A stretch of DNA of 64,000 bases from NCBI GenBank assembly GCA_965216565.1, contig OZ244170.1, forward strand, positions 2,400,001 through 2,464,000, written 5' to 3'. The position numbers were made by a program, and so were the translations under genes. Each line of letters opens with the position of its first letter. Positions within the stretch are counted from its first letter, which is position 1. Below, piece after piece: positions 1 through 64,000 of the stretch. Below the pieces are notes generated by a model that was given only the letters and a program-made list of their open reading frames with translations, made no database searches and was not told the origin of the DNA. The stretch is from Bythopirellula sp. Its GTDB lineage: Bacteria; Planctomycetota; Planctomycetia; Pirellulales; Lacipirellulaceae.

Positions 1-2
1 TT

Positions 3-404
3 CGTCCCTATCTATTTGGTGAATTAATCGGTCAAACCCTCCTCTCCAAGGCGCAACTACCAGTCGTCGCTGTGCTTACGGACACCCATGAGATGCTAGC
101 GACTCAGCTTTGGCGGGATGAACCCATTCTTTGGCTTAGGGACGGCGAAAAAATTGCGTTATCTGCCCCGACACTTGGACAAACTGATTCCAATCGGGCT
201 CAGATTCAACTAGGAAACCTCTCGCTCTGCGGCGAGGCGCACGGTGTTTGGCAGGCTGATGATGTTCGCGATGCCCTCCAGCCGCTCTCGAAGAATATTG
301 ACTTAGCCGAACCGTTTCAGCGAATTGCCGATGCTATTCGCGAAGCACAACGCATCACCGAACCTGCCGATGAGGTTACAAATGATTCCTCAGAAGCAGC
401 CTAA
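3..404 (+). CDS. Hypothetical protein, 5'-truncated by the window edge
   Basis: The frame of ORF 72..404 is open back to base 3 (RPYLFGELIGQTLLSKAQLPVVAV...). Its end overlaps the probable start of the helicase gene. Confidence 0.6.
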   Translation, partial: RPYLFGELIGQTLLSKAQLPVVAVLTDTHEMLATQLWRDEPILWLRDGEKIALSAPTLGQTDSNRAQIQLGNLSLCGEAHGVWQADDVRDALQPLSKNIDLAEPFQRIADAIREAQRITEPADEVTNDSSEAA

Positions 405-2154
405 TCCAATCCAGGCACCAGCCAACGCTTCAACGTTGAGTTGCTTTACCTTTGGAGATCTAAACATCGGGCCCCCCGCACTGCGGTCGACTCCCGAGCA
501 CTCTCTTACTTTGGAAACTCCCGAAGCGATCAGGGTGCCGTTTGAATCTCCTTCGATTCGCACGGTCGGTTGTCTACTTGTCGATGTGGACTCGGCTATC
601 GACTCGTCAAAAACTAAAAGCAGCAACAACACTGCTGTGCCGACGGTGCAAGCCGCGGGTTCACCGAGTGCGACTACGTTTCGAGATTCTCCAGCGGCCA
701 CCTCACGCACCCGGATCCGTCCGCCGCGCGACGTGGTAAAACTGGAGGACCGTCTGCACTTCCTCCTGCAGCCTCCGCTGGAGAATGTTTTCGCCGGCGC
801 GCAATTGGAGTTTCCCTTTCGGCCATTTCCGTATCAATTCGAAGGCATCGCGTTTCTCTATCCTCGTCATGAAGCCGTACTGGCCGACGAGATGGGACTG
901 GGCAAAACTATGCAGGCCGTCGTGGGCATGCGATTGCTCGCACATCAACGCATTGTCAAACGAGCACTACTGGTTTGCCCCAAGCCCTTAGTCACCAATT
1001 GGCAACGCGAGTTTGCCATGTGGGCACCGGAACTGCTCGTGACCGTCCTCAAGGGCAACCAAGCCACCCGCGAATTCCTCTGGAAGTCCGGCGGGGCAGG
1101 GGTGCTACTGGCGAATTACGAACTCCTGGTTCGTGATCGAGAATTCCTGAAAGAAATTGACCAACCATTCGATCTTATGGTCATCGACGAATCGCAGCGC
1201 ATCAAGAATCGTCTCGGCACCACCAACGAAGTCATCTGCAGCGTGCCCCGTTCGCGCAGTTGGGCCCTTACCGGCACGCCCATCGAAAATAGCATCGAAG
1301 ACCTGGTCGGTATCTTTCAATTTGTTTCGCCTGGCTGCCTCCAGCCCGGCATGAAAGCCCCCGCCATCCGCCGTTCGGTCGACGACTACGTCATCCGCCG
1401 CACCAAGGACCACGTCCTCACCGACTTGCCACCCAAACTGTTCCGCGACGCCGAGATCGATCTCTCACCCGAGCAATGGCAATCGTACACCCGGGCCGAG
1501 AACGACGGCGTCATCCAACTCAGCGAGATGAAAGCCGAACTCACTATCCAGCACGTCTTCGAACTCGTGCTCCGCCTGAAACAAATCTGCAACTTCGATC
1601 CCACCACCGGAGCGAGCTCTAAAGCAGACCGCCTGGAAGCCGATCTCGAGGAGTGCGTGGCCAGCGGCCGCAAAGCAATCGTTTTCAGCCAATGGGTAAA
1701 AACGATCGAAACGCTTTCGAGCCGACTCGCGCGTTTCAACCCACTCCAATACCACGGCAAGATCCCCACTTCGCAGCGCGACGGCGTGATCGACACATTC
1801 CGCAACGAAGCAGACCGACACATTTTGCTGATGAGTTACGGCGCCGGCAGCGTAGGCCTCAATCTGCAGTTTGCCGGCTACGTGTTTCTGTACGATCGCT
1901 GGTGGAACCCAGCCGTGGAAGACCAGGCCATCAACCGCGCCCACCGCATCGGTGCCGCCGGCCCCGTGACAGTCACCAGAATGCTCGCCCTCGGCACGAT
2001 CGAAGAGCGAATCAACAAGGTGCTCGAAGAAAAACGCGAACTATTCGACTCCGTCTTCAACGCCTCCGACCCTCCCAACAAAAAGCTCGGCCTCTCGCGT
2101 GACGAAATCTTCGGCTTGTTCGATTTGCAATTTCCGGGTGCCGAGGCAGCATAA
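382..2154 (+). CDS. SNF2-family (SWI2/SNF2) DEAD/DEAH-box helicase/ATPase
   Basis: Motifs LADEMGLGKT, IDESQRIKN, ALTGTPIEN, LKQICN, IVFSQW, GLNLQ, DRWWNPAVEDQAINRAHRIG. ATG at 382 preferred; start uncertain. Confidence 0.93.
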   Translation: MIPQKQPNPIQAPANASTLSCFTFGDLNIGPPALRSTPEHSLTLETPEAIRVPFESPSIRTVGCLLVDVDSAIDSSKTKSSNNTAVPTVQAAGSPSATTFRDSPAATSRTRIRPPRDVVKLEDRLHFLLQPPLENVFAGAQLEFPFRPFPYQFEGIAFLYPRHEAVLADEMGLGKTMQAVVGMRLLAHQRIVKRALLVCPKPLVTNWQREFAMWAPELLVTVLKGNQATREFLWKSGGAGVLLANYELLVRDREFLKEIDQPFDLMVIDESQRIKNRLGTTNEVICSVPRSRSWALTGTPIENSIEDLVGIFQFVSPGCLQPGMKAPAIRRSVDDYVIRRTKDHVLTDLPPKLFRDAEIDLSPEQWQSYTRAENDGVIQLSEMKAELTIQHVFELVLRLKQICNFDPTTGASSKADRLEADLEECVASGRKAIVFSQWVKTIETLSSRLARFNPLQYHGKIPTSQRDGVIDTFRNEADRHILLMSYGAGSVGLNLQFAGYVFLYDRWWNPAVEDQAINRAHRIGAAGPVTVTRMLALGTIEERINKVLEEKRELFDSVFNASDPPNKKLGLSRDEIFGLFDLQFPGAEAA

Positions 2155-2217
2155 ACGCGTAGCTGGATTCGCAAGAATTTAAGCTATCGGCTCCGAAGAA
2201 GCGTTTGGGCTACCCCA

Positions 2218-3222
2218 CTAAAGGCGTCGCCGAGCAAACACTGGCAGTAGAAGCGCCGTTTGGAAGAGCAACAGTGAAGTCGGTTCAGGCACAAAAACCA
2301 TTATCCTCACGTCGTCTACTCTTGCAAAATCGAAAGTTCCATTCTGCTTCACCCATTGGAAACTCACGTTTTGCCCGGCATAGGTATCTGCGATAGTAAA
2401 AGAGTGCGATTGGGGTCCCGCATTTCCGGTTGCAGGCACGATAAACAGTGGAGTGAAAGAACCAGACCCAACCTTCACCTGCAACTCGGTAGAACGCGTC
2501 ATCGAGTCGTAAGAAAAATTAATAACCGCCCCATCAGCAGGAATGGCCAACTCGATTGTTCTTAGGTGGTTTAAAGGAACTGAGGATGTATTTTGTGCGT
2601 GGTAAATGCCATCGGCTGCGTCTGGAGAGAATGAACGAGACCAACCGCTGGTGTCAGACCATTTGTTAGGATCAAAACCGCAGCATGTCTCAAAGCTGTC
2701 CTCAAAGAGAGTAGCCATAAATGGTGGTAGTTCCCTTTCGGCGATTTTCACGTCGTCAACTCTTGCACTATCAGTACTTCCGCTCTGCTTGACCCATTGG
2801 AAACTCACATTTTGCCCGGCATAGATGTCTGCGACAGTAAAAGAGTGCGATTGGGGTCCCGCAGTTCCGGTTGCAGGCGCGGTATACAGTGGACTGAAAG
2901 AACCAGACCCAACCTTCGCCTGCAACTCGGTGAAACGCGTAAACGAGTCGTAAGAAAAATTAACAACCGCGCCTTCAGCGGGAATGGCCAGGTCGATTGT
3001 TCTTAGGTTGTTAAAAGTAGCTGAGGATGAGTTTTGTGCATGGTAATTGCCATCGGCTGCGCTCGAGGAGAATGTACGAGACCAACCGCTGGTGTCAGAC
3101 CATTTAGTGGGATCAATACTGCAGCATGTCTCGAAACTGTCTTCAAACAAAATCGTCTCACCGAATGCAATGGGAGACATCGAAAATAATGCTACAACAA
3201 AGACACCTAGAAACGCTTTCAT
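2218..3222 (-). CDS. PEP-CTERM surface protein with two tandem jelly-roll/adhesin-like domains
   Basis: Signal peptide MKAFLGVFVVALFSMSPIAFG; two near-identical domains FEDSFETCC...ARVDDV; C-terminal VPEP + hydrophobic helix + RRRL. Confidence 0.85.
   Translation of the reverse strand: MKAFLGVFVVALFSMSPIAFGETILFEDSFETCCSIDPTKWSDTSGWSRTFSSSAADGNYHAQNSSSATFNNLRTIDLAIPAEGAVVNFSYDSFTRFTELQAKVGSGSFSPLYTAPATGTAGPQSHSFTVADIYAGQNVSFQWVKQSGSTDSARVDDVKIAERELPPFMATLFEDSFETCCGFDPNKWSDTSGWSRSFSPDAADGIYHAQNTSSVPLNHLRTIELAIPADGAVINFSYDSMTRSTELQVKVGSGSFTPLFIVPATGNAGPQSHSFTIADTYAGQNVSFQWVKQNGTFDFARVDDVRIMVFVPEPTSLLLFQTALLLPVFARRRL
2307..3147. repeat. Intragenic direct repeat, two ~400 bp copies offset by 441 bp
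   Basis: Matching anchors at 2308/2749 (cacgtcgtc), 2351/2792 (acccattggaaactcac) and 2680/3121 (gcagcatgtct). Confidence 0.92.
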
Positions 3223-3717
3223 TTTCTTCACGAGACTACCCTTATCACTGCATGGATGCGAACGCAACTGACGAATAGAGCCAAAATCGATTCGGCAGGA
3301 ATAGCACCACTCAATCACATGTCATTTGGCTAGCGCTCTATTGTCTATACGCAGTCCGATCCCTGTCAACGAAATTAACACCCATTTATGTTGTATTAAA
3401 TCTCAGAGGAGAGCAAACAATAGGTGGCAACAAACTACTTCTGCCCGTCCTGCAAAAGACTTCGACATCTGACCGCGGTGGAATGCTCGCAGTAATGGAC
3501 GAGGGCTTTCGGCTCTTAGCTCTCAGCACTCAGCCCTACCGAGCTGTCATCTCGACGTCCGCCGAGGGATCTTATCTCCAATAGCGCGAGCTTAGCCATG
3601 TGTTGCTCGCCCCGGCGAGTAAACTACGGCAACAAGGCTACCGCAGTCCCCTGACGAGTTGAGGGAGGGGCTAGGAAAGGTGCCAAAAAGCCACCAACCG
3701 TCTCCACCCACCACAAT

Positions 3718-3797
3718 AGCCCCAAAGGGGCTCCAGATAATAGCCAGGGGCGCAAGCCCCTGGAAAGTAAGCCACAACAATAGAAAGCCCTGCAGGG
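3718..3797. repeat. Cluster of GC-rich hairpins (REP-like element)
   Basis: AGCCCC-aaa-GGGGCT (3718-3732), CCAGGGGC-gcaa-GCCCCTGG (3744-3763) and CCCT-gc-AGGG (3788-3797), intergenic and downstream of the protease gene. Confidence 0.6.
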
Positions 3798-3836
3798 ACG
3801 AAAGTCAACAACTTCAAGGCTGTTTTCCCAATCGCC

Positions 3837-5672
3837 TCAAGCCGCAAACGGCGAACCAAATGCAAAAGGATCGTCGTCGACATCATCCTGCATAGAATAT
3901 GCCATCGACGCGAACGCGGCATCGGTAGCTGATACCGATGCAGCAACTGTAGCTGTACGGCTTCCACTCCCACCAGAAGATTGCGCTTGTTGAGATGCTC
4001 CAGGCCAATTTGTGAAATCGATACCATCATTGCCCAATAGTAGGGACAGATCGGGCGTGTGAACGTCACCATCACCCGTAAAGTCGCCTTCTAAGTAAGT
4101 TTGTGAACCCGGAGGTTGGCTAAAATTCCCGAGAAGGACTGACAAGTCAGGCGTATCCACAATGTTGTTCGGCCCCGAATCGCCGACGAAATCGCCAGGG
4201 AGAATTGTAAAGTAAAACTCAAAATCACCACCTGCCGTACCATTGCCAGAACCATTTGAAAGATCACTCAACCCTATAGAACCCTGCGAAAGTGAGGTGG
4301 GATTCGTCCACTCGCCATCCAAAAAGACACCGGCATCATCAGTCACCGCATCATCTAGTCTGAGTACCATTTGGTCGGTATCAAACTGATCATTGGCATC
4401 AAGCGGAGTCAGTTCCCAAGACGCCGTGTTGGTACCAGCATTGTAACCGACATACGAAAGAGAAGAAGTATAGTCGTTTGTTGTAAACGCACCTTCCAAT
4501 GTTAGCTCTGTTCCATCAAGTACTACGTCCTCATTGAAGGTAATACTTATGATGTCTGCTCCTCCAATCGGGACAGTTCGAAGTTGCTCGCCCGAGCCTG
4601 TTGGAATCGTGTAAGAGCCGTTGAAGCCATCTAGTGTGTTTGGTCCAGCTATGGTTACTGCGGTAACCTGGGGGGCTACGATGTCTACAACAGAATCTAT
4701 CCAGCTAGCTTGCGTCGACACTCGCGTGTCACCCCCAAATTCTCCAAAGCTGGAATTGGATCCTGGAACACTGTCCCCAGTTCCTCCTGATGCAATCGCA
4801 CTAAATGATGTTACACCAGCAATTCTACCATTAACTAAAGTCGGTCCTCCTGAATCTCCAGGAGCTGTCAGCACTTCTAAATTACCTAAACCTAGATCGA
4901 CGAGGCCAGCGATCAGATCAAATGTATCGTTGGCCGCCAATCCATTGTCAAAGTCATACAGGATTATGTCTTCTTTGTTATTCCAATAAAGTTCGTATAG
5001 ATTTTGACCGTCTCGCTTCGTGCCTGCAGGGAACGAAACTGTATCGACCTGACCTTGTCCTGATTGCCCATATCCAAACTTGTTACCTATCAACGTTAGC
5101 TCATTGGCCTCGCGGTAGATATCGTATCTTTCGGCAGCAGCGGGAGCCAAACTAGCTAGTTCCAATACAGCAATATCGTCTCCGTCACCAAGAACTCCAT
5201 TCCAGTTAGGATGGATTGTAATATCGTTTACCGCTACTGGCACAACAATATCCCCTCCAGGTAACTCAAAAGTAACATTAACCCCAGTTGCATTGAGATT
5301 GCCACCACTATCAGTGAGACAGTGCGCTGCCGTTAAAATATGAGATCCGGTTGGTAACAAAGCACCAGAACATATGAAGTTACCAGTGGCTGTCGCTATG
5401 TTTATCAAAGTGACACCGTCCGCTCCAGTTCCAGTTGCAGTCTCGTGATTCGCTGGTGCGTCTACAGTTGTATAGGTGGGTTGAAGAGAAATCTCACTGA
5501 GATCTACATAGTCAGCTAGGACACTACTTGCTGAAAGTACCTTTCGTTCCTCCAGCCCTTCCATCCGCAAACAACGCGAAGACTGCAACTGAGCCTTCTT
5601 TGCCTTTCTCCTCTTCCTGTTGAAGCCAAGTTTCGTAAGTGTGTTGTTCCAAGAGTTCGGTAGATTGCGCAT
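3837..5672 (-). CDS. Secreted trypsin-like (S1) serine protease with planctomycete export motif and dockerin-like repeats
   Basis: Catalytic triad motifs ILTAAHC, DIAVL, GDSGGP; leader RCLRMEGLEERKVLS; C-terminal GDF..../GDFTGDGDV..DL repeats. ATG 5672 preferred (GGAGG upstream). Confidence 0.88.
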   Translation of the reverse strand: MRNLPNSWNNTLTKLGFNRKRRKAKKAQLQSSRCLRMEGLEERKVLSASSVLADYVDLSEISLQPTYTTVDAPANHETATGTGADGVTLINIATATGNFICSGALLPTGSHILTAAHCLTDSGGNLNATGVNVTFELPGGDIVVPVAVNDITIHPNWNGVLGDGDDIAVLELASLAPAAAERYDIYREANELTLIGNKFGYGQSGQGQVDTVSFPAGTKRDGQNLYELYWNNKEDIILYDFDNGLAANDTFDLIAGLVDLGLGNLEVLTAPGDSGGPTLVNGRIAGVTSFSAIASGGTGDSVPGSNSSFGEFGGDTRVSTQASWIDSVVDIVAPQVTAVTIAGPNTLDGFNGSYTIPTGSGEQLRTVPIGGADIISITFNEDVVLDGTELTLEGAFTTNDYTSSLSYVGYNAGTNTASWELTPLDANDQFDTDQMVLRLDDAVTDDAGVFLDGEWTNPTSLSQGSIGLSDLSNGSGNGTAGGDFEFYFTILPGDFVGDSGPNNIVDTPDLSVLLGNFSQPPGSQTYLEGDFTGDGDVHTPDLSLLLGNDGIDFTNWPGASQQAQSSGGSGSRTATVAASVSATDAAFASMAYSMQDDVDDDPFAFGSPFAA

Positions 5673-5914
5673 CCTGACGCCTCCGTAAGAAAGGTTGTCG
5701 GCGATTCGTGCCGACTGAAAAAACAATGTTCCGTCGGAAGCCATCCTGTTTAGATGCCTATGGCTTACCTTCTCGCGTTATATGGCTGCGCAGTTTGCCG
5801 TTCAAGCAGTTTTTTTGGCCTATTAGAGAAACTTGGGTAAAGTAAATCACTAAACTGCTCTCCCAAGTTTGCTAATCACCCCAATTCAGAATTGCCATAA
5901 TTGACTTGACAGAC

Positions 5915-6805
5915 TCACCAGAACCGTCGCATGAGGGTGGCCCAGGCTTCGTTCAGTTCCTGGAATTGCTCGTCGGTGGGTGCGGCGTCGTTTGTGGGTG
6001 CGGCGTCGTTTGTGGGTGCGGCTGCGTCGGTGGGTTGGAAGCCGGTCCACTCGAGCCGGAAGGGCCAGCCACGGAGCGCGGCGGTTTCGTTCACGCGGCC
6101 CTGGATTCGCAAACCCCAGAGACTGCCGAAGCTGTCGCGAAAGGTTTTCCAACGTTGGGTGAATTCGGCGAGAGATGGCTCGCAAGCCCCTCCCCAAGAA
6201 CGGGGAGAGGGACTGCCTATTGTCACCACTAAGCTCGCGACTAAAAAGGCCACGATCGCCAGGGCCATCATCTCTCCCGGGTCGAAACCAGACTCGGGCC
6301 AGAGGAATTCGGTGAGCAACGCCAACTGCCCCCCGGCGACGAGCAGCGCCGCAAACCAGTTACGTGTGCTCAGGTAATTCAAAAGCCCAACAACGACCAG
6401 GCCGAAGAGAAACAGCTTCCAAGCGACGAACAGCGACAGTTCGCTCCGCGAGAGCCATGCTTGGCCGGCAGGCCAAACTAGCACCAACCACAGGCTGGCG
6501 ACGACCCATTGCCAGCCGCGGTGTTGGGGGCGTTTGGCACCGAGCACCGCCATCACGGGGCAGAACGTGCCCGCCGCCACGGCAAAGCGAATCGTCGCAG
6601 AAGTCGCGCCGCCACTGGCAAAGTGCCGTTCCGCGACGATCGCCAAACTTCCGCAAACCGCAATCGCCCACCAGCACGGGGCCGCAAGCGTCGTCCCCCT
6701 TAATCGACGAAGGACGGTACCAAGCACCACCACCAACGTTGCCCCTGCAACAAGGCAGACGGCACGCGGTCCTAAGCTCAAAACGCCTGGCTCCGGAAGT
6801 ATCAC
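5915..6805 (-). CDS. Hypothetical multi-pass membrane protein
   Basis: About 7 hydrophobic segments; conserved-looking blocks VLGAKRPQHRGWQWVV and WKTFRDSFGSLWGLRI; GTG start. Confidence 0.75.
   Translation of the reverse strand: MILPEPGVLSLGPRAVCLVAGATLVVVLGTVLRRLRGTTLAAPCWWAIAVCGSLAIVAERHFASGGATSATIRFAVAAGTFCPVMAVLGAKRPQHRGWQWVVASLWLVLVWPAGQAWLSRSELSLFVAWKLFLFGLVVVGLLNYLSTRNWFAALLVAGGQLALLTEFLWPESGFDPGEMMALAIVAFLVASLVVTIGSPSPRSWGGACEPSLAEFTQRWKTFRDSFGSLWGLRIQGRVNETAALRGWPFRLEWTGFQPTDAAAPTNDAAPTNDAAPTDEQFQELNEAWATLMRRFW
5976..6035. repeat. In-frame 18-bp tandem repeat (about 3.3 copies)
   Basis: GTGGGTGCGGCGTCGTTT x2 plus a degenerate copy; encodes PTDAAA-PTNDAA-PTNDAA-PTD on the minus strand. 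Confidence 0.85.
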
Positions 6806-7015
6806 AATCCCTACGACCTGAATGAATGGAGGCTTGCCGCCCCTGAGAAAGCCTGTCCTGTAAAAGATGACGATTGTAGCGTCTCAGTAAGGATTTTGGA
6901 CGAGCGAAATGTCAGGTGTTGCGTTTGCTCAACACGCCAGAGTAACCCATGCTTCGCTAGTAGCACGAACTTCCCCCGAATCCCACCTCGTGCCAACCCA
7001 AACAAGGACCTCCCC

Positions 7016-7684
7016 ATGCGTCAACAATTCCTGCTCAGCTCTGTCGCCTTGATGCTCGCCCTCTTGCCTTTGGCAGGAGAGAGCCATGCCCGATTGTTCT
7101 GGCAGACTTATGGATCCGTTGTCAGCGACGGAACTTGCGGCTGCAATTGGAATACGAATCAAGACTTTTTTGTCCCACGTCACAGCGATAGCTGTCGGTA
7201 CGGATTGTTCAGCCCCTGCAAGTCGAGTTGCACCAGCTCACCAGCCTGCAAACATTGCCATCCGCTGTATCCAGGATATTGCAGCAACTATGGCCGCTTG
7301 CATTACGGTTGGCGGAACTTGGTTTATGGCTGCTATTGCGGGTGCCAGGCTGTTCGCCCCTATCGATGTGGCTGCTCGCCAACTCCGTACTGCGGACCCT
7401 GGCTGTATGGTAGCCGAAGAGGCTGCGGACCAACCTGCGGAGGTCATTGCCAAGCGGGACGATGCGGCAACATCGGTTGTCAATCGATGATGGGCTGCCA
7501 ATGGCCCCTGGAGATGGTCGCCCCCAACGTGGAACCTGCGGGAATGCAGATTATCGGCGGCTTGCCGATTCAAGGTGACGAACTGCTAGCGAGTATGAGC
7601 GTCGACCTGGAACCCTCAGCCGGACGATCCATCCCCAGCGATCAACCACAGCAGACTCTGCCCTCGCTGGGTGCTCCCAGGTAG
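7016..7684 (+). CDS. Secreted Cys/Gly/Tyr-rich hypothetical protein
   Basis: AAGGA RBS before ATG 7016; signal peptide ending ESHA; 20 Cys in the mature part. Confidence 0.75.
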   Translation: MRQQFLLSSVALMLALLPLAGESHARLFWQTYGSVVSDGTCGCNWNTNQDFFVPRHSDSCRYGLFSPCKSSCTSSPACKHCHPLYPGYCSNYGRLHYGWRNLVYGCYCGCQAVRPYRCGCSPTPYCGPWLYGSRRGCGPTCGGHCQAGRCGNIGCQSMMGCQWPLEMVAPNVEPAGMQIIGGLPIQGDELLASMSVDLEPSAGRSIPSDQPQQTLPSLGAPR

Positions 7685-8020
7685 TGCAGGTTTGACCAAC
7701 CCGTAGAGTTTAACAACAAGAAAACCAACTACAGCTTTCAGAGCGGTGTGCCTACTGGGGAGTGTGGCTTGCTGCGACGAAGCTGACCGAGAGTGGGCAG
7801 GTTTCCGCAAGGAGATCTGCCTGCTTTCTTTTACTAACCCAAAATGTCGACCAGTTTGATAAGACCCTGGGTATTGTCTATAGCGTCACGTGCCGACCGG
7901 TCGATAGAAGTAGTACAACGCTAACGGGAGGGCGAAACACACGTAGTGTTTTGCTTCAGGATAGAGGTCATGGCAAGACGACGGATCGACTTGCCATGAC
8001 CTTTTTTAATTCCTCGACTG

Positions 8021-9451
8021 CTATTTGTTTAGCTCAGCCTTGAGCTTATCCAGCAACTGCTGGGCTTCGCGTCGGAAAAGGAATAGGCCCTTGCTCTGCT
8101 TGAGCACCTGTTCCAATGTAGCCGCAGCCTGTTCCTTCTGCTTTTCTTGCTCAGACATAATTCGGGCCACTAGATAGGCCGAATTCGCAGGCAAGTTGCC
8201 CGATTGGGCACCTTTTTGCAATGCCGCTTGTGCCTTGGCAGCTTGCTTCAAATTGTAGAGTACCCAACCATAGGTGACGTTGGCCTGCACGCTCTGCGGA
8301 AATCTCTGAGCGTTCATTTCAGCGTACTGCAGAGCCCGCTTTTGATCCTTGCTGGCGTCGCTCTCGATGAGTAGTAATGCCAAAATATTGGTCGCGGCAG
8401 GATGGGCTGGATTGATGTCGAGTACTTTAGCTAAGGCATCCTCAGCTTTCTTACGCTCGCCACGCATCAAATTCACGATTCCATCTAGCAGCAGGGCTTG
8501 AATGGAATCGGGAGATTGCTTGCTGAGGGTCGATGCTACCTCTTGGGCATCGTCCAATTCGTCCTGTTGAATTAACCACTCGGCATAAGCCTGGGCAACT
8601 TTTATATCCGTCTGATCCTCCTTGTAGGCTCTCTCGAACGCCATCTTGGCATTTTTGTTCTCTCCCTTTTGCGAGAATAGCCGCGCCATGAAGACGAATG
8701 GATGCCCTAAGGAGGGTTCAATTTCACGTGCCTTCTTAAAACTATTGAGGGCTCCCTTCGAGTCATCCAGGTTAAACATAACAACGCCAAGTCTTTGATA
8801 GGCAGCCGCGCTGTCTGGATCCTTCTCCAACCACTCTCCGAGGAGCTCTTTCGCTTGCTCCCATTGCTGCCGTCGTTCGGCCACAGCCGATCGACCTGCG
8901 ATTACTCGAATCTCAAAGTTTTCCTTGCGAAGTTTATTTTCGTTGAACTTTTGAACGTAAGGATCAGCCAATTCAAACAGTGCCTGCGCTTCGGTCGTAC
9001 GGCCTCCTACAAACGCTTGATCCGCCAGCAGAAGATAAGACTCTGGATCTCCCGGATGCTCGACGACTGCTCGTTCCAGTAGGAGACGGACTGCCTTTCC
9101 GTTTCGAGCAGCGAGCTGCATCTTTGCCATCGTGATGTCTGTGGGCGGCAGCTTAGGGTACTTATCTTTGGCTTGATTGAGATAGTCTAGCGCACCTTGA
9201 ACATCGGTGTTTTTGAACCGTTGAATGGCTTTCTCAATCTCGGGATAGTCCTTTTTCTTCAGAGAAACGGCCGTGCCGATCAGGTTTTCCACCGTCAGTG
9301 GATCATTCTGCGTCTTCGCTTCGGCTTCGGGATCCAGAGAGTCCTGGGCGTAAACGTTCGAAGTTGATCCAGAAATCTGTGAAAGAACAAGCAGCCAACA
9401 GGCCGCAAGGCAGAATGTCATACGAATAAAAGGTCGATTGGGAGTCTTCAT
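8021..9451 (-). CDS. Secreted tetratricopeptide-repeat protein
   Basis: Signal peptide (VYA|QD); multiple TPR-like helices (AAAYQRLGVVMFNL..GALNSFKKAREIEP); GAGG RBS. Confidence 0.85.
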   Translation of the reverse strand: MKTPNRPFIRMTFCLAACWLLVLSQISGSTSNVYAQDSLDPEAEAKTQNDPLTVENLIGTAVSLKKKDYPEIEKAIQRFKNTDVQGALDYLNQAKDKYPKLPPTDITMAKMQLAARNGKAVRLLLERAVVEHPGDPESYLLLADQAFVGGRTTEAQALFELADPYVQKFNENKLRKENFEIRVIAGRSAVAERRQQWEQAKELLGEWLEKDPDSAAAYQRLGVVMFNLDDSKGALNSFKKAREIEPSLGHPFVFMARLFSQKGENKNAKMAFERAYKEDQTDIKVAQAYAEWLIQQDELDDAQEVASTLSKQSPDSIQALLLDGIVNLMRGERKKAEDALAKVLDINPAHPAATNILALLLIESDASKDQKRALQYAEMNAQRFPQSVQANVTYGWVLYNLKQAAKAQAALQKGAQSGNLPANSAYLVARIMSEQEKQKEQAAATLEQVLKQSKGLFLFRREAQQLLDKLKAELNK

Positions 9452-9915
9452 CAATTTCCTCAGTTAAATAGTTCTCATGCGTCATACCTTGGACGCGTGG
9501 GTAGCTCGATTAGTTCTAAATGCACCAAAACAGCGGCTGTGCGGCTGCCTTCGCCCGTTTGGAGATAATACTGCATTCTAGACGAAAAGGCGACGTAGAG
9601 TACACAGGCCAAGTCTCAGAGTTGTATCTCCGAGTGGATCTCTCTGGCAAAATATAACAATCTGTAGGGATCGCGTGAAATATGGACAAATCTAGGCATC
9701 TCGACTCGCTTCTCGAAGCTGCCTATAGTATCTCTATGAGACGGAATGCTGCGTTTTCCTGGGACGCTAAACTCTCTTGTGGACAGCAAGCCTGTACCAT
9801 GAACTCTCTAGAAAAGTAGTGCCTAGGAAACACCTGACTCAGCTGACTGCTGGGAGGCCAGAACAAACCTCCTTTCCTCTCTTTCGATTCACTCCTATCG
9901 CTTAAGGTAGCAAGA

Positions 9916-11682
9916 TTGCTCGTTGGGCCTGTATTCAGTCGCGAGGTAAATACCTCTCCGCGTAACTGGCGGCACTTTTTCTCGCGCTCGCTCTATGTCG
10001 CTGCGCTGTTTGGCTTGGTGGTAACTGCTTGGTTGATCTTGATGGTCGACGGGCTCGATGATCTGGCTCGATTTGGGGCGGCCGCCTTCTCGCTGCTGGC
10101 ACCACTCCAGATGACCATGGCAATGATGTTCTCCGCATTGCTAACCGCTGCCGCGGTGGCCCAAGAAAAAGATCGCCGGACGCTCGACTTGCTGTTAATG
10201 ACCAATCTCTCAAATTCAGAATTGGTTTTGGGTAAACTACTCGCCAGCATGTTGGGCGTCCTGGTTCTGATTGCTGCCTCGTTACCTCTGTTCATGCTGC
10301 TAACGCTCTTGGGAGGAATATCTTTCGGGCAAATTGCTAGGACAATGGCAGTGACTGTGTCAGTAGCAGCAGTGGCAGGCAGTTTGGGATCCATGATCGG
10401 TCTGTGGCGAGAAAAAACTTTTCAGTCGCTGGCACTCACCGCTTTGATCCTCGTGTTTTGGATCTTGTTGGGGGAAGCGGTCGCTTCTGGCCAAATGGGG
10501 ACAGAATGGGATGGTATTTCAACCGTCCATTGGGCTGCCGCAATCTCCCCGCTGCGGGCTATTTTCGCTGCAATGCACCCCTTCCCTCCGGCCACAGACA
10601 TCATGTTCTGGTGTGGGGGACCTGCGAACCTGTTCTTGATCCTCTCTACCTCCGCCGCGGTATTGATCAACCTCTGGGCAATCGCGCGCGTGCGCATTTG
10701 GAATCCAACCCAGGCGGTTATCTTGCGTCGAGATTCATCGGACAGCAGTGAGGCGGACGGTGCGACAAATGACCTTACCTCTGAAGACCATCAATCGAAG
10801 GTCGTTTGGGATAATCCAATTCTCTGGCGGGAAATTCGCACCTGGGCCTATGGAAAGAAAATCATTGTCGTCCGCTTGGCCTATCTAGTGATATTTGGCA
10901 TTTGTGCGGCAACCATGTTCATGGCCCTGGGCAATAGTGATGCGGGTATCCATTCCACGGAATTGATCCCAGCTGCAGCAAAGCCATTGGTACCGTTAAC
11001 TGTATTGGGTTTAGTGCTAGTTAACGCGTTAGCAGTAACTTCTCTGACGAATGAACGCGATCTTCGCGCCCTAGATCTCTTATTGGTCACTGATTTGACG
11101 CCCAAAGAGATCATCTACGGAAAGCTCGGTGGAATTTTCTACAATTCCAAAGAGATCATAATTCTCCCGATTCTCCTCTGTGGAGTCCTGTGGTTCACCA
11201 ACCATCTTTCGGGCGAGAATTTAGTCTTTGTCATCCTTGCCATGCTAGTGCTCACAAGTTTTGTAGCTGTGCTCGGCGTCCATACGGGCATGACGTATTT
11301 TGAATCGCGAGTGGCAGTAGCGGTCAGCCTTAGCACGGTCTTATTTCTGCTCTTGGGAATTGCGGTCTGTATGCGCATGATGGTTGCATTCCGTGGCTCG
11401 TTCAGTAAACAACTATTCGCATTTTCATCATTCATGGTCGGAGGGGGGGCGGGAATGACGCTGGCTCTGGGTCACAGGAATCCCTCCAATGCAATTTTCA
11501 CCGCGTCCATGATCACACCCTTCGCTACCTTCTATGTCATTACTAGTTTCTTGCAGGGCGATTACACAGCAGCTTTTCTGGCGACCGTGGTAACCTACGG
11601 GTTTGCAACAGCTACCATGCTCGTCCCCGCAGTGGACGAGTTCGATGTTGCAACTGGGCGGACCACATCGCAAGCAGGCTAA
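9916..11682 (+). CDS. ABC-2 type transporter permease (internally duplicated)
   Basis: Two copies of the E(K/R)D.R.LDLLL.T.L...E...GKL motif; about 12-14 TM segments; TTG start. Confidence 0.82.
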   Translation: MLVGPVFSREVNTSPRNWRHFFSRSLYVAALFGLVVTAWLILMVDGLDDLARFGAAAFSLLAPLQMTMAMMFSALLTAAAVAQEKDRRTLDLLLMTNLSNSELVLGKLLASMLGVLVLIAASLPLFMLLTLLGGISFGQIARTMAVTVSVAAVAGSLGSMIGLWREKTFQSLALTALILVFWILLGEAVASGQMGTEWDGISTVHWAAAISPLRAIFAAMHPFPPATDIMFWCGGPANLFLILSTSAAVLINLWAIARVRIWNPTQAVILRRDSSDSSEADGATNDLTSEDHQSKVVWDNPILWREIRTWAYGKKIIVVRLAYLVIFGICAATMFMALGNSDAGIHSTELIPAAAKPLVPLTVLGLVLVNALAVTSLTNERDLRALDLLLVTDLTPKEIIYGKLGGIFYNSKEIIILPILLCGVLWFTNHLSGENLVFVILAMLVLTSFVAVLGVHTGMTYFESRVAVAVSLSTVLFLLLGIAVCMRMMVAFRGSFSKQLFAFSSFMVGGGAGMTLALGHRNPSNAIFTASMITPFATFYVITSFLQGDYTAAFLATVVTYGFATATMLVPAVDEFDVATGRTTSQAG

Positions 11683-11749
11683 ATCGCAAATTGGTAGAAA
11701 AGAAATACTTCGGCTAGAGGACCGACGAACACAAGATTCATAGAAAACG

Positions 11750-13009
11750 ATGATCCTCGAATTTCTTCCCCACTTTATCGCAATGGCGTTCTTGGCAATC
11801 GCGTCGGGGTTTTTCTCTTGTAGCGAAGCGGCACTTTTCTCTCTCAAGCCCGACGATCGGCGAATATTGAAATCTGGCACCGTTGCGCAGCGAATCGCTG
11901 TGGAGTTACTGGAAAATCCTGACAAGCTGCTCACGGCGATTTTATTCTGGAACCTAATCGTCAACATTGTGTTCTTTGCCTTGGCATCAGTGATCGGGAT
12001 CCAACTCGAGCGTGAGGGCCGCACGGCGGAAGCGGGACTCGTAGCGTTGGGGTCTCTCGTGGCAATAATTCTTTGTAGCGAGATGGTCCCTAAGACCATC
12101 GGAGTCATGGTTCCCCAACTGATGTCGAGCCTCATCAGTTTGCCGCTGGCAATTGCAATCCGAGTGTTTGCTCCCATCGCACCTCTGTTTGGCGCGGTGA
12201 ATAGAGGTCTTCGGAGATTGATTTTTCCTAAGTTTCAGATCGAACCGTATCTGGAAATTAGCGATCTAGAACAAGCCATCTCCGTGAGCACCGTCGACAA
12301 AGAACTTGTCTCGCAAGAGCGTCTGGCCCTGCAGAATATTGTTTCCCTGTCTGATCTTCAGGCTGAGGAACTAATGCGTCCCCGTACTCAGTACCAGTCG
12401 TTTCATCCGCCTGTCAGCCTCGAAGACCTAGGCGGGCAACTGACCCGCAGTGGATATTTGTTGGTGACTGAACCAGACTCCGACGAAGTTGCAGGCGCTA
12501 TCGCACTCAAGTATCTCCCGAGCATTCCTCGGCAGCATTTGGAACATTTCGCTCAGCCTGTGGTTTACGTTCCTTGGTGCACAACGGTCGCAGCAGTGTT
12601 CGACGAATTGCAGTCTAGCAATCGCGAAGTGGCTGCCATCATCAACGAGCTCGGCGAGACTATTGGCATCATCACGCTGGAAGATCTGTTGCGGGCTGTA
12701 TTCGAAGAAGAAGCAAGCCGAAGTGCGTTGTTGTTGGCAACTGCTTCACTCGAGCAAATCTCGGAAAGCCGTTGGCGGGCCACTGGCATGACCGGCTTGA
12801 GGCGGTTGCGGCGTGCCTTCGATCTTACCTTGCCTCCTCGCAAAAGCACCACCGTGGGTGGCTTGATCCAGGAGAAACTGCAGCGGATTCCCGAGCCTGG
12901 GGATCGCGTGCGGTGGTTCGTCTTCGACTTCCACGTGATCGACACCAACCAGTTAGGACAGATGACTGTGGAACTGGAAATCCTCGATAGCCCTGTTGAG
13001 GAGTCATGA
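11750..13009 (+). CDS. CNNM (DUF21)-CBS-CorC/HlyC domain protein
   Basis: SGFFSCSEAALFSL, EMVPK, NELGETIGIITLEDLL, C-terminal TVGGLI...RIPEPGD. Confidence 0.88.
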   Translation: MILEFLPHFIAMAFLAIASGFFSCSEAALFSLKPDDRRILKSGTVAQRIAVELLENPDKLLTAILFWNLIVNIVFFALASVIGIQLEREGRTAEAGLVALGSLVAIILCSEMVPKTIGVMVPQLMSSLISLPLAIAIRVFAPIAPLFGAVNRGLRRLIFPKFQIEPYLEISDLEQAISVSTVDKELVSQERLALQNIVSLSDLQAEELMRPRTQYQSFHPPVSLEDLGGQLTRSGYLLVTEPDSDEVAGAIALKYLPSIPRQHLEHFAQPVVYVPWCTTVAAVFDELQSSNREVAAIINELGETIGIITLEDLLRAVFEEEASRSALLLATASLEQISESRWRATGMTGLRRLRRAFDLTLPPRKSTTVGGLIQEKLQRIPEPGDRVRWFVFDFHVIDTNQLGQMTVELEILDSPVEES

Positions 13010-13971
13010 CACAAATTCTATTAATATTCCTGGTGGGGTTATTGCTGAGCGCGTTTTTTAGCGGCTCAGAGACGGGATTCTATCGCGTCACAAGGGTGCG
13101 TCTCGCCATCGAGGCGCTTGCGGGAAGTAAAATTTCACAGGCGCTGATGTGGCTCACGGGACAACCGACCTTATTCGTGGCGACTGCCTTGGTGGGAAAC
13201 AATTTGGCCAATTACCTTGTCTCGTTGTCGGTCGTGATGGCATCGCAACGGCTTTATCCGACGGGCGGAGCATTGGTCGATGTGCTCGGGCCAATTGTCG
13301 TCGCCCCGATTGTATTTGTTTGCGGTGAATTGCTGCCGAAGAACCTGTTCTACGAAGCTCCCAATCGGCTCTTAAAAAGATGCGCTCTGCCACTGTTTCT
13401 CTGCACAATTCTCTTCGCACCCATAACGATCCTGCTGTGGTTGTTCGGTCGAGTCTTGCAGGTCTTGACCAAGTCGTCTCCCCAACAACTTCGTTTACGG
13501 TTGGCTCGTCGGGAATTGGCGGAGCTGATTGCCGAAGGGCACGAAGTAGGAATCCTTCGTCCCGCCCAGCAATCGTTGGCCCAGGCGATGATGGCGGTGG
13601 CGGCGTTCCCGGTGAAGCAGTATATGGCCCCCTCGGGCCGTGTCGTTCGGGTGACCACCACCATGAAAAAAAGCGACGTACTCCGCCTGGCCCAACGTCA
13701 CACGCGAACGCTTCTGCCAGTGGAGGACGCGCGCGACAATAGAAAACTGGTTGGCTATTGGCGTGTTGTTGATCTCTATGTCGACGATTCAGCCGAGCTA
13801 CCCGAACCGCTGCCGATGGTGGAACTTCGCGACAATCTATCGTGCCTGTCTGCCCTGAGACATCTGAGTCATGCCGAGGACCCACTCGGCCACGTGGTCG
13901 ATCACGCCGGCAATACCGTCGGATTTCTTACCGGGCGCGAACTACGCATGGCACTGTTACGGGCACAATAA
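13006..13971 (+). CDS. CNNM (DUF21)-CBS domain protein
   Basis: SAFFSGSETGFY, LVGNNLAN, GELLPK; ATGA overlap with the upstream paralogue. Confidence 0.88.
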   Translation: MTQILLIFLVGLLLSAFFSGSETGFYRVTRVRLAIEALAGSKISQALMWLTGQPTLFVATALVGNNLANYLVSLSVVMASQRLYPTGGALVDVLGPIVVAPIVFVCGELLPKNLFYEAPNRLLKRCALPLFLCTILFAPITILLWLFGRVLQVLTKSSPQQLRLRLARRELAELIAEGHEVGILRPAQQSLAQAMMAVAAFPVKQYMAPSGRVVRVTTTMKKSDVLRLAQRHTRTLLPVEDARDNRKLVGYWRVVDLYVDDSAELPEPLPMVELRDNLSCLSALRHLSHAEDPLGHVVDHAGNTVGFLTGRELRMALLRAQ

Positions 13972-13973
13972 GT

Positions 13974-14960
13974 ATGGTCGAACATCTCAAGCGTCGCTGG
14001 TTTCTGCTGCTGCTCTGCTTCGTGCTCGTTGTTGGAATGTCTGCTGCCGAACAACTTGAAGGCTTCGCCAAAGCCATTCCCAAGGATTGGGTGATCGCGG
14101 CGGTGTTGTTTGCCATGTCGTTGTCTCTACGAACGGATGCCATCGTGCTGGTGCTCCGCCGCCCTGGTCCGGCGGTACTTGCGGTCGTCGTCAATATGCT
14201 GGTGCTCCCATTGATTGCTCTCCCGGCAAGTCAACTACTGAACGACGACCTGGCGATCGGGCTGATCATTGCCTCTGCCGTGCCCTGCACGCTAGCCTCG
14301 GCATCTGTTTGGACGCGGCTTGCCGGCGGCAACGATGCGGTCAGCATGCTGGTCACGGTGATCACCAACCTCACCTGCTTTGTCGTGACGCCCGCTTGGT
14401 TGCTTCTATTGGAAGATCAGCGCGGCGAATCGATCGATCTCAAAGCCATGGCGGCCAGACTGTTTGCCATTGTCATTCTCCCCATGTGCCTGGCCCAACT
14501 CATGAGAGTACTCCCCGCCGTCCGGAGATCAGTCGACAGCGTCAAATTGGAATTGAGCACGCTTGCACAAATAGGTGTACTTGTCATGGTATTCATCGGA
14601 GCGGTGTTCAGCGGTTTGCAAATTGCTGCACTCGATGAGGAGCTTTCCGCCCTGACATTTCAACTTTGCCTGATGATCTTCTTGGCAGCAGCCATTCACC
14701 TAATCGCCTGGCGAATCGGATACTCGACGGCAGGAGCAATCGGATTCGCCCGAGCCGACCAATTGGCGGTGGCGTTCGCAGGAAGCCAGAAAACGCTGAT
14801 GGTCGGGCTCGCCATTGCGATCGAATACAGCGGACTCGCGATCCTCCCCATGCTGGCGTACCACGTCCTGCAGCTACTCATCGACACGCTACTCGCCGAC
14901 CGCTGCCGAGCTGGGACCGAGCCAGCGAGCAAGATAGGTGCCACACCTACCGACTCTTGA
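13974..14960 (+). CDS. Bile acid:sodium symporter-like (SBF) transporter
   Basis: PCTLASASVWTRLAGGN, FAGSQKTL, LPMLAYHVLQL; highly hydrophobic. Confidence 0.88.
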   Translation: MVEHLKRRWFLLLLCFVLVVGMSAAEQLEGFAKAIPKDWVIAAVLFAMSLSLRTDAIVLVLRRPGPAVLAVVVNMLVLPLIALPASQLLNDDLAIGLIIASAVPCTLASASVWTRLAGGNDAVSMLVTVITNLTCFVVTPAWLLLLEDQRGESIDLKAMAARLFAIVILPMCLAQLMRVLPAVRRSVDSVKLELSTLAQIGVLVMVFIGAVFSGLQIAALDEELSALTFQLCLMIFLAAAIHLIAWRIGYSTAGAIGFARADQLAVAFAGSQKTLMVGLAIAIEYSGLAILPMLAYHVLQLLIDTLLADRCRAGTEPASKIGATPTDS

Positions 14961-15173
14961 GGTGACACGAAGCACGTGCCACACCGTACAATTCTCTCTC
15001 CAGGTGCAGAGTGTGTTGGTGTGGGTGGCAGTTGATCGTGGGTGTTTGGTGTTTACGGCCGAGGCAGTTTGGCGATTGAGCGAAATGTGCTCGGGTATTG
15101 GCCACCCAAGCTAAATTATGAATCTCGCATTACCGCGATGTGCACGAGTGGCTTCACATATAACGGTTTGTTG

Positions 15174-16016
15174 TCAGGTTTCCGTCCAGCGCCCTAGATG
15201 CGGCGGTGGATCATCAACGCAGGAGCCGTGCACCATTGCCTCGATGTCCCGGTACTTTGAGAGGTATTCCCAATATGAAAGAGATGCCGTGCGAGTTGCT
15301 TCGATCGCTTGTCCCAGAAGAAGATAAAAATGCAGTAACACGTCCGAAGGATTACTCGATGTATGCACGGCGACGCCACGGGCATCCATTGGATTGGGGC
15401 AAACGCCACCGTCATCGCAATATGTCACGAGGTAACGATCGAGAGCAATAATTGCATTCGGCAAGCAGCTAACAGTAGTGCTGAACGCTTCTTCAAGCAA
15501 TACGTCCGCCATAGTTTCAGGGGCCATTGCATCACCGATCACAAGTAGAAATCCAAATATCTGATGCAGGTGATTCGCGGATGGTGACAATTTTTCCCCG
15601 TAACGAGTGTCATACGCAGTGCCGTTTGCTGAGCGATCTAATGCCTTTACTGATGCTAAATTCTCGATTGCATGTTTGAGTTTATCCTTTCCGGTTACGG
15701 CGGATTTGACTTGCCCGACAGCAACGATAGCCTCACAAGGGAACAGAGACTTTCCACCCGGGATATTAAACCGAGGGCAAACGTTGGCGTCAAAGATCAC
15801 AATGTCCAACTGGCGGCTGAGACGTCCTGTGCAATCAAAGGCGAACCCCGTAGAAACATCAAATCGTCGTGGAAGATGTGCGCTGAGAAACTCACGCACG
15901 ATCTGTTCACGGGCGGTTCCCAATTCGCCAGGGTGTGGGAGTAATCGCAATTGCAATTCGGCACGCATATTGTCGGCAGCTGCTACGAGCAAATCTGAAA
16001 GTGGAAGTTCACTCAT
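15174..16016 (-). CDS. DUF6602-family protein (predicted restriction-endonuclease-like fold)
   Basis: HPGELGTAREQIVREFL..LP, SRQLDIVIFD, FPCEAIVAVGQVKS (D...Q-x-K variant). Confidence 0.72.
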   Translation of the reverse strand: MSELPLSDLLVAAADNMRAELQLRLLPHPGELGTAREQIVREFLSAHLPRRFDVSTGFAFDCTGRLSRQLDIVIFDANVCPRFNIPGGKSLFPCEAIVAVGQVKSAVTGKDKLKHAIENLASVKALDRSANGTAYDTRYGEKLSPSANHLHQIFGFLLVIGDAMAPETMADVLLEEAFSTTVSCLPNAIIALDRYLVTYCDDGGVCPNPMDARGVAVHTSSNPSDVLLHFYLLLGQAIEATRTASLSYWEYLSKYRDIEAMVHGSCVDDPPPHLGRWTET

Positions 16017-16052
16017 TTTGCTGAATTACCATTATTAATTTCCAGTCTAGAG

Positions 16053-16844
16053 CTAAATCAATTTCGTAAAACTTCGAATCATTTCACTTCGAGATGCAGC
16101 ATTTGCTGGTGCGACACGGACACGTTTTGGCATATCATCGAAAGTTCGTCCCTCTAAAAGTCTACCCGCTTCACGCTTACGTACGCCTCCCCACTGCTTG
16201 AAGAAGAATGGGACATCAGCTTCTAAGCACTGACGTTTGATGCCAAGAACCCAATTTGGATCTAATGGTCGTGCACCAGGTCCACTTTCCCCGCCGACGA
16301 TAACCCAATCGATCCCCGTGAGATCAATATCACCTAAATCTTCCAGCAGCGGCTCGATCGAGAGGAAACGCACAGCAGCGGGTGCCCGGCGGAGTAGGTC
16401 AATTCGTGGTACCCCATACTTTCTGTCCTCGACACTGACGCCCCACCAAATGTGCTCTAACTCGGAGGCGAATCGAATCCTGCCAGACAACATTTCTTTA
16501 AGTCGTTCACCTCGCTTTGTAAGCACCTGATAAGTATGCCAGTTAGCCATCTCCATCACACGCGTAACCTGCTCTACGTATTCGTCTGGCACACCATCTT
16601 GAAACAAGTCGCTCATAGAGTTTACAAAAACGACTCTTGGAGTGCTCCAACGTAGAGGATCTACGAGCTTGTGGGGGACAATGCGGAGATCAAATCCCTG
16701 TTCGTATGGGTGGCCTGGCACGCCCCTAAATCGCTCGGCAAATGTTTCTGCGTAGCAGTGTTTGCAGCCTGGGCTCACCTTCGTACAGCCCCTAACAGGA
16801 TTCCATGTTGCGTCGGTCCATTCGATGGATGATTTAGCACTCAT
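16053..16844 (-). CDS. DUF5131 / phage Gp37-Gp68 family three-Cys (radical-SAM-like) protein
   Basis: IEWTDATWNPVRGCTKVSPGCKHCYAE (Cx6CxxC), FVNSMSDLF, QVLTKR, SIEPLL, WVIVGGESG, FFFKQWGG. Confidence 0.93.
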   Translation of the reverse strand: MSAKSSIEWTDATWNPVRGCTKVSPGCKHCYAETFAERFRGVPGHPYEQGFDLRIVPHKLVDPLRWSTPRVVFVNSMSDLFQDGVPDEYVEQVTRVMEMANWHTYQVLTKRGERLKEMLSGRIRFASELEHIWWGVSVEDRKYGVPRIDLLRRAPAAVRFLSIEPLLEDLGDIDLTGIDWVIVGGESGPGARPLDPNWVLGIKRQCLEADVPFFFKQWGGVRKREAGRLLEGRTFDDMPKRVRVAPANAASRSEMIRSFTKLI

Positions 16845-18001
16845 GTCTTTTTCCTCTTCTTACGCTTCTGCTTGAGCTTGGGGAAGGTGAAGGTGGTTCT
16901 GTCGGCACATGTGATCTTTCCTAGTCGCTTGGGACGTTTGTCGTACGATGGATTCCCCACGATCTTGCCTTCTTGTTCAAGGCATGTCAAAACTTCTTTG
17001 TAGTTGGATTCTATGTAGGGAAGTCCTACATTGTGCTGTTCGTATATTTTGCTCATAGTCACTGTTTTGCCCGCAAAGTCTTTCATTAGAAGAGATGCCA
17101 AGTCTTCCAAAGGACGTGCGAGATCAAACAATAGCGGCTGCCGTTTCGTGGCAGGGCTGTATTCGAACGATGGCACACCCTGGGCTCTCGACGAGCTTTC
17201 TTTGGCCATCACTTCCTTCATGATTTTGTAACCCAATGGGTGCTTACTTACAAAGATCAAATGGTGGCTAGTCCGTGTACCTTCAGCGTTTCTGAAGCGA
17301 AAAGGAAGTGTGAACTTCCCGCCCATATCCACCAACGCCGCAGACAATTCTTCGATAATAGTTAGCTCGCGTTCTGCTGGATCAAGATCTTGAAGTTTAT
17401 CGCGCATTGCATCACCTCGATCTTCACCGAACAACGCATCCATATGCTCTTTAACAAGATTGTTGCTTAGGCCCATATTGATTCGATTGTAGTTGAAGAA
17501 GAAAATGCATTCGCACGCCCAATCTTTGAGCACTGAATTGATAAGCCTCAAGGAGAGTCCTTTGTATCCCCATGGGTCAACAAACATCAGCGTCGGAATG
17601 ATATTCATCTCTTCAAACTCTTTGACGATGCTTGTCCCAACTTCTTGAGTGCTCAAACCTGGAGCGTGTTTCAACGTTTCGACACCTTGCAGTTTCTTTA
17701 TCTCTTTCAACAGAGAGCTGGCGTTTTCACTGTCTTTATCATTAAACATCGTTACCAAACTGTTTCGCAGGCTTTCATCAGCGATTGCTTGTTCCAATAT
17801 GTACAGGGGCGTCGACTTTGATCCGTTCTTGTATCGTCCTGGCCCTGCGAAGAGGTCTACGTAGCCTATCCGCTGCTCCTGGCCCACTCGCTTTTGGTAT
17901 CCAAGTATCACCTTTGACCATGCTCCAAAGTACTTGGCTACAATCGTAGTCTTGACCTCAGATTGCTCGGCTTGCTCGTCAAAAAAAGGATGCTTAGCCA
18001 T
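16841..18001 (-). CDS. tcmP: Three-Cys-motif partner protein TcmP (SAM-methyltransferase-like)
   Basis: YVDLFAGPG, STP and FVDPWG motifs; ATGA-coupled to DUF5131, its known partner; C-terminal wHTH-like region. Confidence 0.85.
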   Translation of the reverse strand: MAKHPFFDEQAEQSEVKTTIVAKYFGAWSKVILGYQKRVGQEQRIGYVDLFAGPGRYKNGSKSTPLYILEQAIADESLRNSLVTMFNDKDSENASSLLKEIKKLQGVETLKHAPGLSTQEVGTSIVKEFEEMNIIPTLMFVDPWGYKGLSLRLINSVLKDWACECIFFFNYNRINMGLSNNLVKEHMDALFGEDRGDAMRDKLQDLDPAERELTIIEELSAALVDMGGKFTLPFRFRNAEGTRTSHHLIFVSKHPLGYKIMKEVMAKESSSRAQGVPSFEYSPATKRQPLLFDLARPLEDLASLLMKDFAGKTVTMSKIYEQHNVGLPYIESNYKEVLTCLEQEGKIVGNPSYDKRPKRLGKITCADRTTFTFPKLKQKRKKRKKT

Positions 18002-18073
18002 TGCAGGCCCTTCATGAAAGGCATTCTGTAGGAATCTAGTCGCGTCAGCGGGGCTTATGAACCCACTACAATA

Positions 18074-18102
18074 AGTGTACTGATGACCACTAATCTGGGC
18101 AA
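18074..18102 (-). promoter_or_regulatory. Putative sigma70 promoter of tcmP with an overlapping palindromic operator
   Basis: Minus strand TTGCCC-17 nt-TACACT; operator AGTGTAC-TGAT-GACCACT (18074-18091) covers the spacer and -10. Confidence 0.6.
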
Positions 18103-18317
18103 CCTGAATGTATCAACCCGCGCGATTTTCGCAGAATCCCAAGCTGCACAGGTCCGACACGCTGAGGCACCAAAGAATCAGGCTATACCCTGCAAGAAAT
18201 GGCGGTCCTTCGCCTAGCTTTGGGCTCTTCAACTAACTAGGCCCGCGGCAGATTCAGCGGCTGATACAATGACTTCTCACCCCACCAGCAAACACTAATG
18301 CAATCCCTGCAATGCCT

Positions 18318-18440
18318 ATGAAACCTATTTGACTGGGTTTTGTCACTCTCGTGTTGCTAACTGGATTTTTGAATGGCAAGGCGGCGGCGGCTCAAGAAGA
18401 TTCGGCTGTAGTGCCGCAGTGGGAGGAGATAGTCGGCGGG
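18318..18440 (+). pseudogene. Remnant 5' end of a secreted-protein gene
   Basis: ATG AAA CCT ATT TGA ... reads MKPI*LGFVTLVLLTGFLNGKAAAA|QEDSAVVPQWEE, i.e. a signal peptide with an in-frame stop, running into the convergent acyltransferase gene. Confidence 0.45.
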
Positions 18441-18441
18441 C

Positions 18442-19227
18442 TCACTCCAGACGCCCCCGCGCTCGGTTCACCAGTTCTTGCACCTGGTCGTGGGCTTGGT
18501 CTTTGACTTGCATACTGGAGTGTTCGCTTTGTGAGATGGGGGCACCTGCTTCCACGGCCACATGTAGTCTTTTCAGCGAAGCTACTTCCTTGATATGGAC
18601 CATGAACTTTTCTTTGCCGTAGTAAGCAGCGTCGTCGCCGTAGGCGATTCCTAGGGGGACGATCTCTGCCTTGGCGCGACGCGCGGCGTTGAAGGCACCA
18701 TTGCGGAATCTTTGCACTTCGTCGCCGGGGCTCACCGTTCCTTCGGGGAACATGGCAACCGCTTCGCCGTCGGCGAGAACTTTTTCGACCTTCTTAAGAA
18801 CCGATGCCCCGCTCTTGCGGTTGCGGCGATCGACGAACAGGGTGCCCACTCGCTTGGCACCTGCACCGATCAACGGCCAATCGGCCACGTCGTGTCGGCT
18901 AATGCAATGGGCCTCGGCCACCACAAACATAATGGGAATGTCTAAGCCCGAGCTATGATTCGCCACAAAGATACGGCCCACACCATTTTCTGCGCAACGC
19001 GGATAGAGCTGGCCCTCCTCGAGATGGGGCCCGTTTCGCTGGACGACAACACCAAAAATCCAGAGGTTGATTTTCGCCCAACGCGGGACCCAGGTATTGA
19101 TACGATCGATCCGCGGACTATTCCGCCAGACGAGCCCGGAGAGTTCAAAACAAGTCCAACAGCAGACGGTATTGATCACAAACGCTACGAGGCGCGTAGC
19201 AAATCGCAGCGTTCGGAGAATCTTCAT
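18442..19227 (-). CDS. Lysophospholipid acyltransferase (PlsC-like)
   Basis: NHSSGLD (HxxxxD), FVDR and FPEGT motifs. Confidence 0.9.
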   Translation of the reverse strand: MKILRTLRFATRLVAFVINTVCCWTCFELSGLVWRNSPRIDRINTWVPRWAKINLWIFGVVVQRNGPHLEEGQLYPRCAENGVGRIFVANHSSGLDIPIMFVVAEAHCISRHDVADWPLIGAGAKRVGTLFVDRRNRKSGASVLKKVEKVLADGEAVAMFPEGTVSPGDEVQRFRNGAFNAARRAKAEIVPLGIAYGDDAAYYGKEKFMVHIKEVASLKRLHVAVEAGAPISQSEHSSMQVKDQAHDQVQELVNRARGRLE

Positions 19228-19271
19228 AGACGATTGATCGAGTGACCCCGAAAGCGGGCGCTTTCAAAATC

Positions 19272-19658
19272 TCAGTTGGAAATCTTTAGTTGGACTGTCG
19301 GCTCTGATTGGCCCACAGGCTGCAGCCGAACCACAGCTTCTGTGTTTGCAGGAATGACGGCGGTGAGCGTTTCGCCCTCGGTGCTGGCGACGCCTGCGTA
19401 GGTATTTCGCGGTTCTTTCTCGAACGAAATGTCGTAGTCGACGTGTTCTGTTTTGTCCTGAGGATGAACATAAACAGAAATCGGTGCCCCTGGCGAACTG
19501 ACGATCACCTTGACGGTTTTCTCTTGGCTGAACGGACCGAAGACGATCGGTACGATTTCGCCCGCCTTCATCGTGACTTCGCGATTGTCTATCAGGCTGG
19601 GCGAGCAACCGCAACAGATTGATAACAGACAACAAAGCAGGATTTGTCGGATTCGCAT
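19272..19658 (-). CDS. Hypothetical lipoprotein
   Basis: GAGGT RBS; MRIRQILLCCLLSICCG-C lipoprotein-like signal; beta-rich body. Confidence 0.7.
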   Translation of the reverse strand: MRIRQILLCCLLSICCGCSPSLIDNREVTMKAGEIVPIVFGPFSQEKTVKVIVSSPGAPISVYVHPQDKTEHVDYDISFEKEPRNTYAGVASTEGETLTAVIPANTEAVVRLQPVGQSEPTVQLKISN

Positions 19659-19768
19659 GGCAACCTCACCACTGTTAGCAAAGGCAACTTCCTCATCGAC
19701 GTTAAGATCGACGTCAAGCAAGAGTATCCCGCAAGTGAGACTGCGAGTAAAGCAAGAAATCTGGGGAG

Positions 19769-20176
19769 TTAATCCGAATCTCTGGATAGGGCTGGCGTAG
19801 ATTTCAAGAACCGCACGACATCCGTCGCATCGATGAGCAGGGAGCCCATCGTCATGGCAATAGAAAAGGTTAACCAGATCTTGTAGCTATCGAACTCTGC
19901 TTCCCATGGAAATAGGTAGATCGAGACGGCCAGCATGGGGATCCAGGGAGCATGAATGATGCCGAGTAGTTTGGTGTAGCGTCCCTGTACTCGAATCAGT
20001 ACCAAGGCCAAAATCACAGCTGTGAAAGTCGCTACCAGCGTTACCACAGCCGTAAGCTGGGGGAGAAAGAACGCGGGAGCCACACCATTGGCCACCATCA
20101 ACAACATCATCCAACCCCGCCAAAAAGCACCTAGAGCCCAGGCACCTCGGACGAATTCGCGACATTCCTGGTACAT
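19769..20176 (-). CDS. Hypothetical 4-TM membrane protein
   Basis: GGAGG RBS before ATG 20176; four hydrophobic segments; TKLLGIIH.PWIP and IDATDV motifs. Confidence 0.7.
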   Translation of the reverse strand: MYQECREFVRGAWALGAFWRGWMMLLMVANGVAPAFFLPQLTAVVTLVATFTAVILALVLIRVQGRYTKLLGIIHAPWIPMLAVSIYLFPWEAEFDSYKIWLTFSIAMTMGSLLIDATDVVRFLKSTPALSRDSD

Positions 20177-20433
20177 CGTAAAACAACCTCCCAATTGCGG
20201 CTCGGGGCCCTTGGTCATTGCAGCAAAGAACCCAGTTTCAAGTGGTCGGGAACTCCTAGTTCTGGCACTTGTGAACAAGCTGCGAGACTGGTATTCTAGT
20301 GGATTCGATCAATAGCCCTATCGGCATTATGCTGGCAGCAACCAGCTGATGCACTTGAAAATTGACTTTCGAGCAGACGGGCCGAAAACTTACTCGGCTA
20401 GAAGACTCGGACGCTCAAACAGGAATCGTTGTT

Positions 20434-20676
20434 ATGCAAGCAGACATTCATCCAGACTACCACGAAACTAGCGTCACCTGCGGCTGCGGAAACAGCTTCA
20501 CGACTCGCAGCACTCGCAAAGAGCTGAAAGTCGATATCTGCAATGCCTGCCATCCCTTTTACACGGGCAAACTAAAATTCGTCGATACCGCTGGGCGGAT
20601 TGAGAAATTCAAGAATAAGTTTGCGGGTGGCTATGCAAGTTTGAAGAAGGGCAAAAAAGCCAAAGCTGAAGAATAA
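20434..20676 (+). CDS. rpmE: 50S ribosomal protein L31 (Zn-binding type)
   Basis: [35 protein letters not shown]. Confidence 0.97.
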
Positions 20677-20696
20677 CTTCGACTGACCAATTCCAT

Positions 20697-20734
20697 TGGC
20701 CATTGCAAATATGAGGTTTGCGATGGCCATTTTT
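20697..20734 (+). terminator. Intrinsic terminator-like hairpin after rpmE
   Basis: TGGCCATTGCAAAT...GTTTGCGATGGCCA stem followed by TTTTT. Confidence 0.7.
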
Positions 20735-20767
20735 GCGTTTAGCAACCTTCATTCGTGAATCACTAGC

Positions 20768-21841
20768 ATGCGCGAACTACTGGAAAAACAACTCGCCCGC
20801 TTCGAGGAACTCGAACGACAGCTGGTCGATCCCGAAGTCCTGGGAAACTCTTCGCAACTAGCGGCAGTTGCGCGCGAACACGGTTCGCTGGCGAAGCTTG
20901 CGGGAAAGTATCGGCGCTTCAAGGAGTTGAATCAAGAAATCAGCGATGCTCGCGAAATGGCGGCCAGCGAGGATGCTGAGATGCGCGAGTTGGCCGAAGC
21001 CGAAGCTGAGCAGCTCGTCGAAGAGCGCGAATCGCTTTGGAGCGAGTTGCTCGAAATGACACTGGGCGGAGCCGACGCCAATCGGACTCGCTGCGTGATG
21101 GAAATCCGCGCCGGCACAGGGGGCGACGAAGCAGCGCTTTTTGCACGTGACTTGTACGAGATGTACAAACATCATGCGGAAAGCAAGAAATGGAAAGTCG
21201 AGATTCTCGACCACAGCCCGACCGAACTGGGCGGATTCAAAGAAATCTCGCTCGCTCTCGAAGGGGAGGGCGTGTTTCGAGAAATGCAATACGAGAGCGG
21301 CGGTCACCGTGTGCAACGCGTCCCAGAAACAGAGACTCAGGGGCGCATCCACACCTCAGCGGCAACAGTTGCTGTGATGGCAGAACCGGAAGATGTGGAA
21401 GTCAACATTAAGCCGGACGATTATCGATTGGATAAATTCAGCGCCAGCGGACCCGGTGGTCAGCACGTGAACAAGACCGAAAGCGCGGTGCGACTAACGC
21501 ACCACGAAACGGGAATTGTCGTTCAATGCCAGGACGAAAAAAGCCAGCACAAGAATTTGGCCAAAGCGCTTCGCGTCTTGAAGAGCCGCGTCTACGAGGC
21601 CAAACAACAGGAAGAACAAAAGAAACGTGCTGACGAGCGTAAGACGCTCGTCGGCTCTGGCGATCGCAGCCAGCGGATCCGCACTTACAATTTCCCCGAC
21701 AATCGGGTCACGGATCACCGTATCGGGCTCACCATCCACAAACTCGACCAAATTATCGCCGGCAACATGCAGATGGTGACCGACGGATTGATCGAGTACG
21801 ACCGACAACAACTGCGAGACTCGTTTAGCGTGGACGACTGA
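20768..21841 (+). CDS. prfA: Peptide chain release factor 1
   Basis: [21 protein letters not shown] (PxT), [28 protein letters not shown]. Confidence 0.97.
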
Positions 21842-21920
21842 TTTCCTCAGTTTGCAGCATGGACCGTTTGCAAACATTCCGTTGCTGGGGTGCATGTGCA
21901 ATGCCTATGATCGAAGTCAA

Positions 21921-22793
21921 ATGAATGACGAACCCTGGACCATTGGTCGGCTATTACAATGGACGACGGACTTTCTTCGCGAAAAGGGCGCTGACAATCC
22001 GCGGCTGGATGCAGAAGTCCTGCTAGCGCACGCCTGCGATTGTCCTCGCATCCAGTTGTATACCACGTTCGATGATGAGCCCTCGGAGCAAACACGCACT
22101 TCCTACCGCGAGTTGGTAAAGCGACGTGCCGCGGGCACCCCAGTTGCCTATCTAGTGGGGCATCGTGAGTTTTTTTCGCTCACCTTCGAAGTCACCCCCG
22201 ATGTGCTAATCCCGCGCCCCGAAACTGAGCAGCTTGTTGTGCGCGCGATAGATCTCGCAAAAGAAGCCCGGGTCGCTTCGATTGCTGACGTGGGAACAGG
22301 CAGTGGCATCCTCGCCGTATGTTGTGCAAAGCATTTACCGCTGGCCAGTGTGACAGCCATTGATATTAGCGCAACTGCCCTTGCAGTGGCCACCAGAAAT
22401 GCGGAGCGGCACAGTGTCGCCGAGCGAATCACATTCGTAGAGAGTAATCTGTTCGAGAACTTGCCAAACCAACAACAATTCGACCTGATCCTCAGCAACC
22501 CACCTTATGTTTCTACCGAGGAGATGGCTGAGCTTGATCCAGAAGTTCGCGACTTCGAGCCGCATCTCGCCCTCGATGGGGGAGTGCAGGGCATGGAAAT
22601 TGTTGAGAGGCTATTGAAGCAATCCGTGGATCGCTTACGTCCCGACGGTTGGCTTCTCATCGAAGTGAGCCCGATGAATGCCAAGCGAGTGGAACAGCTT
22701 GTCGACGAAATGACTGGCCTCAATCGACAAGCCACCCTTAACGACTTGGCAGGCCATGCCCGCGTGATTCAAGTAACCCGAGCTTCGTCCTAG
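21921..22793 (+). CDS. prmC: Release factor glutamine N5-methyltransferase
   Basis: PVAYLVG, VLIPRPETE, DVGTGSG, SNPPYV, EPHLALDGG; follows prfA. Confidence 0.95.
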   Translation: MNDEPWTIGRLLQWTTDFLREKGADNPRLDAEVLLAHACDCPRIQLYTTFDDEPSEQTRTSYRELVKRRAAGTPVAYLVGHREFFSLTFEVTPDVLIPRPETEQLVVRAIDLAKEARVASIADVGTGSGILAVCCAKHLPLASVTAIDISATALAVATRNAERHSVAERITFVESNLFENLPNQQQFDLILSNPPYVSTEEMAELDPEVRDFEPHLALDGGVQGMEIVERLLKQSVDRLRPDGWLLIEVSPMNAKRVEQLVDEMTGLNRQATLNDLAGHARVIQVTRASS

Positions 22794-23115
22794 GATTAGG
22801 AAATCTCGGCATCAGTAAAATATCCAGTTAAGCTACGAATATTTATTCTTTAACTTACATATCAAGTGCGACAGATTGTCGCCGATGTCTCTTGGGCGTC
22901 TCCTTTGCAAGTCACTTCTCGGGTTGCACATGGATCCTAATGGTAGAGAATAAACTGCAACTTATCTGCAGGGTGGAAACAGTTCCGCGAATTCTTTTGG
23001 CTATTTTGCAGGTACGCAATTTTGCAGGTACTCTGACGCTTGAATGGTCTTGTAAGTCAAGTTGTATCGCAATTCCCTATAAAGAAACGCAATAACAAAG
23101 AGAGTTGGTGTCACT

Positions 23116-23601
23116 ATGTCCACGCCTAAACCTCCTCCATCGCCACTCCCAGTTCCTCCCCAAAAACCTTTGCCTCACCCTGGCCCCCAGCCTCCCCCAT
23201 CGGTGCCCGTCCCACCAAGTCCACGTCCACCAAAGCCGAAACCGGTGATGGATGCAGCCGTCGATTGGTTGGTTTCCAAGGCTACGCAAATTGATCCCGC
23301 GTGGCATGTTAAGAATTCACACCTTCGACGAATTGGCTTCAGCCAACCGGCTTTGCAATCGGTGCCCGATCCTGATCCTAAGAGACCGAATCCCGCAATC
23401 GAACCGGGAACCGACGTGCCCAAACCCTCCGAGCCCACGAAAGATTCGCCCAGCCCCAGCCAATCGCCCAGCAGCCCTCGACCGAGTAGCACACCTCCCA
23501 CCGATCCGGGACCCAACTCTCCAGGGCCAGAAACTCCTGTGTTTTTTCTACCTCCGCTCCGCCCCACGAAAAAAATCCGAAGCCGATACATAAGCACATG
23601 A
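23116..23601 (+). CDS. Proline-rich hypothetical protein
   Basis: 161-codon ORF with Pro/Ser-rich termini and a short ordered-looking core (MDAAVDWLVSKATQIDPAW). Confidence 0.5.
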   Translation: MSTPKPPPSPLPVPPQKPLPHPGPQPPPSVPVPPSPRPPKPKPVMDAAVDWLVSKATQIDPAWHVKNSHLRRIGFSQPALQSVPDPDPKRPNPAIEPGTDVPKPSEPTKDSPSPSQSPSSPRPSSTPPTDPGPNSPGPETPVFFLPPLRPTKKIRSRYIST

Positions 23602-23679
23602 ATCTAAAGCTGCTCTTATCACGACGTGATGCCCCTTTGTTGTAGATTCGATCCACCCTTTTCGATTTATTGAACTTTC

Positions 23680-24924
23680 ATGAAACCGATATATCTCGCA
23701 TCTGTTGTTTGGTTTTTCTTCGCGGCCATTCCTGTAATGGCTCAAGACAGTTCGAATACCGAATCTGGCGAAGAGGCTAATAATGCCCAGACCGAAGAGC
23801 CCGATGTTGTTGAAAAAGTATCCGTCAACGAAGTGACGCCCGACGGTGCCATCCGGGATCGGCTTGTCAATATCTTAGCTGCGACGGAATGGTTCGAGGA
23901 TATCGAGGTTGATGTCCGCGACAGTGTCGCTTTTCTCGATGGCAAAGCCACAGATGACGAACAAAAGGAGTGGGCCGGACAATTGGCTCGAAATACCGAG
24001 GGCGTCGCTGCGGTGGTGAATCGGATTGGCGTTGAAAAAACGGTAGACTTTCCGGGAGCCTTTGACGTAGTCACCAGCAGTGTAAAGAGCCTTTGGAAAG
24101 ATTTTCTGGCGCGCTCGCCACTTATCCTGGCTGGTGTCCTCGCTCTGCTTGTGACAGGACTAATTAGCAAAGCTGCGGGTTTCGTCGTGAAGCGACTCTC
24201 CCAAAGAAGCCGCCTCCGCACCAGCTTACAAGACTTAATTCTGCAGCTGTTCACAATCGGAATATGGACTGCAGGGCTACTGGTGGCCGCCGTCATCATG
24301 TTTCCAGGAATGACCCCAGCCAAGGCACTCACCGTGCTGGGACTGGGTTCGGTGGCGATCGGCTTTGCTTTCAAAGATATCTTTGAAAACTTTTTCGCTG
24401 GCATTCTAATCCTGTGGAAGTATCCCTTTGATCGAGGCGACTTCATCGAGTCGGGTAATGTCAACGGACGCATCGAAGAGATTACGATCAGGAACACGAT
24501 GATTCGGCAAGTCGACGGGCAACTTGTGGTGGTGCCCAATGCAATGCTTTTCAAGAATGCAGTAGATGTTCTTACCAATCGTTCGTCCCGCCGCACCACC
24601 GTCATGTGCGGGGTGGCCTACGATACGAATTTGGATCAGGCCCAGGAAATCCTAGAGAACACGCTGAAAGGCTGTGAAACGGTCCGCGAGGGACAGGCCG
24701 TAGAAGTTTTCGCACGCGAGTTTGGCGATTCGAGTATTAATTTCGAACTAACCTGGTGGACCGGTTCCACTCCGCTTGATATTCGAAAGTCGCAGGATGA
24801 GGTGGTTCGTGCTGTAAAACTTGCCTTGGACGAAGCAGGCATTGAGATTCCATTCCCACAACGTACTCTCTGGTCCCCGGATCCATTACGGATAGAACAG
24901 TCAAATCAAACCTCTGCAGAGTGA
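23680..24924 (+). CDS. BON-domain small-conductance mechanosensitive channel (MscS family)
   Basis: Signal peptide; BON-like domain (V.VRDSVAFLDG...GVAAVVNRI); GFAFKDIFENFFAG, PFDRGDFI, GIEIPFPQR. Confidence 0.9.
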   Translation: MKPIYLASVVWFFFAAIPVMAQDSSNTESGEEANNAQTEEPDVVEKVSVNEVTPDGAIRDRLVNILAATEWFEDIEVDVRDSVAFLDGKATDDEQKEWAGQLARNTEGVAAVVNRIGVEKTVDFPGAFDVVTSSVKSLWKDFLARSPLILAGVLALLVTGLISKAAGFVVKRLSQRSRLRTSLQDLILQLFTIGIWTAGLLVAAVIMFPGMTPAKALTVLGLGSVAIGFAFKDIFENFFAGILILWKYPFDRGDFIESGNVNGRIEEITIRNTMIRQVDGQLVVVPNAMLFKNAVDVLTNRSSRRTTVMCGVAYDTNLDQAQEILENTLKGCETVREGQAVEVFAREFGDSSINFELTWWTGSTPLDIRKSQDEVVRAVKLALDEAGIEIPFPQRTLWSPDPLRIEQSNQTSAE

Positions 24925-25009
24925 TCTGTAGTAGCATGCGTTTTGCAACTCTCTCTCAACGTGCATTTTGTTGCATACGACATATAAAACGATTGTGAGC
25001 GAAACCACG

Positions 25010-25609
25010 ATGAGCGCTGAAGAGAAATTCCCAAATTTATTGGTTGTTATTGGCGCATCTGCCGGAGGCCTGCAACCCATCAAGACTATTCTTGGTGAGT
25101 TACCAGAAGATTTGCAAGCCACAGTGATTGTTGCCACGCATCGAGACCCCGCACTTCACGACAACGTACTTGCCGATATCCTCGAGCGAGCCACAGACAT
25201 GGATGTTCAGGAGCCATTGGAAAACGATCACCTCAATTGCGCGACCATCTACGTGGGTAAGCCGAAAGATACGGTATCTGTGGAAGGAAAGAGTATTCAT
25301 CTCAAGCGACTTTTTGATGCTTTTGGTCGGCTTCATCGCATAGATGATTTATTCCTATCTGCAGCAGAAAGTGCTAGAGAGAATACAGTGGGAATCATCC
25401 TTTCTGGAATGCTGTACGACGGCGTACAGGGTCTAGAGGCGATCGCCGATGAAGGTGGCAAGTGTATCGTTCAAGATCCCGCTGAGGCACGGTTTGATTC
25501 GATGCCAAAAAATGCCTTAGCGGCAGTCGATGTCGATTTTGTGGGCTCAGCCGAAGAGATTGCCGAGCTGTTGATCCAACTTGCTGCGGACCGAAGTTGT
25601 CAAGGATGA
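25010..25609 (+). CDS. Stand-alone CheB-type methylesterase domain protein
   Basis: VVIGASAGG (Ser), ATH (His), ILSG..DGVQGL (Asp), QDP.EA.FDSMP; no receiver domain. Confidence 0.88.
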   Translation: MSAEEKFPNLLVVIGASAGGLQPIKTILGELPEDLQATVIVATHRDPALHDNVLADILERATDMDVQEPLENDHLNCATIYVGKPKDTVSVEGKSIHLKRLFDAFGRLHRIDDLFLSAAESARENTVGIILSGMLYDGVQGLEAIADEGGKCIVQDPAEARFDSMPKNALAAVDVDFVGSAEEIAELLIQLAADRSCQG

Positions 25610-25740
25610 TTAGCTTATCAGCGGTAACAACTGAGTTCGGCCAAATGAAGCACTTCTCAGTTCCCTACTGACATCAACACTCATCAATGCCGACGGCTGC
25701 ATAGAGTAATGCCCACCCACATCAGCGAGATTCCTGCTGC

Positions 25741-27102
25741 ATGAGAACCTATCTGCTTCATCTCTGGGATACTATCCGGACCAGCTATTGGTTCGTTCCT
25801 TCATTATTCGCAATTTCGGCAATCGTGCTTGCAACAGTTCTTCCACTGCTTGATGAGCACTTTGTGAGTTCCGAAAGAGAACTTCCCGAATGGGTTTTAA
25901 CGACCACCGATACTGCTCGCACTACGCTCTCAGCGATGGCAGGAGCCATGATCGCTGTTACCGGTACCGTGTTCTCGATCACGATTGTCACTCTATCGCT
26001 AACTTCTCAACAATTCGGACCCAGGCTGCTTCGGCGGTTCATGTACGACTTGGCAACGCAGTTGACTCTGGGTTTGTTTCTATCAACGGGATTTTACTGT
26101 TTGCTAATTTTAAGAGTTGTCGAAAGCAAAGAGGATGGCCTTATTGCTCCCCACATTTCTGTACTCGCCGCCGTGGGGTTCGCAGTCTTAAGTATGGGGA
26201 TGCTGATCGTATTCATTCATCATATCGCGATGCTTATCCAGGCTCCTAATGTGGTTGCGGCTGTAGCCGATGACTTAGACGACGCCATCGTGCGACTCTT
26301 TCCAGAGAAAATTGGCGAAGCACTTTCCGAGAGCGAGGAAAAACTAGAAGATCGACCTGAGTTCAAGAAACTTGCAGCCAAAGACCCATTCATCGTAAGA
26401 TCAAATTTGATCGGGTACGTCCAGGCGATCGATGGAAAAGGTCTCATCGAGCAGGCGATTGAAAAAGATCTGATTATCAATCTCCGCTCCCAACCGGGTC
26501 ATTTCATATCAGAAGGCACCACGCTTGCCGAAGTATGGCCTGCAAAGACCCGAGATTCTGAGAAGCTTGACGAAGAGGAACTCTCAGAACTGCTGAATGA
26601 GACCTTCATCACTGGAGTCCGCAGGACGCCCAGGCAGGATTTGAACTGCGCCGTCGAAGAATTAGTTGAAGTGGCTGTACGCTCGCTGTCGCCTGGTATT
26701 AACGATCCCGTCACGGCAATGAATTGCATCGACTATCTTGGCGCAGCACTTAGTCAGCTGGCAGAAAGAAAGCTTCCGGGAGCATATCGCTGCGATCAGG
26801 AAGGTCGGCTACGCGTTATCGCACGACCTCTTGAATTCTCAAATGTAATTGATGCCGCCTTTAATCAGATTCGACAGTATGGCCGTGATAGCGTGGCAGT
26901 CATAATTCGTCTTCTAGAAACATTGACCTTCGTCGCAGAACACATTTCTCGTGATGAAGATCGAGCGGCGGTAAAGCGTCACGGGGAAATGATCTTCCAA
27001 ACGGCCGAGAGCATTCCGCAAGAATTCGATCAGAATGATATCCACGAACGATACGAAGCTCTTAAGAAAGCATTGGAGAAAAAGGCCAACTGTGCTGAAT
27101 AA
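25741..27102 (+). CDS. DUF2254-family membrane protein
   Basis: SYWFVP, FSITIVTLSLTSQQFGPRLLR, GYVQAID, RTPRQD, RSLSPGINDPVTA. Confidence 0.88.
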   Translation: MRTYLLHLWDTIRTSYWFVPSLFAISAIVLATVLPLLDEHFVSSERELPEWVLTTTDTARTTLSAMAGAMIAVTGTVFSITIVTLSLTSQQFGPRLLRRFMYDLATQLTLGLFLSTGFYCLLILRVVESKEDGLIAPHISVLAAVGFAVLSMGMLIVFIHHIAMLIQAPNVVAAVADDLDDAIVRLFPEKIGEALSESEEKLEDRPEFKKLAAKDPFIVRSNLIGYVQAIDGKGLIEQAIEKDLIINLRSQPGHFISEGTTLAEVWPAKTRDSEKLDEEELSELLNETFITGVRRTPRQDLNCAVEELVEVAVRSLSPGINDPVTAMNCIDYLGAALSQLAERKLPGAYRCDQEGRLRVIARPLEFSNVIDAAFNQIRQYGRDSVAVIIRLLETLTFVAEHISRDEDRAAVKRHGEMIFQTAESIPQEFDQNDIHERYEALKKALEKKANCAE

Positions 27103-27123
27103 GACCCCAAGTCTCGGTTCAAT

Positions 27124-28551
27124 CTATTGGCGACCGAGTTCCTTGACCTGCCGAGCTTCCGGACGCTCTTTGTAAAAACTATCCAGCGGATAGCAGCCCG
27201 AAACCATGCCGTTGCGTGGTGCCGTGGTGCAATCGCTAAATGTGCGACAGATCTTCTTCCGCTGATATGGTTTTCCGGCCAGCACGGCAACGGGCAATTC
27301 GGGATAAGAGAGAACCATTCGGCCTAGTCCCACCGAATCGACCATTCCTTGCCGAACTACGCTTTGAGCGACGTGTCCCAACCAATCTTGTAAGTAGCTG
27401 TAGCCCGAACCAACGACGATCAACTCTGGGTGACGTTTCTTGAGTTGGGCAGTCGCGTTGATCTGACGCGCCACACCAATCAGTGGGTCCTCAGGTGGCA
27501 GATAACCGTCCGAGGGCGGAAATGCTGCGGGCCGTAAGATATGGGGATTGTAATAAGGACTCCCTGCCGAGGTGCAAACGAGCTTAATCCTAAGTTCACT
27601 TAACAAAGTCATGAATTTTTCTGGCTCCGTCAAGTCGATGCCCTGCCCACTGCCATCTCCTCCGAAAGCGTAATCGTAAGAGTTCCCGTGTGACGGCACG
27701 CCCACTTCATCTGCGCCCCGTTGGAAGGGAATAAAATCGAAGATGCTGACTCTCACCCCCAATTCCAAGCCCGGAGCCTCAGATCGGATCCCCGCACAGA
27801 TTTGTCGTAGAAAATTCGTTCGACCTTCGAAACTTCCTCCGTAACGACCGGTTCGGTCGAAAGCAGACAATAGTTCGTGCCCCAAATAACCGTGACAGTG
27901 CTTGATGTCGACAAATGAATAGCCGGCCTGTTGAGCTAGTTTTGCTGCATCTACGAAATCGTCTACTAAGCGGTCTAGCTCTTCGTCTGAGAGCACAGGT
28001 GCTTCATCTTTCACCCCAACTCGTGCATCGAGAATAGGATGAGGGTAGGCGATTCTAGGTTCCGGCAAATCTTTCTTATTGGGTCGGGCGAATCTGCCTG
28101 AATGGGTTAACTGGAGCCCCACCAACAGATCGTTGACCTGGCCAATACTATCTTGGTGAGCTTGTTCTAGCTCAATCCTCAAAGACTCAATGGAACTAAC
28201 GGTCGAATCGTTGATTAAGAGTTGGTTCGGGTTGGCTCTACCGTCAGGGCGAACTGCCACTGCTTCGCCGCCCCAAATCAACTTGGCTCCACTCTTGCCG
28301 AAGTTTCGCCAACGCCTGCGGGTCAGCTCGGTCGGTGTGCCGTCCCGCTCGCCATCCCAGCCCTCCATAGGCAAAATGCAAAAGCGGTTGCCAATTTTCT
28401 GATTCCCTAATTCAAGTGAGCTCGCCAGCGGTGCATCGCTGTTGGTCTGTAATTCCTCATCAATAGGAATATTGATTCCCAGCGACGCTTCGTGGTCGCG
28501 GAAAGATTCGACCGTCTTGATACTGGCAATTTTGGGGAAGCTCACGGACAA
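27124..28551 (-). CDS. NADH:flavin oxidoreductase (old yellow enzyme-like)
   Basis: NRF...[31 protein letters not shown]; start codon uncertain. Confidence 0.85.
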
Positions 28552-28556
28552 TTCCT

Positions 28557-29192
28557 TTATTCATCAGTCGCCAGTTTCACAGCCTCACGAGCCAATTGCT
28601 CGATTTGGGAAAAGTCGCCTGCTGTGATGAGATTGGATTTCACCATCCAACTACCGCCACAAGCGATCACGCTATTGATTGCCAAATAGTCTCGCAAGTT
28701 ACCGGCATGAATTCCCCCAGTAGGGATGAATCGGACCATCCCGTAAGGAGCAGATATCGCCTTGAGAGTCGCAACTCCCCCGCAACCCTCGGCAGGGAAA
28801 AACTTGACGACGCTTAGTCCCAGTTCCATTGCCATCTCAACGTCCGTGGGCGTGCTGATGCCGGGAAAAATAGGGAGCTCAATTTCCTGGCAATGACGCG
28901 CTACGGTTGGGTTGAACCCCGGTGACACAGCGAATTTCGCCCCTGCATCTAAGGCTCTATCTGCCTGCTCCGTGGTTAAGACCGTTCCCGCACCAACCAG
29001 TACGTCATCGCGTCTAGCCATCGTTCGTATCGACTCTTCCGCAGCCTCCGTACGGAACGTCACTTCAGCGACAGGCAATCCACCGGCGACCAATGCGTCG
29101 GCCAATGCCCCCGCATCCGTCGAGTTTTCCAAAGCAATCACCGGGATTACTCTTAGCTCACTTAGTGTTTCAACAATGATGTCGGTTTGCAT
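28557..29192 (-). CDS. eda: KDPG/KHG aldolase
   Basis: AEVTFRT, VGAGTV, AVSPG, TPTD, KFFPAE, PTGGI, GGSW. Confidence 0.95.
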
Positions 29193-29219
29193 TGTGTAGG
29201 ACTCTGCTAGTAAGTTCTG

Positions 29220-30002
29220 TTATAGACGGCTTACCGTGAGGCCCCCATCAACGGGAATCACCGCTCCCGTCGAATAGGAAAGCGCACCGCTAGCCAGAAT
29301 CGAAACGGCCCGTCCCACATCGTCTGGTTTGCCCCAGCGGGGATCGATAGTGAGCCCAGACGCCAACAACTTGTCGTATTTTTCACTAACGCCGGCGGTC
29401 ATGTCGGTTTTGATGATCCCTGGTCGTACTTCATAGACGGGTATGCCATACTCGCCTAAGCGCATTGCCCACAACTGCGTCGCCATGGCGACACCTGCTT
29501 TGGAAATGCAGTATTCCCCACGGTTCACAGAAGCAATGGCCGCGCTGATCGACGATACGTTGATAATCGAGCCTTGAAATTGCTCATTCTGCTGACGTTG
29601 TTCGACCATCCAGCGAGCGACGCGCTGCGTGAGAAAATAAGGCCCCCGCAAATTGATCTTCATGAGGCGATCGAAACTCTCTGGAGTTGCTTCCATCACG
29701 TCGGTACGTTGCTCGGGTGCCACTCCCGCATTGTTGACCAGTACATCCAGCCGCCCGAACTTTTGCTCAACCTCGTTGATCATCCCTTCGTGTTCAGCGA
29801 GTTCGCCGATGTCAGATTGGCAATAGAGGGGCTCTCCACCCAGTTGCTCGAGTTGCCCTAGCACTTCGCTCACATCATTGGCGGGGCGTCTGCCATTTAT
29901 AACCACGCGCAGTCCATCTCGTGCGAGGTGTTTGGCAATTCCAAAACCGATCCCGCGGCTACCACCGGTAATAAGCGCAACTCTCTTCTCTCCACTCTTC
30001 AT
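29220..30002 (-). CDS. Short-chain dehydrogenase/reductase
   Basis: TGGSRGIG, NNAG, SS, YCISK (YxxxK), PGIIKTDMT. Confidence 0.9.
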   Translation of the reverse strand: MKSGEKRVALITGGSRGIGFGIAKHLARDGLRVVINGRRPANDVSEVLGQLEQLGGEPLYCQSDIGELAEHEGMINEVEQKFGRLDVLVNNAGVAPEQRTDVMEATPESFDRLMKINLRGPYFLTQRVARWMVEQRQQNEQFQGSIINVSSISAAIASVNRGEYCISKAGVAMATQLWAMRLGEYGIPVYEVRPGIIKTDMTAGVSEKYDKLLASGLTIDPRWGKPDDVGRAVSILASGALSYSTGAVIPVDGGLTVSRL

Positions 30003-30049
30003 TGAATACTCGTGTCGCTTCTTCGGTTATTGAGGTTCAGACTAGTCGA

Positions 30050-31438
30050 TTACGAACAGTCGGGGCCAAAAAATGTGTAGTAGGGTTCGTCGTTTGCGAG
30101 CCGCTGAACGTAAAGAGCCGCCTCGCGAAGATGATAGTCTCCCCACATACATGCCTCACCACAGGGTGAAGTACGACCCTCGGGGATGTGGTCCCAGCCA
30201 TTGGGGCGGTGGTAAATGGAATGGAGCAGAAGTCCTTCATGAGACGCTTCCGTAGACAAATATGGCTCTGCGATCAGCGTCTTGAATACCGTTAGCCCCG
30301 CCTGATTGTATCGCTTTGCTTTCTCGGTTTCACCCTTTGCTTGAAGCAATCTGCCTAACCGTAAAAGCCCCTGGCATGCAATCGCGGCGGCAGAGCTATC
30401 GACTGGCTCAATGTCGTTGAAGGGGTCAGCCGGTCTGTCGAGGTGGTCCTCGAGTTCAACCAGACCAGGGGCGCCGGTATCCCAGTAAGGAACTCCGCAG
30501 GTGGGCGTGTTCTCAATGTAGAAATCACAAGTGGCGCGAGCTGCTTTGAGGAAAGTGTGTTCAACCTCTGTTCTGCCACCGTGGGGTGACAATGCCTCGT
30601 CTGAAATAGTCGCCATCCATTCGAGAAGCTCGGCAAAACCTAGCATCGCCCACGACAACCCACGAGTCCAAGTGGTGAAGGGGGAATATCCTTGCTGTGT
30701 CGATGGGCAACGATAGTCGCCACTATTCGTATTGAAAAGCGATTCGTGCGCCGTGCGCCCACGAACATCGTAGAGGTCTCGCTCCTCTCCGTACCAAATA
30801 TTGTACTTTGCTGTCGCCTGGGCATGAGCAATGATTCGACCTAGTAGGCAAATCGGCTCGTCGCGCTCGCCCATCATTTGGTGATTCAACCGATAGGCCA
30901 TTGCCAGGGCTCGACACGATCGGATCGTGTCGACAAACAATGACTGCGGGCCATTGAACGAGTAGATATAGCCTCCGCCATCTCTAGTTTTCGCCCAACG
31001 CGAAGCCTGCACAGAGCCACTTACTTTGATTGCTAACTCGTAGAAATTTCGCTCCCAGGAAGATTCTTCAACTCGCCCCTCATTCATCAAACGCAGTAGC
31101 GCACCATACGTACTGACGTTGTTGAATCCATGGTCATGGACACCCGTGTGAGTCACGTGCGATGTCATCATCGTGGATACGCGTTGCCGACCACGTTCTA
31201 GCCACTGCTCATCGCCCGTAGCGTCAAACTGGAGTATTAACGATCCATATTGAAAACCCTGGGTCCATTCGGTCCACCCTTGAGGTTGGTACACCCCGGC
31301 CACAGTAAACACGGGCGTCTGCAGACTCTCTTCGCTTCGCTGCTCAATAAGAGGCAGCTTCTCAGCCGAGGCTTCCCAAAGTGTGTTTACGCCTGGGAGT
31401 AAATCGGGGGGCGACAGGCTATTATTGATTTCAATCAT
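30050..31438 (-). CDS. GH88-like unsaturated uronyl hydrolase (cytoplasmic)
   Basis: WTQGF, HDHGF, FVDT, QGY...TWTRG..W, PYWD, DSSAAAI, WGDY; no signal peptide. Confidence 0.8.
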   Translation of the reverse strand: MIEINNSLSPPDLLPGVNTLWEASAEKLPLIEQRSEESLQTPVFTVAGVYQPQGWTEWTQGFQYGSLILQFDATGDEQWLERGRQRVSTMMTSHVTHTGVHDHGFNNVSTYGALLRLMNEGRVEESSWERNFYELAIKVSGSVQASRWAKTRDGGGYIYSFNGPQSLFVDTIRSCRALAMAYRLNHQMMGERDEPICLLGRIIAHAQATAKYNIWYGEERDLYDVRGRTAHESLFNTNSGDYRCPSTQQGYSPFTTWTRGLSWAMLGFAELLEWMATISDEALSPHGGRTEVEHTFLKAARATCDFYIENTPTCGVPYWDTGAPGLVELEDHLDRPADPFNDIEPVDSSAAAIACQGLLRLGRLLQAKGETEKAKRYNQAGLTVFKTLIAEPYLSTEASHEGLLLHSIYHRPNGWDHIPEGRTSPCGEACMWGDYHLREAALYVQRLANDEPYYTFFGPDCS

Positions 31439-31559
31439 TGGGAGCTTGATAAATCTACGAATTCAGCTGAATACAACCTCTTCGGCTCACAAAAGCTTGC
31501 GGTTTTCTAGGATATTTGCATTTCATTCGGGTGTCTTGGATAATCGGATATAGTGGACT

Positions 31560-32420
31560 TTGCAATTCGGGCATTCAACCATTATTCCTGTGGCACTCAA
31601 AACTCTCACCAAACGTGCTTTATCCGAAACTCTACCTAGTTGGGGGATTTTCGTCTTAGAAAGCCACCATGCACCGGGCTTCATCATGGAATGGCGTCGG
31701 CATGAATTCATCAAGGTGGTCTACGCACTCCAGGGGAGGGGAGTCCTCCATACTGCAAAAAACAAATGCGAGTTCAAGGCTAAGGATGTATTGGTGATCC
31801 CCGCACAACTCCGAAATCGAATTGTAGATGCCCCGGGCGAACCAAGTTCCCTTTACGTGCTCTGCGTAAGCCCTCAGTTGCTGGCTTTTGATCCGAAGAT
31901 AACTAAGCGGCTGGAAAGCGGTCGACTTGCCCGTTCTGAGTACTTGGCAAATCGGGTAGAATCTTTATTTCGACGTATGTTATTTCAGCAATCTCATGGT
32001 GGTCATGCTGCAAGCTTGACGATGGCAGCGGCGGTGCTCGATTTATTTCAGATTCTCATTGAAAAGCAGGGTAGGGCACCATTGATTGAGGAGGCTAGCA
32101 GTAAAAGCACTCACGAAATTGAGCGGTATGTAGAATACCTCGACTACCATTTTTTCGAAGCTCAAGACATTCAAACCGCTGCGCGGCAGTTAGGCATGTC
32201 GAGAAGGACGTTTACGAAGCACTTTCGCGAAGTGACGGGCAAATCATGGCTCGAATACGTCCACTCAAAAGCAATTGATCACGCAGCGCGGCTCTTACTA
32301 GAGACTCCCGCGCCGATCACATCGATCGCCTTTGAATGTGGCTTCGCAGATCTTTCGACCTTCTACCGGCAATTCAAAGCTAGAAAAGGCACGAGTCCCG
32401 CAGCCTGGCGAAGCCAATGA
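31560..32420 (+). CDS. AraC-family transcriptional regulator
   Basis: N-terminal cupin; C-terminal double HTH ITSIAFECGFADLSTFYRQFK...GTSP; divergent from the GH88 operon; start uncertain. Confidence 0.9.
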   Translation: MQFGHSTIIPVALKTLTKRALSETLPSWGIFVLESHHAPGFIMEWRRHEFIKVVYALQGRGVLHTAKNKCEFKAKDVLVIPAQLRNRIVDAPGEPSSLYVLCVSPQLLAFDPKITKRLESGRLARSEYLANRVESLFRRMLFQQSHGGHAASLTMAAAVLDLFQILIEKQGRAPLIEEASSKSTHEIERYVEYLDYHFFEAQDIQTAARQLGMSRRTFTKHFREVTGKSWLEYVHSKAIDHAARLLLETPAPITSIAFECGFADLSTFYRQFKARKGTSPAAWRSQ

Positions 32421-32463
32421 CACTCTTTGGTTCGAGTTTCTACCTGGCTCGAATGATCAGCGA

Positions 32464-33549
32464 CTACCGCTGAACTCTAGCCGAGCCTCCGCTTGCTAGA
32501 GCTTCGACTTCGGAAAGCGTCGCCATTGAGACATCTCCCGGGAACGTAGTCAGCAAGGCCCCATGAGCCCAACCCAAACGGAGAGCCTCCTCCTCCGAGC
32601 GACCCGAGAGCAATCCATAGATAAGTCCCGAGCAGAACCCATCGCCTCCGCCGATGCGATCGATCACGTCTAGATCCAACATAGGGCTGACATACTTTTC
32701 ACCGTCTAGCCAGAGCAAGGCACCCCATTGGTGCCGATTTGTACTTTTGACTTCGCGAAGAGTCGTCGCCACAGCTTTCACATTCGGATACTGCTGTTTG
32801 ACCTTCTCAATCATTTTGAAAAACTGATCCGTGTCGAGATCAGACTTCTCTTCAACGTCTTGCCCTTCGATACCGAGGCTCTTCTGCAAATCCTCTTCAT
32901 TACCGATCAAGACGTCGACGTTGGACGCTATCGCCTGCATCATTTCGCGGCCCTTGGCCTCACCACCCTCGAGCGTCTTCCAGAGTTTACCCCGATAGTT
33001 AAGGTCGAATGATGCAATCGCACCGCTGTCTCGTGCAGCCTTCATCCCTTCGACGATTAGCTCAGCCGTTTGCCCACCCAGAGCAGCAAAAATACCGCCG
33101 GAGTGGAACCAGCGGACGCCGTTGGAAAAGATAGTCTTCCAATCGAAGTCCCCGGGTTTCAGTAAGGCTCCTGCCTCGTTGGCCCGGTTGTAAAATACCA
33201 CTGGCGGACGCACTCCCTGCCCGCGATCGCTGTAGACCGTGGCAATGTTAGGGCCGCGTACACCATCGTGCTCAAACTGCTTGTAGTGGCTTTGGACTCC
33301 CATCTCACGGATTCTGGCCTGCACGAGTTCGCCGATTCCGTTGTCCACCATTGCCGTAGCAATGCCAGTTTGCAGGCCGAAGCAACTCGCCAAATTGGCC
33401 GCAGCATTGTATTCGCCGCCTGAAATATGGACTTCTAAAGTTCGACAACGCCGAAATGGGATCACGCCTGGATCGAGGCGATGCACCACGGCACCGAGAG
33501 AAAGAAAGTCGAGTTGGCAGTCATCTTTGCGAATGTTTAGACCAGACAC
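32464..33549 (-). CDS. kdgK: 2-keto-3-deoxygluconate kinase (PfkB family)
   Basis: GGEYN.A, WFHSGGIF.AL, SFDLNYR.KLW, GNEED, DRIGGGDGF; near eda. Confidence 0.85.
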   Translation of the reverse strand: MSGLNIRKDDCQLDFLSLGAVVHRLDPGVIPFRRCRTLEVHISGGEYNAAANLASCFGLQTGIATAMVDNGIGELVQARIREMGVQSHYKQFEHDGVRGPNIATVYSDRGQGVRPPVVFYNRANEAGALLKPGDFDWKTIFSNGVRWFHSGGIFAALGGQTAELIVEGMKAARDSGAIASFDLNYRGKLWKTLEGGEAKGREMMQAIASNVDVLIGNEEDLQKSLGIEGQDVEEKSDLDTDQFFKMIEKVKQQYPNVKAVATTLREVKSTNRHQWGALLWLDGEKYVSPMLDLDVIDRIGGGDGFCSGLIYGLLSGRSEEEALRLGWAHGALLTTFPGDVSMATLSEVEALASGGSARVQR

Positions 33550-33563
33550 TATTAGTACCCTAA

Positions 33564-35279
33564 TTACGATTCAGTGGAAGGATTCTTGCGAAGCATTTGA
33601 ACGACTAAGACAATGGCGATATAGCCTGCGGCAAAATAGAGCCCCATGCTCCCGCCTTTTTTGTAAACTGCGGATATTCCAGCGGCAGTCGCTGCAAGAG
33701 CCGCAAAGCCCATCAGCACATTCCACACCATGCGGGACGTGCCTTGTGGTCGCTCTTCACCCATGAGCGTTTTTTGATTCATCATTAAATAAAACGTGAT
33801 ATAAGCAATGGGTAGGAGCATGGCGCCAAACACGCCTGCTACTACGGTCAACCATGCTTTGGCATTTCCAGTCCATAGCAGCGGCCAGAGAACACCATTG
33901 GCAGAGGCCAGGCAGCCAATTCGGAACAGCCAGCCTCGGGGTGGGACATCGAAAATTTCGCAAACGATAAAACCAGAGATCAGCATCATCAGCGAAATCG
34001 ACGAAAGGGTCATCCCCACTACGCCGATGCCAAACACGACATTCGAGAAAAAGCGTCCTCCTTTCCCCGACTCATCGGAGAACAATTGCTGGAGAGACGT
34101 TGCCAGATCGTAGGTATCTCGTTTCACTAAGACCGCCGCTAACTTCTTTTCCGCCAGACTTGGTTCTGAACCCAGGTCCGAGTTATCCGCATCACTCGCA
34201 GTAATGCGCTGAGACACCATCGATTCGTAGGCCTTCTCGAATCGTGGTGGGACCGTAACAGAAGTTTCGGACAGCTCAAAACCATCTGGAAGTCTGGCAT
34301 GAAACTGTGTCGCCGCTGCGATAACCACACAACCGGTCGCTAACACGAACGGAATAAAGGTTCCAGTAGACATGTCGAAAATAGTTAGACCCCGGAAGTC
34401 TTTGTCCCAACCTCGCGAAAGCAAGTTGTAGGGCAGCAGAAAGGTCATATTGATTCCAACCGCAGCGGCACCGGCACTTAGCATGATATCTCGCTGTTGG
34501 CTAACTATGAGGTCACTCCAATAGGCGGCAGCAGCTGGTTCTGAAATTGCATCGAGCAATGGCTTGAAGGTCTCTGCAGGGGCATAAATGTGGTGAAGCT
34601 TGGGAATAAGCCCTACCAGAATCGCTCCCCAATCGATGCCATCGCCCACTGTCGACATGCGTACCACGACACCAATGAAGCAGAGGACAATCACCGCGAC
34701 GACTATTTTCAGTAGACCTTCATAGATTTTCACGCCTCTGCTCCCAGAGCCATAGCTCCAAGTTACTAGCGTGCAGAGGATGAGTATTGCAATAGATACA
34801 AGCCACTTTCCTGCAGTGCTGGCTTCTGTTCCATTGGCATTGGCCAATGCCCCGTCGCCCATAAATACTTCCGGCAACAAGTTCTGCTCAACGACTGCAA
34901 AGCAGAGCGAGTACTGCGGCATCGACCAAACCATATTTGCCATTAGCGAGGCGATCAACCACGACCAGCCGAGCACGGGATTGATGTGCTCATTGATTGA
35001 TCGGAAGGGTCGCTCACCGGTGGAAAGCGTCACATAGCTAATAGCGCTCAGCATGATGACGCCCAGGATCATGGCGAACGGCTGCAGCCAAATCATGCTT
35101 ACGCCAGCAAGAATCCCAAGATACAGGCTACTTCCCAGCGACCCACCGCCCAGTGTGAGTGCGCTTTGCATCCAGCCCGGTCCCGATAGTTTAGAGAAGG
35201 CAAGGAGTTTCCCCAGAGTCCCCTTGTCTTGCGCTTGGAGAATTTTTTGCCGATCTAACTCAACCTGTGAGTTTTCCAT
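33564..35279 (-). CDS. Nramp-like (APC-fold) transporter
   Basis: SGPGWMQSALTLGGGS, GINMTFLLPY, LLPIAY, MN...MG..RP; about 12 TMs. Confidence 0.75.
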   Translation of the reverse strand: MENSQVELDRQKILQAQDKGTLGKLLAFSKLSGPGWMQSALTLGGGSLGSSLYLGILAGVSMIWLQPFAMILGVIMLSAISYVTLSTGERPFRSINEHINPVLGWSWLIASLMANMVWSMPQYSLCFAVVEQNLLPEVFMGDGALANANGTEASTAGKWLVSIAILILCTLVTWSYGSGSRGVKIYEGLLKIVVAVIVLCFIGVVVRMSTVGDGIDWGAILVGLIPKLHHIYAPAETFKPLLDAISEPAAAAYWSDLIVSQQRDIMLSAGAAAVGINMTFLLPYNLLSRGWDKDFRGLTIFDMSTGTFIPFVLATGCVVIAAATQFHARLPDGFELSETSVTVPPRFEKAYESMVSQRITASDADNSDLGSEPSLAEKKLAAVLVKRDTYDLATSLQQLFSDESGKGGRFFSNVVFGIGVVGMTLSSISLMMLISGFIVCEIFDVPPRGWLFRIGCLASANGVLWPLLWTGNAKAWLTVVAGVFGAMLLPIAYITFYLMMNQKTLMGEERPQGTSRMVWNVLMGFAALAATAAGISAVYKKGGSMGLYFAAGYIAIVLVVQMLRKNPSTES

Positions 35280-35304
35280 GTATTGATCCTAGTAAAGACG
35301 GTTA

Positions 35305-36540
35305 CTACGAAATAAATCCTATGATACCAACACCCGCCATCGCGAGCGAAAAAACCGCGACCAAGGCTAAGAGTAAATTTTCGTAAGGGCGATTGACGTG
35401 TTCTCCCATCAACTGCTTGTTATTGAGCAAGTAAGCCAGACAAAGCACCGTCGTGGGAAGAATAATTGATCCCACAGCCTGCGAGGCCAGCATTACCCAA
35501 ACGGGTTTCGTGTGAAAAATAGGCACAACAAGCCCCAAGGCACACATCCCCAGCACGATCATCCTATCAGTGTTGCTGCGAATTTGAGCCGAATCCCCTC
35601 GGTAATCATGCCTCATCCAAGGCACCGATGCAACGTTAGGAAACTGAGAAGATATGCCGGCTGCGCTGACTCCCAGGACAAAGATAGTCACTGCTAGGCT
35701 ACCGGCGATGGGCTGTAGCAACGGCACCATCTCCCGCACGTGCTGGAATTCAACACCATGCCGATGCAAACTGCCGGCGGCGGAAATCATGATTGCGGCA
35801 CTAATTACAAAGACTAGCGTTGCACTAACCGCGGCATCCCGCTTTTGCGTCGCAAGTTGCTCCGTCGTCCATTCTTGCTCGCGAACTAGAATCGAGCGCA
35901 GAATCAACACGATGGGAGCAACCGTTGTTCCAACCATGCTGGCTACGACTAGGAATCCCGAACGCGAGGAATTCGTTGCCGAAACCTCCGGGATATTGGG
36001 AACTAAACCTTGAATAACCTCCTCCGGAGACGGCAACATCGTGACCGCGTTGGCAATAAAACAGATGCCCATAACACCTGCCAACGCTGCCAAGATCTTC
36101 TCGATGGACTTCACACTTCCGGTAATCAAAACAAGAAAGATTATTACGGAAACTATACTGGCCCAAACGAGTGCCGACATCATGCCCACACCCCAAGAAG
36201 TCGACCATTCAGTTAAGATGCTCGCCAAGATGCCCATGACGCCCATAACGCTGGCACTGACGTTCAACGAGAGTGAGATAAGTAAGAACATCGCCAGGGC
36301 AGGATGAATTTTCTTGCGGATAGCGAATAGGGCCGAGCAGCCACTATGAATGGTTAATCGTCCGAATGAGTCGAAAAGGATGTAGGACACCAGACAGGAC
36401 AGTAGCAGCGCCCACAGCAAACTAGTACCGTGATCGGCACCTGCCTTGACCATTGCCGTAACGCTGCCCGTGCCGACGGTGAAGCCAACAAGAAATAATC
36501 CCGGCAAGAGTGAGTCGATAATGCGGGAAAGCTTCGTCAT
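35305..36540 (-). CDS. Nramp-like (APC-fold) transporter
   Basis: PGLF..GFTVGTGSVT...AGA..G.SLLW, SMVGTTVAP, LNNK.LMGEH.N; about 11 TMs. Confidence 0.8.
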   Translation of the reverse strand: MTKLSRIIDSLLPGLFLVGFTVGTGSVTAMVKAGADHGTSLLWALLLSCLVSYILFDSFGRLTIHSGCSALFAIRKKIHPALAMFLLISLSLNVSASVMGVMGILASILTEWSTSWGVGMMSALVWASIVSVIIFLVLITGSVKSIEKILAALAGVMGICFIANAVTMLPSPEEVIQGLVPNIPEVSATNSSRSGFLVVASMVGTTVAPIVLILRSILVREQEWTTEQLATQKRDAAVSATLVFVISAAIMISAAGSLHRHGVEFQHVREMVPLLQPIAGSLAVTIFVLGVSAAGISSQFPNVASVPWMRHDYRGDSAQIRSNTDRMIVLGMCALGLVVPIFHTKPVWVMLASQAVGSIILPTTVLCLAYLLNNKQLMGEHVNRPYENLLLALVAVFSLAMAGVGIIGFIS

Positions 36541-36576
36541 AGGGTCCCATCGAATGGCAAAGCCTCGGCGCTCCGA

Positions 36577-37329
36577 CTAGCGGACTATTTGCATTGTCAT
36601 TCCACCATCGACTGTGATGGACTCGCCTGTCATGAACTCGTTGGTGACCAGTAGCCTGATCGCTTCGGCAACATCTTCCACAGTCCCTTCCCGGTGCAAC
36701 GGAAGACGGTTTGCCAGATTGTGCTTTTGCGCTTCAGGTGTCATCGCCTCGTGAAAGCGTGTCCGAATGATGCCTGGATTCACACAGTTCACGCGAATAT
36801 TGTCATCAGCGACATCGCGGGCCAGCATCCGAGTGAAGTTCAACAATGCCCCCTTCACTGTGCCGTAGGCAAACGCCCCAGGACAACCTCTAATTCCGGC
36901 GGCCGAGGAGATCAGAACTATCGCACCTTCACCGCTCTTTCTGAACCAGGGTAGCGACTTCCTGCAAAGGTGAAACGCCGCGTGGACGTGGATATCAAAA
37001 GTTTCGTGCCACTGCTCGACAGTGATGTCTTCAATCTTTCCCGGAGAAGGACCACCAGCGGAGTGGACCAAAATGTCGAGACCGCCAAGTGCCTCGGCCG
37101 ATTCGGCAACACATCGCTCAGCCTCGCTTTGCTTGCCGAGGTCGCCTTGCTGGAAAAAGCAGCGACGACCGAGTGCTTCAATGGCCTGGATTAACTCGTC
37201 AGTCGACTCATCTCGGTTGCGGGCGTTGATCGCCACGTCGGCACCGCCGGTAGCCAAATCCAGAGCCACTGCGGCACCGATCCCTTTTGTGCCACCGGTG
37301 ATTAGAGCACGTTTGCCTTGTAGATTCAT
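36577..37329 (-). CDS. Short-chain dehydrogenase/reductase (candidate DEH reductase)
   Basis: TGGTKGIG, SS, YGTVK, IRVNCVNPG, TGESITVDGG; co-oriented with kdgK. Substrate is inferred from context only. Confidence 0.85.
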   Translation of the reverse strand: MNLQGKRALITGGTKGIGAAVALDLATGGADVAINARNRDESTDELIQAIEALGRRCFFQQGDLGKQSEAERCVAESAEALGGLDILVHSAGGPSPGKIEDITVEQWHETFDIHVHAAFHLCRKSLPWFRKSGEGAIVLISSAAGIRGCPGAFAYGTVKGALLNFTRMLARDVADDNIRVNCVNPGIIRTRFHEAMTPEAQKHNLANRLPLHREGTVEDVAEAIRLLVTNEFMTGESITVDGGMTMQIVR

Positions 37330-37368
37330 TTATTTCGCCTTGTGAATCGAAGTAAGTGTGTCACTTGC

Positions 37369-38280
37369 TCAGGCAAGCCAACTCTTGAGCACTTTCAGAT
37401 CTCGTCGTAGTGCATCGATGTTATCCTGAGTCGATCCCTTTTTTAGGTATTCAACATGCAAGGAAATAGGACCCGAGAAATTATCCTCTTTGACGATATC
37501 AAAGAAATCGGGATTGACCCTACCTTCGCCCAGGGGAACATGCTCCGCTTTTTTGCCTTCCCATTGGAAGTCTTTGACGTAGAGAGCTCCGATATGTGGC
37601 TTAATCACGTCGTAGAGCACCGGCCAGGAGAGGCCGGCTTCAATCGTGGCGTGGCGAATGTCGAACGCAACGCTAATCTGATCGGCAGGTACGCCATTCA
37701 AGAGTAAATGCAGATCCCAGATCGTAGCACCGACAAATTTCGCATCGGAGTGATTCTGATAGAGTGCGCTGATCCCCAGATCTTTGTTCATTGCTGCCAG
37801 ATCATTGAGTCCCGGCCGAATGTCTTCGATTTGCTTTAGAATCGGTTTCGTGAGATCGTACTTGTAAAAGCCCATTCGGTAACTCTTGATGCCCAAATCG
37901 ACAGCAGTACGTAGGACCTTTTCAGTAAGAGGTTGGTCTGGTGTCAGGACATCCGAGGCCATGGTCGTGACCTCCAAGTCCCTCTTGTTGAGAGCCTCGA
38001 CCATCTTGGGCAGATCTTCTTCCACATTCTCTGGCAGAACATGACCGCCATTGCGGACGGTGGCTTCGACACCCACAAATCCCAACTCAGCGATGGTATC
38101 TGCCAACTCGTCATAAGAAAGATCCTGCAGAAATTTTGTGAATGCACAAATCCTGTAGTTGGTCGCTTCATGTTCATGAGCAAGGGCCGAAAGCCCTCCC
38201 AACATTGTGCTGGCGGCCGCACCTGCGACTGCTCTGGAGACAAATTCCCGCCGATCGATACCGCATTTAGCGATGTTCAC
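37369..38280 (-). CDS. Tat-exported sugar phosphate isomerase/epimerase (xylose-isomerase-like TIM barrel)
   Basis: DRREFV twin-arginine signal; FTKFLQ, YQNH, FDIRHA..E, KDF, VPLGEG.V, SLHVEY. Confidence 0.85.
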   Translation of the reverse strand: MNIAKCGIDRREFVSRAVAGAAASTMLGGLSALAHEHEATNYRICAFTKFLQDLSYDELADTIAELGFVGVEATVRNGGHVLPENVEEDLPKMVEALNKRDLEVTTMASDVLTPDQPLTEKVLRTAVDLGIKSYRMGFYKYDLTKPILKQIEDIRPGLNDLAAMNKDLGISALYQNHSDAKFVGATIWDLHLLLNGVPADQISVAFDIRHATIEAGLSWPVLYDVIKPHIGALYVKDFQWEGKKAEHVPLGEGRVNPDFFDIVKEDNFSGPISLHVEYLKKGSTQDNIDALRRDLKVLKSWLA

Positions 38281-38563
38281 TATGCAACCTCCACCTAGAT
38301 AAGAGAACTCTACGAAACTGGCACTAATCTGTAGCCAGCGAGTTTCGATTCGTTGTAACTCTAGGGAAGATTAACATGAATAGAGGCGGAATGAGAGTTG
38401 AAAAAACGGCAGTCTATTCCGGAATTTGGACAAGCCAGGTCTACCTGCGGAACAGCGTAATTCAGCTTTTGGATTCCTCTTTTATCGAATAGCGACACGG
38501 ATTTCGAAGGTAGAGTCGTTCCATCGTCGAACTGCAATGTCGCATATCTGCTCTACTTTCGCC

Positions 38564-40012
38564 TTAAGCAATTAGCTGCTTAACCACCTTTGCCGGTTCA
38601 ACTCCGGTTAGTTTTTGATCCAATCCTTGGAATTTGAATGTGAACTCGTCGTGGTTCATTCCTAGGAGGTGCAAAACAGTCGCGTGAAAATCGCGAATAT
38701 GCAGTGGATCCTTGGTAATGTTGTAAGAAAACTCGTCGGTCTCGCCAAAGATGGTACCGCCCTTGGCACCTCCCCCGGCCATCCACATCGAGAAGCAGCG
38801 TGGGTGATGATCACGGCCGTAGTTGTCCGCAGTCAACGTGCCTTGGGAGTAAATCGTGCGTCCAAACTCACCACCCCAGATCACCAACGTATCGTCCAGC
38901 ATGCCACGCTGCTTAAGGTCCTCAAGCAACGCAAAACAGGGCTGATCGACATCCTTGCACTGGTCGGGCAATCGTCCACCGACATTCGCATGGTGATCCC
39001 AATTGTTATGGTATACCTGGACGAAGCGAACTCCACGTTCTGCCAACCGGCGGGCCATGAGTGCTGTGTTGGCAAAAGAGCCAGGCTTCTTCACTTCTTC
39101 GCCGTACAATTTCAATATGCTCTCTGGCTCCTGATTGAGATCGGTAAGCTCTGGGACGCTCGATTGCATGCGAAATGCCATCTCGTACTGCTTTATCCGC
39201 GTATGCGTTTCTGGATCGCCCCATTTTTCCAAAGCAATTCTATTTAATTCATTGAGGCCATCGATCGATTGCTTACGTATCGACTCGGGAACACCCGGTG
39301 GGTTATTGATGTAGAGTATCGGATCACCTTTGCTACGGAACGATACGCCGGCATGCTCGCCGGGTAGGTACCCCGCGCTCCATAATCGGGCAGAGATTGC
39401 TTGTTCTTGCTCTCGGTTTGTGGGAGTTGCAACTAGAACCACAAAAGCCGGTAGGTTTTGATTATCAGAACCCAAGCCGTAAGCCGCCCAGGAGCCAAGA
39501 CAAGGTCGACCCGTGACTTGATTGCCGGTCTGCATCGCTGTAATTGCCGGCTCGTGATTAATGGCCTCTGTGTGTAGGCTCCGCATCCAGCAAATGTCGT
39601 CTGCCTTTTTAGCTAGATTCGGAAGCAATTCGGTGTTCATCCACAGGCCACAATCTCCCGCGGGGCTAAATCGATACTTCGACGGAGCAATAGGAAATCG
39701 AGCCTGCCCACTGGTCATAGTAGTAAGTCGCTGGCCCATGCGGATCGACTCGGGCAAGTCTTTGTCGAACCATTTTTTCATCACCGGCTTGTAGTCGAAC
39801 AAGTCCATCTGGCTGGGCCCACCAACCATATGCAGATAGATGACGCGTTTTGCCCTGGCGGGAAAATGTGAATTCGTGCTTCGACTCTTCGAGGCACGGG
39901 CAACACCTTTGCCTAGCAGCGACGCTAGAGCGGCTGTCCCCACGACGCTTCCGCTGCGTGCAAAGAAATGCCTCCGAGTCACCTCTAACTTTAGTTCTCT
40001 CTGAGAATGCAC
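38564..40012 (-). CDS. DUF1501 domain protein (Tat signal)
   Basis: TRRHFF, AKRVIYL.M.GGPSQMDLFDYKP, ARRLAERGVRFVQ, WDHH, GEFGRT, GRDHHP. Confidence 0.92.
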   Translation of the reverse strand: MHSQRELKLEVTRRHFFARSGSVVGTAALASLLGKGVARASKSRSTNSHFPARAKRVIYLHMVGGPSQMDLFDYKPVMKKWFDKDLPESIRMGQRLTTMTSGQARFPIAPSKYRFSPAGDCGLWMNTELLPNLAKKADDICWMRSLHTEAINHEPAITAMQTGNQVTGRPCLGSWAAYGLGSDNQNLPAFVVLVATPTNREQEQAISARLWSAGYLPGEHAGVSFRSKGDPILYINNPPGVPESIRKQSIDGLNELNRIALEKWGDPETHTRIKQYEMAFRMQSSVPELTDLNQEPESILKLYGEEVKKPGSFANTALMARRLAERGVRFVQVYHNNWDHHANVGGRLPDQCKDVDQPCFALLEDLKQRGMLDDTLVIWGGEFGRTIYSQGTLTADNYGRDHHPRCFSMWMAGGGAKGGTIFGETDEFSYNITKDPLHIRDFHATVLHLLGMNHDEFTFKFQGLDQKLTGVEPAKVVKQLIA

Positions 40013-40050
40013 TGCTGCGGCTCCTAAACTAATCGAAAGGCAAACTTGAA

Positions 40051-43000
40051 TTACTTACTTAGTGCTTCATCTAGGTTCATTAGTTGATTGCAAACCATGG
40101 TCCACGTGGCCAGCTCAACTTCTTCGAGCGTCTTGTCGTACTCGGAATCACCTACACCCAACAAAGCAACCGCATCGTTCGGATTCGACCGATAGTGCTG
40201 GCGGAACTCCCGACAATTGGCAAGGATTATGTCTGTCTCGACATCACTTATGGGACGACAAAGAACCCGCTCCGATACGCTACGTGCCAAGTTGGCCTCG
40301 TCGCCTTGTTGTGATTGCATTGCTTCTTCTGCTAACTTCCTTGCAGCTTCTACGAATTGAACGTCATTCAGTGTGACGAGAGCTTGGAGTGGGGTGTTGG
40401 TGCGTTCCCGGCGTACTGTGCACACCTCTCGGCTAGGAGCATTCAATGCCTCCAAACTAGGAGGCGGGGCCATCCGCTTCCAAAAGTTGTAAACAGATCG
40501 ACGATAAAGGTTTTCTCCAGAGTCCACCAAATAGTCTCGCGTATTCCCCCCCGGCAGGCCCACGATGTCCCAAATCCCAACCGGTTGATAAGGATGGGTC
40601 CCAGGGCCAAACATTTTTCTTGAGAGTAAACCACTCGTTGCAAGTGCATAGTCTCGCACCATCTCGGCGTCCATGCGGAACCGCGGACCACGCGAAAGCA
40701 AATAATTACCACGATCTACTTCTCGCTTGTCGGGCGTGACAATTGCTGCCTGCCTATAAGTCGCACTCATGAAGATCGACTTAAACAATTTCTTCACATC
40801 CCAGCCACTTTCACGGAAATCAACCGCCAGCCAATCGAGCAACGCCGGGTGCGTCGGAGGGGAACCCATCACGCCAAAATCCTCGGGGGTTGCGACAAAC
40901 CCAAGACCAAAGACTTCCTGCCAGAAACGGTTCACCGTAACTCGAGTCGTTAGCGGATTGGCAGGATCGATAACCCACTTTGCAAGTCCGAGCCGATTGG
41001 GTGGCGCATCATTTGGCAAAGCATGTAATGCTGCGGGAGTGGCAGCCGTGACTTCTTCCCCAGGTGCATCGTAAGCACCACGCATCAGCATATGCGCTTT
41101 AGCTGGAGAATCAGCGTTCTCTTGTTGAATGTGCGTGATCGGGCTTCGTGTGCGAATAGCGTCAATCTCGTGAGCCAAATTGGCCTTTGCTGCACTAACT
41201 CGCTGATATTCGTCGTCGTAATTTTTGAGATAGTGAACTCGGAGACTTTCTAGCTGCTCCTTCGTTCGCTCCCCCGGTTTGGCAGCTAATATAGATTTCA
41301 AACTCGATAGCTCAGCCAGATACTTAATTTCGTAGTCCTTCAACTCGCGATTGTAGATCCGGACATCTTGAACCGACCCACCCTCAAACGCCGCACCTTG
41401 GGCTCGACGTCCAACTCGCAACTCTGTTGAATTGCGAATCGTGGCACCCGGCTTGAGAGTGTCTCGTTCAATATTCACCGCCACCCGCCGACCGTTGACA
41501 TAGATCCTGATGCCACTTGCCTCAGCTGAGCCATCGTACGTCACAAACAAATGTTGCCATCGCTTGGGACTATAAGTCGGCTTCTGCGTAGAGACCTTGA
41601 TGGCATTATTGGGCCATGTATCAATGAGATGCACCGCGTGGAATATGGATTGCTGCCACAGATCCCAGCCCCGGTGTTTATGTTTTTCGTCCATTCGCGA
41701 AATGATTGCAGAGCCAAACTCTCCTTGTACCGTTCGAACCCAAGCGCCATAGCTAAAGGGTTGATCGAGATCAAAATCTCCTTGATCGCCAAGTTCGAAA
41801 TAGGCATCCTTTGCTAGAATCGGAGATGAGCCGGAATATCCTTCCTCGAGCCAATCAATCGATCCAACGGCTGTAAATTTAGTGTCCGATCCAACCGTGG
41901 CCCGCACCTCGTTGCCTTGGCCCTCGTCGAGCGGGATATGAAATGCAAGGCTCTCTGTGGGCAGACTAGCAACCAGCTGTTCCGGGCTGGCTGTTGCAAG
42001 CCATTCTTCAAACTTCGGCTCCGCTTCTTTAGTTCGGAGCATAATTTTGTCATTAACCTCAGCCAACTCTTCCTCAAGAATATCCAACCGTGCTCGGTCC
42101 TCGTCTGATGGCACTACCAGGATGGGGCCTTTGCCATCCTTGAGATTTCCATCGTGGCTCTGCTGCGTCGTATTTCGGAAGAAGGCAGCGAGGGAATAGT
42201 AATCCTTCATTGATATAGGATCAAACTTATGGTCATGACACTGGCAACAGTTCGTCGTCAGGCCAAGAAACACCCAACCAAATGTCTGCACTCGATCCGA
42301 CGCATAGTTAGCCAGATTCTCCTCCTTTATCGTGCCCCCTTCATTGGTCGTGATGTTGCATCGCTGAAATCCGGTAGCGATCAGTTGCTCGTCGGTGGGG
42401 TCGTCGAGCAAATCACCCGCAAGTTGCTCGACAGTGAATTCGTCAAACGGTTGATTCTTATTGAATGCCTTAATCACCCAATCCCGATAGACCCACATTT
42501 CGCGGTAATTGTCAAAGTGCATTCCATGGGTATCGCCGTAACGTGCCGCGTCGAGCCAATACCTGCCTCGATGCTCACCCCAAGCCGACGACTGCATCAA
42601 CTTATCGATCCACTGAGACATCGCCTCTTCGCTGTCTCGATGGTACTGATCGACAAAATTTTCAACGTTCTCCAGGCTAGGAGGCAAACCGGTAATATCC
42701 AAATGGAGCCGACGAAAAAGCACATGTGGATCCGCCTCGGGGGCAGGCTTCAGACCGAATTCTTCTAGCTTGGCAAGCGTGAAGTGATCGATCTCATTCT
42801 TGGGCCACTCTCGATCGTTGACTACGGGCAGTTTCGATTGCACAGGCGCAATCAATGCCCAATGCGGTTGATACTCCGCTCCATTGGTCACCCAGTCTCT
42901 AAGAAGTTTCTTCTCCTCCGTAGTGAGTGACTTCTTCGACTCCGGCGGTGGCATCACCAGATCTGGATCATTGGAGAAAACGCGAGCAACGACTTCACTG

Positions 43001-43227
43001 GAATTCGGATCACCTGGAACAATAGCCCACTCATAAGCGTTTTCAGCAACGTCGAGTCGCAGGTCGGCTTCGCGCGAAGATGCGTCTGCTCCATGACAGG
43101 CAAAGCAGTTTTCGGCTAGTATCGGTCTCACATCCCTGTTGAAGTCCGGCACTTCCGCAGAGGCTATGCCGCCAGTGAGAACGAGGAGTAAACTCAAAGC
43201 GGTCGAAATATAGACAATGCATTTCAC
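40051..43227 (-). CDS. Planctomycete cytochrome c / DUF1549 / DUF1553 protein with inserted LamG domain
   Basis: FNRDVRPIL..NCFACHG, WLDAARYGDT, CCQCHDHKFDP, LamG-like WQHLFVTYDG...IYVNG...DVRIYNREL, VNRFWQ, PTHPALLDWLA, TNTPLQAL. Confidence 0.92.
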   Translation of the reverse strand: MKCIVYISTALSLLLVLTGGIASAEVPDFNRDVRPILAENCFACHGADASSREADLRLDVAENAYEWAIVPGDPNSSEVVARVFSNDPDLVMPPPESKKSLTTEEKKLLRDWVTNGAEYQPHWALIAPVQSKLPVVNDREWPKNEIDHFTLAKLEEFGLKPAPEADPHVLFRRLHLDITGLPPSLENVENFVDQYHRDSEEAMSQWIDKLMQSSAWGEHRGRYWLDAARYGDTHGMHFDNYREMWVYRDWVIKAFNKNQPFDEFTVEQLAGDLLDDPTDEQLIATGFQRCNITTNEGGTIKEENLANYASDRVQTFGWVFLGLTTNCCQCHDHKFDPISMKDYYSLAAFFRNTTQQSHDGNLKDGKGPILVVPSDEDRARLDILEEELAEVNDKIMLRTKEAEPKFEEWLATASPEQLVASLPTESLAFHIPLDEGQGNEVRATVGSDTKFTAVGSIDWLEEGYSGSSPILAKDAYFELGDQGDFDLDQPFSYGAWVRTVQGEFGSAIISRMDEKHKHRGWDLWQQSIFHAVHLIDTWPNNAIKVSTQKPTYSPKRWQHLFVTYDGSAEASGIRIYVNGRRVAVNIERDTLKPGATIRNSTELRVGRRAQGAAFEGGSVQDVRIYNRELKDYEIKYLAELSSLKSILAAKPGERTKEQLESLRVHYLKNYDDEYQRVSAAKANLAHEIDAIRTRSPITHIQQENADSPAKAHMLMRGAYDAPGEEVTAATPAALHALPNDAPPNRLGLAKWVIDPANPLTTRVTVNRFWQEVFGLGFVATPEDFGVMGSPPTHPALLDWLAVDFRESGWDVKKLFKSIFMSATYRQAAIVTPDKREVDRGNYLLSRGPRFRMDAEMVRDYALATSGLLSRKMFGPGTHPYQPVGIWDIVGLPGGNTRDYLVDSGENLYRRSVYNFWKRMAPPPSLEALNAPSREVCTVRRERTNTPLQALVTLNDVQFVEAARKLAEEAMQSQQGDEANLARSVSERVLCRPISDVETDIILANCREFRQHYRSNPNDAVALLGVGDSEYDKTLEEVELATWTMVCNQLMNLDEALSK

Positions 43228-43791
43228 GTCAGCTTGTATTTCCTCATTATTCTGTAGACATTCCCAAGCCTACGATTGCACTAACAGAGATTTTCTATCT
43301 CAAGTCCTGAGCATCAATAAGACAAAATCGCCGCCCAAATTATAGAATAATCTGTTCCATGTCGGTGGTGACAGTAGTTAGATCTATGGTGCGTACTTAG
43401 TTGCTTTTGACTAAACATTTCTTGTCTCTGAATGTTGATCTTGGTCAGTACCTCCATTGCAGTCAGAATCCGACGAGAGCTAGGGGCGGGAGACAAACTC
43501 AGGGCGTAACTTGTTTTCTGACAGCAAGTTGCAACACAACTCCGCTAGAATTCCATGCTCACAATTACGGAGAGCCGCAAGTGCAATCTTGGCACCATAA
43601 ACATTACTCCGGAACGTTCCCAGAATCTCACTGCAATAGTCGCAATATTGACGAAACAGACGTTACAGATTGATTAGGACAATATCCATCTGCACCGAAT
43701 ACCCCACAAAGCTCATCGACTTTTAGGCGGAGGAATGCATGCTCACCTCACAATGAAGGTGGCAAGGACTAGGGACTTCAGTTTTCGCATG

Positions 43792-46659
43792 TTAATTACG
43801 GACGCGCGAATACTGAGTCATTCTTCGGAATGGCCAGATACCGAAAGCTGAAAGAGTAATCAACAAGGATGCCGGCTCCGGAACCTGTGCAATCGCACTC
43901 AACGTTGCGGTAAAGCCATTCTGTTGTTGCCAAACTAGAAAGTCCAACCCATCAACTCTGCCATCGCCATTGGCATCGCCATCTGAATGATCGGCCGACA
44001 GCGCACCGTAACTCGACTGCCACTGCGCGAGATCGATTTCGTTGACACTACCATCGCCATTGAAATCAGCAGCGAATAGCACATCAAGCGAGACAGCATT
44101 AGCCAAGTAGTTCAAATCCCAGACTAGTCCAGGCGAAAGCGCTGGCAAGAGCGTGGTGTCGAATGTACCTGAAAGGGAGGCTCCGGAAAGAAACTCAAAC
44201 TGATCACCTGCAATCGGTTGGAAGGATCCATCGAGACTTACTTCGAGAGCCCCTTGAATCCCAACTGCATCTAGTACGTCGAGTCTGCCAAACTGTCCAA
44301 TCGCGTCCCCAGCGAGCTTGATCACCAATACCCCTGCCTCCGACTGCGTGTAGTCGCCATCGACATCGACAACCCCTGTGCTTTCAATTTGCAAAGTGCC
44401 TGCCGTGATAATTCCGTCTCCTAGAGTAAGTTGTCCGACAGGACTCACCGCCGAATCGACGGTAATGATGCCACCATTTTCAATGAATACAGATGTCGCG
44501 GAGGTGTCGTTTTTTGGAGTCGCTACAGCAACCGTATAGGAAGCCCAATCGAGTCCTGTGTCGTCATTGACCTGTACATTCACGCTTCCAGACTGCATGT
44601 CTTCGAGAAAACTACCCATATCGATCACTCCGACAAACGTATCGGTCGCATTGATCTCGGTATCCCACCCCAGGTCGGAAAAAAACAACCGATGCTGAGC
44701 GTCGAAGTCGAACAGTCGCACGAAATCGGTGTTGATTAACCCGCCACTCTGCTTGATGGCAAGTGCAAGGAAGCCATGCACCACCTGCTCGCCTGCATCG
44801 AGTGTGTGCTGGATGGTGAAGGTCACGTTTTGGTTGTCAGACAAACTATCCAGTCCCGCAATCGGATGGGAAGAAGAGCCGAGGACTGCCGCCTGCCAAT
44901 TCGGATCGATGAATACATCGTCGATGCTCGCTACTCCGTCATACGTGTAATCGTCGATGTCGCCCACTAAATAATCTCGTAAAGAGACAGTATACGAATC
45001 AACGGGAGCCACTCGAGCGTCCCACTGCTGGGCATCTGTCCAATTGCCGCTACCTGAAAGTGAACGAAACACGGTGATGTCCTGGGCATCACTCGCCTGG
45101 GCGTCGTAAAGACTCGTTGTTCCACCAGCGGTCACTGGTGTGCCATGAGAATCGTAGTTTCCTGACGGCTGAGGACCGAATGTCGTATCCTCGACGATGG
45201 TCCCAGTAGAACCAATAAGCCAATTTTGTGCCGTTGGAGGATTCTGAATGCGAAAACTATCGGCTGTGGAATTCCAAACGACCATGTTCGCACCCGACCA
45301 TCCGTGGGCGGTTCCAAAGCTCCCCCGGTTTCTTGCATTGATGGCATTTCCTTGAACGGTAATGTTGTCGAATAACGTGCCCGTTGCCCATCGTTGGTGA
45401 GGACCGCTATCTGAATTGGCGTTGGTTGCCGTCGATTGGTGAAACACGTTGGGGCCGGGCGGCCTGGTGCTGTTGTTCACAAAATCGTGACGCCCTTCGT
45501 CGGCTTGTGCGTTGGTCACAAATCCCAACTCGCCGCTGAGGTCGTAACTATAGCGACGCGATCCGGTAATTTGGCTGATTGGTGTTTCGCTAATTGCGTC
45601 GTCGACCGTCACCCATTTCGTCCCGGGGTTGGCAACGACCGCCGAGTCACCAAAGTGTGCCGCCGTAATATCCCGAACCCAAACGTTTTGGGCACGATCG
45701 GCGTTCTGGCTACCACCAATCGAGATAAACTCCCAAGCATGATCCTCGTCTGTAGCCGAAGTGAAATCTGTATCTCCGCGAAGATTTTCGATACCTACGT
45801 TTTCGATGGCACCACTCCACGTGTAGCGTCGAATAGTCCCGCCGCCATACTGCTGCTCGAACGAATTGGCCAGCGGTGCATCGACGAAGACGCGATCTCC
45901 CTCAATTCGAGTGATCACACGATCGTACCGCACATTCATGGTTCCCGGTTTCCAGTTCGGGTCGTTGTTGGGGGGATCATCCATTCCTACGGCAACGATC
46001 CAATCTTCGGTACTGGGCCGCTCGATTCGGACCGTGTCGCCTACAGAAAACTCGCCAGGCACGTCAACGCGAAAGCTTCGTGCGCCCGCAGGGACGACCT
46101 TGTCGATCATGTTGCGAGTCGAACCCACGTTGGATCGACCGCCGTTGCCATAGACCCTAATTAAAGGCCTTTGGTTAGGGTTCGTGCCACCAGATAAGGG
46201 ATTACGTCCATGAATAACAGTCCCACCGCCATCGCGTCCCTCGCCGCGTAACACGACGCCACTAGCTCGGATTTCTAGCTGGCTATCGATGTCATACGTA
46301 CCTGCCTGCAGTAGCACCGCCCCGCGATAGCCATCGGGTCCCAACGGCAAAGCGGAGACCTGATCAATCGCCGCCTGGATACTTGATGTGTCGTCACCCG
46401 CAATCGGCGACAGGGTCACGGAGGTCGGCACGTTCGAAGGAATGAGGGAGCTACCACTAGCTCGATACCCCACATTGGAAAAATCGAGGATGTGGTCGCC
46501 CTCGGCATCGGGAACGTAAATTAATCTGCCCGTCACCCCGGTCTTGATCCATTGGCTTTCGACACCAACGCAAATTGAACCACTCATGGTTAACCAACCG
46601 GCGATGATCACGCTTAGCGCCGAGTTCCAGTTACTTCGGATCTGACAGGAGTGAATCAA
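43792..46659 (-). CDS. Surface-anchored parallel beta-helix (pectate-lyase-like) protein with dockerin-like repeats and PEP-CTERM
   Basis: DFSNVGY, GDDT..IQAAID, GVVLRGEG, GRHDF, SGPHQRWATGTLFDN; ADFNGDG/GDANGDG repeats; VPEP tail. Confidence 0.8.
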   Translation of the reverse strand: MIHSCQIRSNWNSALSVIIAGWLTMSGSICVGVESQWIKTGVTGRLIYVPDAEGDHILDFSNVGYRASGSSLIPSNVPTSVTLSPIAGDDTSSIQAAIDQVSALPLGPDGYRGAVLLQAGTYDIDSQLEIRASGVVLRGEGRDGGGTVIHGRNPLSGGTNPNQRPLIRVYGNGGRSNVGSTRNMIDKVVPAGARSFRVDVPGEFSVGDTVRIERPSTEDWIVAVGMDDPPNNDPNWKPGTMNVRYDRVITRIEGDRVFVDAPLANSFEQQYGGGTIRRYTWSGAIENVGIENLRGDTDFTSATDEDHAWEFISIGGSQNADRAQNVWVRDITAAHFGDSAVVANPGTKWVTVDDAISETPISQITGSRRYSYDLSGELGFVTNAQADEGRHDFVNNSTRPPGPNVFHQSTATNANSDSGPHQRWATGTLFDNITVQGNAINARNRGSFGTAHGWSGANMVVWNSTADSFRIQNPPTAQNWLIGSTGTIVEDTTFGPQPSGNYDSHGTPVTAGGTTSLYDAQASDAQDITVFRSLSGSGNWTDAQQWDARVAPVDSYTVSLRDYLVGDIDDYTYDGVASIDDVFIDPNWQAAVLGSSSHPIAGLDSLSDNQNVTFTIQHTLDAGEQVVHGFLALAIKQSGGLINTDFVRLFDFDAQHRLFFSDLGWDTEINATDTFVGVIDMGSFLEDMQSGSVNVQVNDDTGLDWASYTVAVATPKNDTSATSVFIENGGIITVDSAVSPVGQLTLGDGIITAGTLQIESTGVVDVDGDYTQSEAGVLVIKLAGDAIGQFGRLDVLDAVGIQGALEVSLDGSFQPIAGDQFEFLSGASLSGTFDTTLLPALSPGLVWDLNYLANAVSLDVLFAADFNGDGSVNEIDLAQWQSSYGALSADHSDGDANGDGRVDGLDFLVWQQQNGFTATLSAIAQVPEPASLLITLSAFGIWPFRRMTQYSRVRN

Positions 46660-47107
46660 TGGAGTCCTCTGCTACGAGTCGCTGTTACTGGATTTGGTTT
46701 TTGAAGGCTGACGCTTGGAGAAGCAAGATAGTTGTTCGACTAACAGTCTATTCTATCCGCAAAAACCAATCGATATTCCTATGAGGTTCTTACATTCTAG
46801 AATTTCGAAATGGAGGCTTCTCTGCTCAAATCGGGGCTCACATTTATCGGCCAGCTCTCTTGGATTGCATTGGACTTGCATTCGGTTGGCTCAGACTCAA
46901 CCCACCCGGTTGATCACGCCAGAGCGCGAAATTTGAGCAGAACCATCGATACCATCGAGTACGAATTTGACGTAAAGTCGGAACCACATGCCGACTTTCA
47001 GGATACAATCGACCTGTGTAACGATTTAGAATTACCAGAATTCAGTTCTAAAAAAACGACTGCTGACGTCACTTTTCTCCGTAGTTCTTCGAGGCGATCC
47101 CAGTTCG

Positions 47108-48268
47108 ATGTATCACGTCGCCCTGCTAGTTGAGACATCTCGAGAGTACGCTCGCGGGCTTCTTCGAGGAATCGCTCGTTATCATCAGGAGGTCGGCCCT
47201 TGGTCCATCTTCTTCGAGCCGCATGGCTTACACGATCCTCCGCCGGCATGGCTTAAAAGCTGGAAGGGCGACGGAATCCTGGCCCGAATCGATGATCAGC
47301 GGATGTGCGACGCGATATTGGAAACAGGCATTCCGGCGGTCGACCTGCGCGGGGCTCTCCAAGACATTCCCTTGCCGTTTATTGGTGTCGATAATCGCCC
47401 CGTTTCCAAACTGGCATTCGAGCATCTACTAGACTGCGGGCTACGAAATTTTGCATTCTGCGGCACGCCCCAAGGAGAGAATCCGAATCAAGACCTAAGG
47501 CGAGATTACTTCAAGGAACGAGTCGAACAAGCCGGTTACGAGTGCAGCGTGTTTCTCGGCAAAGGTCGAAAGACGCGTTCCCAATCCTGGGAAACACAGC
47601 AACAACACATTGTGGAATGGCTCAAAGAGCTTCCGAAACCGGTCGGAATCATGACCTGCCACGACGATCGAGGGCATGAGGTACTCGATGCCTGTCGACG
47701 GGCGGATTTGGTTGTCCCCGACGAGGTTGCTGTGATTGGCGTGGACAATGACACCTATCTCTGCAATCTGAGTACGCCGCCGCTAAGCAGCATCGACGTC
47801 AATTCTAGCCGTATTGGCTACGAAGCGGCCAAAGTGCTACACCACGCGATGGGCGGGGAAAACACGGCCCCTGGTGCCGAATTATTGGGGCCTCCCCGAG
47901 GCATTGCTGCCCGGCAGTCTACCGACATGCTATCGGTCGAAGACGAAGACGTGGCCTCGGCAATTCGCTATATCCGCGAGCATGCGGTCGAGGGCATCCA
48001 GGTCCGCGACGTTCTAAAACGGGCCAATCGCTCTCCAAGCACGCTGGAGAGAAGGATAAAAAAGCTACTGGGACGCACCATCAAGGCAGAAATCACGCGA
48101 GTACGGCTCTCCCGAGCCAAACTTCTGCTTTGCGAGACGGAACTACCAATCTCAAAAATCGCCCTCCGCACCGGCTTTAGCGAGCCAAAATACTTCTGCG
48201 ACGTGTTCCGCAAGAACGAAGACATGACAGCTAGTGCCTACCGCAATAAGTTCCGGGATCAGATCTGA
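47108..48268 (+). CDS. XylR-type regulator (periplasmic-binding-protein-like sensor + AraC HTH)
   Basis: VALLVETSREYARGLLRGI, WLKELPKPVGIM..D, VPDEVAVIGVDND, PLSSID, GYEAA, RQSTD, TGFSEPKYF..VFRK. Confidence 0.92.
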   Translation: MYHVALLVETSREYARGLLRGIARYHQEVGPWSIFFEPHGLHDPPPAWLKSWKGDGILARIDDQRMCDAILETGIPAVDLRGALQDIPLPFIGVDNRPVSKLAFEHLLDCGLRNFAFCGTPQGENPNQDLRRDYFKERVEQAGYECSVFLGKGRKTRSQSWETQQQHIVEWLKELPKPVGIMTCHDDRGHEVLDACRRADLVVPDEVAVIGVDNDTYLCNLSTPPLSSIDVNSSRIGYEAAKVLHHAMGGENTAPGAELLGPPRGIAARQSTDMLSVEDEDVASAIRYIREHAVEGIQVRDVLKRANRSPSTLERRIKKLLGRTIKAEITRVRLSRAKLLLCETELPISKIALRTGFSEPKYFCDVFRKNEDMTASAYRNKFRDQI

Positions 48269-48576
48269 GAGAGCATCATCATGCACAAGACCATTGGACC
48301 CCTAGCAGCCTAAACGTTCAACACTCGAAACAATGGACAGTAAAAAACACAAAAGGGGCGTTAAATGCAGAAAAAACGGAATAAATATCCATGTAATTGG
48401 ATTGTTGATTCCGCACTTATTGAGCATTCTAGATACTGCGGAGTGGAGTGCCTCATCTATCCACTCAGACCAATCTGCCAACTTCGGGGTCCACTCGCCC
48501 TCGATCGACAGATGAAGAATCACTTTTCAATGCCTGCAAAATTCTACTCAAATAATCTTTAGAAAGGTGTGTCCTC

Positions 48577-50235
48577 ATGTCCCTGATCCAGACCAAGGAT
48601 AGTCGGAACAAGAAAACCGTTCAAAACCGGGTCGCTTTTAAGCCAAAAAGCCTGATCCTTTCGCTCTTAGTTCTATCACTCGTGTTGCTTGTATCTAGCA
48701 GCAGTTCTTTGGCCGTGGTAATCACCGATGGGTTCGGTGACGCTGATCTCGATAATAATGGGGTTATCAATTTCTACGACACCGATGCAGGTGATAGTTG
48801 GTTCGATGATCCCAATATGGTCAATGACAACTTCACTTACGTTCCTGCTTATTTGCAAGATCCCAATGGCAATGGACCAACTAACCCTGAAGTCACTTCC
48901 GCACTCGACGCTGGTGACGTAGGCATCAAATGGTTCCAAATGCGTGGCTTTACTGGGAATAATGATGGCCGTTCGAAGCCAACAGCACGGATCGTTGACG
49001 ACGCTCAAGGTTCGATGATTGAAACCTCGCCAGTCGATCCAAACACAAACGGATTAGGCAAGGCAGCGATCGATTCGGGTTATGCATTGTCGATGAACTC
49101 GCGCGGTAGAGGCAGCTCTGTTGCTGGGTTCTTTGGAGAGAATGTAGCTCTCGGAACCGAACTGGGAGATTCGATCAAAGTCTCCTTCGATTGGCGTATT
49201 TGGCGCGATGCACCTGCACTCAACGCCTTCCTGCAGCCCATCGACGCCGAACTACGCTTTGGTATTTACCAAGACACCGACAATCAAATAGGTTCAGATA
49301 ATGGCTTGGCCGGACGTTCCGAGGACACCAACGGTGACTTTTTTCTTGATCCAGTCGCAGCAACTTGGGGTGAAGAAGAAGGCTGGTTCGAAGGTGGTCA
49401 AGAGGGTGGATTTGGAGACAGTGTCGCTACCGACGAAGTTGGTTCAATCGGCGACGGAGGCTGGTTCGGAGCTGTTACCATCGTAGACCCCAATGGATCG
49501 TTCCCCCCGACTGCCCTTCCGGAAGGGGGAGGATGGAGAGTCCGCGAGGAATCTAACCTGAATGATCCCAACTTTGGCATTAACGACAAGCGAATCCTAC
49601 AAGGCTCGGCCGACGTCGATACAGTCGCCAATCCAAGTGAAGCGAACCCTGGCACAGGAGACTTTGGGCTAACCAACCTCCTGGTAGATAAGGTTTACAA
49701 CTTATCGCTGGAACTCGTGCGAGCGGAGGATCCAAACGGTGCGGCAGCAATCACGGCGCATTTGTCTGCCTTTGCTAAAGACGATCCGAACACGGTCTTT
49801 ACCCTCTCGGGCACCGAACTGTTTACTCAGACCGACCCAAACGTAGACAACGTGTTGCAGTCTGTAGACACTTTCGACTATTTCGCCATCCGCAATACGG
49901 GTACCGATGATTTCGATATGTTGATCGACAACTTCCGATTGGAAACATTCAGTGCTGGAGCTGACAATGCGGATTTCGACGGTGACGGTTTGGTCACGGG
50001 ACTCGATTTCCTCATTCTCCAACAGAACATCGGCCTCAGTGGTCAAACCGACAACAGCAATGGAGATGCTAACGGAGACGGCGTGGTCGGCAGTGCTGAC
50101 ATTGCAATCTATGAAAGCCAATATGGTGCGGCTCCGCCACTTGGTGCCTCGGTCAGTGCCGTCCCAGAACCCTCAACGCTCCTGCTGTTTTTGCTAGGAC
50201 TGTTTGGGCTTAGACCAGTTCGCTTTCGTCTCTGA
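48577..50235 (+). CDS. PEP-CTERM protein with dockerin-like repeats
   Basis: Signal peptide; ADFDGDG.V.GLDFL and GDANGDG repeats; VPEPST tail. Confidence 0.85.
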   Translation: MSLIQTKDSRNKKTVQNRVAFKPKSLILSLLVLSLVLLVSSSSSLAVVITDGFGDADLDNNGVINFYDTDAGDSWFDDPNMVNDNFTYVPAYLQDPNGNGPTNPEVTSALDAGDVGIKWFQMRGFTGNNDGRSKPTARIVDDAQGSMIETSPVDPNTNGLGKAAIDSGYALSMNSRGRGSSVAGFFGENVALGTELGDSIKVSFDWRIWRDAPALNAFLQPIDAELRFGIYQDTDNQIGSDNGLAGRSEDTNGDFFLDPVAATWGEEEGWFEGGQEGGFGDSVATDEVGSIGDGGWFGAVTIVDPNGSFPPTALPEGGGWRVREESNLNDPNFGINDKRILQGSADVDTVANPSEANPGTGDFGLTNLLVDKVYNLSLELVRAEDPNGAAAITAHLSAFAKDDPNTVFTLSGTELFTQTDPNVDNVLQSVDTFDYFAIRNTGTDDFDMLIDNFRLETFSAGADNADFDGDGLVTGLDFLILQQNIGLSGQTDNSNGDANGDGVVGSADIAIYESQYGAAPPLGASVSAVPEPSTLLLFLLGLFGLRPVRFRL

Positions 50236-50369
50236 TAGTTTAGCAGTTATCCAGAGGCGCTATTAAGTTTGTATTTTTGTTTAACAGGAAGAAGCAATTG
50301 TAGTTATTCAAATTTTCTTGTTCACAACGTGTGTTGTTGTGGACGCCTTTTCCTTGGGAGGTAGATCTA

Positions 50370-51635
50370 ATGAAGTGTGCTCCTAGTATCAAAGTGAGAA
50401 TGCCTAGAGTGATCGCACTGGTTGCGTTGACCACGCTCTTTGCATACTCGGCAACTGCTTCGTGGGCAGTTGTAATTAAAGACGGATTCGGTGATGGCGA
50501 CCGGAATAATGACGGCGTAATTGGCTTCTACGACACGGACGTCAACCTGAGTGATACGTTTAATCAAACGACCGGCGATCCTAACAATCCAGGTCCAGAT
50601 GAGACGATCAATAACAAGGGTCTCATTGAGGTCACTTCCGCTGAAGATGCAAGCGATGTAGGCATCGTTTGGTCCGCCACTCGTGGATTTACCAGCAGCA
50701 ATTCGGGAGATCCTAAGGCCAACTTGAAGATCGTCAACGATAACGTTCCTACCGGAAGCGAAACCAACGCATGGATTCATGGCAATGGATACGCACTTGG
50801 TTACGAAGCCAAGGGTACGGGCAGCTCCATGATTGGTGCATTTGGCCAGTCTGTAGCTATCGGTCCTAATATTGGGAACCGTATTCGAGTTTCGATCGAC
50901 ATGCGTTTCTGGATCGAATCTAACAATCCAACTGGTCTCGCTAATCCTGGTGAAATCCGTTGGGGCTTGTTCCAAGATACTGACAACGAACTCGGCACGT
51001 TCGACAACGCCGGCAAAGTAGACCCAAATTCTGGAATTCAAGCTTCGGTCGAATGGGGTGCAGAAGATGGTGATTGGCGTTCCAACTCACCTGGTCCTGA
51101 AGGTGACAAGGGTATTTGGACAGAAATTAACACAGGTCCAAACGCCAATGCCGCTGACATGCGTATTAAGTTCGAGAACAACGTCGCTGGCATCAATGGC
51201 ACCAGCAACAATGGTCGTTTCCTCGAAGGTAGCGGTGCCAGCAATACGGTTGGTTCCGGCGGCGATGTTGGTACTGTCGCTTCGCCTTCCGGCGATGGCC
51301 CTGGTGGCACGATTGCAACCATTGGAACACATACGCTAACGATGGACTTCATCCGCGTCGAAGATCCTTCTGACCCGAACAACACACTTGTTCAGGTTGC
51401 AAGCTTTGTAGACGGTAATGAGTTGTTGAGAGATGAAATCAAACCTGGTGATACGGGTGCAGCCATTTTGCAGCCAGCTCCAGAGAGTTTTGATTACATT
51501 GCTCTTCGCAATTCGAGTGGCGACGTTGACTATGTATTTGACAACTTCGTGATTCGCAACTTGGTTCCAGAGCCAACTTCCCTGCTGCTAGTTAGCATGG
51601 GCGGTTTTGCTCTATTGGGTTATCGACGTCGATAA
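50370..51635 (+). CDS. PEP-CTERM protein, paralogue of 48577..50235
   Basis: GGAGGT RBS; signal peptide; shared blocks AVVI.DGFGD.D..N.GVI.FYDTD, EVTSA.DA.DVGI.W, QDTDN..G, FDY.A.RN; VPEPTS tail. Confidence 0.85.
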   Translation: MKCAPSIKVRMPRVIALVALTTLFAYSATASWAVVIKDGFGDGDRNNDGVIGFYDTDVNLSDTFNQTTGDPNNPGPDETINNKGLIEVTSAEDASDVGIVWSATRGFTSSNSGDPKANLKIVNDNVPTGSETNAWIHGNGYALGYEAKGTGSSMIGAFGQSVAIGPNIGNRIRVSIDMRFWIESNNPTGLANPGEIRWGLFQDTDNELGTFDNAGKVDPNSGIQASVEWGAEDGDWRSNSPGPEGDKGIWTEINTGPNANAADMRIKFENNVAGINGTSNNGRFLEGSGASNTVGSGGDVGTVASPSGDGPGGTIATIGTHTLTMDFIRVEDPSDPNNTLVQVASFVDGNELLRDEIKPGDTGAAILQPAPESFDYIALRNSSGDVDYVFDNFVIRNLVPEPTSLLLVSMGGFALLGYRRR

Positions 51636-51661
51636 CCTTGAGATTTGGTTGAGTAGGAAGT

Positions 51662-51729
51662 CCGGGGTCCCGCTGGGACCCCGGTAGATAATAGCTGCCG
51701 CGGTAGTACGCGTTGGTGCGTGCTACCGC
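51662..51729. other. Two adjacent intergenic hairpins
   Basis: CCGGGGTCCC-gct-GGGACCCCGG (perfect 10-bp stem) and GCGGTAGTACGC-gttggt-GCGTGCTACCGC; no U-tract. Confidence 0.7.
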
Positions 51730-51848
51730 TGTGCAGCAACTTCAGAGAACGCAACTTTGTTATGCTTCGTGTTGCGGTTGGGGCTTCGGGGAAATACCGA
51801 GTCTTCTAGGTACCCCCTTATTATTTCATTTTTGTGGAGATATCGACG

Positions 51849-52886
51849 ATGCGTGGTTTTGCCTTATCGAAGAACAAAGGATGCTCTGCGAATAGAGGAT
51901 TCACTCTAGTCGAGCTTCTTGTAGTGATCGCAATCATTGGCGTTTTGGTAGCGTTATTGCTACCGGCAGTCCAGGCTGCCCGCGAAGCGGCAAGACGCAT
52001 GCAATGTACCAATAACGTAAAGCAGTTGATCCTTGCCGATCTCGGGTATGAAGATTCCAAGGGCAATCTCGTTCCAGCGCGACTAGGACCCGATGGTACC
52101 GGTTCCCCAGAAGTCCGACACCTTAGATATAAGACCGATCGTTCCGGAGCAAGCGGATTTGTGTTGTTGTTACCTTACTTGGAACAAAGCTCTCTCTTTG
52201 ATCAATTCGATGTGTATAAGAACAACAGCATCTTTCCGTCGGACCAAGTAGGTAACGAACCAGGGACTTCAAACTGGAGAACATTGGCTCGCATGCAAGC
52301 CATTGGAGTTCGACCAGATTTTATCGCATGCCCCTCCTCAGGTGATGAACCTCAAACCCAGATAAAATCCTATCAAAGTTGGGACGTCGTTCCTGCTACT
52401 GGCAACTACGCCTTCATGGGAGGGCATCGCGGGCCCAATGGTCAAAACCCAGTTAACGCTTGTTTAACAAAACACCATAATACGGGTGCTCACTTGTATT
52501 GGACTACCAATACCCTTAAGGAGATTGAGGATGGAACTTCAAATACAATCTCCATTGGAGAAGTGATTGATAGTCATACACGTAACAGCTCTAACATTTG
52601 GACCTATGTCCTTCGTTACGCCGACTCCTTCCGCGTGACTGATGTTGCCGTCAATACTCCACCGGGAGTTGAAGCCAAGCGCGTTGGTTCTAACGCTGCT
52701 GTTGTGAACGGCGCATTTCAAAGTCGCCATCCTGGGGGTGCTGTATTCGGTTACCTTGATGGACATGTGATCTTTGTTGACGAAGGTATCGGTACGGTTG
52801 AGTATCAGAATTTATCTACTATCGCCGGTGAACCTCGCTTCAATGACATCGACGACGAGCAATTTTGCTCAGAAAACAGATACTAA
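51849..52886 (+). CDS. DUF1559 prepilin-type (N-methylation motif) protein with H-X9-DG motif
   Basis: GFTLVELLVVIAIIGVLVALLLPAVQAAREAARR.QC.NN.KQ, LLPYLEQ, DGTSNT...GE, SRHPGGAVFGYLDGHV. Confidence 0.95.
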   Translation: MRGFALSKNKGCSANRGFTLVELLVVIAIIGVLVALLLPAVQAAREAARRMQCTNNVKQLILADLGYEDSKGNLVPARLGPDGTGSPEVRHLRYKTDRSGASGFVLLLPYLEQSSLFDQFDVYKNNSIFPSDQVGNEPGTSNWRTLARMQAIGVRPDFIACPSSGDEPQTQIKSYQSWDVVPATGNYAFMGGHRGPNGQNPVNACLTKHHNTGAHLYWTTNTLKEIEDGTSNTISIGEVIDSHTRNSSNIWTYVLRYADSFRVTDVAVNTPPGVEAKRVGSNAAVVNGAFQSRHPGGAVFGYLDGHVIFVDEGIGTVEYQNLSTIAGEPRFNDIDDEQFCSENRY

Positions 52887-52935
52887 TGATGTCAAATCAG
52901 CAGGAATAAGTTTTACCTTAAGGCGTTTACAAGAT

Positions 52936-53472
52936 ATGAATTCCTATTTCCGACCGTTTTTTGTGATTGTTGCAGCATGCCAACTGATTGGTTGTCAGGA
53001 AGCTCCTCATCAGAAGTTAATCACTGCATCTGGAACAGTACTTATTGATGGTGAGCCTCTTTCCAGTGGTACGATACGTTTCGTGCCCGAAAAAGGTCGT
53101 CCCATGAATAGTGCGATATTGGGAGACGGTTCTTTCCAGCTTGGCTCCAACTCTGTAGCTGATGCGGATGGCGTGGATGGAGTACCCCCCGGCAAATACC
53201 AGGTAGCAATTTCTTCCTCTATTATTGAAGGCGATGAAGGCGATAAGGTCCGCTGGTTAGCTCCCAGGCATTATGCAGACTTTCGTACCTCAGACATCGA
53301 GATCGAGCTTGAAGAATCTACCGACGACCTGCTAATCGAACTCACCTGGGAAGGGGCCGAAGAGGAGTCTGTCGACGAGGGTCCGGAAGATACCGATCCC
53401 TCTGCCGAACAAGACGAGAATTCTGCAGAACCCGAAGATTCTAGTGCTGACGAGCAGACGAAGGAGCAATAG
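52936..53472 (+). CDS. Lipoprotein, carboxypeptidase-regulatory-like fold (DUF1559 partner)
   Basis: LIG-C lipobox; SGTVLIDGEPL..G.I.FVP, DGVPPGKY.V.I, P.HY....TS; acidic tail. Confidence 0.85.
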   Translation: MNSYFRPFFVIVAACQLIGCQEAPHQKLITASGTVLIDGEPLSSGTIRFVPEKGRPMNSAILGDGSFQLGSNSVADADGVDGVPPGKYQVAISSSIIEGDEGDKVRWLAPRHYADFRTSDIEIELEESTDDLLIELTWEGAEEESVDEGPEDTDPSAEQDENSAEPEDSSADEQTKEQ

Positions 53473-53473
53473 G

Positions 53474-53947
53474 TTGTCTACACAAATCCATTCCCACAAT
53501 AGTTCCCTGCCGTACCGCTTTTTTCACAACCAACGATACTCAGCACTGTTGAGTTTCTTGTCTGTGTTGATATTGCTTTCCGCCGGTTGTGGCGACGGGC
53601 GGCCCGCACGAGTAACGGTCTCCGGGCAAGTGCTCATTGATGGCAAACCTTTGCAGCAGGGCAATATTAAGTTCGTTCCGGAAGGCGCACGACCCTCTGC
53701 GGGAACAATCGATGAGGATGGTCGTTTTACCCTGACATGCTTTGACGGCAACGACGGCGTGATACCAGGAACTCATCGAGTGCAAATCTCAGCTAGTGAG
53801 ATCCTGGACAACAGCAAGGTGAAATGGTGGGCGCCTCGAAAGTACTCGGACTTTCGCACCTCTGAACTCGAGTTCGTAATAAACGAACCCACCGACGACC
53901 TAACAATTGAACTTACCTGGGATGGCGGCAAGCCATTTGTAAAGTAG
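53474..53947 (+). CDS. Lipoprotein, carboxypeptidase-regulatory-like fold (second paralogue)
   Basis: SAG-C lipobox; VSGQVLIDGKPL..G.IKFVP, DG.IPG.H.V.I, PRKYSD..TS; TTG start after AAGGAG (uncertain). Confidence 0.85.
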   Translation: MSTQIHSHNSSLPYRFFHNQRYSALLSFLSVLILLSAGCGDGRPARVTVSGQVLIDGKPLQQGNIKFVPEGARPSAGTIDEDGRFTLTCFDGNDGVIPGTHRVQISASEILDNSKVKWWAPRKYSDFRTSELEFVINEPTDDLTIELTWDGGKPFVK

Positions 53948-53964
53948 CATCTTGAAGGCAATCC

Positions 53965-56268
53965 ATGGACTCTAGCACCACAGGAATACGACGAGCGCAA
54001 TTTGCGATTGCTGCGTTGGTGCTAACAATTGTACTGCAGCCTAATTCGCATGCTGCTGACTTTTTTGTGACTAATATCTCCCAACTAAACACAGCAGTTG
54101 GCAATGCCGTGGCGGGTGATACGATCACCATGCAGGATGGCAATTGGACGAACAATAACGTCAGCTTCGCAACGGATGGCGATCCGAATAACCCGATTAC
54201 TCTACGAGCCGAAACTCCAGGGCAGGTGATTCTTAATGGGTCGTCAACTCTCGATATCTCTGGCGATTGGTTGGTGGTCGATGGCTTGCGGTTCGAAGGA
54301 GGTGCGCTCTCCGACGGTTCGAACGCTATCGTTGAATTTCGGGGTTCCAATGGCGAGGCCACGAATAGCCGCTTCACCAACTCAGCGATCATCGGCTATA
54401 ACCCAGCCAACATTAACGACCGTTATCATTGGGTCGAAATGTTTGGCACCAATAACCGCGTTGATAACAACCGGTTCGAAGATCACAACCATTCGGGCGT
54501 GACCGTAGTAGTACGGCGTGACGACACTGGCGCCGACAATCACCTGATCGATCAAAATCACTTCGTCGACCGTCCTGAAGGGAACGGCAACGGCTGGGAG
54601 ACGATCCGCGTTGGAACGAGTACCGAATCATTGAGCAACTCGTTTACTACAGTAGAAAATAATCTGTTTGAGCGTGTTGACGGTGAAATCGAGATCATCT
54701 CGAGCAAATCTGGTGAAAATATTTACCGTTACAATACGTTCCGCGAATCAAAAGGAACCCTCACCCTCCGTCATGGAAACGACAATTTGGTAGAAGGCAA
54801 TTTCTTTCTTGGCTTAGGCAAAGATGGTAGTGGGGGCGTCCGCGTCATCGGTGAGCGGCAGACGGTCGTCAACAACTATATTGGAGCTGTTGACGACCGC
54901 GCCGATGGAGCAATTTCGATCTCGGCCGGGGTGCAAGGATCGGCTGTCAACGAGTATTTCCAGGTCAAAGACGCTGTCATCGCTCACAATACGATCGTCG
55001 CCACTTCCGATGCCATGATCACCTTTGATCATGGCTTGGGTAGTAGTGGTCGGACGTTACTCGCAGAGAATGTGACTATTGACAACAACCTCTTCTTTAG
55101 CAATGGCTCGACTATTTTTGAGGGCACCGAAGGCACAGGTTGGAGTTGGGCCGGTAATATCGCTTTCGGAGGGAGTCTTGGTCCCAAGGCCGGGGTCCCG
55201 TCCGGTGAGATTAATGTGGTTAATCCTCAGATGCAGTTCGAGACTTCGACTGGTCTTTGGCGGCTGAGTTCAACCAGCCCGGCTATTAATGCCAGCCCCG
55301 TTGACTACAGCAGTACTATTTCCCACGACATGGATGGCCAGGCCCGTATTGGTGTTTTGGATGTCGGTGCTGATGAGTTTTCCGCCACCACAATTGTCCG
55401 CAAGCCATTTGTCGCGGGCGATGTCGGTCCTGGTTGGTTCTTTGACCCCAATGGCGGGGGCGATCCGAACAATGGAAACGGTGGGGGAGGGGGTTGCATT
55501 GCCAGAGGTTGCGCCATTCAGGCTGAAGACTATACCTCGATTCTCGATCCTGATAGCAATGGGCTGACATGGTCTACCATTTCCGATCCTAATGCTCTCG
55601 GCGGCCAAGCGCTACAAGCGCCGAATGGCGATCGGGTGGAGCTGCCCCAAGAATTACACGATACGATCGCCGTCTATGACTTAACCTTCGAGCAAGCAGG
55701 CACCTACCGGGCCTATTATCGAGCTAAGGGAGATGGCGGCAGTACTGATAGCATATTTGTTCCCGACGATTTCAACGTTGACCCAGACAACAACGAGTCC
55801 ACATCTAGTAACAATAAATTCCGCTGGGAAGTGGGAGACACGTTTACCATTTCCGCCGGCAATGTCGGTGTACCCTTGGAGTTTCGCATCGGAATGCGCG
55901 AACAGAATAACGTTTTTGATGCACTAGTGCTCGATCTTGACTTGTCCTTGTCAGCTTCAGAATTAAACGCCTTGTTCGATATTACCATCGTAGAAGCCGA
56001 TTTCGACGAGGATGGTGACGTAGACCACGACGACTTGCTAGCCTGGGAGACCGGATATGGGACATCCTCAGCCGCCACTCATATGGATGGCGATGCCAAT
56101 GGAGATGGAGCCGTCAATGGGCTCGATTTTTTGATGTGGCAAGAGCAATACACGGGTTCCAGTGCCCCGCTTTCTGGCCTTTCGCAAGTTCCCGAACCTT
56201 CATCAGCAGTGTTAGTCATGCTGTTTGCACTTAGCCTAAATGTACATATAAGAAACAGAAAGCCATAG
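53965..56268 (+). CDS. PL6 (chondroitinase B-like) polysaccharide lyase, probably alginate lyase, with C-terminal jelly-roll module, dockerin-like repeats and PEP-CTERM
   Basis: GNGWETIRVGTS, NNLFE..DGEIEIISSKS (catalytic Lys), GTLTLRHG (catalytic Arg), GGVRVIG; AIQAEDY module; VPEP tail. Confidence 0.9.
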   Translation: MDSSTTGIRRAQFAIAALVLTIVLQPNSHAADFFVTNISQLNTAVGNAVAGDTITMQDGNWTNNNVSFATDGDPNNPITLRAETPGQVILNGSSTLDISGDWLVVDGLRFEGGALSDGSNAIVEFRGSNGEATNSRFTNSAIIGYNPANINDRYHWVEMFGTNNRVDNNRFEDHNHSGVTVVVRRDDTGADNHLIDQNHFVDRPEGNGNGWETIRVGTSTESLSNSFTTVENNLFERVDGEIEIISSKSGENIYRYNTFRESKGTLTLRHGNDNLVEGNFFLGLGKDGSGGVRVIGERQTVVNNYIGAVDDRADGAISISAGVQGSAVNEYFQVKDAVIAHNTIVATSDAMITFDHGLGSSGRTLLAENVTIDNNLFFSNGSTIFEGTEGTGWSWAGNIAFGGSLGPKAGVPSGEINVVNPQMQFETSTGLWRLSSTSPAINASPVDYSSTISHDMDGQARIGVLDVGADEFSATTIVRKPFVAGDVGPGWFFDPNGGGDPNNGNGGGGGCIARGCAIQAEDYTSILDPDSNGLTWSTISDPNALGGQALQAPNGDRVELPQELHDTIAVYDLTFEQAGTYRAYYRAKGDGGSTDSIFVPDDFNVDPDNNESTSSNNKFRWEVGDTFTISAGNVGVPLEFRIGMREQNNVFDALVLDLDLSLSASELNALFDITIVEADFDEDGDVDHDDLLAWETGYGTSSAATHMDGDANGDGAVNGLDFLMWQEQYTGSSAPLSGLSQVPEPSSAVLVMLFALSLNVHIRNRKP

Positions 56269-56295
56269 AAACCGTTGCTAAAAGGAAACAAACAG

Positions 56296-57666
56296 ATGCC
56301 CTCAGACAAATCAAAACCAGTTACGTCGGATCGTCGCGAGTTTTTCAAGAAATCTGCTCTCGCGGCAGCGGCGGTCGCTCCCTACTACGTTTCCGCCTCA
56401 GCTTTCGGTGCAAACGCACCGAGCAACCGGATCACCATGGCCTGTATTGGTGTCGGCAATCAAGGTTTTCCGGTCATGAAACGATTTCTCTCCTACGACG
56501 ACTGCCAGGTAGTCGCCGTCTGCGACGTCAATCGGGGCAGCAATGGCTACAAGGATGACAAGCATTTTTATGGTCGAGAGCCAGCCAAGAAAGAGGTGGA
56601 GAAGCAGTACGGCAAGAGAAAAGACTCGGGCTCCTTCAAAGGCTGTGACGCCTATAACGATTTTCGAGAAATCATTGAGCGAGATGACATCGATACGGTT
56701 GTAATTGCCGCTCCTGATCATTGGCATAGCGAGATGACCGTGCGTGCCGCTGAGTCGGGCAAAGACATCTATTGCGAGAAGCCACTCGGGCTCACCATTG
56801 GTGATCAGCAAGCCATGGTGAATGCCGTCAAGAAGAACGACGTCATTCTGCAAACCGGTAGCCACGAACGCTCCAATCCCAATGTCCGCAAGCTAGTTGA
56901 ACTCGTTCAGAGTGGGGCACTCGGAGAGATTAAACGCGTTATCTGCAATGTGGGACGCCACAACATGATCGGCCCCGGTCCCGGCTGGAAAGAAATGCCA
57001 GTTCCGGACGGATTCGATTACGACATGTGGTTGGGCCCCGCGCCAGACGCCCCTTATCACAAGGATCGATGCCTGTACCGTTTCCGCTTTATCTACGACT
57101 ATGCCGGCGGCCAGGTCACCAACTTCGGTGCCCATTCACTGGACATGGCCCAATGGGGTTTAGGCATGGACAAATCCGGTCCCGTTCACGTGAAACCGAG
57201 ATATGCACAATTCCTTCCCGAAGGCAGTCTATTCAATGCTGCTCTGTTTACTCACTTTGTTTGCAAGTACAGCAATGGAGTGGAAGTTGAATGTGTGACG
57301 GGTGAACCCGCTGTCCGTTGTCAATTTGAAGGCACCGAAGGAATTGCCCGAATTGACAATCAAGGTCGCGAATTTGTATCGATTCCCGAGAGTATCAAGA
57401 ATTCGAAATTTGGCACCGATACTCCGGAAATCTACAAGAGCAACGATGATCATCAGAGAAACTTCCTCGACTGTGTAAAGTCGCGAGAAGAACCCAACGC
57501 GTCTGTCGAAGTTGGTCATCGCAGCGCTACCGTGTGTCACTTGGGCAATATCGCCTTGCGTCTCAATAAAGAACTAGATTGGGATCCAGATGCCGAGAAG
57601 TTCGAAGGTAGTGAAGAGGCAAATTCCATGATCAATCGTCCCACTCGCAAGTCCTGGCACGTTTAA
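56296..57666 (+). CDS. Tat-exported Gfo/Idh/MocA oxidoreductase
   Basis: DRREFFK; IGVGNQG, VAVCDV, PDHWH, GKDIYCEKP, DYDMWLGPAP, NFGAHSLD. Confidence 0.92.
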   Translation: MPSDKSKPVTSDRREFFKKSALAAAAVAPYYVSASAFGANAPSNRITMACIGVGNQGFPVMKRFLSYDDCQVVAVCDVNRGSNGYKDDKHFYGREPAKKEVEKQYGKRKDSGSFKGCDAYNDFREIIERDDIDTVVIAAPDHWHSEMTVRAAESGKDIYCEKPLGLTIGDQQAMVNAVKKNDVILQTGSHERSNPNVRKLVELVQSGALGEIKRVICNVGRHNMIGPGPGWKEMPVPDGFDYDMWLGPAPDAPYHKDRCLYRFRFIYDYAGGQVTNFGAHSLDMAQWGLGMDKSGPVHVKPRYAQFLPEGSLFNAALFTHFVCKYSNGVEVECVTGEPAVRCQFEGTEGIARIDNQGREFVSIPESIKNSKFGTDTPEIYKSNDDHQRNFLDCVKSREEPNASVEVGHRSATVCHLGNIALRLNKELDWDPDAEKFEGSEEANSMINRPTRKSWHV

Positions 57667-57736
57667 CCAGCGGCCCAGAACCAAAGTCTTGGGGCGGAAC
57701 AGATCTGAGCAGTAGTAAGGAAGAAAGAGACTTAGT

Positions 57737-59197
57737 TTGAAACAAGAGCAACTCAAGCAGTCTTCGGCATCGTCATCTGTCAGCGCAAAGCCTACAGACA
57801 TTCGTCTGCGAGGAGCAGAACTCTATTTTCTCCCAGTAGAGACCCGCATCCCGCTGAAATTCGGCACTGAGACTCTTACTTCTGTTACTTGCGCAAGGGT
57901 TAGAGTTATTGTCGAAGATAGAGAAGGGCGTCTCGCCAGTGGATGGGGCGAAACTCCGCTCAGCGTCCAATGGGTCTGGCCAAGTGACGTGCCTTACGCA
58001 ACTCGTCACAACGCACTCAAGGATTTCTGCGAACAGCTGACCTCTGCCTGGGCCTCATTTTCGTCCTTCGGCCACCCGCTAGAACTCGGCTATGAATTTC
58101 AGCAAACGATTCTTCCTACGCTGCTAGGTGGTTTCAATCGCGACTGCGAAGCTGAGGAACGCATCCCTAAGCTTGCTTCCCTGTTGTGCTGCTCGCCCTT
58201 CGACATCGCGCTTCACGATGCTTTTGGCGTGATGCACGATATCTCTGTCTACGATTCATACACGGAACAATACCTCAGCCGGGACCTGGCAAGCTACTTA
58301 GAGCCGACTGAGGGCGAACCGAACCCGTTCGTAGGCAAATATCCTTCCGATTACTTATCGAAGAATCCAAAACAAAGCCTTCCCGTTTGGCATCTGGTGG
58401 GAGGCCTTGATCCTCTGGATGATTCGCAGCTCAACGGCAACAAAGTGGACGATGGCGAGCCGTATCTGCTGAGCGACTGGATTCGTCGGGATGGGATTAA
58501 TTGTTTGAAAGTGAAACTTCGGGGCAATGACGCCCAATGGGATTATCAACGAATCGTTCAGGTAAGTGAGATTGCTTCGGAATTTGGCCCCTACACGCTA
58601 AGCACAGACTTTAATTGCACCGTAACGGATCCTCAGTATGTAAACGACATTCTAGATCGACTGTCTGCAGAGCATCCGGATTCCTTTAAGTCGATCCTCT
58701 ATGTAGAACAACCGTTTCCGTACGATCTCGAATCCTACAGAATCGACGCACATAGCGTGTCAGAGCGAAAGCCATTGTTGATGGACGAAAGCGCCCACAC
58801 ATGGGAATACGTCCGATTGGGCCGAGAGTTTGGCTGGGATGGGGTCGCTCTGAAAACTTGCAAAACCCAAACAGGGGCCATTCTGATGCTTTGTTGGGCC
58901 AAAGCGCATGGCATGCACGTGATGGTGCAAGACTTGACGAATCCCATGTTGGCTCAAATCCCGCATGTTCTGCTTGCCGCCAACGCGGATACCATGATGG
59001 GAGTAGAATCCAACGCGATGCAATTCTACCCGCGTGCATCCCTGCCCGAAGCGAAGGTGCATCCGGGTCTGTATCAACGCCGCAAAGGCGTGCTCGATCT
59101 CTCTACTCTCAGTGGCCCTGGATTTGGTTATCGAGTTGATGAAATTCAGCGCACTCTCGGCAAACCTGTTGCCCGCTTCGGCATCGCTGCCGTCTGA
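57737..59197 (+). CDS. Enolase superfamily (mandelate racemase/muconate lactonising enzyme-like) protein
   Basis: GWGE, DIALHDA, KVK, DFN, EQP and DES metal ligands, ALKTCK; start uncertain. Confidence 0.85.
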   Translation: MKQEQLKQSSASSSVSAKPTDIRLRGAELYFLPVETRIPLKFGTETLTSVTCARVRVIVEDREGRLASGWGETPLSVQWVWPSDVPYATRHNALKDFCEQLTSAWASFSSFGHPLELGYEFQQTILPTLLGGFNRDCEAEERIPKLASLLCCSPFDIALHDAFGVMHDISVYDSYTEQYLSRDLASYLEPTEGEPNPFVGKYPSDYLSKNPKQSLPVWHLVGGLDPLDDSQLNGNKVDDGEPYLLSDWIRRDGINCLKVKLRGNDAQWDYQRIVQVSEIASEFGPYTLSTDFNCTVTDPQYVNDILDRLSAEHPDSFKSILYVEQPFPYDLESYRIDAHSVSERKPLLMDESAHTWEYVRLGREFGWDGVALKTCKTQTGAILMLCWAKAHGMHVMVQDLTNPMLAQIPHVLLAANADTMMGVESNAMQFYPRASLPEAKVHPGLYQRRKGVLDLSTLSGPGFGYRVDEIQRTLGKPVARFGIAAV

Positions 59198-59221
59198 TCT
59201 ATATAACCTGGGAGAGAGAGC

Positions 59222-61921
59222 ATGGGCGCTCGAACTGTATTCTTGGCCTTGTTGGCCTTCTTGCTTAGTTACTGCTGCAATTCAGCATCGCAAGCGGCCG
59301 AGCTTGGTACCGTCTATTGGGAATCGGCCCATCTCTTAAACGTAAAAGAGCGTTCTGCGCATCCCGATCAAGAGCTAAAGCAGAGTCTTGATCTCCTGGA
59401 ATCGAATGCAGAGTTGGCTCTCCGGCGGGGGCCTTATTCCGTAATGGATAAGAAGGAAGTGCCTCCCAGCGGCGATAAGCACGACTACATGAGCTTCAGC
59501 CGGTACTGGTGGCCCAATCCCGAGACTGAAGACGGTTTGCCATACATTAGGAAAGATGGCCAAGTGAACCGCAAGCTTCGTCAAAGGGGAGATCGTGATC
59601 GCGTCGGCATGCTGATGGAAGATGTCGAGACTTTATCGTTAGCGGCCTTCCTCTTGGAAAAAGAATCCTTCGCTAATCACGCGACGAAACTCATCCGGGT
59701 TTGGTTTCTCGATCCAAAAACACGGATGAACCCCAACCTAAAATATGGCCAAGCTGTGCCTGGTCGCTCTGTTGGACGCGGCGTTGGCATCATCGACACT
59801 CGCGGGTTCCTAAAAATCTTGGACGCGGTCGCTCTACTGAGTTCAATGGATGCGATTGAAGAAACCGAAGTGGCGCAACTTCGCGAGTGGTTCTCGGAAT
59901 ATCTCGACTGGCTCCTGACGAGTGAACTTGGCATTGATGAAGCCGCTCGCGAGAACAACCACGGCTCTTGGTATAGAGCACAGACCGCCAGGATCGCGCT
60001 ATTTGTTGGCAAGAAGGACACGGCATCGGAAATCGTCGAGAAGATCCGTCAAAAACGTATTGCAATGCAGTTTGAACCCGACGGGAGCCAACCGGAAGAA
60101 TTGGCGCGGACCCAATCTCTGCACTATAGCCTCTTCAACCTTAGTGCCCTATCGGTGGCAGCACGAGTAGGTGAGCATCTCGGCTTAGATCTTTGGAGCT
60201 CAGAAAACGGCGACAGTCTGCGGCCGGGAATCGACTTCTTATTGCCTTACTTAAACAAGAAAGAAAAGTGGCCGCACCCACAAATACACGATTACTCTAT
60301 GTCTCGTGGAACCGTTAATTTGCTGCGAATGGCCTCGATTCGTTATGACGATACAAAATATCTGGAGCCGATCAGCGAGAATAGCATCCGCCATCCTGAG
60401 TTCAATTACGCGGAGCTGTTGTTTCGCAAAAAAGATGGTTCCGACAAAACGCCTCGAGACACACGGATCGAAATCTCCACAAATCAGAAAGTTGGCAAGC
60501 CGAAGTACGATCTGCCAGACATTTCGGGGTTTACCAGGGAAAGTATCAAGGAGATGGTTCCAACTGAAAGGGAAGGGACCGCACAAGTAGGACCAACAGC
60601 AGGCGAAGCAATCCTCCGCGAGACCTTCCGCAAAGATCGTCTCAAAGACATGCAACAGAGACAGGGGACGAAATCAACTCAAGCCATCAAGTTGAGCGCC
60701 GGTGCTGTTTCTCTCCAGGATGTCGTATTGCAAATTGACAACGAGGAGATTATCTCTTCTGCTGCAGGCGTGGTTACGGTGCGGCTTCCCATTTTAATCG
60801 AGGCAGACGCCGCGTTGATTGTCGAGGGAGCATCGACCAAGGAAGTCCGATTATCGACAGATAGAGGGGCCTTAATCGCTAACGCTGGTCGGCTGTTCAT
60901 TCTGGATACGCAAGTCACGTCTTGGGATGAGCAATCGGGTTCGCCTACCGAGTGGAAAAGTAAAGAAAACTTCCGCCCATTTATCTCCTCGTATATCCGC
61001 TCCCAAACATTTCTGTCCGGCAGTGAATTTGTAAACTTGGGCTACCATGCGCCCACTTCTTACGGCCTGAGCCTGTCGAGCCAACCAGAACGCGAAGACC
61101 CGACCAAGAGAGCGCAATGGCCAACTGGCATCCTTGTCGACAACGAGTTCCGAGGTTTGTACTACGGCTTTTACTCGTATGAAGCGCGGGCTGTGAAGAT
61201 CATTGGCAACACCTATACCGACTGCATTCTGTACGGCATCGATCCTCACGATCGTTCCACCGAACTCGTCATTGCTCGAAACACTGCGACGGGTACGTTG
61301 GAGAAACACGGCATTATTGGCTCGCGTGGCATCAGCAACAGTTTTATCTTCGAGAACGTCTCCCATGACAATCACGGATCGGGAATCATGCTCGATCGCC
61401 AGTGCAAAGGAAACATTGTTTGCAACAATAAGGTATTCAACAACGGGCAGGGAATCGCAATTTACGAAAGCCGCGGCAACATCATCGCTGAAAACATGGT
61501 GGTGCAGAACAAGAAGTCAGGAATCCGAGTCCGCAATAGCCAAGGGACCGTTGTTGTGGAAAACGAAATTGTGGCGAACGGCGACTATGGGTTGGAGATC
61601 TATGCAAAGCAGCTCGACGATCATGCCAAACGCATGAAGCGAGGAGACTTATACGACGATTTCGTCTCGGTTTCTGTTTTCGGAAACGTGGTTGTGGGAA
61701 ATCAGGGAGGTATTGTCAAAGGCAATAACGTCTCCTATTTGGCAATGCGAGACATTCAAACTAAGACTAATCTAGACCAACTCGAAGCGAGTACGGGGCT
61801 AGCAAGTATCTCTCTCTACGACCAGGAAGACACTAGCTTTGGAAGCGAACTCAAGCAGTACTCTTCGCAGCTCGACCAGGTATTCGACGACTCACTTCCC
61901 TTAGTAGAGCTGCGACGATAA
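59222..61921 (+). CDS. Secreted fusion: PL38-type alginate/glucuronan lyase + AlgG-type mannuronan C5-epimerase
   Basis: N-half: PPSGDKHDYMS..RYWWP, PYIRKDG, TRMNPNL.YGQ, NNHG, ELART.SLHYS.FNL. C-half: LPDISGFT, RLPI, RLS.DRGA, FRPF, YYGFYSYEA, YGIDPHDRS, KHGII.SR, GIRVRNS. Confidence 0.85.
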   Translation: MGARTVFLALLAFLLSYCCNSASQAAELGTVYWESAHLLNVKERSAHPDQELKQSLDLLESNAELALRRGPYSVMDKKEVPPSGDKHDYMSFSRYWWPNPETEDGLPYIRKDGQVNRKLRQRGDRDRVGMLMEDVETLSLAAFLLEKESFANHATKLIRVWFLDPKTRMNPNLKYGQAVPGRSVGRGVGIIDTRGFLKILDAVALLSSMDAIEETEVAQLREWFSEYLDWLLTSELGIDEAARENNHGSWYRAQTARIALFVGKKDTASEIVEKIRQKRIAMQFEPDGSQPEELARTQSLHYSLFNLSALSVAARVGEHLGLDLWSSENGDSLRPGIDFLLPYLNKKEKWPHPQIHDYSMSRGTVNLLRMASIRYDDTKYLEPISENSIRHPEFNYAELLFRKKDGSDKTPRDTRIEISTNQKVGKPKYDLPDISGFTRESIKEMVPTEREGTAQVGPTAGEAILRETFRKDRLKDMQQRQGTKSTQAIKLSAGAVSLQDVVLQIDNEEIISSAAGVVTVRLPILIEADAALIVEGASTKEVRLSTDRGALIANAGRLFILDTQVTSWDEQSGSPTEWKSKENFRPFISSYIRSQTFLSGSEFVNLGYHAPTSYGLSLSSQPEREDPTKRAQWPTGILVDNEFRGLYYGFYSYEARAVKIIGNTYTDCILYGIDPHDRSTELVIARNTATGTLEKHGIIGSRGISNSFIFENVSHDNHGSGIMLDRQCKGNIVCNNKVFNNGQGIAIYESRGNIIAENMVVQNKKSGIRVRNSQGTVVVENEIVANGDYGLEIYAKQLDDHAKRMKRGDLYDDFVSVSVFGNVVVGNQGGIVKGNNVSYLAMRDIQTKTNLDQLEASTGLASISLYDQEDTSFGSELKQYSSQLDQVFDDSLPLVELRR

Positions 61922-62077
61922 CCTCTTGGTCACGTTTTATCTGCATCAAAAAGGTGGGGATTCTGTTCCCACTTGTGCTTCCTTGAGCGGCTCTTCAATC
62001 GCAACCTGCTTGAGTTGTAAGAGCGGCCGGCATCTTACGGCTTGCCAGTGGCTGTTGGCCACAATATCTGGTCAGCG

Positions 62078-62107
62078 CTGGCATAGTGTACAAATTAACA
62101 CTATACT
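62078..62107 (+). promoter_or_regulatory. Putative promoter with palindromic operator (candidate SOS box)
   Basis: CTGGCA-18 nt-TATACT; inverted repeat ATAGTGT-N8-ACACTAT (62083-62104), directly upstream of a Y-family polymerase. Confidence 0.65.
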
Positions 62108-62116
62108 CATCCGACT

Positions 62117-63304
62117 ATGATTGGTCACGTCGATGCCGACTGTTTTTACGTTTCTGCCGAGCGCGTTCGCTACCCGCACCTCAAGGGGATGCCGGTGGCC
62201 GTGCTGGGCAACCACGGTGCATGCGTCATTGCTAAGAGTTACGAAATGAAGGCCGCAGGTGTGCCAACCGGCGGCGCTATCTGGGAGGCGGTGCCAATCT
62301 GTCCTGAAGCGGTTTTCGTCAAGCGTGACTTCAAATGGTACGAGACTCTCTCACGACAAATGCTGGCGATCGTTCAGGAAGTCAGCCCCCAGGTGGAGTT
62401 CTATTCTATCGATGAGCAGTTTTTCAAAGCCATGGAACCCAATCATGGATTTGCCGAGCGATTGCAAGACGACGTGCTTCGTCGCGTGGGCGTACCGGTT
62501 TCGATTGGTATTGCGCCCACTAAGACGCTAGCCAAACTGATCTCCGACTCATCCAAACCCTTCGGCTGTGGGGTGGTAACCGATGACACCGAGCGGATCG
62601 AACTGCTGCGCAATACGCCCGTTTCAGAAGTGACTGGCATTGCCCGCCGGCGAGCCCAACATTTGGCCGATCATGGAATTCATACCTGCGAACAATTTGC
62701 GAATGCCGACCGGGCGTTCATTCGCTGGCTCCTCACCAAGAGTGGCGAAGACTTATGGTGGGAGCTCAACGGCACGCCGGTGATCCCAGTTCAGGTGAAG
62801 CGGCCCGAAAACAAATTCATCGCCCGCGGCGGATCCATTGGCCGAGCCAGTTGCGATCGTCAGCGGATCCAGGCCTTTATTGTTCGCAACGTGGAACGGC
62901 TAGTCGAAGCCCTGGCATATTACAAAGTCGCGTGCGATCAACTAACCTTGTCGCTACTATTTACAGAGTTCCCCGAGCGATCTGTACGAAGTAGCCTGCT
63001 AGGGAGCCGTGCCGATTTCGAAGCCCTACTAGAAGCCGCCCTATATTTGCTCCCCCAAGCATGGCAGCCTCCCTCGGCTAGCGTCCACTATATGCATGTC
63101 ATTGCCGGCAAGTTGCGGCCCATTGCTCAACGGCAACGGAGCTTATTTGACGAGTCGAAGCTGGCAGACATCAAGCACAACATCAATAATGAGGTAGGTC
63201 GCTTCGCACTACGTAGTGCAGCCACCTTGCCCCTGGTAGACGTCTACGGCGATTGTGCCAACAACTATGACATCTGCGACATCTACGGTAAAAGTTGTTT
63301 TTGA
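62117..63304 (+). CDS. Y-family DNA polymerase, UmuC-like
   Basis: HVDADCFYVSAER, CVIAKSYEMK..GV, YSIDE, GIAPTKTLAKL, GIARR; clamp-binding-like QRSLF. Confidence 0.9.
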   Translation: MIGHVDADCFYVSAERVRYPHLKGMPVAVLGNHGACVIAKSYEMKAAGVPTGGAIWEAVPICPEAVFVKRDFKWYETLSRQMLAIVQEVSPQVEFYSIDEQFFKAMEPNHGFAERLQDDVLRRVGVPVSIGIAPTKTLAKLISDSSKPFGCGVVTDDTERIELLRNTPVSEVTGIARRRAQHLADHGIHTCEQFANADRAFIRWLLTKSGEDLWWELNGTPVIPVQVKRPENKFIARGGSIGRASCDRQRIQAFIVRNVERLVEALAYYKVACDQLTLSLLFTEFPERSVRSSLLGSRADFEALLEAALYLLPQAWQPPSASVHYMHVIAGKLRPIAQRQRSLFDESKLADIKHNINNEVGRFALRSAATLPLVDVYGDCANNYDICDIYGKSCF

Positions 63305-63354
63305 TTCCTAGAATATCAACCGCTAACTCCTACCCCCCAACCCAAAATAAGCCC

Positions 63355-63831
63355 ATGTGCAAAGGCATCTCAATTACACGCGCCCGCATCCGTCAGGAAC
63401 TTTTCGAGCAGTACGAACTGGCACACCGCATTGCCACTCGCGGTGCCGATGCCCAAGAAGAATTACACTTTATGTATCCTGGCGCTCCACCAATCGAGTT
63501 GCCCGTGATCGATGGCGGGGATCTGGCTGTTTACGAATGGGGGAATCGCAACAACAAAGAGTCGAAGCTACCGAGTACCGGCTGGTGCCGGATCGAAAGC
63601 CTGGAGGCCGGCAAGTGGCGTTGGCTACGACCAGAAAAAGTAACGATCCCCGCCGACTTTGGCTTAGAGAAATCAGTGTGGTTTGCCATCGAAGAAGGCA
63701 TGGAGGGCATTCTTGTCCGCGACGAACAGGAACGGCCACACGTGTACATGCTCACCCAAGCGGCCAGCACCTATTACGAAAACATGACGCGCCACAACCG
63801 CATGCCGATTTTGCTGGGCCAGGATATTTGA
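63355..63831 (+). CDS. Divergent, shortened SRAP (SOS response-associated peptidase, YedK/HMCES)-like protein
   Basis: Starting at ATG 63355 gives Met-Cys; also WG, RIES, IPADFGLE, MLT and HNRMPIL, matching SRAP Cys/Glu/His motifs. Confidence 0.65.
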   Translation: MCKGISITRARIRQELFEQYELAHRIATRGADAQEELHFMYPGAPPIELPVIDGGDLAVYEWGNRNNKESKLPSTGWCRIESLEAGKWRWLRPEKVTIPADFGLEKSVWFAIEEGMEGILVRDEQERPHVYMLTQAASTYYENMTRHNRMPILLGQDI

Positions 63832-63859
63832 AGATGCGAATGACTCTCCGTTTGAGTGC

Positions 63860-64000
63860 GTAGGGTGTGCCAGAGCAACGCGGCGGCACACCGAAACGGA
63901 TCGGTGTATATTCTCACTCTCGGTGGGCCTGGCGGCACCACCCTACAAAAGTTAGATGATTGTTGGCTCGCGCTTCATCGACTTTGTCAGAACGTAGGGT
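63860..64000. repeat. GTAG-type REP elements (inverted doublet plus start of a third copy)
   Basis: GTAG-GGTGTGCC...GGCACACC (63860-63892); inverted copy CGGTGGGCC...GGCACCACCCTAC (63921-63946); GTAGGGT at 63994-64000. Confidence 0.7.

Follow-up and report, generated by a model that had tools for sequence, protein, structure and literature searches.

The 64,000-nucleotide stretch of the Bythopirellula sp. genome analyzed here (hereafter, the window) carries a uronate-catabolic locus in which a lyase domain and an AlgG-type domain are joined on one chain (Table 1). The gene is a single uninterrupted open reading frame of 899 codons from the ATG at 59222 to the TAA at 61921, as had been read originally. 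Its halves are alike in base composition (GC, 0.513 and 0.505; GC3, 0.57 and 0.58 for the N- and C-halves, respectively), and a scan for promoters and terminators gave no signal better than chance. Pfam assigned residues 73 to 350 to PF05426 (E = 1.6e-84) and residues 649 to 796 to a beta-helix, and the AlphaFold model of the fusion had a mean pLDDT of 87.9. The motif NNH starts at residue 245 in the lyase half, while the AlgG half contains LPDISGFT from residue 431 (nucleotide 60512), FRPF from 584, YGFYSYEA from 648, DPHD from 674 (nucleotides 61241 to 61252, within YGIDPHDRS at 671 to 679), KHGII from 695, and GIRVRNS from 767. The end of the linker holds a strand that stand-alone relatives of the AlgG domain also have at their N termini. 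The protein begins with a hydrophobic helix, judged by eye to be a signal peptide, and has no PEP-CTERM tail, which points to a periplasmic location.

Table 1. The fusion gene, its parts, and the surrounding locus in the window
Feature	Position	Strand	Basis or remark
PL38 lyase + AlgG-type beta-helix fusion	59222..61921	+	ORF, Pfam, PDB similarity, AlphaFold/Foldseek
Signal peptide, probable Sec, ~residues 1-25	59222..59296	+	Sequence by eye; helix 2-19 in AlphaFold model
PL38 (alpha/alpha)-barrel lyase domain	59300..60427	+	PDB matches, residue mapping to BoPL38
Linker, ~25 residues	60428..60502	+	AlphaFold model: pLDDT <50 at 407-412
AlgG-type right-handed beta-helix	60503..61918	+	PDB match, Pfam, Foldseek, conserved residues
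Enolase-superfamily (MR/MLE) gene	57737..59197	+	Directly upstream in most examined loci
Gfo/Idh/MocA oxidoreductase	56275..57666	+	Conserved in locus
PL6 lyase, dockerin-like + PEP-CTERM-like tail	53965..56268	+	PDB similarity
DUF1559 gene + two small paralogous secreted-type genes	51834..53947	+	Conserved in locus
Two PEP-CTERM proteins	48577..51635	+	Domain search
XylR-like AraC regulator	47108..48268	+	Kept with locus, 67-78% identity
955-aa secreted protein, candidate further lyase	43792..46659	-	Conserved with locus
TIM-barrel isomerase-like gene, SDR, two NRAMP-like transporters	33564..38280	-	Accompany locus in relatives
kdgK-like kinase, GH88-like, SDR, eda, flavin oxidoreductase	27124..33549	-	Downstream uronate catabolism

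The fusion is not an assembly artifact. It recurs in 37 further 90% clusters, and a single 4,260-base contig of a strain variant (X5), recovered from an algae metagenome in a separate study, covers the whole gene with 18 substitutions (six amino acid changes) and no indel or stop relative to the window ORF. Two other sequences (X1 and X4) that may be the window's own source were left out of this support.

The N-half is closer to PL38 than to PL5 in both sequence and fold. Its PDB matches were 3NFV (4e-80) and the Bacteroides ovatus alginate lyase BoPL38 (8BDQ, 4e-66), with the PL5 lyase A1-III at just 1.5e-3; Foldseek gave TM scores of 0.84 to 0.86 to PL38 structures (normalized by target length), and a profile of AlgL (PL5) built from nine operon proteins scored the N-half at 23 bits, i.e., not PL5 type. 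All eight BoPL38 active-site residues are kept, and so is each of the nine mapped active-site and tunnel positions: Y95, D112, Q177, E240, N246, H247, R296, H301, and Y302 correspond to BoPL38 Y91, D108, Q173, E236, N242, H243, R292, H297, and Y298. The catalytic His and Tyr, along with the Asn, Gln, Glu, and Arg-Asp bridge of PL38, are therefore all present, and these positions are invariant in 36 of 36 fused domains except for H301 (35/36). Fused and unfused PL38 members show no differences at the mapped active-site positions, so a specialization for guluronate (G) is not visible. BoPL38 itself (PDB 8BDQ, 9FHT-9FI6) has a kcat of 9.1/s on polyG and 0.9/s on polyM, and favors G-M bonds in polyMG; its action on polymannuronate (polyM) starts with a lag that was interpreted as epimerization preceding cleavage (bioRxiv 10.1101/2024.12.11.627697). 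It is, however, a one-domain enzyme whose side epimerase activity (~4%) resides at the lyase site, whereas the fusion carries a separate AlgG domain.

The C-half is co-linear over about 400 residues with AlgG, the periplasmic mannuronan C5-epimerase of Pseudomonas and Azotobacter: residues 428 to 830 matched P. syringae AlgG (4NK6) at 2.6e-83, and Foldseek aligned the model to the same structure at 3.3e-31, with a TM score of 0.94 (target-length normalized), a root mean square deviation of 2.4, and 36% identity. Both halves of the original assignment thus stood up in sequence and in structure prediction. The NCBIfam equivalog NF038177 scored the domain at 330 bits against a cutoff of 700, a shortfall that reflects a narrow model; the AlgG of a complete Endozoicomonas alg operon reaches 414 bits. 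The domain falls in a clade of its own, which comprises 53 sequences. Of these, 39 are fused and 14 stand-alone, and the stand-alone members that were inspected have signal-like N termini of their own. Y648, Y651, Y671, D674, P675, H676, D677, R678, H696, S701, R702, D725, R726, E749, and R771 are conserved in 53/53 members, including the whole of YGIDPHD (671 to 677) and R702; the same 15 positions are 84 to 100% conserved in 191 outgroup AlgGs. The arginine at 702 corresponds to the neutralizing arginine of AlgG, reportedly Arg345 (Wolfram 2014). Over 36 fusions, mean identity was 55.6% for the C-domain versus 57.6% for the lyase domain (r = 0.92), i.e., the C-domain is conserved about as strongly, which speaks for an epimerase working with the lyase. 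The clade nevertheless sits on a long stem branch (0.42) and has conserved residues of its own (Q743, T612, R593, R624, R656, and H801), two of them in the binding groove: position 743 is Q in 50/53 members but D in 180/191 outgroup sequences (D387 in 4NK6), and position 612 is T in 48/53 but K in 173/191 (K255 in 4NK6). These groove changes relative to biosynthetic AlgG count against an epimerase.

The invariance of all mapped catalytic residues also bears on whether the domain merely holds long polyM for the lyase as a noncatalytic binding or guiding module, an option raised in the original prediction. The AlgG groove is long, and in Pseudomonas AlgG reportedly has a structural role besides catalysis (Gimmestad 2003). 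With the His, Asp, Tyr, and Arg of the active site unchanged in 53/53 members, and with 14 members standing alone, we consider a pure binding module quite improbable.

The degradative setting proposed for the gene was borne out, and the uronate-catabolic locus is conserved in relatives. The genes next to the fusion on its upstream side encode the enolase-superfamily protein, the Gfo/Idh/MocA oxidoreductase, and PL6. Of the neighbors named earlier, the PL6 gene is thus indeed near, whereas ~26 to 31 kb separate the fusion from kdgK, eda, and the gene for the GH88-like protein, all upstream on the other strand; an AraC gene among them is on the + strand, and the GH88-like protein scored 25.5 bits, slightly below the 26.6-bit cutoff. 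The 955-residue protein had no PDB match, and its Atlas look-alikes are labeled as members of the pectate-lyase superfamily. The PL6 enzyme is nearest to alginate lyases (2e-70, versus 1e-24 for chondroitinase B), and in one relative (G540) a PL7 alginate lyase shares the locus with AlgG; both observations fit alginate as the substrate and are in favor of editing that precedes cleavage. The genome carrying the window (G000, 94% complete) has no PL7 or PL15/PL17-type matches to cover M blocks, which likewise speaks for editing before cleavage. Those absences, the inclusion of glucuronan lyases in PL38 (PMC11890756), and the Gfo, enolase, TIM-barrel, and GH88-like genes standing in place of a recognized oligoalginate lyase would suit a locus aimed at a different polyuronate, such as beta-1,4-glucuronan or another algal or bacterial polymer, which the AlgG domain would epimerize or cut. 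We regard this as improbable, given the affinity of the PL6 enzyme, a PL38 site equal to that of BoPL38 at each mapped position, and the PL7 alginate lyases in the G540 locus and ~15 to 20 kb from locus genes in G464 and G471.

No alginate synthase was found. Among the queries (Alg8, Alg44, AlgK, AlgE, AlgJ/X, AlgF, AlgI, AlgD, and AlgA), Alg8, AlgK, AlgE, AlgJ/X, and AlgF had no match in G000, and Alg44 gave nothing beyond weak partial HlyD-type matches. Alg8 and AlgX/J likewise gave no match in any of the eight genomes that carry the AlgG domain (besides G000, four of them are in one to four contigs), while positive controls were detected. By contrast, 82/92 outgroup AlgG loci have alginate synthesis neighbors (23/27 on genome contigs, of which 15 supplied the profiles and match by construction, and 59/65 in metagenomes, a count independent of the profiles); Pfam independently confirmed the alg neighbors of those 15 loci. 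The fusion thus lies outside any biosynthetic cluster defined by the Alg8/44/K/E/X complex, in agreement with the original reading, which recognized no such genes in the window. That the protein might still be an AlgL/AlgG-like pair serving a divergent polyuronate synthase draws on several features: AlgG often adjoins a PF05426 lyase in alg operons, G000 encodes an MBOAT protein resembling AlgI as well as a dehydrogenase of the AlgD family, and an Alg8-type locus is present elsewhere in the order (G058). However, the dehydrogenase and MBOAT genes are more than 0.5 Mb away among unrelated genes and the lyase is PL38 rather than PL5/AlgL, and with no synthase genes found in G000 or the other carriers we reject a biosynthetic role as very improbable.

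The AlgG domain occurs in 8/120 genomes of the family, every time in the same uronate-catabolic locus. Because the same clade also occurs stand-alone in this locus and 33 of the 41 PL38-bearing genomes in the family lack the AlgG domain, the fusion appears incidental; it is optional, and the core finding is an AlgG clade shifted into catabolism. The slot occupied by AlgG can also be filled by a PL6 lyase, which in G459 is fused to PL38 and in G467 follows an NRAMP gene, a position taken by AlgG in its congener G470. Counting genes on one contig and no more than 20 kb away, a second PL6 was found in 10/16 AlgG-less genomes checked versus 1/8 AlgG-bearing genomes; the Fisher P value of 0.033 overstates this contrast, as the 16 were hand-picked from the 33 and are related to one another. 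PDB similarity gives the second PL6 no specificity assignment.

This exchange with PL6 counts against an epimerase and favors the repurposed lyase that the original prediction had offered as its second option. In such a case the AlgG domain would have become a lyase, or an AlgE7-like lyase/epimerase, cleaving before M, and the protein would be a two-lyase enzyme with complementary bond preferences. As lyases and epimerases of this type have one catalytic motif in common, YG(F/I)DPH(D/E), described for AlgG- and AlgE-type enzymes (PMC8824271, PMC4444821), the motif is unable to distinguish the two activities. In AlgE7, it is R148 before the catalytic Tyr that turns the enzyme into a lyase (PMC8824271). 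At the equivalent position (670, an equivalence taken from the common motif alone), Arg or Lys is present in 15/53 clade members versus 2/191 outgroup AlgGs, which, with the long stem branch and the clade's own conserved residues, adds to the case for a lyase. A secondary lyase activity reported for PmC5A, an AlgG-type alginate epimerase of P. mendocina, points in the same direction. However, the window protein has Leu670 at this position rather than the lyase-promoting Arg, which favors epimerization; G486 has a second PL6 alongside the fusion; and the slot exchange is equally consistent with an epimerase filling the same need. Overall, we regard a domain turned lyase or bifunctional as the main rival reading, though rather unlikely.

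On the sequence evidence, the best single reading is that the domain edits alginate before it is cut. The protein would be a secreted, probably periplasmic, two-enzyme module digesting alginate, in which the C-terminal domain would descend from an AlgG that left its biosynthetic operon and joined a planctomycete uronate-catabolic locus, probably recruited as an editing domain to aid digestion of seaweed alginate. His676 of DPHD would act as the base removing the C5 proton of mannuronate, with Arg702 neutralizing the carboxylate and Tyr671 plus water as donor, such that some M within M-rich stretches would become G. AlgG places single G residues in polyM (PMC12269086) and so would yield exactly the G-M bonds that BoPL38 favors; these and other G-containing linkages would be cut faster through beta-elimination by the PL38 domain and the neighboring PL6, and the unsaturated oligomers would pass to the hydrolase and oxidoreductases of the locus, KdgK, and Eda. 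In our judgment, the odds are even that the domain converts M to G and thereby improves cutting by the lyases. Because AlgG needs a stretch of nine or more residues for binding (PMC4444821), an attached endo-lyase would destroy its substrate, and BoPL38 alone cleaves polyM, polyG, and polyMG, the 33 AlgG-less PL38 genomes doing without the domain; both points count against such cooperation. For the clade as a whole, doubt slightly outweighs assurance in our proposal of a dedicated catabolic polysaccharide C5-epimerase that rewrites the M/G pattern of foreign alginate for a few lyases, fused to PL38 or separate and interchangeable with a second PL6, some Arg-before-Tyr members perhaps being lyases.

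A PL38-AlgG fusion was not described in the literature searched, in line with the original prediction, and the reviews consulted place AlgG solely within alginate synthesis (PMC4444821, PMC12269086). SjAly (PL41) was rejected as a precedent for an AlgG-derived lyase, as it is reported to be modelled on PL9; in PMC12992946, "AlgG" is mostly a substrate name. Further parallels are AlgE7 and AcAlgE2/3, bifunctional lyase/epimerases of Azotobacter that share a beta-helix with YG(F/I)DPH, combine both chemistries on one chain, and are tied to alginate breakdown (cyst germination); however, they are calcium-dependent AlgE-type enzymes with a single shared active site that act on the producers' own polymer, and AlgE4/E6 share 12 to 14% identity with the C-half in structure alignments. 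In PsmE of Pseudomonas syringae, an epimerase is reportedly likewise joined to a second alginate-modifying enzyme, an O-acetylhydrolase, but the epimerase is AlgE type, the partner is an esterase, and the host produces alginate. A conserved AlgG clade tied to lyases in apparent nonproducers makes epimerization for degradation testable, and either outcome would be useful, as the domain would prove to be a polymer epimerase serving catabolism or else a new kind of lyase built on the AlgG fold. As AlgG-type enzymes evolved without a synthase complex, the clade is also of interest for alginate tailoring. If Arg-before-Tyr members did become lyases, an epimerase-to-lyase transition would be caught within one family, and the Leu, Val, Arg, or Lys before the catalytic Tyr offers a natural series on the lyase versus epimerase outcome.

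The gene predicted to join a PL38 alginate lyase to an AlgG-type epimerase proved to be a single open reading frame, and all the motifs named in the original prediction were found where it had placed them. The PL38-like character of the N-terminal half was confirmed by a Pfam Alginate_lyase match (residues 73 to 350, 1.6e-84) and by the Bacteroides ovatus PL38 structures 3NFV (4e-80) and 8BDQ (4e-66); PL5 lyase A1-III matched weakly (1.5e-3). The C-terminal half is, as proposed, AlgG-like, with residues 428 to 830 aligning with Pseudomonas syringae AlgG (4NK6, 2.6e-83) and a Pfam beta-helix match at residues 649 to 796. With an AlphaFold model built on a 34-sequence alignment (pLDDT, 87.9; pTM, 0.60), the top four Foldseek matches were AlgG (TM, 0.92 to 0.94), and PL38 came next. 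The linker (residues 407 to 412) was modeled with low confidence, and the low pTM suggests that the two domains have no fixed orientation. An assembly artifact is contradicted by an algae-metagenome contig from another study, which spans the whole gene without indels. Among the best 120 of 164 matches, 37 clusters (90% identity) contain both domains, with 85 to 100% of the query covered; of these, 36 share 45 to 68% identity with it and the remaining one, at 99%, is a strain variant. The fusion is real and conserved, and both halves are known families. Homologs with named sources come from Planctomycetota, Bythopirellula sp., and Pirellulimonas nuda, and DUF1559, DUF1501, and PSD1 genes are present in the window, which points to a planctomycete as the host, probably one of the Lacipirellulaceae. 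The fusion is apparently undescribed: neither a PL38-AlgG fusion nor AlgG in a degradation locus was returned by a full-text literature search with most subscription journals outside its scope.

Judged by their residues, both active sites are intact. The bases reported for BoPL38 (H243 and Y298) and its further active-site residues (Y91, Q173, E236, N242, R292, H297, and D108; bioRxiv 10.1101/2024.12.11.627697) are all kept in the N-terminal half at an offset of +4. Eight are invariant in fused (36/36) and unfused (20/20) PL38 domains of the locus, and H301 is kept in 35/36 and 19/20, respectively. For AlgG, PMC4444821 proposes the DPHD histidine as the base, with the donor water held by Tyr314 and the carboxylate neutralized by an arginine. 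The first two correspond to H676 and Y671 of the query, at an offset of +45 fixed by the D317A structure 4NK8. We take the arginine to be Arg345, equivalent to R702, and all three residues are invariant across the separate group of 53 AlgG domains (here, the clade) to which the query belongs. Over 36 fusions, the C domain is about as conserved as the N domain (mean identity to the query, 55.6% versus 57.6%). The C-terminal half seems made to function as AlgG does, and a purely binding role is improbable. Every membership test run placed the N-terminal half in PL38; the AlgG operon and equivalog tests both went against the C-terminal half, which is therefore named AlgG-type rather than AlgG.

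Eight of 120 family genomes have the AlgG-type domain, against none of 400 others sampled from the phylum (E ≤ 1e-10); PL38 occurs in 41 of the 120. In all eight carriers the AlgG-type domain lies in one conserved locus that comprises an XylR-like regulator, PEP-CTERM proteins, DUF1559, two small proteins of secreted type, PL6, a Gfo oxidoreductase, an enolase-superfamily gene, and PL38; next to these lie a TIM-barrel gene, an SDR, an NRAMP-like transporter, and a secreted protein of 955 aa. The domain is fused to PL38 in G000 (the window's genome), G004, G009, and G486, separate but adjacent in G032 and G524, and at another position within the locus in G470 and G540. Gene content varies: G009 has no PL6 match, and G540 has a PL7 inside the locus and its PL38 and PL6 elsewhere. 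The same genes also lie upstream of three metagenome fusions.

The AlgG tree (244 domains, 398 columns, FastTree, midpoint root) was drawn from 281 matches after removal of duplicates and of those not covering query positions 110 to 370. The clade (support, 1.0; stem, 0.42) intermixes 39 fused and 14 stand-alone domains, and fused and unfused members are intermixed in the PL38 tree (96 domains) too, from which we infer that fusion and fission, or loss, probably occurred more than once. Support next to the clade is 0.05 to 0.84, so its donor lineage is not picked out. P0040 and P0041 join the clade domain to another kind of N-terminal domain (~290 residues), which is cupin-like by eye and, in P0040, has no Pfam match.

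A synthesis operon elsewhere in the genome would make the protein simply biosynthetic. Profiles built from alg operons, with members identified by Pfam, found no Alg8, AlgK, AlgE, AlgJ/X, or AlgF in G000; Alg44 gave weak partial HlyD-type matches, and an AlgD-family dehydrogenase and an MBOAT protein lie among unrelated genes. Among the eight carriers, Alg8 alignment matched none (controls G543 and G058, 2/2), nor did ALGX (other genomes, 2/3); seven carriers are 92 to 95% complete and G486 is 72%, so the synthase is "not found," short of proven absence. AlgG from outside the clade has Alg8, Alg44, AlgJ/X, or AlgF as a neighbor in 23/27 genome loci and 59/65 metagenome loci, the six metagenome exceptions being contigs of 3 to 6 kb. 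Therefore, the clade appears to be an AlgG that moved out of biosynthesis, and hidden biosynthesis is very improbable.

Our best reading, which we regard as an even call, is that the C domain would act on M-rich alginate by turning M into G, from which the lyases would profit. Consistent with this, BoPL38 reportedly has a tenfold higher turnover on polyG than on polyM, favors G-M bonds, and lags on polyM (bioRxiv 10.1101/2024.12.11.627697), single G residues are the AlgG product (PMC12269086), and G000 has no match to PL7 or to a PL15/PL17-type oligoalginate lyase. However, AlgG needs about nine residues (PMC4444821), PL38 is already broad, and most relatives lack AlgG. Another polyuronate as the target is unlikely.

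The main rival, a tentative one, is that the C domain itself cuts. In G459, PL38 of the same locus is fused to a PL6 domain in AlgG's place; PL6 Lys and Arg motifs, whose roles we presume, are present, and another PL6 follows. In G467, a PL6 after the NRAMP gene takes the exact position that AlgG has in G470, a member of its genus. A second PL6 was seen within 20 kb in 10/16 AlgG-less versus 1/8 AlgG-bearing genomes, the 16 being hand-picked from 33 and the relatives not independent; however, G486 has both the fusion and a second PL6. Further, the clade replaced two residues conserved elsewhere (Q743 and T612), and Arg or Lys precedes the catalytic Tyr in 15/53 clade domains versus 2/191 outside, at the place of R148, the lyase determinant of AlgE7 (PMC8824271), although the query has Leu there. 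Whether epimerase or lyase, the C domain would serve degradation by acting on mannuronate.

Coordinates of the fusion and associated features
Feature	Sequence	Coordinates	Strand
PL38-AlgG-type fusion, 899 aa	Window	59222-61921	+
DinB/UmuC-type polymerase and small overlapping ORF	Window	62117-63831	
955-aa secreted protein	Window	43792-46659	-
Gfo oxidoreductase, enolase-superfamily, TIM-barrel, SDR, and GH88-like genes	Window	27124-38280, 56275-59197	
Three adjacent ORFs (386, 263, 280 aa)	Window	15174-18001	-
Second PL6 of G000	C1	633027-635264	
PL38-PL6 fusion of G459	L091	13155-16019	
Possible polyuronate synthesis locus of G058	L035	3370-9962	
Tandem algG-like genes	L054	8147-11440	
Tandem algG-like genes	L067	5289-8476	

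Other domain arrangements include the reverse order PL6-PL38 (P0072) and tandem PL38-PL38 (P0039 and six similar proteins). The second PL6 of G000, 52% identical to that of the window, lies 1.8 Mb from it and has none of the other locus genes around it. The 955-aa protein, conserved with the locus at 53 to 65%, has no catalytic Pfam match and no PDB match; its Atlas look-alikes (0.98) are unnamed or pectate-lyase-like clusters, and it is a candidate new lyase family. The Gfo oxidoreductase weakly matches glycoside 3-dehydrogenase BT_2158 and, with the genes tabulated beside it, may make up an atypical pathway for unsaturated oligo-uronates.

Three consecutive genes of G058, which belongs to the same order of planctomycetes, encode a UDP-glucose/GDP-mannose dehydrogenase, a synthase resembling Alg8 (1.9e-107), and a beta-helix protein of 1126 aa. 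Non-canonical alginate operons of alpha- and gammaproteobacterial genomes (L062, L065, L066, L069 to L071, L075, L078, L079, and L055) carry AlgG at the end of 800- to 1700-aa proteins, which are AlgX-AlgG fusions in L075 and L079 and have N-terminal parts without a Pfam match in other members of this set; several include Sel1-repeat proteins and a BBP2 porin. No gene of alg synthesis lies within 10 kb of the tandem genes of L054. Directly downstream of the fusion, the polymerase gene and its small overlapping ORF lie outside the conserved locus of relatives, and the three adjacent ORFs are, by eye, presumably a three-Cys-motif partner/phage Gp37-Gp68 radical-SAM-like pair and a DUF6602-like protein.
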